In this document: positions 1 through 64,000 of the stretch, one piece after another | Numbering within the stretch: position 1 is the first letter of the stretch | How the letters are laid out: each line of letters begins with the position of its first letter | Assembly: GCA_965215005.1 (NCBI GenBank) | Contig: CBDCCZ010000009.1 | Span: 1-64,000, forward strand | Direction: 5' to 3' | From: Kofleriaceae bacterium | GTDB taxonomy: Bacteria > Myxococcota_A > Polyangia > Haliangiales > Haliangiaceae | Length of the DNA: 64,000 nucleotides | Made by a program: the position numbers and the translations under genes | The notes under the pieces: generated by a model | Seen by the model: the letters and a program-made list of their open reading frames with translations, nothing else | Told to the model about the DNA's origin: nothing | Databases searched by the model: none

Positions 1-14
1 TCGCCGCGGCGGCG

Positions 15-614
15 GTGGTCGCTGTGGCGCTGGTGGTGCTGCTCAGCCGCCTGGGTGGCGACGACACCGCGGCCACCCGCGTCGCTATCACGCCCGAGCC
101 GGCGACGCAGGTGCCCGCGCCGGTCAGACCGGTATTGCGCCGTGACGAACCGCAGCCGACGCTACCGGCGCCCGCGGACGAGGAGGACTTGCAGCGCCGT
201 TACGTGCGCGATGATGGCGCCGAGGTTCGCGATCATCGCGCCGTCCCGGGACCGCCCATGACGGCCCGCGAGACCTCACTGCCGATCAACGAGCCGCGCA
301 AGATGCCGAGCGGCACCATCATTGCGGTACGCAACGCGGTGCGCCCGCACGTGACGCGCTGTGAAGAGCAGCACCGCAGCGGCCTCGGCGCCGGTCCCTC
401 CGCCGCGGTCCAGACCGTGGTCACCGTGTCTATAAAGGATGGCGGGCTCGCCGTGGACGACGTCGAGGCCAGCGTCCGCGACGCCGCCGGGGCCGCCACA
501 GAGGCGTTCCTGGAGTGTGTGCAGGAAGGGATCCGTCGCGTGTCGCTGGTGGTCGATGATGCCGCCGAGGTCGATCGCTTCGCCCTCACGCTGCCTTACC
601 GGCTCGGGCGATGA
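15..614 (+). CDS. Membrane-anchored hypothetical protein with a C-terminal TonB_C/AgmX-PglI-like domain; 5' end probably lies upstream of the window
   Basis: Hydrophobic N-terminus, Pro-rich linker, C-terminal domain with a Cys pair (VTRCEE...FLECV) ending LPYRL. Confidence 0.55.
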   Translation: MVAVALVVLLSRLGGDDTAATRVAITPEPATQVPAPVRPVLRRDEPQPTLPAPADEEDLQRRYVRDDGAEVRDHRAVPGPPMTARETSLPINEPRKMPSGTIIAVRNAVRPHVTRCEEQHRSGLGAGPSAAVQTVVTVSIKDGGLAVDDVEASVRDAAGAATEAFLECVQEGIRRVSLVVDDAAEVDRFALTLPYRLGR

Positions 615-855
615 GTCGCTCGTCGGCTGACGCGACGTGTCGTCCCAGTAACCTGTGCGGCGCGTAAATCCTTGGGAACGGTGGTGCGTTCTGCGCTATA
701 TGTCCGGCGATGCGCAGGGATGGCGGAGCATGAACTATTGCCAGACTTTGTTAAGCCGCTCAGCAGTCGGTATCGAGAGGCATGGTGGTAGAAGCGGCTC
801 CGTGCTCAACACGCGGTTGTTGCATAGAAGCCTTTTCGCTATAGTGCGTCGCTCT

Positions 856-1750
856 ATGAGCGGGACCCACCTTTTCACTGCCGCTTTGCGGTTCCGGTTG
901 ATGCCCGCGATATCGGCAGCCTTGCTGCTCCTCGCGGTCACTGGCTGCCAAGAGCTGAGCTCGAGGCGTCAGGTGCAGGAAGCCGGCGAGCTGTACGCGC
1001 AGGGCGATTATCGCGAAGCGGTCGAGCTCTACGAGCAGGCCCTCGCTCGCACCCCGGATCTCGACGTTGGTCATTTCAACGCCGCGATCACCTATCTAAA
1101 GCTGTTTCGCCCGGGTGATGAGGCCCCAGAGAACCTCGGGTACGCGGAGAAGGCCACCGAGCACTTCGTCGCTTGGCTCGAGGAGCATCCCGGCGATCGA
1201 CCAGTGGTCGGCATGATGACCACCACCTGGCTCGACTCCGGCCAGTTTGACCGCGCGGTCGAATACTGGACCAACGAGCACGAAGAGGACCCAACCGATA
1301 CCGAAACTCTGCAGATCCTCGCCAGCATTCATCGGCAGGCGGGGAACTGGGATGAGTCTGCCAAGTGGCACTTGGAAGAGGCAAAGCTCGAGATCCTCGG
1401 CTGAGGGCAAGGTCAACGCCTATCTGGCGATCGCGAAGATGGCGTGGCACAAACTGGCCAAGAAAGACGAGGTCATCGACCTCGAGCGTCTTCGGGTTGC
1501 AGACGTTGCGATTGGCGCATTGCAAGAAGCTGAAAAGGTCGCCCCAGACAATGTCGAAGTGCAGACCTATCTGGCCGCGATGTTCGATTATCGCTCCATG
1601 GCGCATGGCGCGGCGTGGGCGCAAATCATCGATCGCGCCAACATGCTCCAGCATCAGCTAAAGCGTAACGCGCTGATGGAGACCTTGAAGGAGCAGCAGG
1701 AAACCATGGCGCCGACCGACCAGTCGCCAGCCGACGGCGAGGACGGCTGA
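856..1750 (+). CDS. TPR lipoprotein split by an apparent +1 frameshift near 1380-1400
   Basis: Lipobox-like AVTGC and TPR helices in ORF 655..1404; TPR-like sequence continues in the +1 frame (AEGKVNAYLAIAKMAW...) to 1750; start uncertain (856 or 901). Confidence 0.7.
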
Positions 1751-1776
1751 GGCCGTCGCACAGGAGACCGGTTGCG

Positions 1777-2547
1777 ATGTTCGACAATTACGTAGGCGCA
1801 AAGACGCAGAAGCGGGCCAAGTGGAAGAGCATCTTCCTGGCGGCCTCCATCATCATTCACGCCGTCGCGGTCATCGCTTTGATCGTGCGCAGCTTCTGGG
1901 TCATCGACAAGCTCGAGCCGCCCACCACTGAGTTGGCACTGAGCGTGGCTGCTCCGCCACCGCCACCGCCGCCGCCACCGCCGGCGAGCTCGACCACCAA
2001 GACGCAAAGCGATACGCCCAAGAAGCGCGTGGTCAAAGACGTGGTTCAGCCAACCGAAGAGAAGCCCGACCCCAATGAGATCGCCACGGAAGTAGACGAA
2101 GGCGTCGCAGGCGGTGTCGAGGGCGGCGTGATCGGCGGCGTTGAGGGCGGTGTCGTCGGCGGCTCTCTCGAAGGCATGATCGGCGGCATCGATACCGGTG
2201 CACCACCACCACCACCACCACCGCCACCGCAGCCTCCGCAGGTCGTCAATCAACAGCAGCTCGAGCAGAAGCGAGTCGCTGGCGAGAAGCAGATCATCCC
2301 GGATGACGACGTCAAGCTGCAAATCAGTCGCGCTGGAGCGAGTCGCGTGGTTGCGACCGTCAAGATTTGCATCAATGAAGGCGGCGCGGTCGAGGGACTG
2401 ACGGTGGTGAAGTCCTCCGGGTATCCATCGTACGACCGCAAGATCCTCGCGAAGATGCGCCAGTGGCGATACAGCCCTTACCAAGTTAATGGCAAGGCCG
2501 TGGCAGTTTGCAGCCCGGTGACCTTCATCTACAACCAAACGAACTGA
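1777..2547 (+). CDS. tonB: Energy transducer TonB family protein
   Basis: TM helix with SIIIH motif, poly-Pro spacers, GGVEGG repeats, TonB_C domain (WRYSPY..NGKAV). Confidence 0.9.
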   Translation: MFDNYVGAKTQKRAKWKSIFLAASIIIHAVAVIALIVRSFWVIDKLEPPTTELALSVAAPPPPPPPPPPASSTTKTQSDTPKKRVVKDVVQPTEEKPDPNEIATEVDEGVAGGVEGGVIGGVEGGVVGGSLEGMIGGIDTGAPPPPPPPPPQPPQVVNQQQLEQKRVAGEKQIIPDDDVKLQISRAGASRVVATVKICINEGGAVEGLTVVKSSGYPSYDRKILAKMRQWRYSPYQVNGKAVAVCSPVTFIYNQTN

Positions 2548-2596
2548 GACTGGATCTTTAGGCGAACGACCCGCCGCTCACGCAGAGGTAGCTACC

Positions 2597-3280
2597 ATGG
2601 AAATGAACTTCGCCCACATGTGGGAATCGATGAGCTTGGCCGTCAAGCTCGTCAACATCTTCATGCTCCTGATGTCTATCTGGAGTATCTACGTGATCGT
2701 CGAGCGTTGGCTGACGTTCCGATCGGCCACGAAGCAGTCTTACAGCTACGTGCTCGCGTTGCGCGACTACCTGGCCAAGCGCCGCGTGGATGATGCGCTC
2801 AAGGCGGCGCGTCTGCACCAGAAGAGCCCTGTCGCCAAGACGGTCGAGTCCGGGTTGGTTGCTTACAAGCAGGGCCGCGAGGCGATCGAGCACGAAGGTC
2901 CCGAGGATGTCGGCGATTTCGATGTGGTCGACTCAGTGAATCGCTCGCTCGAGCGGGTCAAAGAGCGCGAGACGGCTGCGCTGCGTAAGGGCTTGCCGGG
3001 CTTGGGCACCATCGCTTCTATTGCGCCGTTCGTCGGCCTGTTTGGCACGGTGCTTGGCATCATCAACGCCTTCAAGCTGCTCTCGGGTGGCGGCGGTATC
3101 GACACCGTCGGTCCGGGTATCGCTGAGGCACTCATCGCGACGGCCTTCGGCCTCCTCGTTGCGATTCCGGCGGCCATCTTCTTCAACTACTTCACGGGTC
3201 GCGTGGAGAGCATGGTCGTCGACATGAACGACGTATCGTCCGAGTTCATCGACTACGTCCTTCGCGAGGGCAGGGTTTAA
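2597..3280 (+). CDS. exbB: MotA/TolQ/ExbB proton channel protein
   Basis: APFVGLFGTVLGIINAF and GIAEALIATAFGLLVAIPA motifs. Confidence 0.92.
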   Translation: MEMNFAHMWESMSLAVKLVNIFMLLMSIWSIYVIVERWLTFRSATKQSYSYVLALRDYLAKRRVDDALKAARLHQKSPVAKTVESGLVAYKQGREAIEHEGPEDVGDFDVVDSVNRSLERVKERETAALRKGLPGLGTIASIAPFVGLFGTVLGIINAFKLLSGGGGIDTVGPGIAEALIATAFGLLVAIPAAIFFNYFTGRVESMVVDMNDVSSEFIDYVLREGRV

Positions 3281-3281
3281 C

Positions 3282-3761
3282 GTGACGGGCGGTGGCGTTC
3301 AGCTTGGCTCGCGCAAGAGCCGAAAGCGCTTGCCGATCAAGAAGAGCGTCTCGCTCGACGCTCTTCGCGCGGAGATCAACGTCACCCCGCTGGTCGACGT
3401 GTGCTTGGTGCTGCTCATCATCTTCATGGTCGTCACGCCGCTGATGGCGCGCGGTAAGGAAGTTGCTCTTCCTGAAACCGTCCACCACCAGACGGAAAGC
3501 GACAAGATGCAGCCCATCGTGGCCGTCGACTTGAAGGGCCGGCTCTACTTCGACACCGAGCCGATGGAAGACATGAAGGCTCTCCAGCGCCGGGTCGAGA
3601 ACGCCTGGCGTGAAACCGGCGGTGACATGCGTGTGTTCGTGAAGGCCGATACCGAGCTGCCGTTCAGCAAGGTGCGTCCGCTCATCATGGCCGTCCATGA
3701 GCTCGGAGTTGCCGGAGTGGATCTCGGTACCCACGAGCTGCGCGGCGGCAGTCAGGAGTAG
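3282..3761 (+). CDS. exbD: ExbD/TolR family protein
   Basis: INVTPLVDVCLVLLIIFMV motif. Confidence 0.9.
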   Translation: MTGGGVQLGSRKSRKRLPIKKSVSLDALRAEINVTPLVDVCLVLLIIFMVVTPLMARGKEVALPETVHHQTESDKMQPIVAVDLKGRLYFDTEPMEDMKALQRRVENAWRETGGDMRVFVKADTELPFSKVRPLIMAVHELGVAGVDLGTHELRGGSQE

Positions 3762-3763
3762 CC

Positions 3764-4210
3764 ATGGGGATCTCCGCCGGCGGCAAATCTGGAGCGATCA
3801 AGAGTGACATCAACGTCACGCCGCTCGTAGACATCGTGCTCGTGCTGCTCATCATCTTCCTGGTAACGATGCCGGTGATGATGCGGCAAATCACCATCGA
3901 GGTGCCACGACAGCTCGATGACGACGAAGCCACGCCTTTGGCATCCAAGCAGATCATCGTCACGCTGGCCGGCGACGGCTCGGTAACGGTGAGCGATGGA
4001 TCCGAAGACAAACAGATCCCGCGCATCGAGCTGGCTCGTACGATCCGACCGATGCTCGAGAGCAAGAAGACTGAGAAGGTCGTGTTCGTCGAGGTCGGCG
4101 ACGACGTGCCTTACGGCGAGGCGGTGAGCGCGATGGACACCATCAAGGGTGCAGGCGCGAGCAAAGTCGCGCTCAAGACCGACGATCCGACCGCAACGCC
4201 GACGCCGTAG
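3764..4210 (+). CDS. exbD: ExbD/TolR family protein (second copy)
   Basis: INVTPLVDIVLVLLIIFLV motif. Confidence 0.9.
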   Translation: MGISAGGKSGAIKSDINVTPLVDIVLVLLIIFLVTMPVMMRQITIEVPRQLDDDEATPLASKQIIVTLAGDGSVTVSDGSEDKQIPRIELARTIRPMLESKKTEKVVFVEVGDDVPYGEAVSAMDTIKGAGASKVALKTDDPTATPTP

Positions 4211-4263
4211 CGCGCGGGTGTCCTGTAGACAGCAGTTCGCGCGTCCAGCTCGTCGTTCGTAAC

Positions 4264-4387
4264 GCGGCGTCCCGGTTCAAACCGCGGGCGCCGTTTGCTT
4301 GTGAGGCGGCGTCCCGGTTCAAACCGCGGGCGCCGTTTACTTGTGAAGCGGCGCCCCGGTTCAAACCGCGGGCGCCGTTTGCTTGTG
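4264..4387. repeat. Three tandem 42-bp palindromic intergenic repeats (REP-like)
   Basis: Units start at 4264, 4306 and 4348; consensus GCGGCGYCCCGGTTCAAACCGCGGGCGCCGTTTRCTTGTG. Confidence 0.9.
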
Positions 4388-4457
4388 GCGCAGTCGAGCC
4401 CAAATGCGCGAATTAACAGCATTCCAGGTAACGAATTAGCCCGTATTTGGAATACCG

Positions 4458-4487
4458 TTGACAACTTTTGCTCCAGATACGTAACCT
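4458..4487 (+). promoter_or_regulatory. Candidate sigma70-type promoter for the lipoprotein-TBDT pair
   Basis: TTGACA (4458-4463), 18-nt spacer, TAACCT (4482-4487) in an AT-richer intergenic stretch. Confidence 0.4.
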
Positions 4488-4550
4488 TTTTCGAAGGTAC
4501 GTGCCACGTGCCCCATCCGATAGCCGGCCAGCCCTGGGAGCATTGACAGC

Positions 4551-5756
4551 ATGACGGGAGCCGGTCGTTTGCGCGGACTGCGCCGGCGAGCCGGGCGATG
4601 GCTCTCGATGATGCTGCTTGCCGTTGGTTGCACGTCCGAGCCAGCGAGCAGCACGGCTCTTCACCCGGAGGGGCCGCCGATGATCTTGCAGGTCTTCGTG
4701 CGCGAGCTCGGCCCGGGCCGACCGAGCAAGCTGGCGTTTGGCAGCCACCCGCAGATTCCCGAAGCCGAAGACGACCGCCGCGTCGAGAACGCTGCCGCGG
4801 CCAACCAGGTGCTGCGGGTCGTCTTCGATGAGATCATTCCCGGCAACTACTTCGAGGAAATCCTCTGTAGGAGTGAGGACGAGAACGGCAACGGCGTGCT
4901 CGACGCAGACGAGAAGGTTTGGGGACGGGTACCGATCGGCACCACTCCTGATGATGTTGCCGCGTGCTCACCGCCCGAGCTCAGTGCGTGCACCGCGGTG
5001 TGTGTTTTCGCTGGCGAGCCGCGGGGCATCCAAGATCTCGACTCTGACGGCGCCATCGACGACACCCGCTTTATCGCCGGGGCAATCGCTCTGGTATGCG
5101 GAAGCATCGAGATAGAGCTCGATCTCGACGGGTCGTACTACAACCCGTCGGGCAATCAAATCATCCCCGCCGGCGATCTCGACATCAACGGCCTTGGACC
5201 CGCGGTCGTGTTGCGTCCACGGCGGCCGCTGCCGACTAGCAGCCAGTGCACCCTCGAATTTGCCGAGTCGGTGGTGGATAAAGACGGCATCCGCGTCTGT
5301 GCTCCCGCTGGCGGGGTCATCGAAGCCGGCTGCACCCCTGGCGACACGAACAACGTCTCGTTTGCCGTCGAACCGCTGCGGCTGATCGCGACCAACCCTG
5401 TAGACGGCGCTCGAGACGTCCGCCTCCTCGGCGACACCGGCCACGCGATCATCACCCTCCGCTTCAACGTTCCTGTCGATCCCGCGACGCTCGCGGGCGT
5501 CGTGGTCAGCGACGGCAACGGCAATGCCGTCGAAACCTCCGTCATGGTCGATCCGGCGCTGCCTGGCGATAGCGTCCCCGTCACCGTTGAGGGCGGCTAT
5601 CAACCCAACACCACGTATACCGTCGCAGTTGCCGCCAGCGTTGCTGATCTGTACGGTGGCACGCTGCCGCAGCCGGCGGCCTTCTCGTTCACGACCGAAG
5701 CTCCACCGCCGGTCGATGCGATGACGGAGCAGCTCGACGCTGGAAGCGGGCCATGA
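4551..5756 (+). CDS. Cys-rich lipoprotein with a C-terminal Ig-like (Big_5-type) domain and EF-hand-like loops
   Basis: Lipobox LAVGC; DENGNGVLDADE and DLDSDGAIDD loops; TNPVDGARDV...FNVPVDP...FSFTT pattern; true start may be about 4608. Confidence 0.75.
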   Translation: MTGAGRLRGLRRRAGRWLSMMLLAVGCTSEPASSTALHPEGPPMILQVFVRELGPGRPSKLAFGSHPQIPEAEDDRRVENAAAANQVLRVVFDEIIPGNYFEEILCRSEDENGNGVLDADEKVWGRVPIGTTPDDVAACSPPELSACTAVCVFAGEPRGIQDLDSDGAIDDTRFIAGAIALVCGSIEIELDLDGSYYNPSGNQIIPAGDLDINGLGPAVVLRPRRPLPTSSQCTLEFAESVVDKDGIRVCAPAGGVIEAGCTPGDTNNVSFAVEPLRLIATNPVDGARDVRLLGDTGHAIITLRFNVPVDPATLAGVVVSDGNGNAVETSVMVDPALPGDSVPVTVEGGYQPNTTYTVAVAASVADLYGGTLPQPAAFSFTTEAPPPVDAMTEQLDAGSGP

Positions 5757-8700
5757 GCGCCCCCGTGCGCGCTGCCCTGCACCTCCTGGCGTGGGTCGCG
5801 TGCGGCTCGTTGCTTTTCGCGGGCCCTGCTCACGGGCAGAGCTCGACCAGCGGCGCTTTGCAGGGCGTCGTGCGCGAGCAGGCCACCGGCGAGCCCATCG
5901 CCGGCGTCACGGTTGTTGCTGCATCTCCGTCGCTGCAACGAGAGCAGGCCGCGATGACCGACGCGGCTGGCGCTTTCAAGATTTCCAACCTGCCACCGGG
6001 CGTCTACGTCGTGACCTATTACTACTCTGACCTCATCGCTCGTCGAACTGAGGTGCAGGTTTCGGTCAACCGAGCGACGCCGGCGTACGTGCAGCTCGAT
6101 ACCAGCCAGGTGGCCGGCGAGGTCATCGAGATCACCGCGAGCGCTCCTGCCATCGATCCCACGTCGACCACCCAGGGAGTCACGCTCGATCAAGACTATC
6201 TGCGCAACATCCCCATGCCGGGTCGCACCTTTGAAAGCGCACTAGACGCCGCACCGGGCGCTGCGAACGACGGTCTCGGGGTCTCGTTTTCTGGCTCGAG
6301 CTCGCTCGAAAACCAGTACGTTGTCGATGGCGCAAATACCACGGGACTCACCTACGGGACCGTTGGCTCGCCGCTGAGCAACGAGTTCATCGCCGAGCTC
6401 GAGATCATCACGGGCGGCTACAACGCCGAATATGGCCGCGCCACGGGTGCGGTGGTCAACGTCGTGACCAAGAGCGGCTCCAACGAGCTTCACGGCAGCG
6501 TGTTCAGCTATGTGACACCCGGCGCCCTCTACGCCGACCGCACGATCACGCCCACGGACGTGAGCGCGCTCGATGGCGAGTCCAACGTCGCCTATCTCGC
6601 AGACGTGGGCGCTGAGCTCGGCGGACCGATCCTCGAGGACAAGCTCTGGTTCTACGTCGGCTTCGTTCCCAGCGTAGCGGTGATGAACGTCGACCGCATC
6701 ATCCGCAGCCGCACCGACTGTCGCATCGTGCTAGGCGACGGGAGCCTGTCTGACTGTCGCCCCGAGACCCCGGCCAACGGCGGCTATCGCGACGGCTTTC
6801 CCGATCGCGATCCCGACAGCGGCTTCTTCATCACCGAGCTGGTAGAGAGCCAGCGGCTCCGCGAAGAGTCGCGTTCCTACCTGTGGTTTTCCAAGCTCAG
6901 CTTTGCGGTGTCGCCGGAGCATCAAGGTAGCCTGAGCATGACCGGCACCGCACAAGACCGCGAGATCATCGGCGTGTTCGGCGCTCCGGGCGCGACCCGC
7001 TTCGACATCGAGTCACTCAGCACCGACGTAGCCGGCAAGTGGAGCTCCAAGCTCAACGATAACAACACCGAGCTCGAGGCGCTCATTGGCTGGCATCGCT
7101 CGAGCGCGGTCGGCAATTCGCTCGACGATAGCGTCAACGATCAGCCGCAGCTGACCCTGCGGTATGGAACTCTGGGTAATTGGGCGGGGCTCGGCTTTGA
7201 GTCGCAAGCGGTCGCCACTGCGTGCGCCGACGGTGGTCCAAGCGATCGCTATCCCAACATCCTCAACTGTCCCGATGCGGGCCGCGGCTATCGCATCGGC
7301 GGCCCAGGCGGTGTTCTCGACGATGTCGAGTCGCGGCTCAGCGCCAAACTGTCGGCAACCCAACGACTCCGAGCGCTGGGAGGGCACGAGCTCAAAGCCG
7401 GCATCGACGTCGAGGACAACCGACTCGACCGGCTGCGCGCTTACTCTGGCGGCGCGCTCTATGATCAAGTCGTCGATAATCCTTTCGGCGAGGTGGAGGT
7501 GGTGCGCGTCGATCGCTGGGTGCAGCTGGCGCCGGCGGCAGCCACGGATCCGCGGTTTGACAACAACTGCGCCTCACTGGAAGAAGCCGCGAGCGCCGCG
7601 GCTGCTCTGCCTTGCGACTTCATCAATGGTCAGGAAGTGGCGGGCAACACGGTCAATTGGTCGACTTACCTGCGCGATTCTTGGCAGCTCCTGGCCAACC
7701 TGACGCTCAACGTTGGGTTGCGCTATGAGGAGCAGCGGCTGCGGTTTGCTGAGACGTTGCAGGGAACGATCGATCCTCGCAGCGGCCTTCCGCGCGGCGA
7801 CAACGCGATGGTGCTTCGCAACATGTGGGCGCCTCGCTTGGGTCTTATCTACGACTGGACCAAAGAAGGTCGCTCGAAGATCTATGGCAGCTGGGGGCGC
7901 TTCTACGAGTCCATCCCCATGGACATCAACGATCGCTCGTTCGGCGGCGAGGCGTTCCTCCGGCAGCGGTATTCTCCTGCGCAGTGCGGCGCGGCTGTCG
8001 ACGCGATTGGCGGCCCCGACCCGCTGGCGTGTCCCCTCGCAGATGAGACGCCGCAGAATGGCCAGACGCTGTTTGGCGCGGGGACATTGGTCGCTCCGGG
8101 CATCCGGGCGCAGTATCTCGATGAGATGCTCGTCGGGATCGAGTACGAAGTGCTCAATGATCTGACGGTGGGGCTTTCCGTTCAGCATCGGCGTCTGGGG
8201 CGAATCCTCGAAGACGTGTCGGTCGATAATGCCGCAACGTATATCATCGCCAACCCAGGCGAGCTCGACGAGGATCAGGAGTCCGAGCTCGAAGAATCCA
8301 TTGCCGCCGCTGAAGCCGCCGGCGATGGTGCCACCGCCGAGCGCCTTCGCGGCCAGCTCGAGCAATATCGCGGCATTCGGCTATTCGACAAGCCGCGCCG
8401 CGACTATCACGCGATGGCGCTCACCGCCATTGCCCGCGTCACCCGCGATTGGCTTGCAGACTTCTCCTATACGTATTCGCGACTTCGCGGCAATTATCCC
8501 GGCCTCTTCTCCGCCGACAACGGTCAGGTCGATCCCAACATCAGCTCGCAGTTCGACCTGTTGGAGCTGCTCGCCAATCGCGACGGCCCGCTTCCGGCGG
8601 ATCGGCCGCACTACGTCAAGCTCGCTACCTACTACACCGTCGGGCTGGGACGAATTGGCGAGCTGATTCCCGGAGTCCGATTCCGCGCGCTCTCCGGCAC

Positions 8701-9094
8701 GCCGGTGGATGCGCTGGCGCGTCATTATCTTTACGGTCCCAACGAGTCGTTTCTGCTGCCGCGGGGCGCGATCGGCCGAACCGGCTTTGACACCAGTATC
8801 GATGTGCAGCTGAAGTACCGCCGCGAGCTCGGCCGCCTCATGCAGCTCGAAGTGTTCACCGATGTATTCAACCTGCTCAACCGCCAGAGCGTCGCGCTGT
8901 TCGACGAGGCGTACACCTATGAGGCGGCCAATCCGGTGGTTGGCGGCGAGTACGAAGATCTCCTCTGGGTCAAGCGACAGAGTCCCAGCGGTGCCGAGCT
9001 GTCGCGCCCGATCGGCCGCAATCCCAACTTCGGCAACCCGGCAGCCCGCTACGCGCCCTTGTATGTTCGCTTTGGCGCCCGCCTGAGCTTCTGA
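5753..9094 (+). CDS. Oar-like TonB-dependent transporter with an N-terminal carboxypeptidase-regulatory-like domain
   Basis: Signal peptide; GEPIAGVTV...NLPPGVY domain; plug motif TGGYNAEYGRATGAVVNVVTKSGSN; APRLG; C-terminal FGARLSF. Confidence 0.92.
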   Translation: MSAPVRAALHLLAWVACGSLLFAGPAHGQSSTSGALQGVVREQATGEPIAGVTVVAASPSLQREQAAMTDAAGAFKISNLPPGVYVVTYYYSDLIARRTEVQVSVNRATPAYVQLDTSQVAGEVIEITASAPAIDPTSTTQGVTLDQDYLRNIPMPGRTFESALDAAPGAANDGLGVSFSGSSSLENQYVVDGANTTGLTYGTVGSPLSNEFIAELEIITGGYNAEYGRATGAVVNVVTKSGSNELHGSVFSYVTPGALYADRTITPTDVSALDGESNVAYLADVGAELGGPILEDKLWFYVGFVPSVAVMNVDRIIRSRTDCRIVLGDGSLSDCRPETPANGGYRDGFPDRDPDSGFFITELVESQRLREESRSYLWFSKLSFAVSPEHQGSLSMTGTAQDREIIGVFGAPGATRFDIESLSTDVAGKWSSKLNDNNTELEALIGWHRSSAVGNSLDDSVNDQPQLTLRYGTLGNWAGLGFESQAVATACADGGPSDRYPNILNCPDAGRGYRIGGPGGVLDDVESRLSAKLSATQRLRALGGHELKAGIDVEDNRLDRLRAYSGGALYDQVVDNPFGEVEVVRVDRWVQLAPAAATDPRFDNNCASLEEAASAAAALPCDFINGQEVAGNTVNWSTYLRDSWQLLANLTLNVGLRYEEQRLRFAETLQGTIDPRSGLPRGDNAMVLRNMWAPRLGLIYDWTKEGRSKIYGSWGRFYESIPMDINDRSFGGEAFLRQRYSPAQCGAAVDAIGGPDPLACPLADETPQNGQTLFGAGTLVAPGIRAQYLDEMLVGIEYEVLNDLTVGLSVQHRRLGRILEDVSVDNAATYIIANPGELDEDQESELEESIAAAEAAGDGATAERLRGQLEQYRGIRLFDKPRRDYHAMALTAIARVTRDWLADFSYTYSRLRGNYPGLFSADNGQVDPNISSQFDLLELLANRDGPLPADRPHYVKLATYYTVGLGRIGELIPGVRFRALSGTPVDALARHYLYGPNESFLLPRGAIGRTGFDTSIDVQLKYRRELGRLMQLEVFTDVFNLLNRQSVALFDEAYTYEAANPVVGGEYEDLLWVKRQSPSGAELSRPIGRNPNFGNPAARYAPLYVRFGARLSF

Positions 9095-9157
9095 GCGCCG
9101 CAGCGAGCCCGGCGTTGCAGGTCGGCCTCGTCGCAGGGGTGTGCTAGAACCGCGCAA

Positions 9158-11413
<2,256 letters not shown>

Positions 11414-11442
11414 GCGCCGGCTTCACCACCTGCGGCTGCTTC

Positions 11443-12564
11443 TCATTGCGGGACGCGAACCGTCTGCAGGCGCACGACTCGCTCTTGCCCGCCGCGCCAA
11501 ACTCGAAACTCGATGGTTGCCTGCGGCGGCACCGTTGACAGCATCGCCGGCAAGGTTTGAGCGTCGACGGCAGCGAAGTCTTCGCCTTGGCGAGCCATGG
11601 CGGAAATGACATCGCCAGCGCGCAACCCGGCGCGCTCCGCCGGCCCGCGACTGAGCACCTCCGAGACGATCACTCCATCGCCGGAGTAGCCCACGCCTTC
11701 CCCCGGCTCGAGGGGGCGCACGAACACGCCGAGGAACGACTTCTCGAGGTGACCGCGCTCGCGCAGCGGTCCGAGCAGCTCTTTGAGTCGATTGACTGGA
11801 ACGGCGAAGCCAATATTCTGGCCCCGCACATCCATGGCGGTGGTAACGCCAATGACCTCACCGGCGGTGTTTACCAGCGGCCCGCCGGAGTTGGCCGGAT
11901 GAATTGCAGCGTCGGTTTGCAAAAACAGCCGCAGATCGGCGCCATCTTCCACCACGGGCGCTGCGCCGCGAACACTCGACACGATGCCGGCACTGGCCGT
12001 GACCTCGTCACCAAATGGGTTGCCTAACGCCAGCACCCATTCCCCCACCGCCAGCCGACTGGAGTTGCCGAGCCGCACCGGCTTGGGAGGCGTTGGCGGC
12101 TCGATCTTTAGGAGTGCGATATCGAGCGCCGGATGGCGGCCGACCACCTGCGCGGCGATGGCGCTGCCGTCGCTGAAGACCGCGGTCAGCTCGGCCGCTG
12201 TGCCGAGCACGTGATCGTTGGTCACTAGATAGCCGTCGCGATCGATGATGAAACCGGAGCCGAGAGCGGTGCTCGCTGATGCACCCGGAACGACCGAAGC
12301 AGGGCCGCCGCTCACCTCGCGCGCGGCGTGCAGCGACACCACCGAAGGTGCCAGCTCGCGCACCACCCGCGCCAGTGAGCTCACCGACGCGGGATAGTCG
12401 ATCCGAATCGGGCCATCATCCTGGGCGGCAGAAACGCCGTCTACGGGCGCGCGCGCCGCTGGAGCGGCTTCCTCTACAGGGGCATCGCTTGGCTCGACGA
12501 TGCGACAGCTGCCTGCAACCATCGCGAACGCGATAACGGCAAGCTCCAGCTCAAGCCGCACCAT
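11443..12564 (-). CDS. HtrA/DegP family serine protease with one PDZ domain
   Basis: GSGFII, VTNDHV, LDIALL, AIHPANSGGPL, C-terminal PDZ; ATG at 12564 after AGGAG. Confidence 0.9.
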   Translation of the reverse strand: MVRLELELAVIAFAMVAGSCRIVEPSDAPVEEAAPAARAPVDGVSAAQDDGPIRIDYPASVSSLARVVRELAPSVVSLHAAREVSGGPASVVPGASASTALGSGFIIDRDGYLVTNDHVLGTAAELTAVFSDGSAIAAQVVGRHPALDIALLKIEPPTPPKPVRLGNSSRLAVGEWVLALGNPFGDEVTASAGIVSSVRGAAPVVEDGADLRLFLQTDAAIHPANSGGPLVNTAGEVIGVTTAMDVRGQNIGFAVPVNRLKELLGPLRERGHLEKSFLGVFVRPLEPGEGVGYSGDGVIVSEVLSRGPAERAGLRAGDVISAMARQGEDFAAVDAQTLPAMLSTVPPQATIEFRVWRGGQERVVRLQTVRVPQ

Positions 12565-12862
12565 GCTCCTTTTGCGCATCCACGAATGCCACGCGCAAGT
12601 CATAGAGCAGGCTCGAGAGCAGCCGTGCTTCCGCCTCCTCGAGGTTGCCGCGGGTCTTTTCCTCGAGCATGCCGAGGATCTCGATGATCTGTCGCGCCGC
12701 CGGCAGATCGATGGCCGGTGCGCTCGAATCCGGCGCTGGGACCTCTCCGAGCTGAACCATCGCCGACGACGCTAACGACAGCACGAAGGTCGAGAAGTCC
12801 ATCGGCGCGAGCGCTTGCGCGGGCTCGTCATCGCTGCCTGCCACCCTCTTGGTGTCGGTCAT
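12551..12862 (-). CDS. DUF1844 domain protein
   Basis: FSTFVLSLASSAMVQLG...ARQIIEILGMLEEKTRGNL pattern. Confidence 0.85.
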   Translation of the reverse strand: MTDTKRVAGSDDEPAQALAPMDFSTFVLSLASSAMVQLGEVPAPDSSAPAIDLPAARQIIEILGMLEEKTRGNLEEAEARLLSSLLYDLRVAFVDAQKEHGAA

Positions 12863-12992
12863 GCGGCGATGATACCGCAAGACTGGCGGGCCTTTGACAG
12901 CGAGTGGCGACGATGCCACAGTACGCGAGCCCGCCAGCGGCGGGCAGCCTGCCAGCCCTTCCGCAACTCAGTTCCCAAGGAGAGTGAAGTTC

Positions 12993-14126
<1,134 letters not shown>

Positions 14127-14219
14127 GCGAGTATCGACTCGGGGAGCTTCGCTAGCGAGATTCATCAGCGCGTTGCCCGCTCACGAGTGGGCAGCGCGGG
14201 CAGGAAAGGGCGCCCTTCC

Positions 14220-15215
14220 ATGGAAGCGTCGCAGGACGTAAGAGCCATCAGCGAGCTGGTCGAGCGCGAGAGCGCGTTCGTCGACAATGTCACTGCCGAG
14301 CTCGGCAAACAGGTCATCGGCCAGCGCTACATGGTCGAGCGCATCATGATCGGCTTGTTGGCCGGTGGGCACTGCCTCATCGAGGGTGTCCCCGGCCTGG
14401 CCAAGACGCTCACCGTGAACACGCTGGCGCGTACTCTCGACGCCCGCTTCCAGCGCATTCAGTTCACCCCCGACCTGCTGCCCGCCGATATCACCGGCAC
14501 CACCATCTACAGCATGCAGTCGGGCCAGTTCACGCAGAAGAAGGGCCCGCTGTTCGCCAATCTAGTCCTCGCCGATGAAATCAATCGCGCCCCGGCCAAG
14601 GTGCAGTCGGCGCTCCTTGAGGCGATGCAAGAAAAGCAGGTCACCATCGGCGACGCGACGTTTCCGTTGCCGCAGCCGTTCCTGGTGCTCGCTACGCAAA
14701 ATCCGATCGAGCAGGAGGGCACCTATCCGCTTCCGGAGGCGCAGCTTGACCGCTTCATGTTGATGATCAAGGTCGGCTATCCCGATAAGCAAGAAGAGCG
14801 TCGAATCATGGATCTCATGACCTCACCGGTGGCGGTCGAGGTGCGGCAGGTGGCGTCGCTCGAGCAAGTCCTAGCGGCACGACGCGTCATTGGTCAAATT
14901 TACATCGACGACAAGATTCGCGACTACATCGTGGACATCGTGCATGCGACTCGCGAGCCGCGCGCGTATGGCATGGCCGAGCTCGCGGCGCTCCTCGAAT
15001 GGGGCGGCTCGCCGCGCGCCTCGATTTATTTGGCCACGGCGGCCCGGGTGCATGCGTTTCTGCGCCATCGCGGCTACGTGACGCCCGAAGACGTCAAAGC
15101 GGTGAGTCTCGATGTCCTGCGGCACCGCGTGGTGGTGAGCTACGAGGCCGAGGCCGAGGAGATCACCAGCGAAGACGTCATTCGGCGTATCTTCGAGCGC
15201 GTCGAGGTTCCCTGA
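14220..15215 (+). CDS. moxR: MoxR family AAA+ ATPase
   Basis: EGVPGLAKT, RIQFTPDLLPAD, ADEINRAP, QNPIEQEGTYPLPEAQLDRF. Confidence 0.95.
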   Translation: MEASQDVRAISELVERESAFVDNVTAELGKQVIGQRYMVERIMIGLLAGGHCLIEGVPGLAKTLTVNTLARTLDARFQRIQFTPDLLPADITGTTIYSMQSGQFTQKKGPLFANLVLADEINRAPAKVQSALLEAMQEKQVTIGDATFPLPQPFLVLATQNPIEQEGTYPLPEAQLDRFMLMIKVGYPDKQEERRIMDLMTSPVAVEVRQVASLEQVLAARRVIGQIYIDDKIRDYIVDIVHATREPRAYGMAELAALLEWGGSPRASIYLATAARVHAFLRHRGYVTPEDVKAVSLDVLRHRVVVSYEAEAEEITSEDVIRRIFERVEVP

Positions 15216-15222
15216 GGCGCCC

Positions 15223-16105
15223 GTGATTCCCCGCGAGTTGCTCAAGAAGATCCGCAAGATCGAAATCACCACCTCGCGGCTGGTGGACAGCCAGCTCGCG
15301 GGGCAATACCACTCGGTGTTCAAAGGGCGCGGTATTGCGTTCTCCGAGGTTCGCGCGTACTTGCCGGGAGATGATGTGCGCGCCATCGATTGGAACGTGT
15401 CGGCGCGCATGAACGAGCCGTACGTCAAGGTCTTCACCGAAGAGCGCGACCGCACCGTCAATCTGCTCATCGATATGAGCGCTTCCGGCTTGTTTGGCAG
15501 CCAAGAGCTGGCCAAGCGCGAGGTCGCGGCCGAGATGGCGGCGATGGTGGCGTTCTCGGCGATCAAGAACAACGACCGCGTCGGCCTCATCATCGTTACG
15601 GATCGAGTGGAGCGCTTCGTACCGCCCAAGAAGGGCAAGAAGCACGTGTTGCGAGTGATCAGCGAGATCCTCACCTTCGCGCCGCGCAGTCGGCAAACCG
15701 ATCTCGCCGCGGGCCTCGAATATCTCGGCAAGATCATGCGGCGGCGCTCCGTGGTCTTCTTGGTGTCCGATTTTTTGGCCAGCGGCTGGGAACGACCGCT
15801 GCGCATTGCCAGTCGTCGTCATGACGTCGTTCCCGTGGTGTTGACGGATCCGTTCGAGGAGCTGGTGCCGCGCCTCGGCATCGTCACGTTCGAAAGACGT
15901 CGAGTCCGGTGCGGTGGTCGAGTTCGACACCTCGGGCCCCGAGGGCCGCGACTACGCCCGCTACGTCGCCGAGCTGCGGCGACTGCGGGAGGAGGCGTTG
16001 CGGCGCCTAAGCATCGATTACGTCAACGCGCGCACCGACCGGCCGTACGTCGAGGCGCTGGTGCAGTTCTTTCGCACGCGCGCGCGGCGCATGGTTCACC
16101 ACTGA
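15223..16105 (+). CDS. DUF58 protein split by an apparent +1 frameshift at about 15893
   Basis: KGRGIAFSEVRAYLPGDDVRAIDWNVSAR; deleting one A from GAAAGAC restores ...VTFEDVESGAVVEFDT... in frame with ORF 15914..16105. Confidence 0.85.
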
Positions 16106-17092
16106 TGGCGCAACCCGCACTCGCCCGCGGCGCGTGGCTGGCTCTATGCGCGGCGCTCATCGCAGCACCCCAGCGCGGCTGCAGCGCAAGACGCAACCCA
16201 GATGGCCGCGCCCATTGCCGATGAGCCGCAGGTCAAGGCCGCCGCGTCGGCCCTGGAGGTGCCGCTAGGCCAGCCCTTCATCGTGTTCGTCACCGCCTCT
16301 GCTGCGCCCGCCGTGGCCGAGCTCAATCTGCGCGGCTCCATCGATCTTGGCCCTGCCTTCGAGGTCGTGCGTGAGGTGAGCACGGTGCGCCGTGATCGCG
16401 ACGGCATGGTGGTGCACGAGTTCGAGCTCGAGGTCATGCCGTGGCAGGTCGGAGAGCTGCAGTTGCCACCGATCGAGGTCGTATGGGCGGCCAAAGGCGT
16501 TGCTCGCAGCGTCTATACTGAACCGCTGGGGATTCGCGTGGTGAGCTTCGTCGGTGAAGGCTCCGAGGAGCTGCGGCCGAGGGCTCCGCCGATTTCGTGG
16601 CTGCGTCGCGACCGCACCATGATGCTCGTCATCGGGGTCGGCGCGGCAGCCGTTGCCTTGGCGGCGGTGGTGCTGTGGTGGCGAGCGCGGCAGAGGCGGC
16701 GACCTTCGGCAGTGGTCGTGGCCGCGGATGCCGCGGTCGAGCACTCGGCGGAAACCGAGGCGTTGGCGCGGCTCGAGGCGCTGGCCACCAGCGGTGCGCT
16801 TCAGCGGCCAGATAGCAGGGCCGGCTACGCCGAGCTCTCGGAGATCATGCGCCGATATCTCGGCCGCCGATTCGGATTTGCGGTGACCGATCAAACGACC
16901 CCGGAGCTGAAAAATCAGCTCCTCGTATTAGCCCCTGAGCACGCCGAGCGCCTGGCGCGATGGCTCGAGCACTGCGACTTGGTAAAGTTTGCGGCTGCGC
17001 AACCAGCGGCGGAAGAGAGCCATGCGATGCTGACGCAGGCCCAAACGATCATCCAGCAGACGCGGCCGACCCCAGGAGACCGCGGTGGCTAA
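16105..17092 (+). CDS. Bat-operon exported/membrane protein (BatD-like Ig domain plus TM helix); apparent +1 frameshift at about 16170
   Basis: TGATG coupling at 16103-16107; signal peptide joins ORF 16202..17092 if one C of CCCC is removed; YLGRRF..DQTTPE..CDLVKFA C-terminus. Confidence 0.75.
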
Positions 17093-18158
17093 GCGACGGG
17101 TCACGCTCCCCGCGCTGATGCCGTACGTGCTGCTGGTGGTCATCGGCGGCGCGTTGACGCCGTGGCTTTGGTCCGAGCTCGGCGACCGCGCTGAGCCGGT
17201 GAGCTGGCTGGAGCCGGGGGCGCTGGTGCTCCTGTCGGCGTGCGCGCTGCTGGCGTGGGTGAGCTTTCATCTGCGCGTGCATCGCGCTCCCACCATGGCG
17301 TTCTCACGCGTGGCGGACCTGGCCATGATGCGCCGCGGAGCACTGTCGTATCTGGTGACGCTACCGAACGTGTTGCGCGTGCTCGCGGTGGGCCTCATCG
17401 CTCTCGCACTGGCGCGGCCGCAGAGCTATCGCGAGGAGGTCATCGAGGTCGAAGGCATCGACATCATGGTGGTCCTCGATCTGTCGAAGTCGATGGAGGA
17501 GCGCGACCTGCGCCGCAACCGCCTCGATGCGGGGCAGCGCACGATCCGCAACTTTCTGCGCAACCGCGAGGCTGACCGGGTTGGGTTGGTGGTGTTCGCT
17601 CAGGCGGCAATGCTGCAGGCGCCGCTAACCACCGACTATCGCGCGCTCGAGCAAATCGTTGCCGACTTGGCCATCGGTGACGTTCCGGAAATGGGCACCG
17701 CCATCGGTGACGCGCTGGCGCTGGCGCTGGCCAACCTGCGTCGCTCCGATGCCAAGTCCAAAGTGGTCATCCTGCTCTCGGATGGCGACTCCAACGTCAT
17801 CACCAAGTTCGATCCTCTAGAGGCCAAGAAACTGGCTGAGCAAATGGGAGTGCGGGTGTTCACGATTTTGCTCGGCCGGGAAAGCGGCGCAGCGCTCGGC
17901 GGCGGGCGGTATTCGGTGAACCCCGCGCTGCTTGCCGATATCGCGCGCGACACCGGCGGAATGTTCTTTCGCGCCGGCGACGACGCCGCGTTGGAGAAGA
18001 GCTTCGAAACGGCGGCCAAAACGCTCGAAAAAACCAGGCGACGGGTGATCGGTCGCGTCGCCCATGGCGAGCTCTTCGCGCTGCTGGTGTGGCCGGCGCT
18101 GATCCTGCTCCTGCTCGAGTTGGCGTTGCGGCTAACGCGGTGGCGGAGGTTTCCGTGA
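17085..18158 (+). CDS. batA: VWA domain protein, BatA-like
   Basis: ALARP, MIDAS DLSKSM, GTAIGD, LLSDG. Confidence 0.85.
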   Translation: MAKRRVTLPALMPYVLLVVIGGALTPWLWSELGDRAEPVSWLEPGALVLLSACALLAWVSFHLRVHRAPTMAFSRVADLAMMRRGALSYLVTLPNVLRVLAVGLIALALARPQSYREEVIEVEGIDIMVVLDLSKSMEERDLRRNRLDAGQRTIRNFLRNREADRVGLVVFAQAAMLQAPLTTDYRALEQIVADLAIGDVPEMGTAIGDALALALANLRRSDAKSKVVILLSDGDSNVITKFDPLEAKKLAEQMGVRVFTILLGRESGAALGGGRYSVNPALLADIARDTGGMFFRAGDDAALEKSFETAAKTLEKTRRRVIGRVAHGELFALLVWPALILLLLELALRLTRWRRFP

Positions 18159-19294
18159 GCTTCTTTGCCCAGGCGCATACCTGGATCTTCCTCGCAGCGA
18201 CAGCGCTGGGGGTCACGATCGCCTTTGCGTTGGATTACACGCGCCGTCGCCGAGCGCTGGAGAGCATCGGCCAGCCGCGGCAGCTCGAGCGCATGATGGC
18301 CTCGCTATCCCGGCGCCGGCGGGTGCTCAAAGCCATTCTCTTCACCGTCGCGCTCACCCTGATCGTGGCCGCGCTCGGGCGACCGCGGGTCGAGGGGGAG
18401 GTCCGCTGGGCGAAGCGGGGCATCGATTTAGCGATAGTGATGGATTATTCGAAGTCGATGTTGGCTCGCGACGTCTATCCGAGCCGGCTCGAGCGCATGA
18501 CCCGCGAGGTCGACACGTTGCTCGACGAGCTCGACTCCGACCGTGTCGCCGTGGTGGCGTATGCGGGCGCAGCAGCGCACTTCCCGCTCACGCATGACCA
18601 TCTCGCGGCGCGTAGCGTCTTTCGCGGATTGTCGCCCGCGGACCTGCCGCCAGGCTCCAACTTAGGCGAAGCCATTCTCACTGCGCGCTGCGCGCTGCGC
18701 CCGGAGCTTCTCGAGGAAGCGGGATGTGAAAAGGTTGGCGGTCGCGGCGGTGGTGGCGCGCCGCTAACCGAGGAGGCTCCGGCGAAGACCCCGCTTCCGG
18801 GGCTCGAGGCGCGGCAGCAACGCGGTCGTGCCCTGGTGGTGTTCACCGACGGGGAGGATTCCGGAGGGAACGCTCGCGCCGAGATCGAGCGCGCGGTCAC
18901 GCAGGGGATTCACGTCTACTTGGTGGGAGTCGGTACTCGAAGTGGCGAGCTGATACCCGAGCGCGACGAGCTCGGCAACGACATCGGATGGAAGAAGACA
19001 GACGATGGCAAGTCGTTTGTCACCACGCGGCTCGATGAGGCGGGGCTGCGCGCGCTGGCCGAGGCCGCCGGTGGAGCAGGGCATTACCTTGCTCTGGACC
19101 CGAAAGCCGCGGGCGCAACGGAGCTGCTCACGGCGCTGCGGCGGGTCAAAAAGGGCGACCTCGATGAGCGCTTCATCTCTCAGCCGGTCGAGGTCTACTC
19201 GTGGCTCCTGTTCCCGGCGTTCTTGCTGCTCGTCCTGGAGGCGTGCATCAGCGAGCGCAAGCGGAGCGCGCGGTTGCGAGCGCCGCTGTCATGA
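18155..19294 (+). CDS. batB: VWA domain protein, BatB-like
   Basis: ALGRP, DYSKSM, PSRL, PLTHD, FTDGED; GTGA overlap with batA. Confidence 0.85.
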   Translation: MSFFAQAHTWIFLAATALGVTIAFALDYTRRRRALESIGQPRQLERMMASLSRRRRVLKAILFTVALTLIVAALGRPRVEGEVRWAKRGIDLAIVMDYSKSMLARDVYPSRLERMTREVDTLLDELDSDRVAVVAYAGAAAHFPLTHDHLAARSVFRGLSPADLPPGSNLGEAILTARCALRPELLEEAGCEKVGGRGGGGAPLTEEAPAKTPLPGLEARQQRGRALVVFTDGEDSGGNARAEIERAVTQGIHVYLVGVGTRSGELIPERDELGNDIGWKKTDDGKSFVTTRLDEAGLRALAEAAGGAGHYLALDPKAAGATELLTALRRVKKGDLDERFISQPVEVYSWLLFPAFLLLVLEACISERKRSARLRAPLS

Positions 19295-19366
19295 CGGCGG
19301 TCGTCCGACGCCGCGGGATTACCTACGCCGGAACCACGAGGCGGGCGCGGGAGCTATGCTGGCGCT

Positions 19367-20269
19367 GTGCACGGCAACGCAGGTGACAGGCGTCTGGCCG
19401 CCAGGATGAGTTTCCTCGTCGCGCTCTCGCTGCTCGGCGGCTGGAGCTGGTTGAAAACGCCAGACCCCCAGATCGAGCGTGGCAACGACCGTTACGAGGC
19501 CAAGGATTACCTCGGTGCGGTCGCCGCGTATGAGGCCGCGGGACAGGAAGGCGCGGCGCACATTGCGCAGTTCGACGCCGGCACCGCGCTGTTGGCATTG
19601 GCGGAGCAGCGCCAGGGGCCAGAGCGCGAGGCGCTGTTGAGCCGCGCGGAAGAAGCGCTGCGTCGGGCGGCGAGCGCGCCCTCGGCTTCGCTGCGCTCAC
19701 GGGCCTACTACAATCTCGGCAACGCGAGCTTTTTGCGCGAGCGTTGGAGCGACGCCGTCGCTGCCTACAAGAAAGCCCTGCGCGCCGACCCGCTCAACGA
19801 CGACGCGCGCTACAACCTCGAGCTCGCGCAGCGCAAGCACCGCGACGAGCAAGCGCAGCAGCAGGGGCAGCAGGGGCAAGCGCAGCAACAGGGGCAACAG
19901 GATCGCCAGGATTCCGGCGGTGACGGGCCCGCGCAACCTCCCGATGACGCCAGCGATGGCGACGCGGAGCCGTCAGGCCAGAAATCCGGCTCTCCGCCGC
20001 CTTCCGGTTCCTCCAATGAGCCGCGCTCTGCCGATCCGAGCCAGCCGCCGTCGCCGAGCGCTGCGGATCGTTCTTCGTCGGGGCAGCGGGGGCAAAATTC
20101 TGCGGGCGAGCCGCAAGAGCCACCCGCCGAGCCGGACGAAGCGCCACCGAGCGAGCTCGACCGCAAGCTCGACTACCTCGAGCGGATGAGCCGCGAGCTG
20201 CGCCGCGAGCGATTCCACGGGGGTGGCCAAGGCCGCTCTAGGCAAGGAAACGATGTCCAGGACTGGTAG
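19367..20269 (+). CDS. batC: TPR protein with a Gln/Pro-rich tail, BatC-like
   Basis: AYYNLGNA, YKKALRADPLNDDARYNLE, terminal DW; start uncertain. Confidence 0.8.
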   Translation: MHGNAGDRRLAARMSFLVALSLLGGWSWLKTPDPQIERGNDRYEAKDYLGAVAAYEAAGQEGAAHIAQFDAGTALLALAEQRQGPEREALLSRAEEALRRAASAPSASLRSRAYYNLGNASFLRERWSDAVAAYKKALRADPLNDDARYNLELAQRKHRDEQAQQQGQQGQAQQQGQQDRQDSGGDGPAQPPDDASDGDAEPSGQKSGSPPPSGSSNEPRSADPSQPPSPSAADRSSSGQRGQNSAGEPQEPPAEPDEAPPSELDRKLDYLERMSRELRRERFHGGGQGRSRQGNDVQDW

Positions 20270-22118
20270 CCAGTCGCGGCTAACGCTCGTGATGCTCGCG
20301 GTTAGCGCGTTGCTTGCGCCGCGGGCGCTGGCGCAGTCGCCCTCGAAGCTATCGCTGGAAGTGTCTCCCAAGGCGGGCACGATCGCGCAGACCTTCACTG
20401 CCACCGTCACGGTCGAGGTTCCGGGACTGGCCGGCCCCGATCGCTACTGGATGCCAGACTTCGGCGACTTCAAAGTCATCGACACGCAGTTCCAAACGAC
20501 CACCACGATGCAAACCGACGCCAGGCGCGGCAAGCAGCTCACCACCATCGAGACTCGTCGCTACATCCTCGAGGCTCAGCGGGCTGGGCGGCTGCGGGTC
20601 GGGCCGGCTCGAGTGCTCCTCGGCGGCAAAGAACACCAAACCCGTCCAACCTACGTTCGAGTGCTCGATGCTGGCACCGCGGCGGCAGCGCCGCTTCTCG
20701 ATAGCGCCACCGATCCGACCGCCACTGGCGGAGTGGGCGCGCCGGGCTTCACTCCGCCAGTGGCGCGGTTGGCCGCCAAGGACATGTTCCTGCACGCGGT
20801 CGCCGATCGCCAACAGGTCTACGAAGGCGAGCAGGTCACCGTCACCTGGCTGCTCTACACCCGCAGCGAGATTCTCAAGTTCGAGCCACGGCCACCGCAG
20901 CTCGACGACTTGTGGTCCGAGGTGTTGTACGAGCCGGATAGCTACTTTCGCTATTACAGCGATGAGGTCGGAGGCGTGCCGTACCAAGTCGCAATCGTCT
21001 CCAAGCGCGCGGTCTTTCCTACTCGCACTGGCAAGGTCGAAGTTGCTCCATTTGCCGCGGAGGTCGCGGGCCTGTACACGCCGCTTGGTGAGACCACCGC
21101 GCTGACCAGCGAGCCGATTACGCTCGACGTCAAGCCGCTGCCATCGGGCGCCCCACCGGGGTTCGATTCCAGCTACGTCGGCGTGTACTCGGTCGAGGCC
21201 GAGGCCGATCGCGAGCGGCTGGATGCGGGCGAGGCCCTCACGATCACCGTTACCGTGCGTGGCGAAGGAGCCATTCGCCGCACCAGCGCACCGTCGCTAC
21301 GAGCGCCAGGATTCGAGCTTCGAGCACCGCGCGATTTCGATGAACGGGTAGAAACCGCGGGCGATTTGGTCCGCGGCGAGCGCGTCTATCGCTACTGGAC
21401 CACGCCCACGCAAGCCGGCGAGCAGGTTATCCCGCCAGTCACTCTGGTTTACTTCAATCCGCGCACCGCAGCCTATGAACGAGCCGCATCGGAGCCAATC
21501 GAGCTGACGGTCAGTGGTGATCCAGCGGCGTCGGGGCGGAGCGATGCACGCCGTGAAAACTTGATTGGTCGCGACATCCGCGTGCTGCGTGCCGGCGCGA
21601 CCATCGGTACGCGAACCACGGCGCAGCTTTATCAGCGGCCGTGGTATTGGGCGCTGTTTTCGCTGCCGATCCTCGGGTTCGTAGGCTTGGTGATCGTCGA
21701 CCGCGTGCGCGAGGGGCTGCGCAAGGACACGCTGCGCTCACGGCTCCGCCGCGCCCGCGGGCGCGCGCGCCGGCGCTTCCGCGTCGCTGAGATGCATCTG
21801 CGCGGCAATCGCCCGAGCAACTACTTTGGTGAGCTGGCGCGGGTCATCTACGACTTTCTCGAGGAGCGAGTTGGTCAGCCGGTTGGCTCGATGACACGTG
21901 AGCAGCTCGGTGCGTTCCTCAGCTCCCGCGGATTCCGCTCCACCACCATCGAACGCATCCAACACGAGCTCGAGAGCTGCGACTACGCCCGGTTTGCGCC
22001 GACGGCTGCCGGACCCGATGAAATGCGCCAGGCCAAAGCCCGCGTGCAGGCGCTGCTGCGAGACATCGAGAACCAACGCCCGTCAAAGCGGCAAGAAGCG
22101 CAAGGAATCGGCCAGTGA
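20253..22118 (+). CDS. batD: BatD family protein
   Basis: Signal peptide, repeated beta-rich domains (VYEGEQV; DAGEALTITVTVRGEG), TM helix, CDYARFAP. Confidence 0.85.
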   Translation: MSRTGSQSRLTLVMLAVSALLAPRALAQSPSKLSLEVSPKAGTIAQTFTATVTVEVPGLAGPDRYWMPDFGDFKVIDTQFQTTTTMQTDARRGKQLTTIETRRYILEAQRAGRLRVGPARVLLGGKEHQTRPTYVRVLDAGTAAAAPLLDSATDPTATGGVGAPGFTPPVARLAAKDMFLHAVADRQQVYEGEQVTVTWLLYTRSEILKFEPRPPQLDDLWSEVLYEPDSYFRYYSDEVGGVPYQVAIVSKRAVFPTRTGKVEVAPFAAEVAGLYTPLGETTALTSEPITLDVKPLPSGAPPGFDSSYVGVYSVEAEADRERLDAGEALTITVTVRGEGAIRRTSAPSLRAPGFELRAPRDFDERVETAGDLVRGERVYRYWTTPTQAGEQVIPPVTLVYFNPRTAAYERAASEPIELTVSGDPAASGRSDARRENLIGRDIRVLRAGATIGTRTTAQLYQRPWYWALFSLPILGFVGLVIVDRVREGLRKDTLRSRLRRARGRARRRFRVAEMHLRGNRPSNYFGELARVIYDFLEERVGQPVGSMTREQLGAFLSSRGFRSTTIERIQHELESCDYARFAPTAAGPDEMRQAKARVQALLRDIENQRPSKRQEAQGIGQ

Positions 22119-22876
22119 AGGAGACGCTGGCGCTGATTGCCTTCGCTGTGGTGGTTACCGTGGCGATACCGGTGCGGGCGCAGTCGAGCTACGAGGACGC
22201 CCATGCCGCCTATGAAAGCGGCGATTACCGCCGCGCGGCCGAGCTCTACGAGGCACTCGTCGACGCCGGCGTGGTTCACGAGGATCTGTTCTACAATCTC
22301 GGCAACGCCTACTTTCGCGCTGGCGAGCTCGGACCCGCGATCTTCAACTATGAGCGTGCTCTTCGGGTCGAGCCGCACTTCGCCGATGCTCGCTACAACC
22401 TCGGCGTCGCGCGCGAAGCGGTCGCCGAAACCGTCGTCGATCGGCTCGAGCGAGCTGCCGATACATCGTGGCATGCGCGGCTGTTCTCGTACCTGCCGCT
22501 CGCCGATGTCATGCTTGCGCTGCTGCTACTGGAGCTCCTTTTGTTCGCGGCGCTGGTGGCTTCGCGCTTTCTCGAAGCCGGCTTTGTGCGTACTGCCGTG
22601 GTGGTTGCCGTAGTCTTCTTAGGAGTGGCCTTTGGCGTCGCGCTGGTGCTCACGGTAGGCGCGATTCGCGAGCGCGAGACCAAGACCACCGGCATCGTGT
22701 TGCCAGATGAGGTCGAGCTTCGCGAAGGTCCCGACGAGGGCTCGGTTGCGCGCAGCTCGATTCACGCTGGGCTCCGCGTCGAGATCGTCGACCGCGACGG
22801 AGCATGGTCTCGGGTGCGTCTTGGTAACGGTGTGGAAGGGTGGGTGCTGCAGCGCGCGATCGGAACGTTGCGCTAG
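22115..22876 (+). CDS. batE: TPR plus SH3 protein, BatE-like
   Basis: FYNLGNAYFR, two TM helices, C-terminal SH3b-like WSRVRLGNGVEGWV. Confidence 0.85.
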   Translation: MKETLALIAFAVVVTVAIPVRAQSSYEDAHAAYESGDYRRAAELYEALVDAGVVHEDLFYNLGNAYFRAGELGPAIFNYERALRVEPHFADARYNLGVAREAVAETVVDRLERAADTSWHARLFSYLPLADVMLALLLLELLLFAALVASRFLEAGFVRTAVVVAVVFLGVAFGVALVLTVGAIRERETKTTGIVLPDEVELREGPDEGSVARSSIHAGLRVEIVDRDGAWSRVRLGNGVEGWVLQRAIGTLR

Positions 22877-22945
22877 CTCCTCATCGCATCGCACATCGAT
22901 GGCGCGGTCAGAAACTGCGCTCTCCGCGTCTGTTACGATGATCGA

Positions 22946-24361
22946 GTGGCGAGAGCGAGGCTGCTGGTGGTGGACGACGAGCCTTACTCCGCGGAGCACG
23001 TGGGGATATTGCTCGGCGCCGACGCTCACGAGATCATCAGCGCTTGCGAGGGCAGCCGCGCTATCGAGCTCGCAACCGTTGCCGCGCGTGAGGGCGCCGC
23101 GTTCGACGTGGTTCTACTGGACTACTACATGCCCGGGGTCGGTGGCGTGGACGTACTGCGCGAGCTCGGCAACCGCGGCATCGACTCTCGCATCATTTTG
23201 ATGAGTGGTCGTGAGCCCGGCGAGGTCGCGGTGGAAGCCATGCGCCTCGGGGCCTTTGACTTCATCTCCAAGCCATTGGGCAAGGCCGAGCTGCGGCTGC
23301 GTGTCGAGCGGGCGCTTCGCGATCGCCGGGCTGCAAAGCAGCTCAAAGCAAGCGGCGGCGGTGGCGGCAAGCGGCGACCGCGCAAGAGCGACGTCATCAT
23401 CGGCGGTGGCAGCTGGATCAAGGGTCTCTACGAGCGCATCTCCATGGTTGCTCCCACCGACGTCACAGTGGCGATCGCCGGTGAGAGTGGCACTGGTAAG
23501 GAGCTGGTTGCCCGCACGATCCACGCCCTTTCCGATCGTTTCGAGGCACCGCTGGTGGTCGTCAACTGCGCGGCGATTCCCGAGAATCTGCTCGAGGATG
23601 AGCTGTTTGGGCACGTCAAAGGCGCCTTTACCGATGCCACCCGCGATCGAGAAGGGCTGTTTTCTGCGGCCGATACTGGAACGCTGTTTCTCGACGAGAT
23701 TGGCGAGATGCCGCTGGCGCTGCAGGTCAAGCTGCTGCGGGTGCTGCAGTCGCAGGAGTTTCGCCGCATCGGCGATGATCGCGACAGCAAGGTCGATGTA
23801 CGGCTGATCACGGCGACCAATCGTGACCTCGAGAAAGCGGTGGCGGCGGGAACGTTTCGGCAAGACTTGTTCTATCGCATCAACGTGTTTCCGCTGGAGC
23901 TGCCGCCGCTGCGCGAGCGCCGTGAGGATGTCGCGCTGCTCGCGCACCACTTCTTGCTCAAGCACCGCGTCAAGGTCGGCAAAAAGGTCGAGGGCTTCAC
24001 GCCGGCGGCGCTGATGAAGCTAGCCAGCTACGACTTTCCCGGGAATGTGCGCGAGCTCGAGAACAAGGTGCACCATGCGCTGGTGATGGCGCAGGGGACC
24101 TACATTCAACCGCACGACATCCCGATTGGCTCGGCGTTGGCGGTGGCACCGGGTCGCATGGACTTGCAGCGAACGTTTCGCGAGCTCAAACGCGACGTCG
24201 TCGAATCGTTCGAGGCCGAGTACACCCGTGAGCTGTTGCGTTCGCATCAGGGCAATTTGGCCGCGGCGGCGCGGCAGGCGGGAATGGATCGCAAGAACCT
24301 GTGGGCCTTGGCGAAGAAGTACGAAATCGACGTGCAGAACTTTCGCGAGCAAAAGAAATAG
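22946..24361 (+). CDS. Sigma54-dependent response regulator (NtrC/AtoC family)
   Basis: REC (VVDDE, LLDYYMP, SKP), [29 protein letters not shown], Fis-type HTH. Confidence 0.95.
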
Positions 24362-24595
24362 CGAGAGTTGCCAAGCGTTGCGAGGTAGCCGTGGTCACTT
24401 TGCCTCGCGTGTAGATCGTAAGCTGATGGGACAAATACGCCGTAACTGCCTGATTCGACGCAGCCATATTATTTGGTAATTAGGCTTGTGGTTTTGATCC
24501 CGCAAATGGCGTTTCGCGAGTAGAGCTGCCCGAGCGGCCAAAATGCCGCAAACTAGGCCACTGCTTGGGTTTTCTAGCTTACGTGTTCTACCAGG

Positions 24596-27001
24596 GTGAT
24601 ATGGCGTAACTATTGCTCTGCTGGACCTCGACTTCTCCGGGAAAGGTTGTCGATGGTCCCACGCTGGTATGGTTGTCGGTTTGCTGCGATCGCTGCGCTC
24701 GTCTTGGTGAGCTCGTTTGCTTGCGAGGCGCCCCAGGAGGCGCTGCAGCAGACCCGCCGCGCGGTCGGTGGCGTGGAGCGCACGGCTGTGGTGGCCAGTG
24801 CAACGGGTGCCGCCATTGGCGACGAGGTAATCGTCCGCGTGCGGCCCGAGGTCGAGGTAGCCGCGCTAGCCGCGGCTTACGGCGGACGCATCGCGTGGCA
24901 CGCTACGCGAGTCGATCGCTACGCGCTCCGCTTCGATGATGCGGAGGCTGCTAGTCGCGCGGCGGATGCGTTGAGTAGCGATCCGCAGGTTCTCGACGTG
25001 GCGAAGAACCGCGTCACCACCGGTACGGGTATCGGCACATCGCCCATTGAGCTGCGCCGGCTGCAGTGGAACTTGGCGGCGCTGCGGCTATCGACCAACA
25101 CCAGCGGACGCAGCGCCGAAGGAGTGGTGGTCGCAGTTCTCGACACCGGGTTGGCGTATGAGGACTATGCCGACGAGCGCGGCAGCTACCAGCTCGCGCC
25201 GGATCTCGCTGAGGTCGAGCTCGTTGCCGGCTATGACTTCGTGAACGACGACGCCCATCCCAATGATGACAATGGCCATGGCACCCACGTCGCCGGGGTG
25301 ATTGCCGCCTCGAGCGGCATCGCTGCCATCGCCCCCGAGGTCGACATCATGCCGATCAAGGTGCTCGATGCTGACAATCGCGGCACCGAGCTGGCATTGA
25401 CCGAGGGCATCTTCTTCGCCGTCGATCACGGCGCCGACGTCATCAATCTGTCGCTGGCGTTTCCGCCCGAGTACTTTCCGTCGCGCTATTTGCAAGCGGC
25501 TATCGACTATGCGAGCGCCGCCGGCGTCATTATTGTTGCCGCGGCGGGCAACGACGGTGCCGATACCGTGAGCTATCCAGCTGCGTTTCGCGACGTCATC
25601 GCCGTTGGCGGCTCCCGGTTGGCGAGCGGCTATCCCAAAATGGCCACGCGCGGCTGGTGGCTCGCAGACTGGCTGCTCACTCCTGCGGCGTATTCCAATC
25701 GCGGCTATTTGCTCGACGTGCTCGCGCCGGGCGGTGATCTGGCCTCTGATGTCGATCGTGACGGCAACCCGGAGGCGGTGCTTGCGCAGACGCTCGGCGA
25801 GGGCGGCGGCTTCGATTATCGCTTCTATGCCGGCACCTCACAGGCGGCGGCGCAAATTTCTGGATTGGCAGCGCTGATGCGCGCCAAGAACCCGCAGCTG
25901 TCGCCGGCCCAGGTGCGCGCTGCCCTCGGAGATACCGCCCGCCAAACGGGATTTTTAGCGCTATCGCGGACGACGGGCCGCGGATTCGTGCGCGCGGATC
26001 GGGCGCTGCAGCTAGCTGCTGCCGGCCCTGCCGCTGCTACCGAGCTCGGTGCCAGTGTCTATTTATCGCTGCACGACTATGGCTTTGGGCCCATCGCTCG
26101 TGCCGAGGTCGAGGTGCTCGATGGCGCTGGCAACCCGGTGCCAATGGCACTTGTGTACGCAACGTTTTCTGGCGGCGCCTCGGCATCGAGCGCCTGGCTC
26201 ACGGGGGCAGACGGCAGGGCAACGTTTTATTCGCCGGTGCTGGCCGATGAGCTGCCGCTCGCTGCCTTTCAAGTGGATGCGGTGGAGGTGCGCAACGAAG
26301 GGGTGCGCCGTTTGGAGCGGCCACGTGGCGCGATGCGCATCGATAGCTGCTCTCTGCAGGCCTTAGCCGACTTCTCGACCTCAGGCGCGGGCATCGGCAC
26401 CAGCCCTTTGACGGTGCGCTATCAGCTCGGCGACGCGAAATCCAGCGAGCTGGCTGCGGTGAGCCTGGTCAACTTCTCGTGGGCGCTGGCCACGGTGCCC
26501 ATGGCAGTGGCCGCGCGTGCCGATTGGTTTGCGGGCCAGTTTCCTGGCTACGAAAGCTCGAGTGTGGTGAGCACTGGTAGCGGCATTGGGACCAGCCCAA
26601 TCACCATCCAGCTGCAACGCGCGGGGTTGCCAGGCGATGCGGTGCCTGCTGCCGAATGCATCGAGCTCATCCTAAGCACGTACAACGGAGGCGCCGGCAT
26701 CGGGACCAGCCCCTATCGCATGCAAGCGGCTTGTGAAGATTGCGCCGCGGTCGATGCGACCCTTGCCGAGCTTTGGAGCTTCCACGTATCCGGCGCCGGC
26801 ATCGGTACCTCGCCGGTGTGGCAAGCGAGCCGTGGCATATCGCTGGAGCTGTTCGAGCAGCTCGCTCGCATGATGTCGAGCTACGCGACCTTCGGCGGTC
26901 TCGCGGCGGGCACCAGTGTTGGCGATTATGGCCGTCTGCTGGAGGCCGCTGGCGCTCGAGCAGGCGTCGCAGCCGAGCATGCGGGGCTCGAGATTCCTTA
27001 A
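24596..27001 (+). CDS. Exported S8 subtilisin-like serine protease with five GxGIGTSP motifs
   Basis: Triad motifs VLDTG, NGHGTHVAG, GTSQAA and oxyanion AAAGND; hydrophobic segment ending SFAC; start may be about 24653. Confidence 0.9.
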   Translation: MIWRNYCSAGPRLLRERLSMVPRWYGCRFAAIAALVLVSSFACEAPQEALQQTRRAVGGVERTAVVASATGAAIGDEVIVRVRPEVEVAALAAAYGGRIAWHATRVDRYALRFDDAEAASRAADALSSDPQVLDVAKNRVTTGTGIGTSPIELRRLQWNLAALRLSTNTSGRSAEGVVVAVLDTGLAYEDYADERGSYQLAPDLAEVELVAGYDFVNDDAHPNDDNGHGTHVAGVIAASSGIAAIAPEVDIMPIKVLDADNRGTELALTEGIFFAVDHGADVINLSLAFPPEYFPSRYLQAAIDYASAAGVIIVAAAGNDGADTVSYPAAFRDVIAVGGSRLASGYPKMATRGWWLADWLLTPAAYSNRGYLLDVLAPGGDLASDVDRDGNPEAVLAQTLGEGGGFDYRFYAGTSQAAAQISGLAALMRAKNPQLSPAQVRAALGDTARQTGFLALSRTTGRGFVRADRALQLAAAGPAAATELGASVYLSLHDYGFGPIARAEVEVLDGAGNPVPMALVYATFSGGASASSAWLTGADGRATFYSPVLADELPLAAFQVDAVEVRNEGVRRLERPRGAMRIDSCSLQALADFSTSGAGIGTSPLTVRYQLGDAKSSELAAVSLVNFSWALATVPMAVAARADWFAGQFPGYESSSVVSTGSGIGTSPITIQLQRAGLPGDAVPAAECIELILSTYNGGAGIGTSPYRMQAACEDCAAVDATLAELWSFHVSGAGIGTSPVWQASRGISLELFEQLARMMSSYATFGGLAAGTSVGDYGRLLEAAGARAGVAAEHAGLEIP

Positions 27002-27049
27002 CCATCGCGACGCGCGGCGTTCTGCGAAAGCAGGCGCCGCGCGCGCTAG

Positions 27050-30000
27050 TTACGCCGCGGGAATGCGAAACGAGAAGGTAGCGCCTTTGCCTAGCTCGCT
27101 CGTGACCCAGATCGTGCCGCCGTGGCGAGTGACAATTTCGCGGCTGATATAGAGGCCGAGACCGATGCCACTCGAGCGCTGCTCGCCGGCGCCTTGGGCG
27201 TACTTCTCGAAGAGGCGTGCGCGAATGTCTTCGCTCATACCGGGGCCGTTGTCGCGGACGTCGACCCGCACGTAAAGGCGGGTGACGTCGCTGTCGACGA
27301 CGAGCGGCGACCAGGCGGCGTCGCCGCGAGCCAAGGGCAAGGGCGCGTCAGGGTCATCTTCGGAGAGTCGTTCGGTGCGGACGCTGATGGCGATAGCGCC
27401 GTCGGTGGGGGTGAACTTGACCGCGTTGTTGAGGATGTTCGACAGAACCTGAGCGATGCGATCGGGATTGCCGAGAGCGGTGGTGGCGAGACGGGAGGTG
27501 TCGGCGCGAATGTCGATGCGCTTGTGCTCACAAACCGGGCGGTACGTATCGACGACGTCGCGCAGGAGCTCGGCCATGTCGAACGGAGCCAGCGACCACT
27601 CGACGTTGCCGGTTTCGTGGCGAGACAGCTCGAGGACGTTGTCGACCAAGCGGCGCAGACGCTCGGCGTCGCGGCGAATGCGGGTGAATAGCTCTTCGGC
27701 TTCCATGCCGAGCGCACGCATCTCTTCATCACTTTGGCCGATATCGGCGTAGCCGAGAATGCCGGCTAGCGGGTTGCGAATCTCGTGGGCGAGGATCGCT
27801 ACGAGCTCGCTCTTGCGCTTCTCTTCGACCAAGAGGCGCGAGTTTTCGATTGCAAGCGCGACCTGCGCCGCAAACGCCTCGAGCAAGGTCAAGTCGACAT
27901 CATGCTCTTCGAAGGCGAGACGGCGGCTGTCGATGTAGATGATGCCGATGATGCGGCCGTGAGCGCGCAGCGGCGCGCACATGATCTGCCGAAGTCCCAA
28001 GGCCACCACGCTCTTCTGTTCGCGCAGCTCATCTTCGTCGGCGATGTCGGCGACGCTCACGGCTTCTCCCGAGCCGGCGACGCGACGCACGATGGTGCCC
28101 GAGAACTCGGCTTCGTCGCGGGCGAACCCCCTGGCGCCGGGACGCAGCCGGCGCAAGCGCTCGCGTGGTCGACCGGAATCGTCCAAGAGCAGCACGAAGC
28201 CGCGCTCGAAGCGCGTAAGCGCCAAGATTTTGTCGAGCGCAATTTCGAGCAGCCGCTCGACCTCGACGTTTGCTACCGCTTGCGTGAGCTCGAGCAAGAG
28301 GTCGAGACCGCGGCGGCGCAGGCCGCGTGCAGAACGGGCGCTTCGCACGCTGCTGATGGCGCCCAGCGACGCCCCCAATGCGCGCTGTCGTGCCCGCGCG
28401 GCGGTGAGATCCCAACGCGCTCCGAGCGCCGCGAACGCTTCGATGGCAACGGCGATAGTCTGGGTTGCCGCGTCGAGATCGCCACGAGCTGCGGCGATCT
28501 CGGCAGCTTCCATGTCGACTTTTGCGCCCTCGTAGCGGGCGCCCAGGCTGCTGATGAGCTCGCGCGCGCGATCGATGAACCACGCAGCCGAGTCGCGGTC
28601 GCCCTGCAGGCGCAGCGCGTGCGCCACAACGCGGTGCAGAATGCCTTCTTCGAGCCGCGTGCCGGCGTCTTTGGCTTCGCGAGCGGCGTCGATGGCGGCA
28701 TCGAGAGCAACCTCGATGCGCCCCGCGGCGATGTCGAGCTCGCACATCCGCCGCCGCGTCTCGATGGTGTCCTCGCGCGCGCCGATGTGCTCGAACCGCT
28801 GCATGGCGCTCTCGAAGCAGTCGCGAGCTTGGCTGAGCTCGCCCATGCGGAACAACGTCTCGCCGCGGTTGCCGAGGATCATCGCCGCCATATGCGCGTG
28901 ACCGGTCTTGTCGGCGACTCGTGCCGCGCGCTCGAAGGAGGCCAACGCATCGCCATGCTGCCCCAAGTCGCGATACAGCGACCCGAGGTTGTTTAGCGCA
29001 TTCACCAGCTCAGATTGTTCACCTTGGCGCTCGCACAGGCGGCGGAAGCGCTCCCAAGAGACACGTGCTCGCTCCCAGTCGCCTTGGAAGTAACAGGCGG
29101 CGCCGAGGTTGTTGAGGGAGCGTGCAGCTTGCTCGATGTGGCCCAGCCGCTCGACGACAGCGATGGCTTTCTCGAGCGCTTCGATGGCGCGCGCGTAGTC
29201 GCCGGCGTGAATCGCGGCGCGGCCAGTCTCGTGCAGCACGCCGGCGGTGAGTAGCTCATCGCCCACCGCTTCGGCGTGAGCGAGCGCGACGTCGAGCTGC
29301 TCGAGCGCGGCGCGGGTGTCGCCTTGATAGATATCGACCGCCGCACGCAATCGGCCGAGCTCGGCAGCGGTCTCGCGATCGCCGGTGCTCTGCGCGATTA
29401 CTAGCCCCGCGACCGTGTGCTCCATGGCGGCTTTGTAGTCGGCGCGATACATCAGCACCCAACCGATGCGCAAGTGACAACGAGCTTCCTCGGTCACCAG
29501 TCGATGGGCTCGCGCTTCGCCCAAGGCTGCCATCAGCGTGGCCAGTGCGGTGTCGCCCTCGCCGCGCCGTCGCTGTAGCTCGCCGAGACGAAGCGCGACG
29601 CGGACTCGCGCGGCCGGCAGCTGCGTCGTTGCCAGCGCACGCTCATAGCTCGTGCACGCATCGTCGGTATCGCCGATGAGGCTTTGCAGATCTCCGAGGC
29701 GCTCGTCGACGAGAGCGGCCTCGGCCGAATCGTGAATCTGCGGCCGAACGCGTTGGTACCACTGCAGGGACCCGTAGTGGTCGTAGCTCTGGGCGTGGCC
29801 CTTTGCCGCCGCCAGCCCATACGACACCGAGCGCTCGTCATCGCCAATCGCTTGGTAGTGTCGGGCCAGCTGCGCGGCAACTTCGACGCGCGCGGCGGGA
29901 CCGCGAGCTTCGAGCACGGCAGCGGCGCGGCGATGTAGCTCGAGCCTCTGCTCGACGTCGAGCTCGTCATACAGCACGCTCGCCAAGCCGTGCTGCGCGA

Positions 30001-31873
30001 AGCGAAACGCACCGGTCGCGGCATCGCCGGCCAAGACGTGGGCGCGCGCCGCTTCGGCGAGCGCTGCATCCGCGTCGTCATCCGCACCGCCAAGAAGCGC
30101 CGCCGCGGTGTCGCGATCGAAGCTATCGCCTAGCACCGCAGCGACCTCGAGCGCGCGCCGCGCCGCCGGCGGCAGGGCCTGAGCACGCGCATGTGCTGCC
30201 GCCAGCGCGTCGCTTGGAACCGGGATGGTGGGTTTGCGATGGCGCAAGATCCAGCGACCGCGCTCGCGCGCGACCTCGCCGCTGCCAACGAGCAGCTCGA
30301 GCGCTCGCGTCGCATGGGACGGATTGCCGCCAGAAGCGCGATAGAGGTCATCCGCTAGCGCATCGCCGATATCGTCGTCGAAGGCTTGCGACGCCAGCCG
30401 CACGACGCTCAAGCGATCGATGGGTGGCAGGTGCATGAGCTGTCCATGCTCGGAATCGTCGACGGCGGCATACAACCGGGCCGCGGAGTCGGCTGGATTA
30501 CCGTGCGCCTGATCGCGCGCCGCCATGACTAGCAGCACCGCGGAGTCGATGACCGAACGCGCCAAGTATGCGAGCAGCTCGGCGGTCGCTGAGTCGGCGA
30601 GGTGAGCGTCATCGACGGTGATGAGCACCGGATGCGTGGCTCCGACCTGCAGGACGACGCCGGTGACCGCTTCGGCGAGAGAAAACCGCGAGGCGCGATC
30701 GATGGGAGGCGCATCGCTGCGGCCGCCGAGCAGCGGCGCCAGCGCGGTCTGCCACTCTGGGTGTAGCTCGCGACTCGAGCCGCCAATACTGGCGAGTAGG
30801 CCACGCACCAGCATGGCGATGCCCGCGTAAGGTGTCTCGCGTCGCGTGGCCACCTCGGTGCTGAAAACCTGGCCGCCATCGAGCTGCACGTAGAGCTTGA
30901 GCTCTGCCATCAGCCGGCTCTTACCAATGCCTTCTTCGCCGATGAGCAGGGCGCACTGTCCCTGGCCGTTGCGAATCTCCGTCCATGCGCGCTGCAGCGT
31001 CGATAGATCGCGCTCACGGCCGACGAGCACCCCGCCGAGATCGATCAGTGGTCGGGTATCGGCAATCGCGAAGTGGGTGCCGGCAAGCTCGTTGATGCGC
31101 GCCAGCACCTCATCGGCAGTCTGCGGACGAGCGCCGGGCATCGGGTCGCAGAGTGCGACGACCAGCTCGGCCAGCGGTCGCGGTAGCGTCTTTACATGCG
31201 TGCAAGGGTCTTCGGGAGGTCCACGGCGTTGCGCCGCCAGTACCTCGCGCACGCTGCTGCCGCGGTACGGCAGCTCGCCGGTGAGCATTTGGTAGAGCAC
31301 GATGCCGAGCGCGTAGAGATCGGAGCGGGCATCGAGGCGACCCGCGTAGACCTCTGGCGCGGCATAGGGAAACGTGCCGCGTGCCGCTTGTGACGCGGGA
31401 TCATCGATGGCAGCGGCGAGGCCGAAGTCTGCAAGGCGCGCCGCGCGCTCGGGACTCTCTTGCAAGAGGCGCGCATCGACGAGCACGTTGGAGGGCTTGA
31501 TGTCCGCGTGCACCATCCCGCGCGCGTGAACCAGTGCGAGCGCGCGCAACATGCCGCCGATGAGGCGATAGAACAGCGGGGAGGGGACCTCGCTCACGGC
31601 TTCGAGCAGCGATGGTCCCTCGACATACTCCATGGTGAAGAAGTCGTGGCCCGAGTCGGTGAGGCCGTAATCGATGACCGAGACGATGTTGTCGTGTTTG
31701 AGTCGCGCTAACGCGAGAAACTCGCTGCGCAAGTTGGCGGCGCCGTGCGCTCGCGGCATCACCTTCATCGCGTAGATCGCACCGCTGCCGCGATCTCGGA
31801 CCCGGTTGACGACACCAAGACCACCTGAGCCGATCCGGTCCAGGACCTGGTAGCGCTCCGTGGACGAGGTCAT
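27050..31873 (-). CDS. Hybrid Ser/Thr kinase-AAA-TPR-GAF-histidine kinase
   Basis: GSGGLG, HADIKPSN, DFG, APE; GEEGIGKS; TPR array (SLNNLG); GAF (IMCAPL..IYIDS); AHEIRNPL, N box, DNGPG, GIGLGL. Confidence 0.93.
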   Translation of the reverse strand: MTSSTERYQVLDRIGSGGLGVVNRVRDRGSGAIYAMKVMPRAHGAANLRSEFLALARLKHDNIVSVIDYGLTDSGHDFFTMEYVEGPSLLEAVSEVPSPLFYRLIGGMLRALALVHARGMVHADIKPSNVLVDARLLQESPERAARLADFGLAAAIDDPASQAARGTFPYAAPEVYAGRLDARSDLYALGIVLYQMLTGELPYRGSSVREVLAAQRRGPPEDPCTHVKTLPRPLAELVVALCDPMPGARPQTADEVLARINELAGTHFAIADTRPLIDLGGVLVGRERDLSTLQRAWTEIRNGQGQCALLIGEEGIGKSRLMAELKLYVQLDGGQVFSTEVATRRETPYAGIAMLVRGLLASIGGSSRELHPEWQTALAPLLGGRSDAPPIDRASRFSLAEAVTGVVLQVGATHPVLITVDDAHLADSATAELLAYLARSVIDSAVLLVMAARDQAHGNPADSAARLYAAVDDSEHGQLMHLPPIDRLSVVRLASQAFDDDIGDALADDLYRASGGNPSHATRALELLVGSGEVARERGRWILRHRKPTIPVPSDALAAAHARAQALPPAARRALEVAAVLGDSFDRDTAAALLGGADDDADAALAEAARAHVLAGDAATGAFRFAQHGLASVLYDELDVEQRLELHRRAAAVLEARGPAARVEVAAQLARHYQAIGDDERSVSYGLAAAKGHAQSYDHYGSLQWYQRVRPQIHDSAEAALVDERLGDLQSLIGDTDDACTSYERALATTQLPAARVRVALRLGELQRRRGEGDTALATLMAALGEARAHRLVTEEARCHLRIGWVLMYRADYKAAMEHTVAGLVIAQSTGDRETAAELGRLRAAVDIYQGDTRAALEQLDVALAHAEAVGDELLTAGVLHETGRAAIHAGDYARAIEALEKAIAVVERLGHIEQAARSLNNLGAACYFQGDWERARVSWERFRRLCERQGEQSELVNALNNLGSLYRDLGQHGDALASFERAARVADKTGHAHMAAMILGNRGETLFRMGELSQARDCFESAMQRFEHIGAREDTIETRRRMCELDIAAGRIEVALDAAIDAAREAKDAGTRLEEGILHRVVAHALRLQGDRDSAAWFIDRARELISSLGARYEGAKVDMEAAEIAAARGDLDAATQTIAVAIEAFAALGARWDLTAARARQRALGASLGAISSVRSARSARGLRRRGLDLLLELTQAVANVEVERLLEIALDKILALTRFERGFVLLLDDSGRPRERLRRLRPGARGFARDEAEFSGTIVRRVAGSGEAVSVADIADEDELREQKSVVALGLRQIMCAPLRAHGRIIGIIYIDSRRLAFEEHDVDLTLLEAFAAQVALAIENSRLLVEEKRKSELVAILAHEIRNPLAGILGYADIGQSDEEMRALGMEAEELFTRIRRDAERLRRLVDNVLELSRHETGNVEWSLAPFDMAELLRDVVDTYRPVCEHKRIDIRADTSRLATTALGNPDRIAQVLSNILNNAVKFTPTDGAIAISVRTERLSEDDPDAPLPLARGDAAWSPLVVDSDVTRLYVRVDVRDNGPGMSEDIRARLFEKYAQGAGEQRSSGIGLGLYISREIVTRHGGTIWVTSELGKGATFSFRIPAA

Positions 31874-32019
31874 CGCTCGCCATCTTCGCTGCCCAGATCA
31901 CACTTCGCAAGGGCAGGTCAGCGACTGCCATCGCTGCCTGCGCGTTGAGCCGCGTTTGCAGCTGGAATGCTGGCTCCGGTGCCAAACACCGACGTGCGCT
32001 GAGAAAAATTGCGTCGGCG

Positions 32020-32050
32020 CGTGCGCGGCTCATCGGCAGTGCGGTCCCAA
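32020..32050 (+). promoter_or_regulatory. Candidate ECF promoter, copy 1 (upstream of tonB)
   Basis: CGTGCG-N16-CGGTCCCAA, 8 nt before ATG 32059. Confidence 0.6.
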
Positions 32051-32058
32051 CGGACCAG

Positions 32059-32829
32059 ATGCACAGGTGGCAATCCATAGGCGCAGCGCTGGTGGTGTCG
32101 CTGGCGGCGCACCTGGCGGTGGGTGGCCTACCTTCGTTGTGGCCGCCGGTGGAGCCGCGGCGGGATGCGCCGGAGCCGGTGCCGGTGGTGCTCGTGCCGG
32201 TGGCGATGAGCGGCGGGCAGGGCGCGGCGGCCGCGAGCGCGGTGGCAAACGCGGCAGCTAGCGATGAGCCTGCGGCGGCGCCTCGCCGAGCGTCGACGTC
32301 GGCACGGCGATCAAAAGCCCCGTCGGCGACGCCGCGACTCGAGAAGGTGCGGCAGCGCGCTCCGGTTGCGCTGGCGCCGAGCGATGCCGACGCGATGCGG
32401 CTTGGCTCGCTGGGTGGCGGAGTCTTGGGCGACGTTGGGGCACCGCCGGGAGGCATGTCTGGCGGTGGGGCCGGCGCCGGCGCGGGTGTAGGTCGTGGCT
32501 CCGGCGGCGCGGGGCGCGCAGGCGCAGGAAGCGGCGCTGGCTCAAGCGCGATCACGCGCTGGCCACGGGCGCTCAATGAACGGCGCATCGAGCTGCGGTA
32601 TCCGCCGGCGGCGCGCGCCCGCAAGCTCACCGGGCGCGTCGAGCTCGAGCTCGAGGTCGGTGCCGATGGCCGGGTGCATCACGCGTCCGTTCGTGCCGGC
32701 GCGGGTGAAGCCTTCGATAAAGCCGCGCTCGAATACGCACGCAAGCTGCGTTTCACCCCCGCGCTCGCAGGACAGCGCGCGGTAGCGGTTCGCATCGCGT
32801 GGACCGTCAACTTTCGAGGTGTTCGATGA
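32059..32829 (+). CDS. tonB: TonB family energy transducer
   Basis: SLAAH TM motif, Gly-rich spacer, YPPAAR...GRVEL...LRFTPA TonB_C. Confidence 0.85.
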   Translation: MHRWQSIGAALVVSLAAHLAVGGLPSLWPPVEPRRDAPEPVPVVLVPVAMSGGQGAAAASAVANAAASDEPAAAPRRASTSARRSKAPSATPRLEKVRQRAPVALAPSDADAMRLGSLGGGVLGDVGAPPGGMSGGGAGAGAGVGRGSGGAGRAGAGSGAGSSAITRWPRALNERRIELRYPPAARARKLTGRVELELEVGADGRVHHASVRAGAGEAFDKAALEYARKLRFTPALAGQRAVAVRIAWTVNFRGVR

Positions 32830-35297
32830 AGGCATTAACATGCGCGGCCGTAGCGCTCGCGGCGATGGCAGCGGTAGCCGAGGCGCAGCCAGTCGCTCCA
32901 GACGAAGCGCCAGTGGTCGAAGAAGCGCCGGCCGCAGACGAAGCGCCGGTCGTGGACGAGGTGCCGGTCGTTCGAAACGAGGCGCTGGTCACGCCAGCTC
33001 GGCTGCTAGCGCCGGTTGTACCGGTGTATCCATCGCTGGCCAAAGACAGCGGCCTAGAAGCCGACGTCGCCGTGCTCATCGACGTCTCGGCGACCGGAGC
33101 CGTCACAAGCGTCGTGGTCGTGGAGCCCGTCGGCAGCGGCTTCGATGAGGCCGCTCTTGCCGCGGCTCGAGCGATGCGGTTTACGCCGGCGCAGCAGGCC
33201 GGAATGCCCGTCGCCTCGCAGGTGCAACACACCTTCGCGTTCCGCAAAGAAACCGCGCCGCGCTCGCAAAAGCCGGAGCCGCAGCCCGTGCGCAGCGACG
33301 AAACGTATCGCACCGAGGTGTGGCTTGGCGGCGACGACTCCACCGTCGGCACCGTGGTGCTTTCGGAAGAAGAGCTGCGCGAGCTGCCTGGAACCCTCGG
33401 CGAGCCGATGCGCGCCGTCATGCTTTTGCCCGGCGTCACCACCTCGACGACCGGCGTGGCCTACCCGATTATTCGCGGTTCACTACCTGGCGAGTCGCAA
33501 TACGTGGTCGACGGCATCCAGGTGCCGTTGCTGTATCACTTCATGCTCGGCACGTCCGTGCTGCATCCCAACATCATCGGCGAGCTCGAATTTCATCCTG
33601 GGGGCGTTCCGGCGCAACACGGCAGGCTACTGGCAGGATTGGTGGAAGCGCATTTGGCCGACGCTCCCGTCGAGCGCAAAGACGAGGTTCGTCTCACCCT
33701 CGTCGACGTCGGTCTCTATCACGGGCAGCCCATCGGCGAGGACGCCGATCTCGTTGCCGCGGTGAAGGCAGGCACCCTTGGCGCGATCGCCTGGCTCATC
33801 GACCCCAGCATCATCGTGAGCTACGCCGACTACCAAGCGCGTTATCGGCACGATATCGGCGCGGGTCGGCTCTCGCTCACCGCCTTGGGCGCGTGGGACC
33901 TCATCAAGTTCGTGCCGAAAGACGACGAAGATACGGCGGAAGACGATCTGTGGCTTGGCTTTCACCGGCTCGATCTCCGCTATGACAGGCCCGTTGGCGC
34001 TAGCAACGTCGCCGTCGGGGTAGAGCTTGGTTACGACGCCATCGGCAGCAACTCCAATGGACGTGATGCACCCGTGGAGGGAGACCCAGATTTTCCGCCG
34101 GAGCGGCCCGATCCGAAGCTCAGCGACTGGCGAGCACGACCGCACGCACAGCTCACCTCGCGCCTCACCGATACGCTCGGAATGCGCGTGGGCGCCGACG
34201 TTTTGCTGCAGCGACCGCGGGTGCGAGGCGCTGATATCACGTCGGCCGACGAGCTCGAACCCTCGCCCTATATTGTCAAGCCGAGCTCGATTGTCACCAG
34301 CGGGGCATGGCTTGGGCTCGACTGGATCTTGGGCGCCCTGACGGTGCGGCCCGGCGTGCGCGTCGATCACTATCGAACCAACACCGACGAGGGCCGCTTC
34401 ACCGACACCACCATCGATCCGCGACTAGCCCTCGACTATCGCGTTCATCGCGACGCTACCCTCAAAGCCGCCGTAGGCGTGTATCACTCGCCGCCGCGAT
34501 TCACGCTGGTCGACAGCAGAATCACCATTGGGCCAGTACCAGCGACCGATGGCCGTGGCGCTCGCTACGGCAGCAATCGCTCGCTTCAGACCCAGCTCGG
34601 TATCGAAGCGTGGCTGGCGGACATGCAGGCCACCGCCACCGCCTTCTACCAACAGAGTGACTATGCCATTGACCTCGGCGCTCTCGATTTACCGGTCGTT
34701 CCCGACGACCGCGAGTTCTGCGACACCGGGACCTTCGTCGAGGACAGCGAGCGGGCGCGGCCCGTCGGCGTGAAGGGCCGCAGCTATGGCCTCGAGCTCA
34801 TGGGCCGGCAACCGCTCGGCGAAGAGGTGTTTGGCTGGGTTAGCTACACGTTGTCGCGCAACGAGCGCGAGGTCGCCGGAGTCGGCCGCTTTCCGACCAA
34901 CTTCGACCAGACGCACGTGCTCAATGGTGCACTGTCGTGGACGCCGAACCGCCGCTGGACCCTCGGCGTGGCAGCGCAGGTGCATAGTGGTGTGGCGGCG
35001 ACCGGTGTTATCAGCAAGCGCTGCGAGCTGTCGCTGCCGGACCAGCCTGGCTACACCTACGTCGACACGAAACCAGGCCGTGTGAACGGCGAGCGCCTGC
35101 CGTGGTTTTGGCGCGGCGACGTACGCGCCGAGCGCCACTTCGAGCTCGATGGTTGGAAGCTCCACGTCTTCTTCGAGATGATCAACGCCACGCTGCAGAC
35201 CGACTACCAAAGCTTGGAGGTCAATAACGCTGGCGAGACCAAGCCCTCGGGCTTCCCCATCGTCGTACCGATGATCGGTGCGCGCGGTGAGTTCTAA
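32826..35297 (+). CDS. TonB-dependent receptor with an N-terminal TonB_C-like domain
   Basis: Signal peptide; PVYP...GFDEAALAAARAMRFTPA; plug LPGV..IIRG; DPRL, GRSYGLEL, DQTH; terminal GARGEF; ATGA overlap. Confidence 0.88.
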   Translation: MKALTCAAVALAAMAAVAEAQPVAPDEAPVVEEAPAADEAPVVDEVPVVRNEALVTPARLLAPVVPVYPSLAKDSGLEADVAVLIDVSATGAVTSVVVVEPVGSGFDEAALAAARAMRFTPAQQAGMPVASQVQHTFAFRKETAPRSQKPEPQPVRSDETYRTEVWLGGDDSTVGTVVLSEEELRELPGTLGEPMRAVMLLPGVTTSTTGVAYPIIRGSLPGESQYVVDGIQVPLLYHFMLGTSVLHPNIIGELEFHPGGVPAQHGRLLAGLVEAHLADAPVERKDEVRLTLVDVGLYHGQPIGEDADLVAAVKAGTLGAIAWLIDPSIIVSYADYQARYRHDIGAGRLSLTALGAWDLIKFVPKDDEDTAEDDLWLGFHRLDLRYDRPVGASNVAVGVELGYDAIGSNSNGRDAPVEGDPDFPPERPDPKLSDWRARPHAQLTSRLTDTLGMRVGADVLLQRPRVRGADITSADELEPSPYIVKPSSIVTSGAWLGLDWILGALTVRPGVRVDHYRTNTDEGRFTDTTIDPRLALDYRVHRDATLKAAVGVYHSPPRFTLVDSRITIGPVPATDGRGARYGSNRSLQTQLGIEAWLADMQATATAFYQQSDYAIDLGALDLPVVPDDREFCDTGTFVEDSERARPVGVKGRSYGLELMGRQPLGEEVFGWVSYTLSRNEREVAGVGRFPTNFDQTHVLNGALSWTPNRRWTLGVAAQVHSGVAATGVISKRCELSLPDQPGYTYVDTKPGRVNGERLPWFWRGDVRAERHFELDGWKLHVFFEMINATLQTDYQSLEVNNAGETKPSGFPIVVPMIGARGEF

Positions 35298-35330
35298 GGC
35301 GACTTAAGGCGAACCAACTAGGAGTAATCG

Positions 35331-35954
35331 GTGAACCTCGAAATGCAAATGTCTGCGTTCGCACTACACGGCGCTGCCTGGGTGCTTTGGCTGCTCGTGG
35401 CACTGTCGGTGCTGTCTCTTGCCATCATTTTGGAACGGGCCGTGTTCTATTGGCGCCGTCGCGTGAACATCGATTCGTTGATTGCCCGCATGGAGCGTCC
35501 GCTGCGTGCCGGCGAGCTGCCGCGGCTGTCGCCAGCACGGTCGATGGAGCACTGGGTTGCCGGTGCTGGGTTGGGCCAGCTCTCGCACGGCGCCGAGCGT
35601 GTCGCCGATGCGATGCGCGCCGAGGAGCTGCGCACCCGCGCTGACTATGAGCGCGGGCTGTCGATTCTCGCGACGCTCGGCGCCAACGCACCGTTCGTTG
35701 GCCTGTTCGGCACCGTGCTCGGGGTGATCCGCGCGTTCGCTGACCTCTCCCGCGGCACCGCCGCCGGCGCTAGCGCGGTGATGGCCGGCATCTCTGAGGC
35801 GCTAGTCGCTACCGCGGTGGGCCTTGCCGTCGCGCTGCCGGCCGTCGCTGCGTACAACATCTTTCAGCGGCGCCTGTCGCGCTCGAGCGCCAACTCCGAG
35901 CGGCTGCTCCATCACTTGGTCGCCTACGCGCGCAGCTACCCGAGGAGTCATTGA
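35331..35954 (+). CDS. exbB: MotA/TolQ/ExbB family protein
   Basis: APFVGLFGTVLGVIRAF, GISEALVATAVGL. Confidence 0.92.
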   Translation: MNLEMQMSAFALHGAAWVLWLLVALSVLSLAIILERAVFYWRRRVNIDSLIARMERPLRAGELPRLSPARSMEHWVAGAGLGQLSHGAERVADAMRAEELRTRADYERGLSILATLGANAPFVGLFGTVLGVIRAFADLSRGTAAGASAVMAGISEALVATAVGLAVALPAVAAYNIFQRRLSRSSANSERLLHHLVAYARSYPRSH

Positions 35955-36379
35955 TGGGCGCCGGTGCGGGCTCGCGCGGTGGCGGTCCCATCGCCGACAT
36001 CAACGTCACGCCGCTGGTCGACGTGATGCTCGTCCTCCTCATCGTGTTCATGGTCAGCGCCGAGCTCATTGACCGCGGGGCACTGCCGGTGACGATGCCG
36101 ACGGCGGCGAGCGCTTCTGCGCCGCCGGTCTCGCCCATCGGTGTGACCGTGACGGTCGACGGCAGCATCGCCATCGGGGAGCGGGTGTGGCCCGACGCGG
36201 ACCAGGCGGCCGCGGCCATCGTCGCCGAGCAGTCCCGCGAGCCCCGGCCGGTTCTGCTCACCGCCGATAAGGATGCGCGCTATCAGCAGCTGGTGACCGT
36301 GCTCGAGGCGCTGAGCGCCGGCGGTGTCACCGAGCTCGGCCTCGCGGTTCGCGTCGATGACGGCCAAGGTGGCTCATGA
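35951..36379 (+). CDS. exbD: ExbD/TolR family protein
   Basis: INVTPLVDVMLVLLIVFMV; ADKDARY. Confidence 0.9.
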   Translation: MMGAGAGSRGGGPIADINVTPLVDVMLVLLIVFMVSAELIDRGALPVTMPTAASASAPPVSPIGVTVTVDGSIAIGERVWPDADQAAAAIVAEQSREPRPVLLTADKDARYQQLVTVLEALSAGGVTELGLAVRVDDGQGGS

Positions 36380-37176
36380 GGCGGAAGCGGATGATTCTCG
36401 ACGGCCTCCAGCCGCCGCGCTACCCTCGAAGCTCGCTGATGCGTCGCCGCTGGATCAGGCCCGAGATGTTGCTCGGGGCACTCGCGATGCTCGGCAGCGG
36501 GTGTGAACCGCTCGCCGATGACACGTACGAAGGCGAGCCGCTCCTCGTCGTCAACGGCTACTTCGTTGACGACGCTGGCGAGTACGCTTCTGGAGGTGAC
36601 CTACAGCCCGTGATTTGGTGGATACCGCCTCCCGACTCGACGGGCGAGTTCGTGTTCGTGGATTCTGGTTACTCGAATGGGTCTGACTTCAACCTCTGGT
36701 TGTCGATTTTGTTCGAGCCCTGGCTCGAGGTAATCGCTCCCTTAGCAACTCCTTTTGGCGCTGACGCTTCTGCTCCGCTGGCGTTTGGGCAAATCGTGGG
36801 AGTGCCCCGCTCGAGTTGGGGCCCCGCTAGAAGAGAGTTCTACCCGCGAGAGGAGTGGCCTGCGCGGATCGCTGCCGTCGTAGAGGGCTATGTCGTTGTG
36901 TCTGTGGGAGAGCGGCCGGGGAGTCCAACGGTGGATGCGAGCGTTCGATTGTTCGGCATCTCCATGGCCCCAGGCATCTATCTTGCGTCGGTGACGCCCC
37001 GCGATGCCGACGAGTTGGCGCAGGCAGAGGCCTGCGAAGCGGCGGCCACGAGCTTGGAAGCGTGGGTGGCGTGTCCCAGCCGGTGGCCCGCGATCACGCC
37101 GCTCAGGTCCGGTAGTGTGGAGGCGCGGAAACTGGGAAGGCTCGAGGGAGTTCCTGCGTTTTCGTGGCCGCAGTAG
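36376..37176 (+). CDS. Hypothetical lipoprotein
   Basis: Lipobox LGSGC followed by YEGEPL; ATGA-coupled to exbD, though the true start may be further downstream. Confidence 0.65.
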   Translation: MRRKRMILDGLQPPRYPRSSLMRRRWIRPEMLLGALAMLGSGCEPLADDTYEGEPLLVVNGYFVDDAGEYASGGDLQPVIWWIPPPDSTGEFVFVDSGYSNGSDFNLWLSILFEPWLEVIAPLATPFGADASAPLAFGQIVGVPRSSWGPARREFYPREEWPARIAAVVEGYVVVSVGERPGSPTVDASVRLFGISMAPGIYLASVTPRDADELAQAEACEAAATSLEAWVACPSRWPAITPLRSGSVEARKLGRLEGVPAFSWPQ

Positions 37177-37191
37177 ATTGTTGCGCAGTTC

Positions 37192-37222
37192 CGTGCGGGA
37201 TTATCAGCGACTGCGGTTCTAA
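37192..37222 (+). promoter_or_regulatory. Candidate ECF promoter, copy 2 (autoregulatory position)
   Basis: CGTGCG-N16-CGGTTCTAA, 6 nt before GTG 37229. Confidence 0.7.
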
Positions 37223-37228
37223 CCAACA

Positions 37229-37762
37229 GTGCCCGTGACACCGCAGCAGTCTCGCCCGACCCAATCGACCGAGGAGCCAGCACCCGCCGTGGATGTTGCT
37301 GCCGCGTATCGGTCGTACGGACACTCTGTGCTTCGCCGTGCCCGGCAGCTGCTCGGCGACGAGGACGAGGCCGCCGACATCATGCAAGACGTGTTTTCGT
37401 CGCTCTGGCACCGTCCAGAGCAATACGGCGGCCGCGCGGCGCTCTCGACCTGGCTGTACCGCGCGACGACGAACCTGTGTCTCAACCGGATGCGAAACCG
37501 CAGCAATCGCGATCGACTGCTGGTAGAGAAGGTCGCCCCGGCCATCGAGCGAGAAGGCGCCTCGGCCGCGGCTGAGACCCTGGCGCGGCAAGTCCTCAGT
37601 CAAATGCCAGTGGACCTGGCGCAAGCGGCTATTCACTACTTCATGGACGGAATGACCCATGAAGAAGTCGCCCAAGTGATGGATTGCTCACCCCGTCACG
37701 TCGGAAACCTGATCAAGCGAGCACAACGATGGGCGCAACAGCGGGAGGTTGCCCAGCCATGA
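37229..37762 (+). CDS. ECF-type RNA polymerase sigma factor
   Basis: Sigma2 EAADIMQDVF...TWLYRATTNLCLNRMR; sigma4 DGMTHEEVAQVMDCS. Confidence 0.92.
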   Translation: MPVTPQQSRPTQSTEEPAPAVDVAAAYRSYGHSVLRRARQLLGDEDEAADIMQDVFSSLWHRPEQYGGRAALSTWLYRATTNLCLNRMRNRSNRDRLLVEKVAPAIEREGASAAAETLARQVLSQMPVDLAQAAIHYFMDGMTHEEVAQVMDCSPRHVGNLIKRAQRWAQQREVAQP

Positions 37763-38505
37763 CTCAAAACCAACTTCAGGAGTATTGCGTTTCGAATCTG
37801 CAAATTGACCGCTGGCTCGTCGATGAGCTGGAGGCCGATGAAAAGCGGCGCTTCGATGAGCACTGCGCGATGTGCTTGGCGTGTCGTCGCCGGCGCGGTG
37901 AGCTCGCGGCGACGGCGCGCGCGTTCGCTGCTGCGTCGCCGCCGCTCGAGGTGTTGTCGGCAGCACCACCGCGCACGGCTCGACGCTGGTCGCGCGCGGC
38001 TGCAGGCGCGGCCGCGGCTCTGGCCATGGCCGCGGCGGCGCTGCTACTGATGCGCCCCGAGGGGGCGGGAGCTCCGCCACAGGTAGCGTCGTCAACGCGA
38101 AGCAAGGGCAGCGAGGCCCGGTTAGAGGTCGTTCTCGCGTCTGAGGGAGCACAGCGGCTGATCGATAGCGGCGCCGTCGTCCATCCGGGAGACCTGCTCC
38201 AGCTCCGCTATACTAGTCCTCGCAGCGGATACCTGGCGGTGTTAGGGCGCGATCAGACGGGAATGATCAGCGCGTATTACGAGGCCGATGGTCATGCTGC
38301 AGCCATCGTGGCCGGTTCTGAGATTGCTCTTTCTAACGCAATCGAGCTCGATGACACTTTAGGAACGGAAACGCTGTACGGGTTCTTCTGTGCCGATCCC
38401 GTGGCCATCAAGGCCTTGCGGGGCGTTCTCGAAGCACAGCCAGCCGAGCGAGTGGTGCCAACATCATGCGAGCTGCAGGAACTATCCTTCGACAAGCAGC
38501 GCTGA
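37759..38505 (+). CDS. Zinc-binding transmembrane anti-sigma factor with a DUF4384-like extracytoplasmic domain
   Basis: HCAMCLAC (HxxxCxxC), one TM helix, PGDLLQLRY..GYLAVLG..IELDDTLGTE; ATGA overlap with the sigma gene. Confidence 0.82.
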   Translation: MTQNQLQEYCVSNLQIDRWLVDELEADEKRRFDEHCAMCLACRRRRGELAATARAFAAASPPLEVLSAAPPRTARRWSRAAAGAAAALAMAAAALLLMRPEGAGAPPQVASSTRSKGSEARLEVVLASEGAQRLIDSGAVVHPGDLLQLRYTSPRSGYLAVLGRDQTGMISAYYEADGHAAAIVAGSEIALSNAIELDDTLGTETLYGFFCADPVAIKALRGVLEAQPAERVVPTSCELQELSFDKQR

Positions 38506-40076
38506 CCGCCGCCGTTGCCGCGGTGCTGGTTTCCATGAGCGGTTCGGCGCACGCCGACGCCCCGCGGTATGCGGTAGTCGTTGGCAACAACGATGGCGCG
38601 CCCTCACAGGGCAAGCTCGAATACGCGGAAAGCGATGCGCTCAAGATGTTCGAGGTATTGCAGGGCATCGGCGACTTCGCTGCCGCAAACACGCTGCTGC
38701 TCCGGGGCGCCAACGCTAGCGCTGTCAATGAAGCGGTTCTAACGGTCAATGAGCGCATTCGCGGCCTCGATCCAGCAGAGCGCGAGCGCTCGATGCTCGT
38801 TGTCTACTATTCGGGTCACGGTGATGCGAGTGCGCTGCACCTCGGCGACAGCACGTTCCCGCTTCGTCGGCTCGAGAAGCTCGTGAGCGGCTCCGCTGCC
38901 GCGGTGCGGGTGTTGATACTCGATTCCTGTCGTTCAGGTGCCGCCACGCGGGTCAAGGGCGGTCGGCTGGTGCCTTCGGTGCAAGTGCAACTGCGCTCGC
39001 GGCTTTCGAGTGAAGGGTTGATCATCCTCACGGCCAGCGCAGCCGGAGAAGATGCGCAAGAGTCAGATGAGCTGCAAGGGTCATTCTTCACGCACTATCT
39101 GGTTTCCGGACTTCTCGGCGCCGCCGATCGCGACGGCGACAACCACGTTGGCCTGCAAGAGGCCTACGACTACGCGTACCAGCACACGCTGCGAGCCTCG
39201 AGCCGAACGCTGCAAGGGGTTCAGCATCCGACCTTCCGCTTCGACACCCGCGGTACCAAAGATATCGCCTTCACCCGCGTTGCGCGTCCGACGCAGCGAG
39301 CGCAAATCGAGCTCCCCAAGGGTTATAGTTATCTACTGCTGCGTTCGGGACACCGAGGAGCGGTGGTGGCCGAGGTTGATGCCACCGACCCGGTACGGAC
39401 GCTGAGTCTGTCGCCAGGACGTTACTTCGTGCGCGTCCGTGCACGGGACTATTTGCTCGAAGGCCAGGTCGAGCTGCGCGCTGGCGTTGCCACCCGCGTC
39501 AACCACGAAGAATTCCGCCGCACCGACTATGCGCGCTTGGTTCGAAAGGGCGGAAGTGATCTTTCGCTGGTACACGGGCCTCGCTTGGCGTTCAGCTATC
39601 GCTCCGCGCTTTTGGGTGAGGGCGAGGCTACGGGTCTCTCCTTGTCCTACGTCTTCGAGAGTCGCTATGCCACGGTGGCGCCGCGACTCTCCTTCCGCGA
39701 AGAAGACATCACGACGCAAGTGACCTCATCGGCGCTGGGCGAGATGAGTGCAGATGTATTTCTCGGACATTCTTTGGATGTGCCGTGGCGAACGACGCTC
39801 GAAGTGGGCGCTGTCATCGGCGGAGCGCTCCTGTCGCAGAAGTATGACCAACCGAGTACGACGGTCACACCCGATCGGCTATCGAGCACGGTCTTCTTGG
39901 GCACTGAAGCCACAGTGTTGCGCGAGCTGCCTGGCGGAACGTACCTAAGTATCACCCTTGGCTCACGCTCTTACTTCTTTGGCACCATCGGCGCCGCCAA
40001 TAGCTCCGCTTCAACCGGATCCCGAGAGCAGCATTTCGCCTGGATCCTCGACTTTGGTATCGGCAAGCGCTGGTAG
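38466..40076 (+). CDS. Exported caspase-family (peptidase C14) protein with a predicted C-terminal beta-barrel
   Basis: Signal peptide ending AHA; YAVVVGNN, YYSGHG (His), ILDSCRSG (Cys), SFFTHYL, QHP; amphipathic strands ending DFGIGKRW. Confidence 0.88.
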   Translation: MRAAGTILRQAALTAAVAAVLVSMSGSAHADAPRYAVVVGNNDGAPSQGKLEYAESDALKMFEVLQGIGDFAAANTLLLRGANASAVNEAVLTVNERIRGLDPAERERSMLVVYYSGHGDASALHLGDSTFPLRRLEKLVSGSAAAVRVLILDSCRSGAATRVKGGRLVPSVQVQLRSRLSSEGLIILTASAAGEDAQESDELQGSFFTHYLVSGLLGAADRDGDNHVGLQEAYDYAYQHTLRASSRTLQGVQHPTFRFDTRGTKDIAFTRVARPTQRAQIELPKGYSYLLLRSGHRGAVVAEVDATDPVRTLSLSPGRYFVRVRARDYLLEGQVELRAGVATRVNHEEFRRTDYARLVRKGGSDLSLVHGPRLAFSYRSALLGEGEATGLSLSYVFESRYATVAPRLSFREEDITTQVTSSALGEMSADVFLGHSLDVPWRTTLEVGAVIGGALLSQKYDQPSTTVTPDRLSSTVFLGTEATVLRELPGGTYLSITLGSRSYFFGTIGAANSSASTGSREQHFAWILDFGIGKRW

Positions 40077-40132
40077 CGCCGCCACAGCGAGGCGGAGCTG
40101 CGCGCGCTGCAGCCGTTTGCTCGTTTCTCATG

Positions 40133-40163
40133 CGTGCGTGAGCCGCGCCTGCGACGGTTCTAA
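40133..40163 (+). promoter_or_regulatory. Candidate ECF promoter, copy 3
   Basis: CGTGCG-N16-CGGTTCTAA upstream of lipoprotein paralog 1. Confidence 0.7.
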
Positions 40164-40239
40164 TTGGAGAACGGAAACGCTGGCCGACAAACGTGCTGGT
40201 CAGATAAACCGATCAGTCACCAAACGTAGGAGAATGAAT

Positions 40240-40623
40240 ATGCAATACAAGCTGATCTCGATGCTGCTCGTTTCGTGCAGCGTGCTGACTGCAGCTTGCG
40301 ACAATACCTGTGAGTTGTCAAAAAGCCAGAACACAATGGTCGAAGCGGTGGATGACACCTACGAGTTCACGTGGACCGATGACAACGTGACGGAGCTGAT
40401 TGTATCGCTCCAGACCTCCGAAACCGAGGGGGAGGTCGTGTGGTGGATCGCAGCGGCACCCGGAAATACGCTGCCTTCAGGCCTTCGCTATGGAGAGGTG
40501 CCTCCCGGCGCGACGGTTACGTCTGCCGCCGAAGATATCGTCGAAGGCGGCAAGTATGGAGTGTCGGTTCTTATGGACAATGGCGACCAGAGCTGCTTCT
40601 TGGATAGCGATTTTTCGAGCTGA
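40240..40623 (+). CDS. Small lipoprotein, paralog 1
   Basis: AGGAG RBS, lipobox LTAAC, TYEFTWTDDNV, LPSGLRYG. Confidence 0.85.
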   Translation: MQYKLISMLLVSCSVLTAACDNTCELSKSQNTMVEAVDDTYEFTWTDDNVTELIVSLQTSETEGEVVWWIAAAPGNTLPSGLRYGEVPPGATVTSAAEDIVEGGKYGVSVLMDNGDQSCFLDSDFSS

Positions 40624-40626
40624 TCC

Positions 40627-40789
40627 GGCACCAGCTTGCCACTGGTCACCGCGGGTGTATGCGGCAAGGAGGGCGCCGAACCTGCAGTGCAGTCAAGTGA
40701 CCGAGAGGCGGAAGGGACGCGCCTCCTCGAATCCTCACAACACGCCGGCCGGCGATAGCTGCGTCGTTCGCAGCGGTCTCACCCGCTAA
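40627..40789 (+). pseudogene. Decayed C-terminal remnant of a fourth lipoprotein paralog
   Basis: LP..EGA..D.E..G spaced as in the paralogs, then after a 1-nt shift GDSCVVRSGLTR* versus GESCVAESDFSR*. Confidence 0.45.
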
Positions 40790-41052
40790 GCCAGAGCCAT
40801 CGCCAGCACCAACGCCGGCGATGGCAGGTGCGCGAAGACGGCTGGGAATTGAGATCGTCGTGCGCAAGGTGCGCCCGCGACGGTTCAAAGCAAAGGACGT
40901 GGTCGGTGGTCGACGAAGCGGCTGATCATTGCCCAAATTCCATTTCACCTAACCCCAGCTCCGAGACTGTCTCACCTAGCGTCGGAGTATAGACATGCGT
41001 TGTGAATTTGTTGTGGGAGAGAGCTGCGGAATCTGTTTTTTATCGCAGTTGT

Positions 41053-41083
41053 CGTGCGCGAGGACCGCGCACGGCGGTTCTAA
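41053..41083 (+). promoter_or_regulatory. Candidate ECF promoter, copy 4
   Basis: CGTGCG-N16-CGGTTCTAA upstream of lipoprotein paralog 2. Confidence 0.7.
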
Positions 41084-41153
41084 CTTGAGAACGTGATCGC
41101 TGGCCGGTAGGAGCACTGGTCACATTGAAGCCATCATCAAACTAGATAGGAAA

Positions 41154-41549
41154 ATGAACATGCGTTACAAACTTGCCCTGATTCTGATTGCTATTTTGTT
41201 TTCGACCGTATTGACTGCAGGCTGCGATGGTACCTGCGAGTTGACGGCTAGTCAGGATGTTGCTGTCAAAGCGGTTGATGATACATATGAGTTCACGTGG
41301 ACCGATGACAACGTCACAGCGTTGCGCGTCACGCTTTGGACCTCAGATGACGAAGGAACCGTGGTGTGGAGCGTTGCAGCGGCCCCGGGAAAGAAGCTGC
41401 CTTCCGGAATGCGTTACGGACAGGTGCCTGAGGGCGCGACTGCGTCGACCGCCGCCAAGGATCTGGAAACAGGTGGCAGATACACGACGGTGATCGAGAT
41501 GGAAGAAGGCGGGGAGAGCTGCGTTGCGGAAAGCGACTTTTCCCGCTGA
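41154..41549 (+). CDS. Small lipoprotein, paralog 2
   Basis: Lipobox LTAGC, TYEFTWTDDNV, LPSGMRYG. Confidence 0.85.
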   Translation: MNMRYKLALILIAILFSTVLTAGCDGTCELTASQDVAVKAVDDTYEFTWTDDNVTALRVTLWTSDDEGTVVWSVAAAPGKKLPSGMRYGQVPEGATASTAAKDLETGGRYTTVIEMEEGGESCVAESDFSR

Positions 41550-41580
41550 GCGGGCGCCAGCACCCACGAACCTTCGCTGA

Positions 41581-41605
41581 GACGCCGTGTGCGGCACACG
41601 GCGTC
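41581..41605. other. Intergenic hairpin
   Basis: GACGCCGTGTG-CGG-CACACGGCGTC, perfect 11-bp stem between paralogs 2 and 3. Confidence 0.6.
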
Positions 41606-41647
41606 CTCGGAACGTTCACTAAGCCGATGTCTATAGGAGAATATCAG

Positions 41648-42058
41648 ATGCATATCAAGAACATACTGGTCCTTGTGGGGCTCGTCGCTTCCTGCGCAGG
41701 ATCCGCGGGTTGCGTCGAAGAATCCTGCGGGTGGGAAGCTGATCAAGAGCTCGCGGTCACGAAAGTCGACGGGACGTACGAGTTCACGTGGACGGAGGAC
41801 AACGTCGTCAAGATGACAATCAACGATGTTGGCGTCAGACAAGATCCAAACGAATCGGTGGACGAGGCTGTAGTTTGGCGCGTCGAAGCGGCGCCCGGTG
41901 CCAAACTTCCTTCGGGAGTTCGTTACGGGGTCGTGCCGGCCGGCGCAACCGCGCCAACTGCCGCCAAGGACCTCCAGCCAAGTGGCAATTACCGTGCGTT
42001 GGTGACGATGGAAGATCACGGCGAGGAGTGCTACGGGCACGTCGAGTTCTCGAAGTGA
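41648..42058 (+). CDS. Small lipoprotein, paralog 3
   Basis: AGGAG RBS, lipobox-like VASC/SAGC, TYEFTWTEDNV, LPSGVRYG. Confidence 0.85.
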   Translation: MHIKNILVLVGLVASCAGSAGCVEESCGWEADQELAVTKVDGTYEFTWTEDNVVKMTINDVGVRQDPNESVDEAVVWRVEAAPGAKLPSGVRYGVVPAGATAPTAAKDLQPSGNYRALVTMEDHGEECYGHVEFSK

Positions 42059-42076
42059 CGCTTGGCGGGTGTCTCG

Positions 42077-42114
42077 AGACCGAGGTTTCCGGGCCCTGGC
42101 GGGAACCTCGGTCT
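42077..42114 (+). terminator. Hairpin after the lipoprotein array (no U-tract)
   Basis: AGACCGAGGTTTCC-N10-GGGAACCTCGGTCT, 14-bp stem with one G-U pair. Confidence 0.45.
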
Positions 42115-42462
42115 AACGATTCCGGCGTAAGTCATTAAGGTGGGCGAAGTGACCACCGCTTGAGGAGACACCGAGCCGGGGCGCGTGAGCCGCAGAAATC
42201 TGCCGCGCTTGCCCCGCATAGGGGCTGCGGATTTCAGGGTTGCGGATCCCGCGGCGTCGTACCCGAGCTGCTTCGCAGCGAATGCCGAGTAAAGGTGCAA
42301 GTGAACCGCTAGCGAGCTTCATCTTTCTAAACGCGGTTCATGGTGGCATCAGGATTCTAGTGCCATTGATTGCCAGCTTGTGCCGGGCTTTGCTGTCCAT
42401 TGCATGCGCGCTGCGCCGCGGCGCGTGCGAGATTCAGCCGCAAAGCCATGAGGAGGCTGTGC

Positions 42463-42753
42463 ATGACTACTACTAATTACTTGCGTGGACTGATTGTGCT
42501 CATTTCTTTATCGTTTACTGCATGCGGTGGAAGCCAGTCCGCAACGTCAACGTCGTCCGGGGCGCCATCGAATCCGACTTCCGCCACGGCTGCCTCGTCT
42601 GACGACGAGGTCGTTTGCCATGACGAGCAGGTCACCGGAAGCCATTTGCCACGCAGGATCTGCATGAGCAGTACCGAGCGCGAGCGCCGCAGGGAGCAAG
42701 ACCAGAAGACCCTGCGGGACCGCGTGCCCGTGCAGATCAAGCCTGCTCAGTGA
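42463..42753 (+). CDS. Small lipoprotein with a C-x5-TGSH-x5-C motif
   Basis: AGGAGG RBS, lipobox FTAC, Ser-rich linker, VVCHDEQVTGSHLPRRIC. Confidence 0.8.
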   Translation: MTTTNYLRGLIVLISLSFTACGGSQSATSTSSGAPSNPTSATAASSDDEVVCHDEQVTGSHLPRRICMSSTERERRREQDQKTLRDRVPVQIKPAQ

Positions 42754-42813
42754 GCCGCTAACGAGCTAGGCGGCGGCTGCACAACGCCGCTCGGTACGGA
42801 TCCGCGGCGTTGC

Positions 42814-42883
42814 CAGCCGCCAGCCGCTGCCGAAAGCCAGCGGCTGCCAAAGCCAGCCGTCGCCGAAAGCCAGCCGTCGCCGG
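42814..42883. repeat. Imperfect short tandem repeat of about 18 bp
   Basis: Recurrent CAGCCGYYGCCGAAAGC-like units in intergenic DNA. Confidence 0.6.
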
Positions 42884-42969
42884 AGAAGGTTGCCCTCAGC
42901 GCGGCTTGATGAGATCTCACAGGCGTCGCGAGCGGCTGCGCCGCGGCCTGTAGCGGCGTAAGGTGAGGT

Positions 42970-43863
42970 GTGAGCTTCTTCGACCGATTTCGTCGCAAGC
43001 CTAGCGACTCCGCCAGCGATGGCGGAGACGCGCCCGTGGTGGTCTCGTCGCAGGCCATCGACTTGGCGCATGCGGCTGCCGATCATCTGCGGTTGCTCTA
43101 TCCAGACGCCGCGGGTGCCGTGCAGCTCACGTTCGAGACCGGCGAGAGCGGCTTGATCATCGCGGCCGCCGAGCTCGAGAGTCTGGCCGAGGAGCCGCCT
43201 CCGGACGTGCTCGTGGACGCGACCGAGCTGCGGCGAGCTCTTTTGCTCGAGGCCGTCGAGCAACTGTTGCGTGCGCTGGGCGTGCCGGAGGAACGTGCGA
43301 CGGCCTTCGAGCTGAAAGTATGGCCAGAACGGCTGTCCGTTCTCGGTTTCGAGATCGCCATCGACGAGCAGCGGTTGATGTATGGCGCTGCGTTCATGGC
43401 GGCGCTGCGGGCTTCGGCCGACGCGGCGATGCGTCGTCAAGAGGAGCTGCAAGCGGCGATGGCCGCGCTCGGCATGCGCCGCGTGAGCTGGGATCGCGAG
43501 GGCGGTTCTTTGTATTTGGTGGCAGCCGACGAGGCCGAGGTTGCCCGTGTGCCCGCCGATCTGCTGGGTACGTTCGCCGAAGCTGGCTCGTGGTGGTGGG
43601 CGTGGGCCGATGATGAGCTCGACCCCGCTCACGTCGCTGCCTCGCGCGTCCTACGCGAACGTGGCGCCAGCGCCGGTTTGGCCGTACTCGGCGCTCCGCA
43701 GTTCCCCTGTACGGCGCCGTTTGCTCTCACGCTGGCGCAGCTTGGCGCCGCTGAGCTGGGGGAGCGGGCATTCTGGCGGTGGCAGCAGGGCGGGGTGCAG
43801 CGATTCTTCGCCGTCGATCCCAATGACGTTGTGGCCATTGCAGGGGATTCTCGACGCGAATGA
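42970..43863 (+). CDS. Hypothetical protein with a C-terminal DUF6882-like domain
   Basis: WDREGGSL...LLGTFAEAGSWWWAWAD motif. Confidence 0.7.
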   Translation: MSFFDRFRRKPSDSASDGGDAPVVVSSQAIDLAHAAADHLRLLYPDAAGAVQLTFETGESGLIIAAAELESLAEEPPPDVLVDATELRRALLLEAVEQLLRALGVPEERATAFELKVWPERLSVLGFEIAIDEQRLMYGAAFMAALRASADAAMRRQEELQAAMAALGMRRVSWDREGGSLYLVAADEAEVARVPADLLGTFAEAGSWWWAWADDELDPAHVAASRVLRERGASAGLAVLGAPQFPCTAPFALTLAQLGAAELGERAFWRWQQGGVQRFFAVDPNDVVAIAGDSRRE

Positions 43864-43879
43864 ATAGGGACTAAGCAAC

Positions 43880-43941
43880 CCTCGAGCCGCCGCAGGAGGC
43901 ACTCGAGCCGTCGCAACGGGCGCTGGAGCCGCCGCAAGGGG
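43880..43941. repeat. Three imperfect 21-bp tandem repeats between convergent genes
   Basis: CTSGAGCCGYCGCA core at 43881, 43902 and 43923. Confidence 0.65.
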
Positions 43942-44006
43942 CCCACGAGAAGCGGTAACCCGCCCTCGTGGTCGGCGCAGGCGAGTACCGCGATTCCCGC
44001 TGCGGA

Positions 44007-45214
44007 TTACTCGAGCGCGACGAGCGCCTCGCGCATCCGGGCGAGACCGGAGCGGATGTCATCCATCGAGCAGGCGTAGGAGAGCCGCGCAAATCCCGGA
44101 GCTCCAAATCCCGAGCCCGGCACGATTGCCACTTGGCCCTGCTCTACGAGGTATTCACAAAGCTTTACGTCGCTGCCGATGATGTCGCCACTTGCGGTCT
44201 TCTTGCCCAGGTAGCTCGATACATCTGGAAACGCGTAGAACGCGCCGTTGGGCTCGCGACAGCGCACATCCGGAATGGCATTTAAAAGCTCGACCATCGC
44301 CTTGCGCCGCTCGTCGAAGGCGACGCGCATCTGTGCCACGCACTCTTGCGAACCGGTGATGGCCGCGAGCGCGGCGACTTGCGCAACGTGTGACGGGCCG
44401 GAGGTCGACTGCCCCTGGAGCTTGGCCATGGCTTTGACGAGCTCGACCGGACCGGCGCAGTAGCCGATGCGATAGCCCGTCATGGCGTAGGTCTTGCTCA
44501 CGCCATCGACCAAGATGGTGTGAGCCGCGGTCGCCGCCGAAAGCGACGCGAACGAGACGTATTCGGCATCGCCGTACACGAGCGAGCGATAGATATCGTC
44601 GGAAATGACCCAGATGCCGTGCTCGAGGACGACGTCGGCCAGGGCTTCGAGCTGGGCGCGGGTGTAGAGCGCGCCGGTTGGGTTGGACGGCGTGTTGAGC
44701 ACCAGCGCGCGCGTCTTCGGGGTGATGGCGGCGGCGAGCGCGGCCGGATCGAGTGCAAACCCGTTGCTCGCCTTGGTCTCGACGATCACCGGCTCGCCGC
44801 CGGCGAGCTTGACCATATCGGGATAGCTCACCCAGTACGGCGCCGGGATGATGACCTCGTCACCATCATCGAGCATGGCCATGCAGATGTTGAAAAGGCT
44901 ATGCTTAGCGCCGCAGTCGACGATTACCTGCTCGCTCGTGATGTCGGTGCCGTGGGTTTGGGAGAGGTCTTGGGCGACCGCGCTGCGCAGCGCGGCAGTG
45001 CCCATCACGTGGGTGTACTTGCCTACGTTGCCGCTCTCGAGCCCGTGGCGCACCGCATCTTTGATGTGCTCAGGCGTGTCGAAGTCGGGCTCGCCGGCGC
45101 CGAAGCTGATGACATCGAGCCCCCTGGCTTTGAGCTCCGCCGCTTTGGCCGTGACGGCCATGGTGATCGAGGGCTTGACGCGGTCGAGCCGCGCCGAGGT
45201 TCGCATCTTGGCTT

Positions 45215-45218
<4 letters not shown>
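44007..45218 (-). CDS. aspC: PLP-dependent class I/II (aspartate) aminotransferase
   Basis: GAGEPDFDTP, PYWVSY, NTPSNPTG, SDDIY, SKTYAMTGYRIG. Confidence 0.93.
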
Positions 45219-45733
<515 letters not shown>

Positions 45734-46288
45734 GCGCTCTTCCCGTCGATAGATGGACACTTCCGTGTCCCCGTAGCGGCGACGATCCGTTCTTACCAAA
45801 CATCCGTAGCGAGCATCAGGTGCGCGGCGCCGGTCGTGCTCGAGGATTACGGTTGCCGCCGCGCCGAGCAGCTCGCCGTCGCCAAGCAGCGCCAGCACGC
45901 GCGCGCCGAGCTCGCTGCGATACGGCGGGTCGAGGAACACCCATTCGAACTGCTGGCCGCTGCGCTGCAGCCGTTCTAACACCCGCAGCGCGTCGCCAAA
46001 CAGCACCTCACTGCGGGCCTCTAGACCGAGACTAGCGACGTTGTCGCGGATGCAGCGCAGCGCCGTCCGATTCGACTCGACCAGCACCGCTCGCGCCGCG
46101 CCACGCGAGAGTGCCTCCATCGCCAAGCTTCCCGAGCCGGCGAACAAATCGAGCACGCGAGTCTGCTCCGGCGGCGGCCCCAGCACGCTGAACAGCGCCT
46201 CGCGCACCCGATCCGCGGTCGGTCGCGTTGCCGCGCCGGCGGGGGCGCGAAGCCGCCGACCACCAAGACTGCCTGCCACAATGCGCAC
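45734..46288 (-). CDS. rsmD: 16S rRNA m2G966 methyltransferase, read in frame into coaD with no stop codon
   Basis: RIVAG...RPTADRVREALF, LDLFAGSG, FLDPPY, RRYG. Confidence 0.9.
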
Positions 46289-46365
46289 CGCGGCAGGATA
46301 CCCGTCGCAGTGGGCGGGGCGCGATGTTGCTGCGAAGTGTGATGGAGCGGTACCATCGGCGCTCC

Positions 46366-47943
46366 ATGCCGAGCTCCGGGGAGAATCTGGCCGCGCGTCT
46401 GCTCGACGCTGCGCTCGAGCGCGGCTGGGAGTCGCGCCCGGCGCTGCACGAAGGCTCTCGCTCATGGACGTTTGCGCAGCTCCGCGACCAAACCGCGCGG
46501 CTCTCGACGGTGCTGCGGATGCTGCGCATCGGCCGCGGCGAGCGCGTCGCGGTGCTCATGCACGATTGTCTCGAAGCTGCCGCCGCGGTCCTCGGCATCA
46601 TCCACGCCGGCGCCGTCGCGGTGCCAATCAGCGAGCTCGCGCGCCCCCTCGACGTCCGCGACGTCATGCAGCACGCCGGCGCGGTGGCGGTCATCGTCGA
46701 TGCCGATCTCGAACCTGGCCTCGACGAGGTGCGGGCACAGCTGGGCGAGCTTCGCGAAGTGCTGTGCGTGGGTGGGCACGGCCCGGGCGAGCGCGATCTT
46801 CACAGCATGCTGCGGTCGGCCGCACCGGGAACCGCTGCGCCGGTGGAGCCGAGCGACGTCGCGATGATCTTTTATCCGCAGCTCGGCCTCGAAGAAGATC
46901 TGCTCGGAGTTCCGCACGTTCACGCCACTCCACTCTTGGCGTTCGAGGCCCTCGGCCAGCGCGTCATCGGCCTTGCCGCAACCGATCGCGTGCTGTCGCT
47001 CGTACGGCTTTCCACCTCTTACGGTCTCGGAATGGGCCTGTTCTTTCCGCTTGCCGCGGGCGCCGAATCGGTGCTGTTGCCCGAGCAAGCGCACAGCGAA
47101 GCGGTTTTTACTGCCCTCGCGGCGGCCGATCCCACCGTGCTGCTCGCGACGCCCTCGGTCTATGGCCAGCTCGCCCGCGACGCCGAAAGCGCCGGCGCGC
47201 AGCGGCCGCTGGCGCGCCTACGGCTGTGTATCTCCGGCGCGGAGGGAATGCCGCCGCAGCTGATTCCCAAGGTGCGCGAGGTGTTGGGCGCCGAGGTTGT
47301 GGTCGGCTACGGGCTCACCGAAGCGTTCCAACTAGTGCTCGCGGGAACCGCCGCCGACGGCGCTCGCGGTGCGTGCGGCCGGCCGATTCCGGGATTCGAG
47401 GCGCGCATCATCGATGACGAAGGCGTGCCGGTCGCGGCCGATGTCATCGGCACCCTGCAGCTGCGGGGGCCGACGGTGCTCACCCGCTATTGGGCTGGAC
47501 GTGAGGCCGATGCCTTCACTGACGGCTGGTTCACCACCCGGGACCGCTTCATGACGGATGACAGCGGGACCTTTCATCACTGTGGGCGCGTCGATGACCG
47601 CTTCAAGGTCGGCGGCAAGTGGCTCTCACCCGCCGAGGTCGAGCGCGCGCTCCTTGCCCACGAAGCAGTCTGGGAATGCGCTGTTATCGGCGCTGAGGAT
47701 GAAGATGGGCTTACCAAGCCGCTGGCGATCGTGGTCGCCAACATCGGTCACGACGGCGGTCCGATGCTGGAAGCGGAGCTGCGGGAGTACGTAAAAGACT
47801 CCCTCACCCCCTACAAGTATCCGCGGTGGATTGAGTTCGTCGACTCGCTGCCCAAGGGGCCCACCGGTAAAGTTCTGCGTTACAAGCTGCGGCCCTCGGG
47901 CCGACTGCGGCGCGCCGAAACCGGTACTGACGGCAGCTGGTAA
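46366..47943 (+). CDS. AMP-binding (benzoate-CoA ligase-like) protein with a degenerate P-loop
   Basis: SYGLG, YGLTE, GWFTTRD, GRVDD, YKYPR, LPKGPTGK; P-loop position reads YPQLGLEEDLLG. Confidence 0.8.
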   Translation: MPSSGENLAARLLDAALERGWESRPALHEGSRSWTFAQLRDQTARLSTVLRMLRIGRGERVAVLMHDCLEAAAAVLGIIHAGAVAVPISELARPLDVRDVMQHAGAVAVIVDADLEPGLDEVRAQLGELREVLCVGGHGPGERDLHSMLRSAAPGTAAPVEPSDVAMIFYPQLGLEEDLLGVPHVHATPLLAFEALGQRVIGLAATDRVLSLVRLSTSYGLGMGLFFPLAAGAESVLLPEQAHSEAVFTALAAADPTVLLATPSVYGQLARDAESAGAQRPLARLRLCISGAEGMPPQLIPKVREVLGAEVVVGYGLTEAFQLVLAGTAADGARGACGRPIPGFEARIIDDEGVPVAADVIGTLQLRGPTVLTRYWAGREADAFTDGWFTTRDRFMTDDSGTFHHCGRVDDRFKVGGKWLSPAEVERALLAHEAVWECAVIGAEDEDGLTKPLAIVVANIGHDGGPMLEAELREYVKDSLTPYKYPRWIEFVDSLPKGPTGKVLRYKLRPSGRLRRAETGTDGSW

Positions 47944-48527
47944 TTCCTCTGCTGCACGCCGCCGCGGGGAAGGTGCGCCCGTTTCCCCGGTCGTTACAAC
48001 CGTGGCGGCGATAACAGCTTTAGCGCGCGAAATCGAAGCATGTTCGGATGGGCCGCCTCGAGCCGAATACTCGGCGGCAGTTGCCGCCTGGGACAAAATC
48101 CGACTCAGGCGACTCCCGACTGAGCCCGAATCATCGGCTACTGCGCTCGCCGCTCAGGTGGCTGCTCGGCCCGCCACTCTACTGGCAGCCGGCTCTGGCC
48201 TTTGGCAGAAACTGCTTGAAACTTGAAGGGTTAGACGCGGTGCAGCATGGCGCGCTGGGCGCTGCTGCTTGGGGCAACGTGCCCCGCTGCTAACTCTTGG
48301 CAGCGATACCCAAACGCATCACCTGCGACGTCTCCGCTACAATTCGACTCCGGATCCGGAGCACCAACATTCCTTACCTGCGCTAACCACTTCTAACGAT
48401 CTCGTGCGGTTTCTGTGATCGTTGTGTGTCAGGCCAACAAACATCCCAGTGGGGTGAAATATTGGCCTGAGCATTGCGATAGCGCCGGCTCGGACCAGGC
48501 GAGACCTGGTCGCGAAAGGAGCTTCCC

Positions 48528-51500
48528 TTGCGTCGACGAACCACCAAGCCGACCTCCACGACTCCCGCGCTTCGGCGCCTCGGACTGGCCACGCCCCCGC
48601 CTTTCGTCGGCAGGCAGCGCGAGCTCGCCGCGTTGGGAGAGGCGCTGTCGGCGGGCTCTCCGCTGGTGGTTCGGGGGGCGGTGGGCTCGGGCAAGACTCG
48701 CTTGGCGCGCCAGCTTGCGCTCAGCGAGCATGTCATTGGCTATCGCGTCGCGCATATCCGCTGCGAGCCGGGGGATGTCGGCATCGCGGTGCGAGCCCGC
48801 GCCGAACGCGCGCTTGCGGCCCTGCCGGGATCGTTGCCGTCGCTGCTGACCACCGCCGAGGTGCTCCTGGTTCTCGACGACGTTCACCACCTCGCGGAAG
48901 AGGACATCGCCCGGACGCTGGCGGGGCTCGTTGCCGAAGACGAAGCGAGCGGGCGCGGTCGCTTGCTCCTCTTGACCCGCGACGCGCTGCCGATTCGCCG
49001 CGACGTCGGACGGTTTGAGCTCGACCTCGAAGGCCTCGACGAAGCCGCTGCACGGGAGCTTTGGCATCACCTCGAGGAAACCTACGGCCCCACCGCGGCA
49101 GGGGCTTGCGACGATGCACTTGCGTTCACCCGCGGCATGCCGCTGGCGCTGCGCCGAGAATACGCGCGCTCTCTCTTTGGCACCGATGCCTGGCTCACGA
49201 GCGCGTTGCCCCGCTCGACGCGGCGTGCTCTGGAAGCGGTCGCGGTGTTGCGCGTGCCGGCGGCCCCGGCAGCGCTCGCCGCGCTGATCTCGCACGACGA
49301 AACCGAGCAAGCCCTCATCGATTTGGTGTCGCGTCAGCTCGTCGACCCCCTCCAGGACGGCCGCTTCAGCATCCATGATGTCGTGCGCGACGACGTGCTT
49401 GAGTGCATGGAAGAGCAATCACGGCGCGTGCTCGAGCGCGCCGCTGCAGAGCTCGTCGCAACCGCCGGACGCGGGCTTCCGCAGTCCCGGCGCGTGGCGT
49501 GGGATGCCGGTGATGACGGTGCGCTGGGGCACCTCGACCCGGTCGACCGGTTGCGCGAGGCGGTGCTGCATCTGTTGGCGGCGGGTGATCCGGCGGCGGC
49601 GCTGGCGCGGCTGCAAGACGGCGAGTCGGTCGCCCTGTTGCGCGGTGCGAGCGGGGAGCTCATCGCCATCATTGACGCCATCGCTCGTGTAGCAGACGCG
49701 TCGCTCCAGGCACCGTTGCGGGCGGCGCGCGCGCGGATCGCGCTGCGGCAGGGGCGGGTGGCTGAAGCGCTCGAGCTGGCCAGCGATGCAAACGTGCTCA
49801 GCGCCGCTCAGCGTGCCTGGCTGCAGTATTGCTCGGGGCAGATCGCTGGCGCTCGCAGCGAGCTCGAGCGTGAGCTCAGCAGCGACGAGCCGGCGACGCG
49901 CTGCCAGGCCGCCGCGCTGCTCGTCGAGCTCGAGCTCGCCAGCGGCAATCGCGCCCGCGCCGAAGCCTTGGTGACGACCGCTCTGGAGCGAGATCGCAAC
50001 GCCCTCGACGATACCGGCCGAGCGCGTTTGCACTTGGCGATGACTGCGGTGCTCGAGCACGCGGGGCAGGTGAGCGCGGCGCGCGCTGCGCTGGCGCGGA
50101 TTGGCGGACAGCTCGACGCCGGGCTGGCGGCGCGTGTCGCGGCTCGTCGTGCGGTGTGTTTGGCGCGCGAGGGGCGGCTGGCGGAGGCCGACACGGCGCT
50201 CGCCGACGCCGAGCAACAGGCGCTCGAGGTCGATGAGGCGTGGGTGGCGGAGGAGCTCATCGCTGCGCGTGCGATGCTGCTGGCGCGGCGCGGGGCGCTG
50301 CTCGAGGCCGAGGCGACGCTGCGCGCGCTGGTGTCGGCGCGGCGCGAGCGCGGGGATGAGGTCGGCGCGCTGGTCGTGGAGCTCGAGCTTGCAGCGGTGC
50401 TGCTGCGGCGCGGAGTGCTCGCCGCCGCTTGCGAGCTCGCCGCTGCTTGCAGCGCCTCGGCAGCACGCCGCGGCCTCGCCGAGCTGGCGGCGCGGGCCCG
50501 GTTGATTGCGGCTACGATCGATGCGCGCGAGCTGCGGCTGGCGGAGGCGCGGCACGAGCTCGAGGCGCTGATCGCGAGCCAGGCTTCGGCCGCGGTGCGC
50601 TCGGCTGCCGAGCTCGCGCTTGCTGAGGTGAACGCATGGGCGGGGGAGGGGGTTGGCCAGGCACCGCTGGACGAGGAGCTGCGCGACGCCATCGACCTTG
50701 GCAGTGCGCGCGCTGCCGCGCATCTGGCCGCGGGGGACGGCTCTGCGGCCGCCGCGATGGCCCGCTCGGTCGCGGTTCGCGCCGAGCGGTCCGGTCGCGC
50801 GGCAGAGCTTGCCGATGCGTTGGCGCTGGCGGCACGGCTGCAGCTGGCGCGCGGTGACAAAGACGGCGCGGTCGCCGCGGCGACTCGTGCCGCGCGCGAA
50901 GCCTCGAGCTGCGGCATGGAGCAAGCGCGAGTGACGGCGCTCTTGGTGTTGGCCGCAGTGGCACGCGACGAGGGCGCTGTGACGGTGGCCTCGGACTATG
51001 CCCGCGACGCGGCGCGTATTGCGGTCGCCGCGGGGTTGCCGGTCGAGCGGTTGGTCGCCGCCGAGGCGTTGGAAGCCATCGCCGATGCCGGCGATGCCAG
51101 CGCTGCGGAAGCACGCAACGCCGCCGCCGCCACCATGAGCCAAGCGGCGCTCGACGCCGCCGGCCGACTGCTCTCCGATCTCGGTCTCACCGCCGCGCGG
51201 CCCTATCGGCTGGTTTCCGCCACCGGCACCGATAGTTTGGTTGCCGATGCCAATCCCGACCTGTTGCGCATGGGCGATCGCAATCTCGCGGTCGATGGTA
51301 TTCGCGAGGTAATCGTCCGCGACGGCGCTCAGATCGCCGACTTGCGCCGGCGCAGCCTGCTAAAGCGGCTGCTGTTCCTATTTGCCGGTGCCCCCGGGCG
51401 GGTCTTCTCCAAAGAGGAGATCGTCCAGACGGTGTGGGACGTGGAGTACCACCCGCTTCGTCACGACGCGGCGCTGTTCACCAACATCATGCGAATTCGC

Positions 51501-51611
51501 CGGCTGCTCGGCAGCGACGGCGCGGACCTCATCCGGGTCAACGAAGAAGGCTATCGCTTCGTGCCGCCCAAAGACTTCTTGTTCGTCGAGATAGCGCGCG
51601 CGGCGAGCTGA
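48528..51611 (+). CDS. Large regulator: P-loop NTPase, TPR-like helices and C-terminal winged-helix (Trans_reg_C-like) domain
   Basis: FVGRQREL, GAVGSGKT, LVLDDVH, GMPLAL, HDVVR; C-terminal FSKEEIVQTVW...IRRLL...EGYRF. Confidence 0.82.
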   Translation: MRRRTTKPTSTTPALRRLGLATPPPFVGRQRELAALGEALSAGSPLVVRGAVGSGKTRLARQLALSEHVIGYRVAHIRCEPGDVGIAVRARAERALAALPGSLPSLLTTAEVLLVLDDVHHLAEEDIARTLAGLVAEDEASGRGRLLLLTRDALPIRRDVGRFELDLEGLDEAAARELWHHLEETYGPTAAGACDDALAFTRGMPLALRREYARSLFGTDAWLTSALPRSTRRALEAVAVLRVPAAPAALAALISHDETEQALIDLVSRQLVDPLQDGRFSIHDVVRDDVLECMEEQSRRVLERAAAELVATAGRGLPQSRRVAWDAGDDGALGHLDPVDRLREAVLHLLAAGDPAAALARLQDGESVALLRGASGELIAIIDAIARVADASLQAPLRAARARIALRQGRVAEALELASDANVLSAAQRAWLQYCSGQIAGARSELERELSSDEPATRCQAAALLVELELASGNRARAEALVTTALERDRNALDDTGRARLHLAMTAVLEHAGQVSAARAALARIGGQLDAGLAARVAARRAVCLAREGRLAEADTALADAEQQALEVDEAWVAEELIAARAMLLARRGALLEAEATLRALVSARRERGDEVGALVVELELAAVLLRRGVLAAACELAAACSASAARRGLAELAARARLIAATIDARELRLAEARHELEALIASQASAAVRSAAELALAEVNAWAGEGVGQAPLDEELRDAIDLGSARAAAHLAAGDGSAAAAMARSVAVRAERSGRAAELADALALAARLQLARGDKDGAVAAATRAAREASSCGMEQARVTALLVLAAVARDEGAVTVASDYARDAARIAVAAGLPVERLVAAEALEAIADAGDASAAEARNAAAATMSQAALDAAGRLLSDLGLTAARPYRLVSATGTDSLVADANPDLLRMGDRNLAVDGIREVIVRDGAQIADLRRRSLLKRLLFLFAGAPGRVFSKEEIVQTVWDVEYHPLRHDAALFTNIMRIRRLLGSDGADLIRVNEEGYRFVPPKDFLFVEIARAAS

Positions 51612-51645
51612 CCGGGCGAGGGTGCGCTTGCCGCGTGCGGCAGTC

Positions 51646-51743
51646 GACCCGCGGCCGCGGCCGCGGGTCACCTGCTAGCGGGGCGGGTGATCAATCCCGC
51701 GGCGGCGCGCTAGTGGTTCACGGCGGAAGTCGTGAACCACTAG
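51646..51743. other. Cluster of strong inverted repeats between convergent genes
   Basis: Perfect 24-bp palindrome at 51646-51669; 15-bp stem with GGAA loop at 51710-51743. Confidence 0.7.
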
Positions 51744-51765
51744 AAAAACAACAATCAACGAGTGC

Positions 51766-52380
51766 TCAGGCGCGCGAAGCCGCGGCAATGCGCGCGATTT
51801 CGGCGTGGACTTGATAGGGATACTCGCGAGCCAGCAGCACCGGCAGCTCGGCCCGCAGCGCGGAGACGAACGCGCGGTAGTCATCAACCGCCATCAAGTC
51901 GGCGAGCGTAAGAAGAAATTCACCGTCGCCGCGGGCGATCTCGGTGAGCAGGTGCTCGGAGTTGACGAGGGTGAAACGCAACGCCGCGGAAACGCCGGGC
52001 GGGCGCGTTGCGCCGTCATTACGGGGCAGCTCGAGGTAATAGGCACCGGGCGAATATTCGATCATCGCGCCGGAAATCGCGTCGGTGACCCACGACCACA
52101 GGCAACTGAGGTTGAGAATGGCGACGTTGTTGATCGTCTTGCCGAGCCGGAACGCGCGGCTTTGGTAGCCCGGCGCGGTGATCGTGATGACGTGATTGCC
52201 GAAGGTCTGGCGGTCGAGCACCACCGTGGTCGGCGTCCGCCCGATTGGCACACTGTTGATCATCACGGTCGCGCCGGCCGGCTCGGAGGTGAACGACACC
52301 GGCTGATCGGAGCTGGAGAACAGGGTGGCGCAGCCGCTGCTAGCGACGCAAACGGCGATGAGTAGGGCAAGTCGTTTCAT
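51766..52380 (-). CDS. Lipoprotein with a PEGA-like domain and a DUF3015-like C-terminus
   Basis: Lipobox SSGC, SEPAGATV..GRTP, EIARGDGEFLLTLA. Confidence 0.7.
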   Translation of the reverse strand: MKRLALLIAVCVASSGCATLFSSSDQPVSFTSEPAGATVMINSVPIGRTPTTVVLDRQTFGNHVITITAPGYQSRAFRLGKTINNVAILNLSCLWSWVTDAISGAMIEYSPGAYYLELPRNDGATRPPGVSAALRFTLVNSEHLLTEIARGDGEFLLTLADLMAVDDYRAFVSALRAELPVLLAREYPYQVHAEIARIAAASRA

Positions 52381-52388
52381 GTGGTTCC

Positions 52389-54440
52389 TCAGTAGTAGTA
52401 GAGCAGTGAGAGTTGTGCTTCGGTGCCCGCCGCCTCGGCACGAACCTCGGCGCTAAGGGCATAACCAGAGACGTATTGCCAGCGCAGCGTGCCCGCCGCC
52501 GACCACAGCTGGGTCTGATCTTGACGCGGTAGCCACAGCATTCTGCCGGAGCTCAGCCAGACCAGGTTCTGCGTGAGCCGGGCGCGCAGGCCGAGCGATC
52601 CGCCGACACCGAGCCGCATCGGCCCCACGACTCCATCGAGGTCAGGGTGAAACGCCACGCTGGTTTCGGTCATGGCGAAGGTCGTGAGGCGGTCGGAGAG
52701 GGCGCCCAGGGTGACGCCGCCGCCAATATCGAAGAAGCCCGTGAGACACGAGGGGCAGCCGCGGTCGTAGATGCGCCGCGCGCCGGTGTCGAGGCGCCAG
52801 GAGACGTTGCGATCGTAGCGAGTGAGCGGCACGAGGTTGACGACACGGACGAGTGAGGTGCTCTCGAGGCCGAGCTCGAGGTCGTCGAACCAGAAGCGCA
52901 GCTCGGTGGGCAAGAACTCCAGCTGCGAGGTCTCCGGATAGCCTGCGATCGGGTCAGCGAGGTCGTGCATGGCCAGTCGCGCGTTCAAGGTGCCAAATGG
53001 GCGGGCGCCGCGCAGGCCAGAGCCAACTCCAAAGCGACTCGAGCCGTGGCCGCGATGCGGCGCGCGTTCCCGGGGAACGTTGTATTCCAGCGGCGCCGAC
53101 ACCACGCCCAGCGCGGAGCGTCTGCCGAGCAGTGCAAGCTTGTGCTTTGCCGGCTCAGAGCGGGTGTCGGTGACGATCTGCTCGCCATAGCGCAAATCCA
53201 GCATGTCCAGCGCTGCATCGAGCGCGGCCGCGGCACGCGCCGCGGGCATCGCGACGGGCAGTGGCGTCTCGGGATCGTCCAGCAGCTTGCTCAAGAGATC
53301 ACGCTCGGCTTCATCGAGCTTGGCGAGCCGGGCGTAAAACTGGGTGCGCAGCGACGGCCGGTATTCGACTCGGGTGACGAAGGTGGGGTTGGCGAGCAGT
53401 GCCTTGATGGTGTCGGCAGGAATCACTGGCCACTTCACGTGGCTCAGCAAATCGATCGAAGGATCGGCGACCTCGAGCGTACCGAGTACGTGATACGAGC
53501 AGTTTTCGCTGAGATAGAAGTAATCGAAGTAGGTCGATCCGAGCTCCCAGAGGTGCCGCACGAGCAGGTCGAGCTGCGGTTGGGTGAGCGCCAGCTCGTA
53601 TTCCCACAAGTCGCGCGACTCGAAGTCGTTGTACTCGCGAACCTTGTAGTAGTAGGGCATCCGCTGAAAGGTCCCGCGAAACATCCCAGTGAGGCCTTTG
53701 AGGGCATATAGGAGGGCGTTTCCGGTATCGACTCCAGCGGAATAGTTGACGCCGGTGTCGAGCAGCTGGCGGCGTTGGTCGCCGGCATCGGCGGCCTGCT
53801 TGTTGATGCGCAACAGGGTGTGGCCGAAGGCCGACGCCGCGTTGCTGAGATAGTACGAGGAGAAGACCAGGGTGGCCGAGCGGGCGTTGAGCGAGTCGAG
53901 AAAGCGCTCGAGCTTGGGACATTGGCGCTGAGGGAGGTCGTCCTCAGAGAAGCCGAGCTCGCGCTGGAGCCAGACCAGCCGCGCCGGGAAACGGCAGATG
54001 GCGTGGTCATCGCCGGCCGGGGCCGCAAAGAATGCGCGCAAGGTCGCGAGCAGCTCGGCAGCGGGGTCTTCGGCGCCGCGCGGGGAGAGAAAGAACTCGC
54101 TGCCGTCGGCTTCGCTTTGCACACCGCGAAGCCAACCTTCGCGCCAGCGGCCGAGGCGGCGCCACTGCGTGCGCCTCCAAAGCTTTCGCTCGTTCGCCTG
54201 TGCGATCAGGCGCTCGAGAACGGCGGTTTCGCTGCCGCTAGGGGCGGAGACCTTGGAAGTGGCGCTGTTGGCCGCGGGGGTCTCGTCGGCGGTCGTGTCA
54301 CCGGTGCGGGCCGCTGCGGTGGTCTGGTTTGTGGCGGATGTGGTCTCGGCCACATCGGCTCGGCTGAGCGCAGGAGCTCCGAGCAGCACCAGGAGCGTGC
54401 TGGTGGTGAGGAAGTGGGCCCGGCCCGAGGCCGAGCCCAT
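52389..54440 (-). CDS. DUF4105 domain protein with a C-terminal beta-barrel-like region
   Basis: ICRFPAR, SAFGHTLLRI, ESRDLWEYEL, YFYLSENCSY; ends LLYYY. Confidence 0.82.
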   Translation of the reverse strand: MGSASGRAHFLTTSTLLVLLGAPALSRADVAETTSATNQTTAAARTGDTTADETPAANSATSKVSAPSGSETAVLERLIAQANERKLWRRTQWRRLGRWREGWLRGVQSEADGSEFFLSPRGAEDPAAELLATLRAFFAAPAGDDHAICRFPARLVWLQRELGFSEDDLPQRQCPKLERFLDSLNARSATLVFSSYYLSNAASAFGHTLLRINKQAADAGDQRRQLLDTGVNYSAGVDTGNALLYALKGLTGMFRGTFQRMPYYYKVREYNDFESRDLWEYELALTQPQLDLLVRHLWELGSTYFDYFYLSENCSYHVLGTLEVADPSIDLLSHVKWPVIPADTIKALLANPTFVTRVEYRPSLRTQFYARLAKLDEAERDLLSKLLDDPETPLPVAMPAARAAAALDAALDMLDLRYGEQIVTDTRSEPAKHKLALLGRRSALGVVSAPLEYNVPRERAPHRGHGSSRFGVGSGLRGARPFGTLNARLAMHDLADPIAGYPETSQLEFLPTELRFWFDDLELGLESTSLVRVVNLVPLTRYDRNVSWRLDTGARRIYDRGCPSCLTGFFDIGGGVTLGALSDRLTTFAMTETSVAFHPDLDGVVGPMRLGVGGSLGLRARLTQNLVWLSSGRMLWLPRQDQTQLWSAAGTLRWQYVSGYALSAEVRAEAAGTEAQLSLLYYY

Positions 54441-54448
54441 TCGCTTCT

Positions 54449-54955
54449 TTAGAGAATCTTGTCGCAACGGAGCGAATTGTCGCTGCGCAGCACGGTGATG
54501 ACGCCCTGGGAGACCTGCTGGTCGGTCACGCCCGCGCCCGGAAAGATGGCGGAGAAGTTGCCTTGCAACGAACGACCAACGGCGGTGCTATCGCCGCAGC
54601 CGCCGAGAGTGGCCAGCGTGTCGATGGTCTCGCCCGAGCCGCGGGCGATGTCCTTGGCGAGGATCTCGCGGTTGGTCTCGACGAACGAAGCGACGTTGAC
54701 GACCGGATCGCCGGAGTCGACGCAGTTGCTGGTGCCCGAGGTGATGCCGAAGGTCTGGCTGTAGAACGAGCCGTTGGTGGTGGCGGCAAGGACCTGGATC
54801 ATGCCGGGCTCGGCGCCAAAGATGAGCGAGCCGAGTCCGCAGCCGGCCGTGCCGTAGCTATTGGCGGTGTTGACGGTTGCTTGTTGAGCGGAGGCGGTGC
54901 CGAGCCCGAGTTGGCAGAGTCCAGCCAAGACTAGGAGCGATAGGATTCTCTTCAT
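54449..54955 (-). CDS. DUF3015 family exported protein
   Basis: GTAGCGLGS, AATTNG..SQTFGITSGTSNC, DIARGSGE. Confidence 0.88.
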   Translation of the reverse strand: MKRILSLLVLAGLCQLGLGTASAQQATVNTANSYGTAGCGLGSLIFGAEPGMIQVLAATTNGSFYSQTFGITSGTSNCVDSGDPVVNVASFVETNREILAKDIARGSGETIDTLATLGGCGDSTAVGRSLQGNFSAIFPGAGVTDQQVSQGVITVLRSDNSLRCDKIL

Positions 54956-55231
54956 AGAAACGTGTCCTCTCGATTGTCGCCGCACCCCGTGCGCGGCGCG
55001 AGCGGACGATACGGCAGGTGCCGCAGGCTTCGCCAGTCGCAGTAAGAAACAACCGTATCGCGACGCAGGAGAGTCACCCGCCACGGGGGGAGGCGAGCGA
55101 ACTTTGCCGCTTTTGCCAGCGTTGCACGCTTGCAATCCGCCTCAACGCGGTGACTAGAGGTGCTTTGGGCGCTCTCGCGCGCTGCTTACTAGTTTAGATA
55201 CCGCTCGGGCGCTGGCGCGTCGGCCTCGTCG

Positions 55232-56230
55232 TCACTCGAGGCGCTCTCCTGGGCTGCTCGGTCCAACGTCGAGGACGACGAGAGGCGCCGGGCTACGGGC
55301 TTCTTCTTCCGCCCACCGCGCGAGCCTGGCGCGATTTTGATAGCGCTTGCGCAGGTACGCCAGGATGAGCAGCAGCGCTCCGAACACCCAGACGCCCATC
55401 GCGAAGAGACCCGCTGGCATTAGCAGATAGCGCTCGCGCAGCCCCTGCGCCCACTCGTCGTGCAGCTCCGAAAGGCTGGCGCCGTACGCGTTCCACGCCG
55501 CTCGCTCAGGAGTATCGCCAGCGGAAATGGCGGCGAGGAAGTCGCGAAATGGCCAGCGGTTGCCGTCGTCGCGCGCATCGGGATAGCGCCCGCGTCTGGC
55601 CAAGTAGGCGACGAAGTCGTAGCTCTGCGCGTACGCGCGATCCGCCTCGGCTTCGGCAGCCGGGAAATGCTGCTCGAGCTCACTCAGAGGCTGAACATTG
55701 CCAAACCACGCCATGCCGGTGAGGGTCTGCGCGCGGGCGAGCGAAAAATTCGAGGAATGAAGATAGGCAAATCCTTCATTGAGCCAGCGCGGCGCGCGAC
55801 CGTGCAAGGCAGCGCCTAGCGCCAGGTGCGCCAGCTCGTGAACCGCGACATTGGCGCTGGCAATGGGCTCCGCGCCGCTCCGGGTAGCAACCACGACCAC
55901 GCCAGCATCCGGGTAGGCGACGCCTGCGGCCCAGTGGGGAGCGCCGCGGCCAGGCGGAGCGGCAGCGGCGAGATCGGCGGCGCGTTTGACGAGGCGAATC
56001 TCGATGCGCGCCGGTGCCGGCAAGCCATCTAGATCGGCGCGAATGCGCGCGAGCGCCTCGGGAGCCTCGGCGGAGATGGTGGCCGCGAGCTCGGCGAGGC
56101 CAGCTTCGGCGCGCACGGTGACGGCGCCCGTCTCGGTGACCTCGGGCAACGCGAGGCGCTGCGCGCGGGCAGTGCTGGCAAGGCAGAGCATGCAAAGGAT
56201 CGCGAGCGCGCGCAGCAGCCAAGGCGTCAC
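55232..56230 (-). CDS. Peptidase MA-like zinc metallopeptidase with a C-terminal TM helix
   Basis: WAAGVAY, HELAH, PRWLNEGFA, AYAQS; GTGA overlap. Confidence 0.82.
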   Translation of the reverse strand: MTPWLLRALAILCMLCLASTARAQRLALPEVTETGAVTVRAEAGLAELAATISAEAPEALARIRADLDGLPAPARIEIRLVKRAADLAAAAPPGRGAPHWAAGVAYPDAGVVVVATRSGAEPIASANVAVHELAHLALGAALHGRAPRWLNEGFAYLHSSNFSLARAQTLTGMAWFGNVQPLSELEQHFPAAEAEADRAYAQSYDFVAYLARRGRYPDARDDGNRWPFRDFLAAISAGDTPERAAWNAYGASLSELHDEWAQGLRERYLLMPAGLFAMGVWVFGALLLILAYLRKRYQNRARLARWAEEEARSPAPLVVLDVGPSSPGERLE

Positions 56231-57537
56231 GGCAGCGTGAGCTCGATGCGCTGCCGGTCGTTGTCGAGCTCGGTGGCCAGGATGACGGCGGCGCCGACGA
56301 AGACGGCGCCGAGGATTGCGGAGTAGACCCACCATGGTTGCGTCTCCTGGGCTTTCTCAGGCGATGTCGAACGCCCGGTGAGGAGTGGCGTGGCGCGCTG
56401 CTGGCGCGCGTGCAAGACGAGCGGCGTGGTGATGTTCCGAGGCTGTGACAGCGGCGCCGTGGCGATGCGCTGGGCTCGCCTACTGCCGGGTGGGAGCGCC
56501 CAGAGCGCTGCCGTGTCACCTTCGCCGATGACGATGCCAAGTTGCGCCTCCGCGGCGGTCATGACCTCGGTCATCGCGGCGGCATCGAGCGTGGTCGGGT
56601 CGCGGCGCCAACCCGCAATCCGCGCCGTTAGGGAAAGCGAATCGGCCGGGGCGGGGAGGCCAGCGCCGCCGCGGGCGTCACCGGCGATGGTGCTCAAGAG
56701 CCACGGCAGGAGGCCAGTTAGCGGCGTCTCCTGCGTCGCTGGTCTTGCGTCGCGCGCTTCCAAGCTCTGGCCGTGAGCGACTCGAACCTGTTGACCGTCG
56801 TCGCGGATCGAGACCCAAACCGCCTCGCCGCCGCTCGGCCAGCCCAGCGCGATCAGGTGCTCGCCCTCCGGCAAGACGGCGCGGAGCGGCGCGATGCCCG
56901 CGTTGTGGTGATCGATCCACACCGTTGCCGTCGCGGGCTCGCCGGCAATCTCGACGCTGCGGAGCGCGACGTTGGCGGTGGCGTCGAGCTCGGGATACGC
57001 GGCCCAAATTGCCGCGGGCACGTTTGCACCAGCATCGGCACCGATCGCACGCAGCGCGGCGGCTGCGCGTGCTGCCGCGGCCCGGTCGCCGGCTTCGTGG
57101 GCGCAGCGCAGCTGATAGCCGTACGCGTCGACGAGGGGCTCAATGGACGCGGCGCCAGCCGCTTGCGCCGCTCCCAACGCAGTAATTGCCTCGCGCGCGG
57201 CGACACGCGCGCCGTTGCAGTCATCGGCGGCACTCGCGCGCCGCGCGGTCGCCAGCGCTGCGTAACCGCGTGTCAAGGCGGCTTCGCCGGCCGGCGCGAG
57301 CGCTGCGAGCTGTGCGCGCACCTCGAGGTCGGCGACGAGCGTGAGGGCGGCGGTGCTAGCGAGCTCGCGCTCCAGGCGATACACGCTCGGAGCGCGACTC
57401 GCGGCATCCGCAGCGCGCAGATCGATGATGGTGACCGGTAATGCATCACCGGCGGCCGGAGCGGCCACTGCCGCCCGTGACGCGGCGAGCGCTGCCGCTA
57501 TGCCGGCAAGCTGTCGAAGTATTTGCCGAGCGCCCAT
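56227..57537 (-). CDS. Exported hypothetical protein with a PEGA-like domain and C-terminal TM helix
   Basis: Signal peptide; EPATATVWID..GIAP..LPEGEH; PWWVY hydrophobic tail. Confidence 0.65.
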   Translation of the reverse strand: MGARQILRQLAGIAAALAASRAAVAAPAAGDALPVTIIDLRAADAASRAPSVYRLERELASTAALTLVADLEVRAQLAALAPAGEAALTRGYAALATARRASAADDCNGARVAAREAITALGAAQAAGAASIEPLVDAYGYQLRCAHEAGDRAAAARAAAALRAIGADAGANVPAAIWAAYPELDATANVALRSVEIAGEPATATVWIDHHNAGIAPLRAVLPEGEHLIALGWPSGGEAVWVSIRDDGQQVRVAHGQSLEARDARPATQETPLTGLLPWLLSTIAGDARGGAGLPAPADSLSLTARIAGWRRDPTTLDAAAMTEVMTAAEAQLGIVIGEGDTAALWALPPGSRRAQRIATAPLSQPRNITTPLVLHARQQRATPLLTGRSTSPEKAQETQPWWVYSAILGAVFVGAAVILATELDNDRQRIELTLP

Positions 57538-57854
57538 ACGACCTTTGCTCGCAGGCCATCGAACCGCAGTCCGATGCCGCTATCTGTGCTCCAGCGGACC
57601 TGCGCCGCGATCTCGAGAAGGGTCTCATCGCTGGGCACGCGAAGCCGCAACGTGACCGGCTGGCCCATCCTCGGGCGAGCGCCGTAGAGGACGAACGCGC
57701 CGCCCAGAGACATGTTGTCGATGATGACCTCGTGATGTTCTCCGGCCACTTCCAAGGTGGCGGCGAGAGCGACGTGATAGCGGCAATGGGATCGGCTAGC
57801 AGACACGCGAGAGAGCTCCGGGGCGGCAGACAGTCCTGCCAGTGTAAGCGCCAA
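57498..57854 (-). CDS. PilZ domain protein
   Basis: RSHCR (RxxxR), NMSLGG, VRW, GLRF; start uncertain. Confidence 0.8.
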   Translation of the reverse strand: MALTLAGLSAAPELSRVSASRSHCRYHVALAATLEVAGEHHEVIIDNMSLGGAFVLYGARPRMGQPVTLRLRVPSDETLLEIAAQVRWSTDSGIGLRFDGLRAKVVWALGKYFDSLPA

Positions 57855-58072
57855 ATCGTTTGCCGAAAGCTAACTAAATGGGGGATCCGCTCGCGGCCGC
57901 CCGGGAGATGCCAAAGCATGCCGCCGCAGGAGTCGTTGCGCCCACGATGGCCCACCTCCAGCGCCCGCACGATGCCTGGCCCGGACACGCGACACAGTCG
58001 CTACCGCCCACGACGGCCTACCTCCAGCGCCCACAGCGATGCCCTCTGCGGGCGGTGACCGCGGGCGGCGCC

Positions 58073-59092
58073 TCAGCGCTTGATGTCGACGTAGGCCTTC
58101 TTGCGCAACTCGCTCAGCCACTGCTGCGTTTGCTTATCCATCTCGCGGCGATAAATCTCGTTGCGCAGCTGCTCCTTGGATTCCTCGAAGCTCGCCAGGT
58201 CGGCTTGCTCCACCTCGCCGACGTAGAAGACGTGCAGGCCGCTCGGTCCGCTCACGGGACCGCGAACCTCACCCTTCTCCATGCTGAACACGATGGCTTC
58301 CCACTCGCTGGCGATGGAGCCGCGCTCGATCCAGCCGAGGTCGCCGGCGGACTCCGCAGTGGCTGCGTCGTCCGAGTGCTTAGCCGCGAGCTCAGCGAAC
58401 GCCTCGCCAGCGCGAGCACGCTCGATGACCTCTGCCGCTTCTTGTTTGGCTTCGGCGACTTGCGCTTCGCTCGGCTCTTCGGGCAGGCCGATGAGAATGT
58501 GCTGCAGTCGAATTTTTTCCACGGCGCCTGAGCGCCGACTTTGCGCGTCATAGCGGGCGCGAACGTCCTCGTCCGTGACCGTCACACGCGGGCGGACCAG
58601 CATGTTGATCGCTCGCATTCGCAGGATCTGCTTCTCGACATCCTGCCGATAGGCACCTAGCGAATAGCCTTGCACACGCAGCGCCTGGCTGAAGCCCTCA
58701 TCATCGAGCTGGTTTTGCTTCTTGATCTCGTCGATGGCGGCATCGATCTCGCGCGCCTCGACCTGCAGCTTGGCCTCCGCGGCTGCTTCCACGATGAGCT
58801 CCTCGCTCACCATCTCCTCGAGCACCTGGCTCACGATCTTGCGCTCCCGGCGCTCACGCTCGCGCGCATCGCTGATGCTGTCGAGGTCGGCAATGAGCGG
58901 CGCTGCGCGCGTCCGCAGCTCGCTCGCCAAGATGACCGCGTCGTTGACGACCGCCACCACCTGATCGAGCACGAAGCCGCTGGCTTGCGCCTCCTGGTCG
59001 GCCTTGGGTCTGGGCGTGGGAGCCGGTTGCGCCATCGCCGGAAGTGACCAGGTGCCGAGCACAAGCGCAATCCCAACCCAGAGCGGTCGCAT
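58073..59092 (-). CDS. surA: SurA-like peptidyl-prolyl isomerase/chaperone
   Basis: DQVVAVVND, QHILI, FAELAAKHSDD, GDLGW; start uncertain. Confidence 0.85.
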   Translation of the reverse strand: MRPLWVGIALVLGTWSLPAMAQPAPTPRPKADQEAQASGFVLDQVVAVVNDAVILASELRTRAAPLIADLDSISDARERERRERKIVSQVLEEMVSEELIVEAAAEAKLQVEAREIDAAIDEIKKQNQLDDEGFSQALRVQGYSLGAYRQDVEKQILRMRAINMLVRPRVTVTDEDVRARYDAQSRRSGAVEKIRLQHILIGLPEEPSEAQVAEAKQEAAEVIERARAGEAFAELAAKHSDDAATAESAGDLGWIERGSIASEWEAIVFSMEKGEVRGPVSGPSGLHVFYVGEVEQADLASFEESKEQLRNEIYRREMDKQTQQWLSELRKKAYVDIKR

Positions 59093-59132
59093 CGACAGGT
59101 GAGACACGTTGACCGCGCGCGCGGTTGCCCGA

Positions 59133-60158
59133 CTATTGCGCGGCAGCTTCATGACCCGCGGCCTCATCGAGCATCATCTCGCCGTGGTGGCCGCTCATCG
59201 CTGGTGGCGCGCCGGCGGTATCGATTTCGACCTTGGCGAGGTTGTCCTCGAAGATCTCGATTTTGGCCTTGTCTTTGAGGGAATCGATGAAGGTTTGCTG
59301 CGCTGCGGTGCGCTTTTCGCGATAGATGCGGTTCTGAATCTGCCGCTTGACCTCGTCGAACGACTTCTCCATCGCCTTGCGTCTGCCGGTTTGTTTGAGG
59401 ATATAGAAGCTGCCGTTGCCAGCGGCGATGGGGCCCGCGACATCCCCGGTTTGCTCGAGCGCGAACGCGGCCTCGACCACGGGAGCAGGCAATTCTTTGG
59501 TGTCGGCGGCGAAGTAGCGCAAGTCACCGCCGCGGACCTTGGTCGCCTCGTCAATCGAGTGCTGGGCGACGAGATCGCGAAAGCCCTTGTTGGTCTTGCC
59601 TTGCTCGCCTTTGGCGGCCTGCGCGACTTTTTTGGCGTCTGCTTCGCTGCGCAAGATGATCGCCGAGACCCGAACCTCTTCGGGTTTTTTGTACTCCGAT
59701 TCGTGCTCTGCGTAGAAGGCGCGCATCTCGTCGTCGCCGATGGCCTCGGGATCGATTTTGGTTTCGAACTCGTCTGCCATGAGCTTCTGGATCATCATCT
59801 GCTTCATGGTGCGGACGACCTCGGGATCGTTGTCGAGCCCGCGCCGCATCGCTTCCTTGGCCAGAACCTCGAAGCGGACCAGATTCTCGAGGAACTCCTG
59901 CTTCTGCTCGAGCGAGGTGTAGCGCGCGCGAATGTACGGCGACTGCCGATTGATGCGCTCTTGAAACTCGCTCACCGTGACCACGATGTCGTCGACCTTG
60001 GCCAGCGGCGTGTCGTCCGCGGCTGTGGCGACGGCGGCTGGGTTGGCTCCGCTGGTCGCGGCCGGCTCTTGATCACGGCAGCCGAGCAGGCTCAAGACCA
60101 AAAGGCCTGAGCAAAGGCCGGCGAAGGCGCCGCAGAGAGGTGACCGCGTTCGAAGCAT
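59133..60158 (-). CDS. PpiC-type peptidyl-prolyl isomerase lipoprotein
   Basis: Lipobox LLGC, PEEVRVSAI, HSID..RGGDL. Confidence 0.85.
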   Translation of the reverse strand: MLRTRSPLCGAFAGLCSGLLVLSLLGCRDQEPAATSGANPAAVATAADDTPLAKVDDIVVTVSEFQERINRQSPYIRARYTSLEQKQEFLENLVRFEVLAKEAMRRGLDNDPEVVRTMKQMMIQKLMADEFETKIDPEAIGDDEMRAFYAEHESEYKKPEEVRVSAIILRSEADAKKVAQAAKGEQGKTNKGFRDLVAQHSIDEATKVRGGDLRYFAADTKELPAPVVEAAFALEQTGDVAGPIAAGNGSFYILKQTGRRKAMEKSFDEVKRQIQNRIYREKRTAAQQTFIDSLKDKAKIEIFEDNLAKVEIDTAGAPPAMSGHHGEMMLDEAAGHEAAAQ

Positions 60159-60188
60159 AACTAGCTCTCCTGACTACGAAAACTGCGA

Positions 60189-63100
60189 TCAGGTAGCACA
60201 GCCGATGAGCTCGAGCAAGCAGCTCCTAGCGGCGTGGGCGGGGCCTTGCTCCGTGCTCGGTAGCTGACACGCCAGCCGGCCATCGGCGGTCAGGCGGAAT
60301 TGCTTGCCGCTGCGTTTTACCAGCTCGGCTAGCACCGTTGGCGATAGCGGTGTGGTCTCGGCCAACGCTAAGGTCATTCGAGTCGCGGTGAGATCGACGC
60401 TCACGGCGCGCAGGACGCGCGCATAGGTCTTGAGCACCATCAGGTCGCCGAGCTGCACGACCTCCAGGGGCAGCGGACCGTAGCGGTCGAGAAGCTCGTC
60501 GAGCAGCAGTCGCACCTCGTCTTCGTCCTCGGCACCCGAGAGCCGCTTGTAGAGATCGAGCCGCTGGCCGGTGTCGGGCACGTAGTCGTCGGGAATGAAG
60601 CCCGCGGCGTCGACATTGAGCTCGGGATCCGTGGCTTTGTGGATCTCCTCGCCGCGAAGCTCGGCAACCGCTTCTTCGAGCATCGCAGTGTAGGTCTCAA
60701 ATCCCACCGCGGCGATCGAGCCCGATTGCTTCGCGCCGAGCAGCTCGCCGGCGCCGCGAATCTCGAGGTCGTGCGAGGCGATCTGAAAGCCGGCGCCGAG
60801 CTCGGTGTACCGCTGCAGCGCTTCGAGGCGCCGCCGTGCTTCTTCCGTGAGCTGTTCGGGCGGCGGCACCAGCAGATAGCAGAATGCGCGCTCTTTGGAG
60901 CGGCCGATGCGCCCGCGCAGCTGATAGAGCTGCGAGACCCCAAAGGTGTCGGCGCGGGCGATGAACATGGTGTTGGCGCGAGCGATGTCGAGCCCGCTCT
61001 CGATGATGGTGGTCGATACCAGGACGTCGTGCTCGCCGTTGACGAAACCGACCATGATCGTCTCGAGTGCCTCAGCGCTCATTTGCCCGTGCGCGACCAC
61101 CACTCGCGCCTCCGGCACCAGCGCGCGCAGGTGCGTGGCCCAGTCTTCTAGGGTCGGTTCTCTGGACTTGCCGTCGCCAATTCGCGGCGACACGAAAAAG
61201 CATTGGCCGCCGCGGCCGAGCTCGCGCCGCAACGCCTCGCGCAGGACGCCATCGTCGACGCGTGAGACAAAGGTGCGGATCGAGCGACGGTCGGCCGGCG
61301 GGGTGGCGATGATGGACAGATCGCGCAGCCCGGCCATGGCTAGGTGCAGTGTTCTCGGGATCGGCGTGGCGGTGAGGGTGAGGACGTCGAGCTGTGTGCG
61401 CAGCTTCTTGAGCCGCTCCTTCTGGGTAACGCCGAAGCGCTGCTCCTCATCGATGATGAGCAGGCCGAGCTCTTTGAACCGCACGTCTTTCGATAGCAGT
61501 CGATGCGTGCCGACCACGATGTCGACCGTGCCGGCAGCCAGCCCCTTGATGGCGGCGAGCTGGCTCGCCCTGCTTTGAAATCGCGATAATCGCTCTACCT
61601 GTACCGGCCAACCCGCATACCGGCGCTTCATGGTCTGGAAATGCTGCTCGACCAGCACGGTGGTCGGCGCGAGCATCGCGACCTGCTTGCCGCCGAGCAC
61701 CGCTTTGAGAGCCGCGCGCAAGGCGACCTCGGTCTTGCCATACCCAACGTCGCCGCATACCAGCCGGTCCATGGGCCGAGGGCTCTCCATGTCGTCGATG
61801 ACGGCATCGATCGCCTTTTGCTGATCCGGTGTTTCCTCGAACTCGAAGAGCGCCTCGAACTCGCCAAACATCGCGTCACCCGCGGGGAACGCATGCCCGG
61901 GCAGGGCGGCGCGCTGCGCGTAGAGCTGCAACAGCTCCTCGGCGAGCGCCCGCACCTGCACAGATACCTTGCGCCGCGCCTTATCCCACGTGAGGCCGCC
62001 GAGCTTGTCGAGCCGCGGACTGTGGCCTTCGGCGCCGACGTAGCGCTGCACCTCGCTGAGCCGGTACACCGGCAAATACAGCGTGCCGCCGCTGTACTCG
62101 AGCTGGAGAAAATCCATCGGAGCGCCGCGCAGCGGTAGTTTTTTCAGCCCCTGGTATTGGCCGACGCCGTGCACGTGGTGAACGAGAAAGTCGCCCACCG
62201 CCAGCTGCGAAAAGTCGGCGACGCCGCCGAGCAGAGCATCGCGGGCGCGCTTGGCGGCTGCGCGCTGGCGCACCGAGGTCTGGCGGCGCGCGCCGAAGAT
62301 CTCATCATCGGTGACGATGGCGAGCCCTTCTGCGGCGTAGCTAAACCCTTCCGAAAGCGAGCCGCGCAGCAGCGTTGGCACCCCGGGCGACAGCGCGTCG
62401 AGAGCGATCGGCTGGCTTGCGCGCTCGACGAACACGTCATACTCGCTGAGCAGTCCCGCTAAACGGTCAGCTCGGGCGGCGCTGTCGCAGGGAATCGCGA
62501 TGCGCCAGTCACCCTTGCGCCACGCGCCGAGCGACGCCGTGAGCGGCTGCAAGAGCTCGTCCGCCGACTGCTTGCGAGCCCGCTCCAGGGCGCTGCGGAG
62601 GCCGCGATTGCCGTCGATGGCGAATCGCAGGACAGCGGCATCCTCATCGGCGCCGAGCATTTCGACGGTGCGCGCCAGCACCCGTCGCCGCGGCGCCGAA
62701 AGCGCGCTAGCGAGCTCCTCGAGAGCCACGTAGTGTTCACTCGGCGCAAGCGCCAAGCGTCCATCGGCGAGGCGATCCTGATAGCGACTGGCGGCGATAT
62801 CGAGCTCATCGGTGGCTGCGGCGATGACGCCATCGGGATCGAGCACGAGCCATTGTGCTGTGTCGCCAAGAAGCTGCCACAGCGGCGTCATGCGCGCGTG
62901 AAACACCGGCGTGAGGGTCTCGATGCCGACGAATTCCTCACCGGTATCGAGCTGTTCGAGCACCCGGCGGGTCTGCTTCGAAGGCATCGTCGCGGCGTCG
63001 GCGGCAGCCAGAATTTTGGCTCGCACGTCGGCGCCGCGAGTGAGAACGGTCTCGCGCACGGGATGCAGATGAAGCCGCTCGATCGCCCGCAGCGTGCGTT

Positions 63101-63731
63101 GGCTCTGTGGATCGAACAGCCGCATCGATTCGATCTCATCGCCAAACAGCTCGATGCGAACCGGATAGGGGTAAAGCGGACAGAACACGTCGACGACGCC
63201 GCCGCGGACCGCGAAGGTTCCCGGATCTTCGACGATCGACATGCGGGCGTAGCCGGCGCGGGTGAGGCGCTCCGCGGTGGCTTCGCGGTTGATGTCGGCG
63301 TGGACGGTGAGCTCGATAGAGAGCTCGAGCAGCTCGGCGGGCGCGATGACCCGACGCACCAGCGAGGTCGCGCTCACCACCGCTATGGGCGGCCGCAGCA
63401 CCCCGCCGCGCGCGAGACGGTAGAGCGCCGCCATGCGCCCGGCCAGCGCTGCGCGGTCGGGGCTCAGCTCGGCGTAGGGAGAGGTGTCGACGCCCGGAAT
63501 TCGCAGCGCCGTAGCGGGCGCGGCGGGATCGATTGCTTCGGGCGAGGGCGCAAAGAAGCGCGCATCGGCTGCCATTTGCCGCGCGCTGGCTTCATCGGGG
63601 GTGACGATGACGACTGGTCCGTGCGGCAACAGCTGGGTGGCGACATAGGCGAGAAACGCCGGTGTAGTGCCGTAGGCGACGGTGGCTTTGCGGGCGAGGG
63701 CGGTGGTGAGCTGCGCAAGGGTGGCTGACAT
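60189..63731 (-). CDS. mfd: Transcription-repair coupling factor
   Basis: [54 protein letters not shown]-terminus. Confidence 0.97.
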
Positions 63732-63790
63732 GGCGGATGGTGAAGCGGACAGGTGTGGCAGTGGTTTGGGTCGCGTAGACTTTTAGCCCG

Positions 63791-64000
63791 ATGCGAGGCT
63801 TCGACAAGGCACAGGCGGCGCTCGTTATCGTGGCGGCACTGGTGTTAGCGCCGAGCCGCAGTCCGCGCGCCGAGTCGAAGGCGGAGCTGCCGGCGCGTCT
63901 GGAAGCGCTCACGGCCAAGGTCGCGGCACTGCGCGGCTTGCCGGTGCGTCATCCCATCGCGCATGAGGTAATAGCCCCCGAAGCGCTGCGTGAGCGCCTT
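63791..64000 (+). CDS. Exported hypothetical protein, truncated by the window end
   Basis: Open frame MRGFDKAQAALVIVAALVLAPS...VAALRGL...; signal-peptide-like start, divergent from mfd. Confidence 0.55.
   Translation, partial: MRGFDKAQAALVIVAALVLAPSRSPRAESKAELPARLEALTAKVAALRGLPVRHPIAHEVIAPEALRERL

Follow-up and report, generated by a model that had tools for sequence, protein, structure and literature searches.

An exported S8 subtilase with repeated, lineage-specific motifs and its link to a STAND hybrid kinase in Haliangiales

Results

Gene organization and layout of the S8 protein

The window, that is, the whole stretch of 64,000 nucleotides analyzed here from a Kofleriaceae bacterium, contains an S8 subtilase gene (its product is hereafter also designated P0001) with the following features in and around it.

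22946..24361, + strand: sigma-54 response regulator (REC, sigma-54 activator, and HTH_8 by Pfam), candidate activator of the S8 gene
24391..24406, no strand assigned: palindromic enhancer-like site RYGGY-N6-RCCNY, with a second match at 24534-24549
24602..24617, + strand: sigma-54 -24/-12 promoter-like site (pattern match)
24653..27001, + strand: S8 subtilase gene P0001, 782 aa
24653..24724, + strand: signal peptide ending in a lipobox-like Cys24 (seen in the sequence)
24785..25027, + strand: fervidolysin-type prodomain (Pfam PF22148 below cut-off, fold hits, register from 3whi)
25022..25045, + strand: motif copy 1, GTGIGTSP, aa 124, at the prodomain junction (sequence)
25028..26032, + strand: catalytic domain with D164 (25142), H209 (25277), N300 (25550), and S396 (25838)
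26036..26344, + strand: Ig-like beta domain (weak Big_1 hit, structure model)
26345..26998, + strand: folded alpha/beta tail domain carrying copies 2-5, no library match (model, fold searches)
26384..26407, + strand: motif copy 2, GAGIGTSP, aa 578, tandem expansion site in relatives (sequence)
26576..26599, + strand: motif copy 3, GSGIGTSP, aa 642, often degenerate in relatives (sequence; better ordered in the model)
26690..26713, + strand: motif copy 4, GAGIGTSP, aa 680, tandem expansion site in relatives (sequence)
26792..26815, + strand: motif copy 5, GAGIGTSP, aa 714 (sequence)
27050..31873, - strand: hybrid kinase (Ser/Thr kinase, STAND-type AAA_16, TPR, GAF, HisKA, and HATPase by Pfam), candidate receptor

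As judged from its domains, P0001 is an exported S8 subtilase, for which proteolysis and autoprocessing are predicted activities. ATG 24653 was favored as its start over GTG 24596 because of the position of the -24/-12 site. A simple pattern detected a lipobox-like Cys in 46 of 87 relatives (the family set of full-length proteins, from which five duplicates, the divergent P0061, and new hits shorter than 700 aa were left out). The prodomain was matched by Pfam PF22148 at residues 45-114, below the cut-off, with fervidolysin and pro-subtilisins as the top fold hits, and the catalytic domain by Peptidase_S8 at residues 156-444 (160 bits versus a cut-off of 21.8); the D/H/N/S triad, oxyanion Asn included, is complete in 42/42 aligned S8 proteins. 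The AlphaFold2 model of P0001 has a pTM of 0.80. P0001 reached none of the NCBIfam cut-offs for mycosin (175/279), QhpE (77/165), and PrtP (dentilisin, 65/300), and IteS was unmatched; assignment to the PatA/PatG cyanobactin proteases was rejected as well (TIGR03895, 60.2 bits versus a cut-off of 421.05). Three further S8 proteins are encoded in the genome, all on contigs without a kinase-AAA cluster.

Five motif copies in P0001 and the fold of the tail

The five G-x-GIGTSP copies lie exactly where the original prediction had placed them, in the single frame of the ORF 24653-27001, and no hexamer attained five copies in 20,000 shuffles of P0001 (maximum 4, in 4 shuffles). Codon identity among the copies was 25/60 (0.42), as compared with 0.42 expected from the codon use of the gene, and both TCG and AGC are used for Ser, so that the peptide is conserved and not the DNA, as had been proposed. 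Thus, the five copies are real and, as their codons indicate, selected at the protein level. A six-frame scan found GIGTSP at only two other places in the assembly, each single; both of these extra occurrences are in short frames. Copy 1 is located between the prodomain hit and the Peptidase_S8 hit, as predicted. Copies 1, 2, 4, and 5 have pLDDT values below 50, and hence the possibility that the motifs form the buried core of a repeat domain did not hold, with 4/5 copies being low-confidence loops in the model. The AAGTSV sequence near the C-terminus, taken originally for a degenerate copy, had to be dropped, as relatives have A-P-V at that place.

The spacer lengths of 56, 30, and 26 aa agree with the coordinates, and the description of the spacers as unrelated holds insofar as they are unlike each other, but each of them is conserved across relatives. 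When modeled alone, the tail of P0001 (220 aa), which is interrupted by copies 2-5, gave a pTM of 0.70, and the cysteines on either side of copies 2 and 3, C566 and C669, occur together in 61/61 cases among the 87 proteins. The spacers therefore belong to a single folded domain, and the earlier idea that the tail is cut into discrete spacer peptides was abandoned. As to the identity of this domain, the wide VIA fold search of the tail gave a best Z of 3.7, with the C-terminal cyanobactin DUF fold absent among the listed fold matches; Foldseek against PDB and viral sets gave nothing at E<=0.001, Pfam assigned no family to the tail in the window, and an ESM Atlas search with two tails returned no usable hit. 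Such negative searches are no proof of a new fold. Tail matches of 80-360 aa looked like contig fragments, although some may be stand-alone tails, and the long repeat protein P0066 was treated as a chance hit.

The motif as a lineage barcode

Matches to the tail query were found in 14/147 genomes of the order of the host, and matches to the tail profile in 4/401 genomes sampled from the phylum, all four within that order; the records of the relatives are of Kofleriaceae and Haliangiales. The homologs retain the motif, with the junction copy in 77/87 proteins and a modal tail hexamer in 87/87, in a total of 25 modal variants including GIATSP, GVGPSP, GISTSP, GFGSSP, and GIGTTP. Moreover, the junction copy is identical to the commonest tail hexamer in 73/77 proteins (shuffle mean 11.6, maximum 24 in 20,000 shuffles), and each of the four mismatches differs at one position. 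Parsimony on the family tree (a quick tree and FastTree were used) required about 34 hexamer changes, and kinship thus does not explain the junction/tail match. Collectively, these comparisons argue that the motif is a lineage barcode, changing in concert across the copies of one protein. The repeated unit also appears to have a sharp start: within-protein copy identity was 0.57/0.98 at position -2 (Gly), 0.26/0.41 at -1, and 0.93-1.0 at +5 and +6, and was at background by +8/+9, with positions 1-4 serving as the seed.

Copy number varies between relatives, up to GIGTSPS seven times in tandem, and tandem 7-mer and 9-mer arrays exist that are too tight for a fold. The repeats may be modification sites (e.g., for Ser/Thr O-glycosylation) or near-neutral loop inserts homogenized by intragenic gene conversion, a reading to which the Ser/Thr/Pro-rich composition of the motif, DNA-level homogenization in some genes (252/270 identical codons versus 0.62 expected in G106 and 206/330 versus 0.34 in G143), and the emergence of new copies at look-alike sites (Ig domain of G107) would lend themselves. 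However, protein identity persists with codons at expectation in other genes (G000, 0.42/0.42; G002, 0.52/0.58; G005, 0.53/0.57; G140, 0.58/0.55; G145b, 0.54/0.55), two tandem paralogs within one genome, G145, hold separate barcodes (GIGTSP and GLGTSP), and the hexamer of one variant lacks Ser and Thr altogether, which together make this reading quite improbable. The codon patterns suggest that variants spread by conversion or slippage and are then maintained by selection.

Conserved promoter, response regulator, and hybrid kinase

The finding is larger than the stretch covered by the original prediction, outside which lay the promoter, the regulator, and the link to the STAND kinase. The sigma-54 regulator is encoded upstream of the S8 gene in 10/13 genome loci, the other three of which begin inside the S8 gene, and in 4/4 family metagenome loci. 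The palindrome occurs in 1-3 copies upstream in 12/12 loci, as compared with 0.03-0.16 expected per locus from shuffles, the pattern having been derived from the same loci, and was also present in 4/4 independent loci. Similarly, the sigma-54 site precedes the start on the sense strand in 12/12 loci and was found on the other strand in none, with the pattern fitted on these loci; the independent loci contained it in 2/4 cases with the same pattern and in 4/4 with a looser one.

The hybrid kinase adjoining the S8 gene (1607 aa; TPR_12, 79 bits; TPR region at about aa 700-1190; no clear TM segment) combines, by Pfam, an AAA_16 NTPase with a Ser/Thr kinase and TPRs in one chain, and is the only protein in the assembly with all four parts of this architecture; we take its STAND NTPase to fall under the label and definition of the SWACOS clade. 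The kinase gene lies downstream of the S8 gene in 10/13 genome loci, the rest being cut by contig ends, and in 3/4 metagenome loci, and all 14 S8-bearing genomes of the order hold the kinase. Within the order, the regulator and kinase genes lie in a conserved core synteny (Bat operon, coaD), and the adjacency of the S8 and kinase genes there is thus weak evidence alone. The tail query detected no family S8 in 19 of the 32 genomes of the order that hold the kinase; five of these S8-less genomes, when checked further, had generic S8 proteins only, without a motif cluster, and a search of the five for orphan peptide clusters gave scattered matches at the control level. The kinase TPR residues in two of the five are the same as those of the GIGTSP type. 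In a test of co-variation between receptor and barcode on 11 kinases, the permutation fractions were 0.03-0.08, with no preference for the TPR core. An importer conserved among the loci read was not found. As a whole, the S8 protein and the kinase as a functional module are much better supported than the peptide as a direct ligand.

Different barcodes and the same linkage in a sister clade

A sister clade of S8 proteins is about 45% identical to the family and has the GTSQA-type active site in common; its profile matched 63/401 genomes at E<=1e-90, generic S8 proteins included, and 40 of the top loci were read in two batches of 20. Most sister tails carry repeated units with other barcodes (e.g., GMASSS, GLGGTP, GWALGD, GFSSST, and GLITDP), and a junction copy was found in 0/42 sister-clade genes. 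Constant across both clades is G-x followed by G-hydrophobic, with copy identity ending after 6-8 residues (positions 1-4 again being the seed).

A STAND neighbor was present in 21/40 sister loci (12/20 and 9/20), with about 25-33% identity, in varied orders and orientations and without Bat genes, which removes the objection of core synteny. Indeed, in 5/5 sister genomes tested, the best whole-genome hit to the kinase of the window was the S8 neighbor. The stretch read contained no STAND neighbor in the remaining 19/40 loci, several of which lie on short contigs and some of which have full flanks and clear repeats. One sister locus encodes a cyclase-STAND-TPR protein and some loci encode HD-type regulators, suggesting a change of output under a retained sensor. 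Besides kinase and regulator, no conserved neighbor was found in 20 sister loci clustered by similarity.

Predicted cleavage site and independence of the barcode from the enzyme

Alignment of P0001 with unprocessed pro-subtilisin E (3whi) put N119-T125 on P7-P1, with the numbering for this register being what we take to be that of subtilisin. The predicted autoprocessing bond is therefore that between T125 and G126, directly before GIGTSP, and cutting at this register would yield 7- or 9-mers from the tandem arrays. In a second register, which could represent a second cut, the hydrophobic residue is P4 and the cut is before Pro. Complex prediction for the S8 domain with residues 566-600 gave no verdict (score 0.01) and carries no weight here. 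Around the active site, Ala replaces Pro225 (subtilisin position) in 87/87 family proteins, Gln or Pro replaces Met222 (Gln in P0001), and Ala/Ser and Phe occupy positions 127 and 128, whereas outgroup S8 proteins carry Pro/Met at 225/222.

These features bear on the possibility that the motif is a substrate or pseudo-substrate of the enzyme itself, either timing self-activation or acting as leaving group and nucleophile in a transpeptidation for cross-linking or cyclization. In its favor, copy 1 is situated at the predicted processing bond, and the register with a hydrophobic P4 suits the subsites of subtilisins, but the GWALGD variant breaks it. The substitutions at 222 and 225 point in the same direction, since, according to the available text of PMC7921005, positions 217, 222, and 225 line S1' (189 lines S2'), and changes at 225 favor ligation over hydrolysis in engineered subtilisins. 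Nevertheless, a tree-aware co-variation analysis of the 87 proteins revealed no enzyme column that tracks the hexamer (best z 2.5 of 652 columns), and Y392 (subtilisin 217), the top non-motif column by a simple count made on 33 of 42 proteins and hence a lead for barcode specificity, fell to rank 23 in that analysis and was rejected. Furthermore, the catalytic domain of P0056 is 98% identical to those of P0094 and P0107, in spite of the different barcodes of the three proteins (GIVTTP, GLGSSP, and GLSTSP, respectively) and tails that are about 41% identical and diverge right after the Ig domain, at its conserved end RPxG..IDSCSL. None of the three has a junction copy, which is missing in 10/87 family proteins and in 42/42 sister genes. 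A metagenome scan aimed at the three loci yielded 4 family loci among 80, none of them one of these three. The kinase linkage would also be left unexplained, and we regard self-substrate function as unlikely. The original prediction that the motif is the recognition site of the enzyme itself thus finds support in copy 1 at the predicted autoprocessing bond and falls short as the whole story: with differing barcodes on 98% identical enzymes and no co-variation, the motif is unlikely to be merely the specificity site of the enzyme. The barcode variant, as these alignments indicate, is not set by the enzyme and behaves like a polymorphic ligand.

Discussion

A proposed signaling module

From the repeats, their concerted lineage-specific change, the tail divergence under constant enzymes, the promoter conservation, and the gene linkage, we tentatively propose, with somewhat less than even confidence, that P0001 is a self-processing, multi-copy precursor of a kin-specific peptide, which is sensed by the STAND/TPR kinase and feeds back on its own promoter. 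In other words, an exported protease may excise from its own chain a signal of identity between cells. For the cut site, release, import, binding, and phosphotransfer, we infer the following course. The exported S8 protein, being both protease and multi-copy precursor of a short lineage-specific peptide, would cut between G-x and G-hydrophobic, at the prodomain junction first and in the tail loops next, thereby exposing or releasing peptides beginning with GIGTSP. The peptide would enter the cell and bind to the TPR sensor of the neighboring STAND hybrid kinase, whose His-kinase part would phosphorylate the neighboring regulator and so activate the sigma-54 promoter of the S8 gene, resulting in a self-reinforcing, kin-specific density or identity signal. 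Also against such a signaling module, the protease is exported and the candidate receptor kinase is cytoplasmic, and a single copy in a loop would have to be cut twice to be released.

Alternatively, the motif, cut or uncut, may be a tethered identity tag, displayed on the cell-surface tail for an extracytoplasmic partner in kin recognition or adhesion, with the kinase and regulator controlling expression only. The export signals of P0001 and the occurrence of the kinase without the S8 protein would fit a tag, as would the folded and probably disulfide-held tail, from which nicked pieces would not detach, and the wholesale divergence of tails under near-identical enzymes, as is seen in polymorphic surface systems. 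However, the tree-aware test found no column of the tail or the Ig domain that tracks the barcode, the 20 clustered sister loci offer no conserved partner beyond kinase and regulator, and a STAND-TPR sensor kept under changing outputs is more easily explained by a link through the sensor; a tethered tag therefore seems rather doubtful to us.

Returning to the peptide signal, the extension to kin-specific signaling throughout Myxococcota, with an NLR-like STAND hybrid kinase as receptor for the many hypervariable barcode copies that a subtilase frees from an exchangeable tail of its own, is one that we hold more tentatively still. If true, a bacterial STAND protein would have a peptide ligand encoded by its own host, and a social lineage of Gram-negative bacteria would have peptide 'pherotypes'. 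Myxobacteria rely on cell-cell signals and kin discrimination, and little is known of what feeds into their large Ser/Thr-His hybrid STAND kinases; the present module supplies candidates for ligand, enzyme, receptor, regulator, and promoter, and with these candidate parts named, the question of kinase inputs becomes testable. Even if the receptor idea fails, simultaneous switching of the motif in all copies across lineages under a constant enzyme is unusual, and a subtilase family with natural Ala-225/Gln-222 is interesting for the engineering of peptide ligases. The finding is real, under selection, and apparently undescribed, as no description of an S8/STAND-kinase module was found in the literature searched, mostly outside subscription journals and supplements.

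Comparison with known systems

P0001 shares with the pro-subtilisins (pro-subtilisin E, 3whi; Tk-subtilisin, 2e1p; fervidolysin, 1r6v) an N-terminal prodomain, the S8 fold with a complete triad, and the same junction register, and differs from them in the repetition of the junction sequence in the tail, in Gln/Ala at 222/225 and Ala/Ser and Phe at 127/128, and in a tail without a fold match. In the cyanobactin system, S8 proteases (PatA/PatG) act at short recognition sequences repeated in one multi-core precursor, as described in the accessible portion of PMC4663559; in that system, variation is in the cores and the recognition sites stay constant, whereas in P0001 and its relatives it is the repeated unit that differs between lineages, and no conserved tailoring enzymes were seen near the S8 gene. 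The soybean defense peptide GmSubPep is likewise hidden as a signal within an extracellular subtilase (excerpted text of PMC6770897), but is a single copy in a plant, and the comparison is by description, with no homology implied. As for the kinase, the STAND receptors with TPR sensors (Avs; SWACOS clade) similarly combine a STAND NTPase, a TPR sensor, and a fused output domain, but the Avs sensors bind folded phage proteins, according to the part of bioRxiv 10.64898/2026.01.04.697583 at hand, in which a self-encoded peptide such as we propose for the neighboring kinase does not figure as a ligand.

The closest parallel in operation would be the RRNPP(A) systems of Bacillota (Rap-Phr and NprR-NprX), in which, as far as the available sections of PMC5199041 and PMC11343458 describe them, exported precursors with duplicated 5-6 aa peptides are matured by extracellular proteases, including subtilisin-type ones, and occur in many specificity variants; thus, the Phr autoinducers are duplicated and diverging (PMC5199041), and mature Phr peptides are bound by TPR receptors (PMC11343458). 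Here, too, a cytoplasmic TPR-containing candidate receptor adjoins the S8 gene. In contrast to those systems, the repeats reside inside a 782-aa protease and not in a small propeptide of tens of residues, the candidate receptor is a kinase-AAA-TPR-GAF-HisKA-HATPase protein of about 1,600 aa and not an HTH or 3-helix bundle with TPRs, and the host is a Gram-negative myxococcotal bacterium, for which binding and import are proposals. With precursor and receptor architectures so different, the module would work like Rap-Phr without being a member of that family.

Motif spread, tandem paralogs and variant loci

The S8 protein, the repeat-bearing subtilase, of the related genome G107 (L032:111-2828) was found to contain an additional copy of its hexamer barcode, GIATSP, within the Ig domain (aa 505), together with further GIATSP copies in place of look-alike sites close to the C-terminus, which indicates that the motif spreads within the gene. 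S8 paralogs occurred in tandem at the loci L036, L171, and L175 with a single STAND kinase alongside, and the barcodes of the tandem proteins were different at L036 (GIGTSP and GLGTSP), identical at L171, and nearly identical at L175.

The locus was interrupted in G001 (L028:7915-10668), where the S8 tail contained a frameshift past copy 3 and the frame of the adjoining kinase was likewise broken, reflecting either an assembly error or decay. In the S8-less genome G123 (L056-L057), the sigma-54 response regulator and the kinase lay about 20 kb apart, and the intervening genes included some restriction-modification-like ORFs (assigned by eye). Among the distant sister S8s, those at L160, L161, L172, and L215 had degenerate repeats, and the STAND kinase was absent within the stretch read, possibly through a joint loss; at L217, the kinase was present and clear repeats were absent.

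Neighbouring genes

Genes in the neighbourhood of S8, the kinase, and the regulator
L036:2560-4617 and L060:13609-14139, B12-binding radical SAM-like ORF downstream of S8 (by eye)
L167:9986-14137, adenylate/guanylate cyclase-AAA-TPR protein adjoining an S8 with tandem GFISSSLGT repeats
Window 31945-36379, TonB-like, TonB-dependent receptor-like, ExbB-like, and ExbD-like ORFs adjoining the kinase (by eye)
Window 37229-38505, ECF sigma factor-like ORF, then anti-sigma-like ORF (by eye)
Window 14187-22876, putative genes for a MoxR ATPase, a DUF58-like protein, and vWA/TPR proteins upstream of the regulator

The radical SAM-like ORF followed S8 at two loci, both belonging to one sub-clade, in which its product could modify the peptide. 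The TonB/ExbB/ExbD-like ORFs beside the kinase possibly represent an uptake route; the TonB-like gene was not found in the equivalent place in the relatives compared. The block upstream of the regulator, which resembles a Bat operon, was kept there across the whole order in the locus comparison, S8-less genomes included.

Follow-up and report, generated by a model that had tools for sequence, protein, structure and literature searches.

Probable promoter motif of an ECF sigma factor

The bipartite motif CGTGCG-N16-CGGTYCYAA is, judging from sequence, very likely a -35/-10 promoter that the ECF sigma factor encoded at 37229 recognises, and it would drive the cassette of this factor, a TonB operon, an array of FnIII-like lipoproteins and probably a further lipoprotein gene on contig C18. 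The attribution to this ECF rests on the fact that the motif recurs before the same set of sigma factor, inhibitor and caspase in many related myxobacterial genomes. The initial annotation had already taken the motif for the autoregulated promoter of ECF 37229, a proposal which is supported by its recovery in an unseeded search, its position relative to the start codon, variants that follow clades and the presence of a sole ECF of this family in the assembly.

In the window (the whole stretch of 64,000 nucleotides that was analysed), exact copies of the motif are found at 32020-32050 (copy 1), 37192-37222 (copy 2), 40133-40163 (copy 3) and 41053-41083 (copy 4), all on the plus strand. The presence of four copies, as first reported, is confirmed, given that they are the only exact matches on both strands of the whole assembly (6,209,310 bases) and that none of 100 shuffles of the window gives four matches. 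The same boxes with spacers of 12-15 and 17-21 have no exact match on either strand of the whole assembly. All four copies are intergenic and in sense orientation relative to the next gene, as had been described, save that the tonB frame might extend upstream to TTG 31945 and would then include copy 1; tonB more likely starts at ATG 32059. The proposal of a local four-site regulon holds for the four exact sites, but it missed a degenerate fifth copy at 40859 and the distal copy on C18, and the regulon is probably not purely local. The layout GTGC-n17-CGG is found at all five local sites, the motif is not palindromic, and neither a sigma-70-like promoter nor an Rfam family was found in 31500-43200.

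Given that the motif was defined post hoc, a fair test requires a matrix made without the window. With such a matrix and 12 control spacers, the chance rate per position is 1.3e-8 for the score of copy 2, 9e-8 for that of copy 4 and approximately 1.2e-6 for those of copies 1 and 3. In each genome, scores like those of copies 1 and 3 are reached by chance at about 30 positions, so that these two copies carry weight by their position only.

Recurrence of the motif in related genomes

A de novo search upstream of homologous ECFs, unseeded and limited to relatives with the window excluded, gave the same two boxes, GTGC-N16/17-CG[G/C/T]TYCTAA, at 38 of the 64 heads of lipoprotein-ECF-anti-sigma-caspase operons. 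The spacer at these heads is 16 or 17 nt, within the fixed 14-17 nt that separate the two boxes of an autoregulated promoter kept in orthologous operon heads. The output of the two-box sampler, nCGTGCC-N12/13-TCGCGnTCCT, was reached by the best 2 of 8 starts and scored 639 versus 312-412 in three shuffled runs; the sampler placed no site at the other 26 heads, which include those of four ECFs of a distant clade.

The matrix was built from 36 of the 38 sites, leaving out L138 (site within a gene) and L032 (near-duplicate). Across the Kofleriaceae genome it places the C18 site at rank 1, followed by copy 2 (22.1 bits, rank 2), copy 4 (19.9 bits, rank 3), copy 1 (16.4 bits, rank 13), copy 3 (16.3 bits, rank 15) and copy 5 (rank 47). 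These relatives are kin, and a single genus, the largest, contributes 20 of the 36 training sites: a matrix trained on these 20 alone places C18 and the window copies at ranks 1, 2, 3, 16, 17 and 24, and with one from the 16 sites outside this genus copies 1, 3 and 5 drop to ranks 59, 83 and 499. A consensus scan of 15 whole genomes gave 13 matches, 11 of which are at cassettes and one before a truncated cassette lipoprotein, with none in the reversed control. Both the scan of the genome and orthologous loci and the de novo search had been suggested in the initial annotation. Outside the training set, a second motif copy precedes the downstream lipoprotein in all eight loci of one clade having that gene.

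At 20 of 41 sites in relatives, 5-8 nt separate the -10 box from the start codon behind it, and the corresponding mRNAs are likely to be leaderless; of the longer leaders, 12 of 16 contain a ribosome-binding box. Variants of the motif (spacer and one -10 base) track ECF clades, as given by a quick tree in which a clade correlation counts as a single event, and a sigma2.4 residue. Among the searches for relatives, the query of genome contigs with the single ECF returned just five distant ECFs, the best 12 of 80 metagenome loci (L026-L037) were taken, and a phylum-wide search with nine candidates scored per genome added at least five further genomes among 400.

These results bear on whether the motif functions at all and on which protein reads it. 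That it arose by chance and local duplication, with no function, is already largely refuted and seems extremely improbable to us: copies 3, 4 and 5 do derive from duplication and the definition was post hoc, but copies 1 and 2 are independent, as was first argued, with nothing in common beyond the boxes, and the motif was recovered independently in relatives. Reading by another sigma factor or by a transcription factor, rather than by the adjacent ECF, is quite unlikely. There are approximately 19 other sigma-like proteins in this genome, which is 92.8% complete, and the spacer of the C18 site is 16 nt versus 17 nt at all five local sites. Nonetheless, the motif travels with the cassette from genome to genome and hardly occurs elsewhere, its variants follow the ECF tree, and it is non-palindromic and set at a fixed distance from the start codon, all of which argues for the adjacent ECF as its reader.

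Genes behind the motif copies

Copy 2 precedes the ECF gene (37229..37762, plus strand), the GTG at 37229 following it 6 nt later; an alternative start, GTG 37289, is preceded at 12 nt by a GAGGAG box. The product (177 aa) consists of sigma2 and sigma4 only (PF04542 and PF08281), its nearest solved relatives are SigW, AlgU-type factors and SigE, and no other member of its family is encoded in the assembly (4e-62 for this ECF, versus E 7e-26 for the next ECF-like protein). The gene at +1 (37759..38505, plus strand) encodes a predicted anti-sigma of 248 aa with an Hx3Cx2C zinc motif (HCAMCLAC), one hydrophobic helix and a DUF4384-like outer domain, and its motif, single helix and gene position are those of a ZAS protein. 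Both cysteines of the zinc motif are invariant in 40 of 40 family members; zf-HC2 is detected in 21 and DUF4384 in 16 of the 40, with the window copy under the cut-offs for both. The third gene (38466..40076, plus strand) encodes an exported caspase-like protease with a signal peptide, a His118/Cys155 dyad, a beta-sandwich and a predicted 8-stranded outer-membrane barrel. The predicted structure (pLDDT 85) matches procaspase-7 (E 3.7e-8) and NspA (E 1.5e-6), and the modelled caspase fold together with the His-Cys dyad makes this a putative family C14 protease, present as a separate PF00656 (Peptidase_C14) protein that is not fused to the anti-sigma. The caspase of the cassette was found in 66 of the 137 genomes of the family, and the conserved core is lipoprotein-ECF-anti-sigma-caspase.

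At copy 1, the -10 box CGGTCCCAA ends 8 nt upstream of the tonB ATG, and the tonB mRNA transcribed from it would be near-leaderless. The operon, entirely on the plus strand, encodes a TonB with N-terminal anchor and TonB_C (32059..32829; PF03544, E 3e-17) and, as found by domain search, a TonB-dependent receptor with N-terminal TonB_C, plug and barrel (32826..35297), an ExbB/MotA family protein (35331..35954) and ExbD (35951..36379). The last gene encodes the lipoprotein 'c3' (36376..37176), which has no Pfam match, matches the profile of its relatives (E 3e-11) and is the first gene of the cassette operon in most relatives. In FecI/FecR/FecA, an ECF sigma and anti-sigma control the operon of a TonB-dependent receptor, and such control is proposed here as well. 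However, the window receptor has an N-terminal TonB_C, the anti-sigma is of the zinc type, the domain search of window proteins gave no match for FecR or STN at E up to 0.1, and the receptor link is not conserved.

Copy 3 is separated from small lipoprotein 1 (40240..40623, plus strand; FnIII/Ig-like family) by a 76-nt leader with a ribosome-binding box, and copy 4 has a 76-nt leader to small lipoprotein 2 (41160..41549, plus strand). The latter is a predicted FnIII/Ig-like beta-sandwich (pLDDT 86), for which the best structural match is gp130 FnIII (Z 8.9, rmsd 3.4 over 92 residues). Small lipoprotein 3 (41648..42058, plus strand) is without a motif copy of its own and is likely co-transcribed with lipoprotein 2; a 15-pair hairpin 3' of it (42077..42114, plus strand), which has no U-tract and is absent from the terminator-like list, possibly marks the end of the lipoprotein unit. 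The degenerate copy 5 (CGGTTCAAA, 40859..40889, plus strand) has one mismatch and is not followed by a gene, the sequence downstream containing no open frame that has a ribosome-binding box. It aligns gap-free with copies 3 and 4 across approximately 40 nt of leader; the alignment indicates that the three copies arose by duplication, and the shared ancestry first claimed for copies 3 and 4 is correct. A word-indexed search found no close relatives of the small lipoproteins, a profile search placed them in a diffuse family of 120-150 aa (61 hits), and the 10 loci homologous to them (in 9 of 137 genomes) have neither a cassette gene nor a site (best 11.2 bits). The profile of the anti-sigma proved unrelated to that of the small lipoproteins. 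The distal copy (contig C18, 81009-81039, minus strand) lies upstream of a lipoprotein gene, none of whose homologs carries the site (0 of 19 loci).

The TonB genes and the small FnIII-like lipoproteins are recruits of the Kofleriaceae genome and not conserved members of the cassette, the small lipoproteins being near none of 67 cassettes. The 'one system' of the initial annotation, joining TonB, cassette and lipoproteins, is thus upheld for this genome but not as a conserved unit. The TonB genes would be a lineage-specific recruit that now separates the head promoter from the gene that is usually first, that of 'c3'. It is a serious possibility, compatible with the motif being the promoter of ECF 37229, that this link is accidental, the insertion having simply taken place behind the ancestral head promoter (copy 1) and the receptor having no signalling role. 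The 'c3' lipoprotein gene is promoter-bearing and immediately 5' of the ECF in 35 of the 64 heads from relatives, and in the window it overlaps exbD; just 2 of 67 cassettes have TonB genes nearby, the ECFs of both being distant, and no upstream site of at least 14 bits was found at the homologous receptor loci (25 short and 11 extended). On the other side stand the position of copy 1, so close to the tonB ATG, and the separate internal promoter retained before the ECF, which would be expected were both units under selection.

Proposed mechanism and related systems

In the mechanism that we propose, ECF 37229 would be kept inactive by its membrane anti-sigma until the caspase, which would face the periplasm, is activated by an envelope signal and cleaves the outer domain of the anti-sigma, an intramembrane protease then completing its removal. 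The released sigma would amplify itself through copy 2 and induce its targets, and the conserved output would be the cassette and surface lipoproteins. Most ECF anti-sigmas make use of unlinked proteases, and the sigma may likewise be freed without the caspase, with a housekeeping site-1 protease cutting the anti-sigma and the caspase being an output, as an envelope protease of the response. This is possible but somewhat doubtful, given that the three genes are strictly linked, with ECF and caspase both present in 67 of 78 loci (many of which had been fetched via the caspase), that the dyad is invariant in 40 of 40 caspases of the cassette, and that a predicted periplasmic caspase is encoded beside the outer domain of the anti-sigma. 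Moreover, DUF4384 has been linked with proteases and with Csx30, a caspase substrate, and some Csx30 are described with a C-terminal DUF4384 domain (10.1101/2022.08.17.504292).

With the caspase as the protease that initiates release, the cassette can tentatively be seen as a three-part switch that is widespread in myxobacteria: an outer-membrane-anchored caspase may be dedicated to making the first cut in a periplasmic anti-sigma, and an often leaderless promoter may have been repeatedly rewired to new surface genes; here, a complete TonB import machine would have been captured, and its receptor may feed the signal back. If true, a bacterial caspase would have both a natural substrate and, in envelope sensing, an output at the level of transcription, outside cell death and CRISPR. 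Few bacterial caspases have an established substrate or role, and the defined promoter would offer a direct reporter for caspase function. Self-activating ECF promoters are commonplace; the importance lies in the module around the promoter, not in autoregulation itself. The regulon also shows how targets can be gained by promoter duplication and capture. In print, no description of the cassette or the motif was found in a search that left most subscription papers outside, and a matching subgroup is possible in the tables and logos of the ECF classification supplement. A promoter consensus is now available for this ECF lineage, for which none was found in the text of that classification (PMC7826278).

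The DdvS/DdvA system of Myxococcus xanthus, as described in PMC6061681 and PMC11506125, shares with the one proposed here a myxobacterial ECF, a zinc-type membrane anti-sigma, a periplasmic caspase-family domain, self-activation, a local four-promoter regulon, the layout GT..-n16-CG. (GTAAn16CGT for DdvS) and AT-richer promoter-proximal DNA (0.44 vs 0.32 in the window). However, in that system a TPR-CHAT domain is fused to the anti-sigma, whereas in the window a separate Peptidase_C14 is carried on a predicted outer-membrane barrel and the anti-sigma, of approximately 250 aa, has a DUF4384-like domain. The boxes also differ, being GTGC and CGGTYCTAA in the window, and the targets of DdvS are CRISPR/CBASS, while those proposed in the window are transport and surface proteins. 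No cas or CBASS genes were found among the recurring neighbours of the cassette. A caspase-like protease that acts on a sigma-binding protein or a sigma is also described for type III-E CRISPR Csx29/Csx30/RpoE (10.1101/2022.08.17.504292) and for SAVED-CHAT/PCaspase/PCc-sigma of Haliangium (10.1101/2023.06.23.546230), but these are cytoplasmic and CRISPR-triggered, and the window cassette belongs to the envelope.

The window ECF was compared with the groups of PMC7826278 by their descriptions and left unassigned among them; those of ECF25 and ECF216 mention no caspase neighbour. ECF216 is likewise myxobacterial with a zinc-finger one-helix anti-sigma, and its promoter is given as not conserved. 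The predicted promoter of ECF25 (GGAAC/GTC, subgroups 1 and 2) differs from the window motif; its anti-sigmas have zinc and/or DUF4384 domains, as does that of the window, and the group includes Deltaproteobacteria. Other ECF-caspase or CHAT neighbourhoods are described in PMC8195603 and PMC8999054.

Motif copies at the locus

The initial annotation had reported four copies of CGTGCG-N16-CGGTYCYAA, and a pattern scan of the window places all of them on the plus strand, at 32020-32050, 37192-37222, 40133-40163 and 41053-41083 (copies 1 to 4). Four matches were reached in none of 100 window shuffles. The four are the only exact matches in the assembly (6.2 Mb, 62 contigs, 92.8% complete), where no exact match with any other spacer from 12 to 21 nt was found. 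Copy 1 precedes an operon with tonB, a TonB_C-fused receptor, exbB, exbD and a lipoprotein gene, whose frames overlap or nearly abut, and copy 2 precedes the genes for the ECF sigma factor, a predicted zinc anti-sigma factor and a Peptidase_C14 (caspase) protein. Copies 3 and 4 are each followed by a 76-nt leader and one small lipoprotein gene; a third paralogue downstream has no motif copy of its own.

When one mismatch is allowed, a fifth local copy appears at 40859-40889, which has lost its ribosome-binding box and gene. Copies 3, 4 and 5 are, as judged by alignment, duplicates of one another, because they align without gaps across the boxes and approximately 40 nt of leader; this bears out the duplication proposed for copies 3 and 4, while copies 1 and 2 have the boxes alone in common and count as independent evidence. 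The geneless promoter-plus-leader duplicate at 40859-40930 could drive lipoprotein 2 weakly from upstream, or be the source of a short RNA. G+C over the lipoprotein array (40000-42000) is 0.57-0.59 versus approximately 0.65 in the flanks, and past the array a small lipoprotein-like gene (42370-42753) carries a ribosome-binding box of its own without any copy of the motif. On the other side of the locus, a divergent 1607-aa Ser/Thr kinase-ATPase-TPR-GAF-histidine kinase gene (27050-31873, minus strand, domains assigned by eye) starts approximately 150 nt upstream of copy 1, and a subtilase-like protein with repeated GIGTSP motifs lies at 24596-27001.

Conservation in relatives and promoter assignment

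Of 137 family genomes, 66 have a close match to the caspase domain, versus none of nine others of the order; the tally takes in two unpublished genomes (G458 and G459) that underlie no other result here. Across the relatives examined, 60 stretches from genomes and 12 metagenome loci, a lipoprotein gene (c3) recurs as one unit with the genes for the ECF, the anti-sigma and the caspase, in that order; the window lipoprotein at 36376 is a c3 member (E 3e-11), and the window ECF is the sole member of its family in the assembly (E 4e-62; next protein 7e-26). The nearest atlas clusters of the anti-sigma have Myxococcota as their commonest taxon. In the rearranged cassettes of L133, L209 and L210 the caspase gene, which the motif heads in L133, lies upstream of the ECF gene; at L110:833-4291 and L113 (genomes G024 and G015) a gene of approximately 1150 aa is inserted between ECF and anti-sigma. 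L246 (G474:C206:29347 onward) keeps the promoter and the 5' part of c3, approximately 90% identical to L152, and has apparently had ECF, anti-sigma and caspase deleted.

An unseeded two-box sampler was run, with the window excluded, on the 64 operon heads of the relatives' cassettes with sufficient upstream DNA. The best two of eight starts reached nCGTGCC-N12/13-TCGCGnTCCT, the same two boxes, at 38/64 heads (score 639 versus 312-412 in three shuffled runs). Weighing against the motif's independence, the 26 heads left without a site include a distant ECF clade, and the genomes compared are kin. A matrix built from 36 of the 38 sites ranked first, in the whole genome, a site on another contig (C18), with copies 2, 4, 1, 3 and 5 at ranks 2, 3, 13, 15 and 47. 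When the matrix used the largest genus alone (20 sites), C18 and the window copies took ranks 1-24; with the other 16 sites, copy 2 came first and copies 1, 3 and 5 fell to 59, 83 and 499. Sites above 15 bits in the loci, training sites included, were sense to the ECF in 56 cases and antisense in 3, versus 7-16 for control spacer pairs. Independently of training, a site lies directly before the second downstream lipoprotein in all 8 loci of one clade having that gene. In 15 whole genomes the consensus gave 13 matches (11 at cassettes, one before a truncated c3 gene lacking a cassette, one before an unrelated lipoprotein-like frame) and its reverse none.

The boxes are non-palindromic and their spacer, counted between GTGC and CGN, is held at 16 or 17 nt. 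The start codon lies 5-8 nt past the last A at 20 of 41 relative sites, leaving no space for a ribosome-binding box; 12 of the 16 longer leaders have such a box. Two clades account for many of the 20, and two sites gave overlap artefacts. Such spacing is what a start site some 6-7 nt past the -10 box would give, with many messages predicted to be leaderless. In keeping with this, the distance is 8 nt for window tonB, 5 nt for the C18 gene and 6 nt for the window ECF if GTG 37229 and not 37289 is used. In a quick version of the ECF tree, CGC goes with spacer 17 in 12 of the 13 rows of a clade whose sigma2.4 reads CLARLR/CLQKLR. In a second clade, of 11 rows, 10 combine spacer 16 with CGG/CGT and the remaining row is masked; the window ECF has CLNRMR, with CGG. 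Motif variants thus appear to track ECF clades, which, as each is a single event, is no more than suggestive. Unseeded recovery, start-codon spacing and clade variants together favour the proposal that the motif is the promoter of the ECF at 37229, which is very likely, and its reading as a real promoter of this caspase-linked ECF lineage is well supported by sequence comparison. A+T content rises from a background of 0.32 to 0.44 in the 20 nt preceding the -35 box, possibly a UP element or CarD-CarG site, and L128, L129, L132, L134 and L136 have in common a GAAATAG element approximately 10 nt upstream of that box.

The box layout parallels that of the mapped DdvS promoter, GTAAn16CGT (PMC6061681). 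The system would work as a split version of DdvS/DdvA and much as the CRISPR-linked caspase/anti-sigma pairs do, but it lacks the defining features of both. In the portion of the ECF classification text covered (supplement in part), neither GTGC nor CCTAA appears as a motif, and a caspase is not mentioned as a neighbour. No description of the cassette or motif was found in the literature searched, and the lineage is apparently previously undescribed.

Proteins of the cassette and a possible mechanism

In the structure model of the caspase (pLDDT 85), a signal peptide precedes a caspase fold that is most similar, in structure comparison, to procaspase-7; next come a beta-sandwich and, at the C-terminus, eight long strands that match NspA, an outer-membrane barrel. 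The loop after Cys155 is disordered. The catalytic dyad is intact in 40/40 family caspases. The N-terminus of NspA-type barrels stays periplasmic, and the predicted barrel would therefore place the protease in the periplasm beside the outer domain of the anti-sigma, which is DUF4384-like at family level (16/40 members, plus an atlas match). The small lipoproteins have a predicted FnIII/Ig-like sandwich (Z 8.9), a common fold that gives no indication of function.

In the mechanism proposed, the anti-sigma would keep the ECF bound until an envelope cue activates the caspase, which would clip the outer domain of the anti-sigma. An RseP-type cut would come next, as demonstrated for truncated DdvA (PMC11506125), and the released sigma would amplify its own expression and induce import and surface proteins. 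That the caspase gates the sigma is slightly favoured, while a signalling function of the TonB-dependent receptor is doubtful.

Extent of the proposed regulon

The initial annotation had tied the TonB genes, the sigma/caspase cassette and the lipoproteins into one system. The motif sites are indeed shared here, but the TonB genes and the array are not conserved with the cassette in relatives. Of 67 cassettes, 2 have TonB-dependent genes nearby, both with distant ECFs, in a comparison where 39 of 78 loci were 15 kb or longer; no motif was found upstream of the homologous receptor loci examined, and loci of small-lipoprotein homologues had neither cassette nor site. Their rarity near relatives' cassettes and the siteless homologous loci mark both the TonB module and the array, on this comparative evidence, as recruits of this genome. 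In the simplest history, the TonB genes came between the head promoter and c3, with the internal copy serving the ECF.

The C18 site (G000:C18:79402-81039, minus strand, gene included; L166:3402-5039) scores 23.1 bits, exceeding every match at 12 control spacers, and is followed after 5 nt by the gene for a Cys-rich, PPC-domain lipoprotein of 533 aa. None of the high-scoring sites belongs to the paralogue of this gene at C51:12355-13896. Given that the C18 spacer is 16, unlike the 17 of the five local sites, and that 0/19 homologous loci have a site, this lipoprotein is probably a lineage-specific target, or the site an orphan.

Follow-up and report, generated by a model that had tools for sequence, protein, structure and literature searches.

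The window, i.e., the whole 64,000-nucleotide stretch of Kofleriaceae DNA that was analyzed, carries three overlapping genes that encode: (i) an ECF sigma factor, (ii) a candidate membrane anti-sigma factor and (iii) an exported C14 caspase-fold protease (Table 1). The genes overlap, as originally predicted. The ECF and anti-sigma genes share an ATGA, and the caspase reading frame runs over the end of the anti-sigma gene by 40 nt. The arrangement recurs among relatives, with the caspase adjoining the anti-sigma at 189 of 191 anti-sigma loci, including six in the order caspase-sigma-anti-sigma. Six anti-sigmas that seemed to be orphans in a search for negative controls have a caspase upstream of the sigma gene. 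One locus (L224) was considered as a sigma/anti-sigma fusion and set aside, as Pfam gave no sigma match. The anti-sigma profile matches 216 of the 401 genomes sampled from the phylum (weak matches counted in), and 475 caspase relatives are confirmed in the species collection.

Table 1. Features of the sigma/anti-sigma/caspase locus and its surroundings (positions in the window).
Feature	Position	Strand	Basis or remark
Weaker promoter-like copy, just ahead of the ATG at 32059	32021..32049	+	rank 6 on window + strand; 222 genome-wide
Conserved partner lipoprotein, family without Pfam or NCBIfam match	36439..37176 (ORF open from 36376)	+	
Candidate ECF promoter GTGCG-N16-CGGTTCTA	37193..37221	+	7 nt ahead of ECF start codon; exact copy
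ECF sigma factor, 177 aa	37229..37762	+	Pfam Sigma70_r2 55.7 bits, Sigma70_r4_2 31 bits; TIGR02937 74.8 bits, cut-off 42.9
Single-pass anti-sigma candidate, 248 aa: zinc-type N-terminal domain, TM helix, flexible linker, DUF4384-type Ig-like periplasmic domain	37759..38505	+	
HxxxCxxC zinc motif, aa 35-42 (His35, Cys39, Cys42)	37861..37884	+	sequence
Predicted anti-sigma TM helix, hydrophobic, aa 80-98	37996..38052	+	sequence; model helix 75-97
Anti-sigma linker site TRSKG; predicted scissile bond Lys116-Gly117	38095..38109	+	
Periplasmic Ig-like beta-sandwich (DUF4384 type), aa 121-246	38119..38496	+	AF2 model
Exported C14 caspase-fold protease, 536 aa: signal peptide, protease domain, Ig-like domain, outer-membrane barrel	38466..40076	+	Pfam C14, AF2 model, Foldseek
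Predicted Sec signal peptide: basic N-terminus, hydrophobic core, A-H-A cleavage motif	38466..38555	+	read from sequence
Asp57, predicted S1-pocket acid, helix 1	38634..38636	+	aligns with metacaspase helix-1 Asp
SGHG: pocket Ser116 and catalytic His118	38811..38822	+	Ser in 190/190
LDSC: pocket Asp153 and catalytic Cys155	38919..38930	+	Asp in 190/190
Caspase self-site TRVKG, Lys164 = Cys+9; predicted auto-inhibitory or self-processing site	38946..38960	+	
Caspase anchor-release site LVRKG, Lys361; between Ig-like domain and barrel	39537..39551	+	predicted
Predicted eight-stranded outer-membrane beta-barrel	39567..40067	+	eight strands in AF2 model
Candidate ECF promoter ahead of lipoprotein gene 1	40134..40162	+	exact copy; rank 4, window scan
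Three paralogous small lipoprotein genes, candidate ECF targets	40240-40623, 41154-41549, 41627-42058	+	ORFs
Promoter-like copy, intergenic, no clear ORF follows	40860..40888	+	1 mismatch
Candidate ECF promoter ahead of lipoprotein genes 2 and 3	41054..41082	+	exact copy; rank 1, window scan

The ECF protein has regions 2 and 4 only, is shorter than 200 aa, and its Pfam and TIGR02937 matches all lie over cut-off. Its neighbor has the features of the zinc-binding class I anti-sigma factors (an HxxxCxxC motif, one TM helix and a gene at +1 of the ECF) and is a candidate member that is predicted to bind and inhibit the cognate ECF. The zinc motif is retained in 80-82% of 141 non-redundant homologs. 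While the window anti-sigma itself has no Pfam match, the DUF4384 (PF14326) profile included, DUF4384 matches 15 of 22 aligned homologs (best E 4e-7) and zf-HC2 matches 8 of the 22. The anti-sigma profile gives weak matches (E 0.002-0.08) to the N-termini of DdvA, ChrR and RsiW. In the AF2 model (mean pLDDT 85), the periplasmic domain is a beta-sandwich that returns only generic Ig or macroglobulin domains in a fold search (Z 8.4-8.9, rmsd 2.2-3.5 Å, 88-112 residues) and unnamed clusters, from Myxococcota and Spirochaetota, in an Atlas search.

The caspase scores 40.3 bits with Peptidase_C14 (PF00656; cut-off 21.4), and 31 of 31 homologs also match this profile. The signal peptide and intact His/Cys dyad (His118 and Cys155) noted earlier both hold up, the former as a prediction with equivalent leaders in homologs; the dyad is intact in 189/189 caspases of the window (Lys) family and 74/74 of a sister (Arg) family, with no catalytically dead, dyad-less caspase in these 189 + 74 sequences. 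An acidic S1 pocket for Arg/Lys appears to be present, composed of Asp57, Asp153 and Ser116 (assigned from alignment and position), and the enzyme is predicted to cut after Lys/Arg and to process itself. Asp57, the counterpart of the metacaspase helix-1 pocket residue TbMCA2 Asp95 (PMC4357240), is Asp in 187 and Glu in 3 of 190 caspases. The AF2 model (residues 24-536, mean pLDDT 80) ends in a predicted outer-membrane barrel of the OmpA/OmpX type, for which the top Foldseek matches are NspA (E 1e-7), OmpA, OmpX and Ail. The C-terminal residue is Trp, and F, L or W occupies this position in 107 of 133 complete homologs; OMP_b-brl matches 3/31 and EF-hand_5 matches 6/31 homologs. CHAT and TPR domains have no match in the window caspase or these 31 homologs.

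The genome has three exact copies of the candidate promoter GTGCG-N16-CGGTTCTA, which lie together in a stretch of 4 kb. A bipartite motif of this kind is recovered unseeded in 32 of 36 relatives, upstream of the partner lipoprotein, and the matrix built from relatives puts four window sites at the top of the window scan; genome-wide the same matrix is not sharp, with window sites at ranks 14, 21, 25, 132 and 222 of 12.4 million positions. The search directly upstream of the ECF gene in relatives was weak or negative and, when unseeded, picked up the coding region of the lipoprotein gene that lies upstream, and no sigma-70 consensus promoter was found. Of the 117 clade-1 loci that span 6.5 kb or more, 75 encode a member of the partner lipoprotein family, and the window member matches a profile built without it (E 1e-13) as the single match in the genome. 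The three small lipoproteins downstream cluster only among themselves, with no Pfam or NCBIfam match and no counterpart in the loci fetched from relatives. The ATG at 32059 opens a TonB/TonB-dependent receptor/ExbB/ExbD/lipoprotein run; a TonB-dependent receptor and ExbB were conserved neighbors at 0/79 loci.

The original prediction centered on a T-R-x-K-G motif common to the anti-sigma and the caspase, with a related VRKG (39540-39551) ahead of the barrel. The motif coordinates are right, and so is the setting of each site: Lys116 of the anti-sigma ends a low-confidence linker (aa 102-115) that follows the TM helix, with the beta-sandwich directly after; Lys164 of the caspase lies nine residues past the catalytic Cys in a loop of pLDDT <50; and Lys361 lies at the border of the Ig-like domain and barrel. 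All three are within low-confidence loops at domain borders of the AF2 models. The part of the motif that stands is its [K/R]-G core, which is common to all three sites, while the full T-R-x-K-G is not, as just 58 of 191 anti-sigmas have Thr at P4, and Val takes P3 of the pre-barrel site in 132/184. What the sites share is a basic residue and then a small one, mostly K-G.

T-R-x-K-G occurs four times in the 941,331 residues of plausible plus-strand ORFs of the genome, these two copies included, and is expected by chance at ~0.001-0.002 per protein. The motif was picked after the fact; thus, the decisive question is whether it is conserved, and it is, with [K/R]-G kept in both the anti-sigma and the caspase of homolog pairs. 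The anti-sigma site is Lys in 186 and Arg in 5 of 191 loci and is followed by Gly in 181 and by a small residue (G, A, S or T) in 191/191; no other [KR]G column is conserved in this protein. It lies 6-31 residues past the TM helix. The caspase self-site is Lys in 189/189 (Cys+9 in 183, Cys+8 in 6) with Gly next in 188. The pre-barrel site is Lys in 161, Arg in 22 and Ala in 1 of 184 scored, with Gly next in 179. Among 80 loci chosen by motif-free caspase patterns, K-G or R-G is found in 79/79 of the anti-sigmas present.

A purely structural role, in which the anti-sigma K-G caps the Ig-like domain and resembles the caspase sites by coincidence, would account for a Lys that is nearly fixed relative to the first strand (5-6 residues in 131/141) and that could pair with the conserved acids Asp165, Asp198 and Glu204 of the domain. 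This role is very improbable, however, as [KR]G precedes the domain in 0/16 non-operon DUF4384 proteins versus 7/8 operon-type ones from the same search (the 16 controls are distant, E 4e-4 to 4e-10, with motif position judged by eye), the residues ahead of the Lys are disordered in the model, and the residue at the site changes along with the caspase family and pocket.

This switch is seen in the sister family, where all three sites change from Lys to Arg together: the caspase self-site is Arg in 73/74, the pre-anchor site is Arg in 72/74 even though the C-terminal anchor differs, and the anti-sigma site is Arg in 65, Lys in 5 and misaligned in 1 of 71. The residue after the self-site is not small in 14/71 of this family. 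Discordant loci are found in both families, with anti-sigma Arg at 5/189 Lys-family loci and anti-sigma Lys with caspase Arg at 4/71 Arg-family loci. On the tree, the co-switch is one well-supported event (one independent pair on starred branches); of five independent pairs selected by the anti-sigma trait, four show no change at the caspase self-site and, thus, a sign test cannot reach significance. Covariation of a P3 Arg between partners of the Lys family (103/16/11/9, raw Fisher p 0.002, 139 non-redundant pairs) is lost under independent pairs (median p 1). Matching of cognate versus shuffled pairs is 337 versus 317 ± 6 by a statistic that ignores kinship and is, therefore, given no weight.

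The pocket offers a candidate basis for the switch. The type II metacaspase AtMC4 binds P1 Lys via Ser(His-2) (Ser84, by a hydrogen bond) and Asp(Cys-2) (bioRxiv 2020.03.09.983940); these two residues also hold its linker Lys, and both are invariant in window-family caspases. The linker Lys of AtMC4 lies 86 residues past the Cys, compared with 9 in the window caspase. Ser(His-2) is present in 190/190 Lys-family caspases versus 13/86 of the Arg family. Within the Arg family, the anti-sigma site is Lys in 5/11 where the caspase retains this Ser versus 0/60 where it does not; the five loci with Lys fall in two lineages on the tree. From these alignments, Ser(His-2) should set the Lys versus Arg preference of the caspase.

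The pocket also bears on whether the sites are cut constitutively in maturation, or by another Lys/Arg-specific periplasmic protease, with the caspase a product of the regulon and not its gate. The promoter-like site ahead of the ECF gene would place the caspase under ECF control, the anti-sigma site tolerates Lys or Arg, and the two anti-sigmas with no caspase in the 7 kb fetched (L148 and L174) both retain T-R-x-K-G. A shared housekeeping enzyme, however, leaves unexplained why the type of site follows the caspase family and pocket Ser, and at least one genome (G327) has the Lys and Arg families side by side; such a route is considered quite unlikely.

The [K/R]-G site in both proteins, switching together in the sister family, indicates that the caspase likely frees itself and then cuts the anti-sigma. 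The caspase is, thus, probably a self-releasing site-1 protease that is dedicated to the membrane anti-sigma encoded beside it; we infer the cleavage, its order and its effect on sigma from the conservation described above. At rest, Lys164 would be held in the caspase's own basic-residue pocket. An envelope signal, probably passed on by the barrel or the partner lipoprotein, would trigger cuts at Lys164 and Lys361, the latter allowing the protease to leave the outer membrane. The freed protease may then dock on the Ig-like domain of the anti-sigma and cut Lys116-Gly117, after which RseP would cut the membrane stub and release the ECF. RseP of Myxococcus xanthus degrades an anti-sigma that lacks its periplasmic domain (PMC11506125), and the genome has one RseP-like ORF, found by motif and of putative activity. 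The released ECF would transcribe from the GTGCG-N16-CGGTTCTA promoters its own operon, as positive feedback, and the nearby lipoprotein genes. The role of the module would be regulatory rather than cell death.

The same conservation would be expected if Lys116 of the anti-sigma entered the S1 pocket as an inhibitor or bait that is cut slowly or never, with sigma freed by binding or by another protease. Co-conservation and the pocket link fit such an inhibitor equally well, and there are precedents: PCi of Haliangium ochraceum is a substrate of PCaspase as well as its inhibitor (bioRxiv 2023.06.23.546230), and AtMC4 at rest keeps a Lys uncut in its pocket (bioRxiv 2020.03.09.983940). Against it, Lys116 is in an unstructured linker of variable length beside the TM helix, the usual place of a site-1 cut, the residue that follows is invariably small, and the caspase and anti-sigma are predicted to reside in different membranes. 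An inhibitory Lys116 is therefore viewed as unlikely.

Site-1 cleavage of an anti-sigma by an operon-encoded caspase was not found in print, while the operon itself was noted in 2012. Sigma-70/metacaspase operons were described from Myxococcus xanthus, Anaeromyxobacter, Haliangium, Sorangium, Ralstonia and Fibrobacter (Asplund-Samuelsson et al. 2012, PMC3501461), and share with the window a conserved sigma factor and C14 pair in myxobacteria. Sorangium cellulosum So ce56 has the full triad (locus L102) and, thus, the 2012 operons are probably the same loci. The main text of that paper discusses autolysis; the terms 'anti-sigma', 'cleavage site' and 'zinc' do not occur in it. A possible link to M. 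xanthus ActD was dropped after a literature search gave no support.

Of the characterized systems, the type III-E CRISPR Csx29/Csx30/CASP-sigma module is alike in that a caspase-fold protease cuts an anti-sigma that docks by its C-terminal domain; this domain of Csx30 is required for binding (PMC10028731), and one group of such domains is DUF4384 (bioRxiv 2022.08.17.504292). By contrast, Csx29 is a CHAT and not a C14 protease, is cytoplasmic and RNA-triggered through Cas7-11, and cuts Csx30 at residue 427, a site at which no residue proved essential on mutagenesis; the Csx29/Csx30 descriptions consulted include no TM-spanning RIP step or outer-membrane anchor. The window protease is C14, with no CHAT/TPR or PADLOC match, and does not belong to the Craspases (TPR-CHAT tied to Cas7-11). 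DdvS/DdvA of M. xanthus is likewise an ECF with a zinc-binding single-pass anti-sigma, for which a caspase-fold site-1 cut is proposed in the linker past the TM helix, followed by RseP (PMC11506125); among PDB sequences, the anti-sigma profile matches the DdvA N-terminus best (E 0.002). In DdvA, however, the protease (TPR-CHAT) is within the anti-sigma itself and self-cleavage is only proposed (PMC11506125), whereas the window encodes the protease apart from the anti-sigma, as a C14 protein for which an outer-membrane anchor of its own is predicted. The periplasmic part of the window anti-sigma is a 126-residue Ig-like domain with no TPR-CHAT, which places it outside the DdvA type.

The SAVED-CHAT/PCaspase/PCi/PCc-sigma system of H. 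ochraceum also relies on a cleavage-activated myxobacterial C14 caspase, encoded near a sigma factor and the protein that it both cuts and is inhibited by (bioRxiv 2023.06.23.546230). It differs in that PCaspase is activated by a second protease and cA3, has broad specificity and acts in abortive infection; the terms 'signal peptide' and 'periplasm' do not occur in the preprint text available. These nearest studied systems (PCaspase, Csx29 and DdvA) are all linked to defense, as would suit an anti-phage or programmed-death function in which the activated caspase is a broad toxic protease and the anti-sigma one substrate among many. Such a function is highly improbable for the window module, as the enzyme is predicted to be extracytoplasmic, PADLOC finds no match for the three window proteins or two homologs, and the flanking genes seen encode lipoproteins and TonB systems. 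SAVED and CHAT, which together with the kinase PCk mark the gene cluster of the PCaspase cascade, have no match among 14 proteins scanned around the locus.

Basic specificity has other precedents. AtMC4 and the orthocaspase MaOC1 share P1 specificity for basic residues and activation by self-processing (bioRxiv 2020.03.09.983940; PMC7475262), with no outer-membrane barrel or anti-sigma substrate in the descriptions consulted, and cleavage at conserved R-G motifs, as putative sites, has been reported for a bacterial C14 caspase (bioRxiv 2025.11.14.688446). The predicted logic follows DegS/RseP/RseA-sigmaE, in which a site-1 cut strips the periplasmic domain and a site-2 protease frees sigma (PMC10028731, PMC11506125); the site-1 enzyme here would instead be a clan CD cysteine protease that is outer-membrane-anchored, encoded in the same operon and carries copies of its substrate site. 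ECF216 (ECF 2.0, PMC7826278) is set beside the window ECF by description only: it is from Myxococcales and has a zinc-finger single-TM anti-sigma at +1, with carboxypeptidase-regulatory-like and EF-hand domains in its context (compare the EF-hand_5 matches among the caspases), and its entry names no caspase, DUF4384 or promoter motif.

Bacterial caspase substrates, and any job of these enzymes besides killing cells, are an open question of long standing. The module makes the question directly testable, as it points to a candidate substrate with its predicted scissile bond (Lys116-Gly117), to two predicted self-sites, to the pocket residue that should choose between Lys and Arg and to a promoter that could drive a reporter. 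If the proposed mechanism is true, the site-1 proteases gain an outer-membrane-anchored cysteine protease of clan CD, and an orthogonal sigma switch gated by a protease becomes available. More tentatively, the module may represent a widespread trans-envelope system in which an outer-membrane-tethered caspase serves as a lipoprotein-gated receptor-protease, frees itself at its two self-sites, traverses the periplasm and then cuts the anti-sigma at the same kind of site, with the Lys- and Arg-specific versions forming insulated parallel channels in one cell, and with kinship to DUF4384-type Csx30 modules recruited by CRISPR. If this broader reading is true, most myxobacterial caspases would acquire a defined non-death job.

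The ECF sigma factor, the anti-sigma factor and the exported C14 caspase lie, together with their three motifs, where the original prediction placed them, and the triad occurs once in the genome. The ECF and C14 domains both score above curated profile cut-offs. The anti-sigma of the window has no match in Pfam; among aligned homologues, Pfam assigns DUF4384 to 15 of 22 and zf-HC2 to 8 of 22. The anti-sigma model consists of an N-terminal helical bundle, a helix (residues 75-97), a disordered stretch (102-115) and a beta-sandwich from residue 121, which places Lys116 of the TRSKG site where the linker ends. The model of the caspase, covering residues 24-536, includes (i) the protease domain, (ii) Lys164 of the TRVKG self-site in a low-confidence loop, (iii) an Ig-like domain and (iv) eight C-terminal strands, with NspA, OmpA, OmpX and Ail as best structural matches. 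Given the leader peptide and the even number of barrel strands, the protease would face the periplasm, as is expected in general of such barrels. The relatives of the caspase are from myxobacteria. Residues 221-225 of the caspase form a conserved EF-hand-like D-x-[DNS]-x-[DN] loop (Asp221 in 188 of 190), a possible Ca2+ site.

Features of the window, with the sigma/anti-sigma/caspase module
Feature	Position	Strand
Hybrid signalling protein, 1607 aa (Ser/Thr kinase, AAA ATPase, TPR, GAF, histidine kinase), divergent from TonB run	27050-31873	-
TonB run: TonB C-terminal protein, TonB-dependent receptor with N-terminal TonB_C domain, ExbB, ExbD, then partner lipoprotein	32059-36379	+
Partner lipoprotein	36439-37176	
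ECF sigma factor	37229-37762	+
Anti-sigma factor	37759-38505	+
Exported C14 caspase	38466-40076	+
EF-hand-like loop of caspase	39123-39140	+
Promoter-like copy	40860-40888	+
Promoter pattern, 1 mismatch	59308-59336	+

Homologous loci were drawn from four sources: the best 30 for the anti-sigma among 147 genomes of the order (102 genomes matched; the tally counts two unpublished genomes, from which no loci were drawn), the best 30 for the anti-sigma profile in the phylum (216 of 401 genomes matched), the 80 top-ranked among 475 caspase loci of a species collection, and 60 regions hand-picked from match lists. Removal of 8 duplicates from 200 loci left 192, with an anti-sigma in 191, a caspase in 190 and both in 189. 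At one locus (L115) the caspase lies at a contig edge. The gene order is caspase-sigma-anti-sigma at six loci. This order is seen in a subfamily (L141-L146, L235) in which the anti-sigma has no zinc motif, the self-site is one residue nearer the Cys, a TPR-like insert precedes the barrel and the downstream lipoprotein is different. A second conserved gene family, one member of which resembles a lipoprotein, is found downstream of the caspase at 10 loci (L149, L154, L159, L168, L175, L189-L191 and two more). At L224/L231 (G262:C7), a single 522-aa ORF resembling a sigma factor and zinc domain joined to a TM helix and DUF4384 precedes a divergent caspase that has K-G at the two sites. In this ORF, Pfam detects DUF4384 weakly and no sigma domain.

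Co-conservation of the sites in homologue pairs, proposed as a check, is found throughout: the basic residue is kept in 191 of 191 anti-sigmas and, after the Cys, in 189 of 189 caspases. The anti-sigma site is Lys in 186 and Arg in 5 loci, followed by Gly (181), Ala (6), Thr (2) or Ser (2), while the caspase site after the Cys is Lys in 189/189, followed by Gly in 188. The pre-barrel site (VRKG, Lys361) is Lys in 161, Arg in 22 and Ala in 1 of the 184 scored. The proposed shared T-R-x-K-G motif survives in its [K/R]-G core only, since some of the sites lack Thr at P4 or Arg at P3. Lys116, at the end of a gap-rich linker, ranks second in conservation among the anti-sigma columns, with 97% over 141 non-redundant rows, and no other [KR]G column of that protein is conserved. 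The scores are 99% and 96% for the two caspase sites and 41-57% for the three columns that come next. Selection bias is limited, as loci chosen by motif-free caspase patterns have K-G or R-G in the anti-sigma in 79 of 79. A search for the DUF4384 family gave 30 loci (6 without a core-profile match, 16 outside such operons and 8 operon-type). Among these, [KR]G ahead of the domain, read by eye, is found in 0/16 non-operon proteins, which are distant relatives, and in 7/8 operon-type proteins, the eighth having K-A. Set beside these counts, a purely structural role of [K/R]-G is very improbable. Non-operon DUF4384 domains at L208, L210 and L219, some fused to caspase-like domains, have R-G after, not before, the domain.

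The catalytic dyad is intact in 189/189 caspases, leaving no dead enzyme to serve as a control. At two loci (L148, L174) the anti-sigma has no caspase within the 7 kb fetched, and both retain the motif. Cutting of the sites constitutively or by a third party is quite unlikely.

A sister family, here termed the Arg family, was reached through a weak match (L247) in which the caspase site and the anti-sigma site both read R-G. A search seeded with this locus gave 93 caspase loci, 71 with an anti-sigma and complete loop. The self-site is Arg in 73 of 74 aligned caspases, the pre-anchor site is Arg in 72 of 74 despite a different C-terminal anchor, and the anti-sigma site is Arg in 65 of 71 (Lys in 5, misaligned in 1); thus, all three sites changed together. 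In AtMC4, P1 Lys is held by Ser(His-2) and Asp(Cys-2) (bioRxiv 2020.03.09.983940). The equivalent pocket Ser is present in 190/190 caspases of the window's own (Lys) family versus 13/86 of the Arg family, and Lys at the Arg-family anti-sigma site occurs only with the pocket Ser (5/11 vs 0/60). As all five of these loci, which fall in two lineages on the tree, keep the Ser, the anti-sigma residue is tied to the enzyme pocket and not only to the self-site. That the periplasmic part of the anti-sigma acts instead as an inhibitor or bait of the caspase is unlikely, if the least so among the alternatives. Arg-family caspases (L281, L292, L314, L320) have helical or hydrophobic segments in place of the eight-stranded barrel region and a pocket helix with an invariant D-D-D.

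On a tree of 119 caspases built with the motif loop left out (59 non-redundant Arg-family and 60 Lys-family members, 55 of the latter randomly drawn), the K/R co-switch is represented by one starred independent pair. Five starred pairs have different anti-sigma sites; in four of them the caspase self-site is the same, and a sign test, for which at least six pairs would be required, cannot reach significance. L257 (K/K), at the base of the Arg family without resolved branching, may represent the ancestral state. Covariation at P3 inside the Lys family failed the independent-pairs tree test.

Based on these sequence patterns, the caspase is probably a self-releasing site-1 protease of the anti-sigma. 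In the resting state, Lys164 would inhibit the caspase's own pocket; a signal would trigger cuts at 164 and 361, upon which the caspase would leave the outer membrane. Such release would be needed because the anti-sigma site is a median of 17 residues from the inner-membrane helix. The freed caspase would then cut the anti-sigma at 116, an RseP step would follow (the genome has one RseP-like ORF), and the released ECF would exert positive feedback on its own module. The signal could enter through the barrel, through the partner lipoprotein or as Ca2+ bound by the D-x-[DNS]-x-[DN] loop.

The partner lipoprotein, encoded just upstream, belongs to an unnamed family that is single-copy in the genome. 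Among Lys-family loci that span 6.5 kb or more, 75 of 117 (41/74 non-redundant) have a member; among Arg-family loci of 5.5 kb or more, 0/18 do. A candidate promoter, GTGCG-N16-CGGTTCTA, lies ahead of the ECF and of two lipoprotein genes downstream. When one mismatch is allowed, it has 5 matches in the window versus 0.1 expected; its only 3 exact copies in 6.2 Mb are all here, two of them in a shared duplicated upstream region. The motif ends at 37221, 7 nt ahead of the ECF GTG, which suggests a leaderless transcript. Searches for the promoter directly ahead of the ECF gave weak results in relatives. An unseeded search upstream of the partner lipoprotein recovered GTGCC-N16-CGGTCCtAA in 32 of 36 relatives (log-likelihood 298 vs 95 and 105 in shuffles). 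With the relatives' matrix, the four top-ranking sites of the window's + strand are, in order, 41053, 40859, 37192 and 40133, and 32020, ahead of the TonB run, comes sixth; genome-wide, the window sites rank 14, 21, 25, 132 and 222 of 12.4 million. Thus, the likely regulon is the module itself and envelope lipoproteins. The TonB run, preceded by a weak motif copy, is a weaker candidate; as a conserved neighbour of the module it is found in 0/79 loci. A death or defence role of the module is most improbable. The copy at 40860-40888 has no clear ORF in the next 150 nt and could be a small RNA promoter or a vestige of a fourth lipoprotein copy that was lost.

A sigma-metacaspase operon was noted in 2012, with no anti-sigma or sites in the main text (PMC3501461). 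That a caspase-fold protein cuts an anti-sigma has been demonstrated with Csx29/Csx30 (PMC10028731) and proposed in the case of DdvA (PMC11506125), and some Csx30 tails are DUF4384 (bioRxiv 2022.08.17.504292). PCaspase substrates include a sigma factor and an inhibitor (bioRxiv 2023.06.23.546230), and LcCaspase has putative R-G sites (bioRxiv 2025.11.14.688446). The ECF216 and ECF25 group descriptions fit the window's ECF in part, as compared by description (PMC7826278). A description of the mechanism of this sigma/anti-sigma/caspase module was not found in the mainly open-access literature searched. The module would resemble Csx29/Csx30 and DdvA in logic but is a member of neither; it is a real, conserved feature with a probable role in regulated proteolysis of the anti-sigma.
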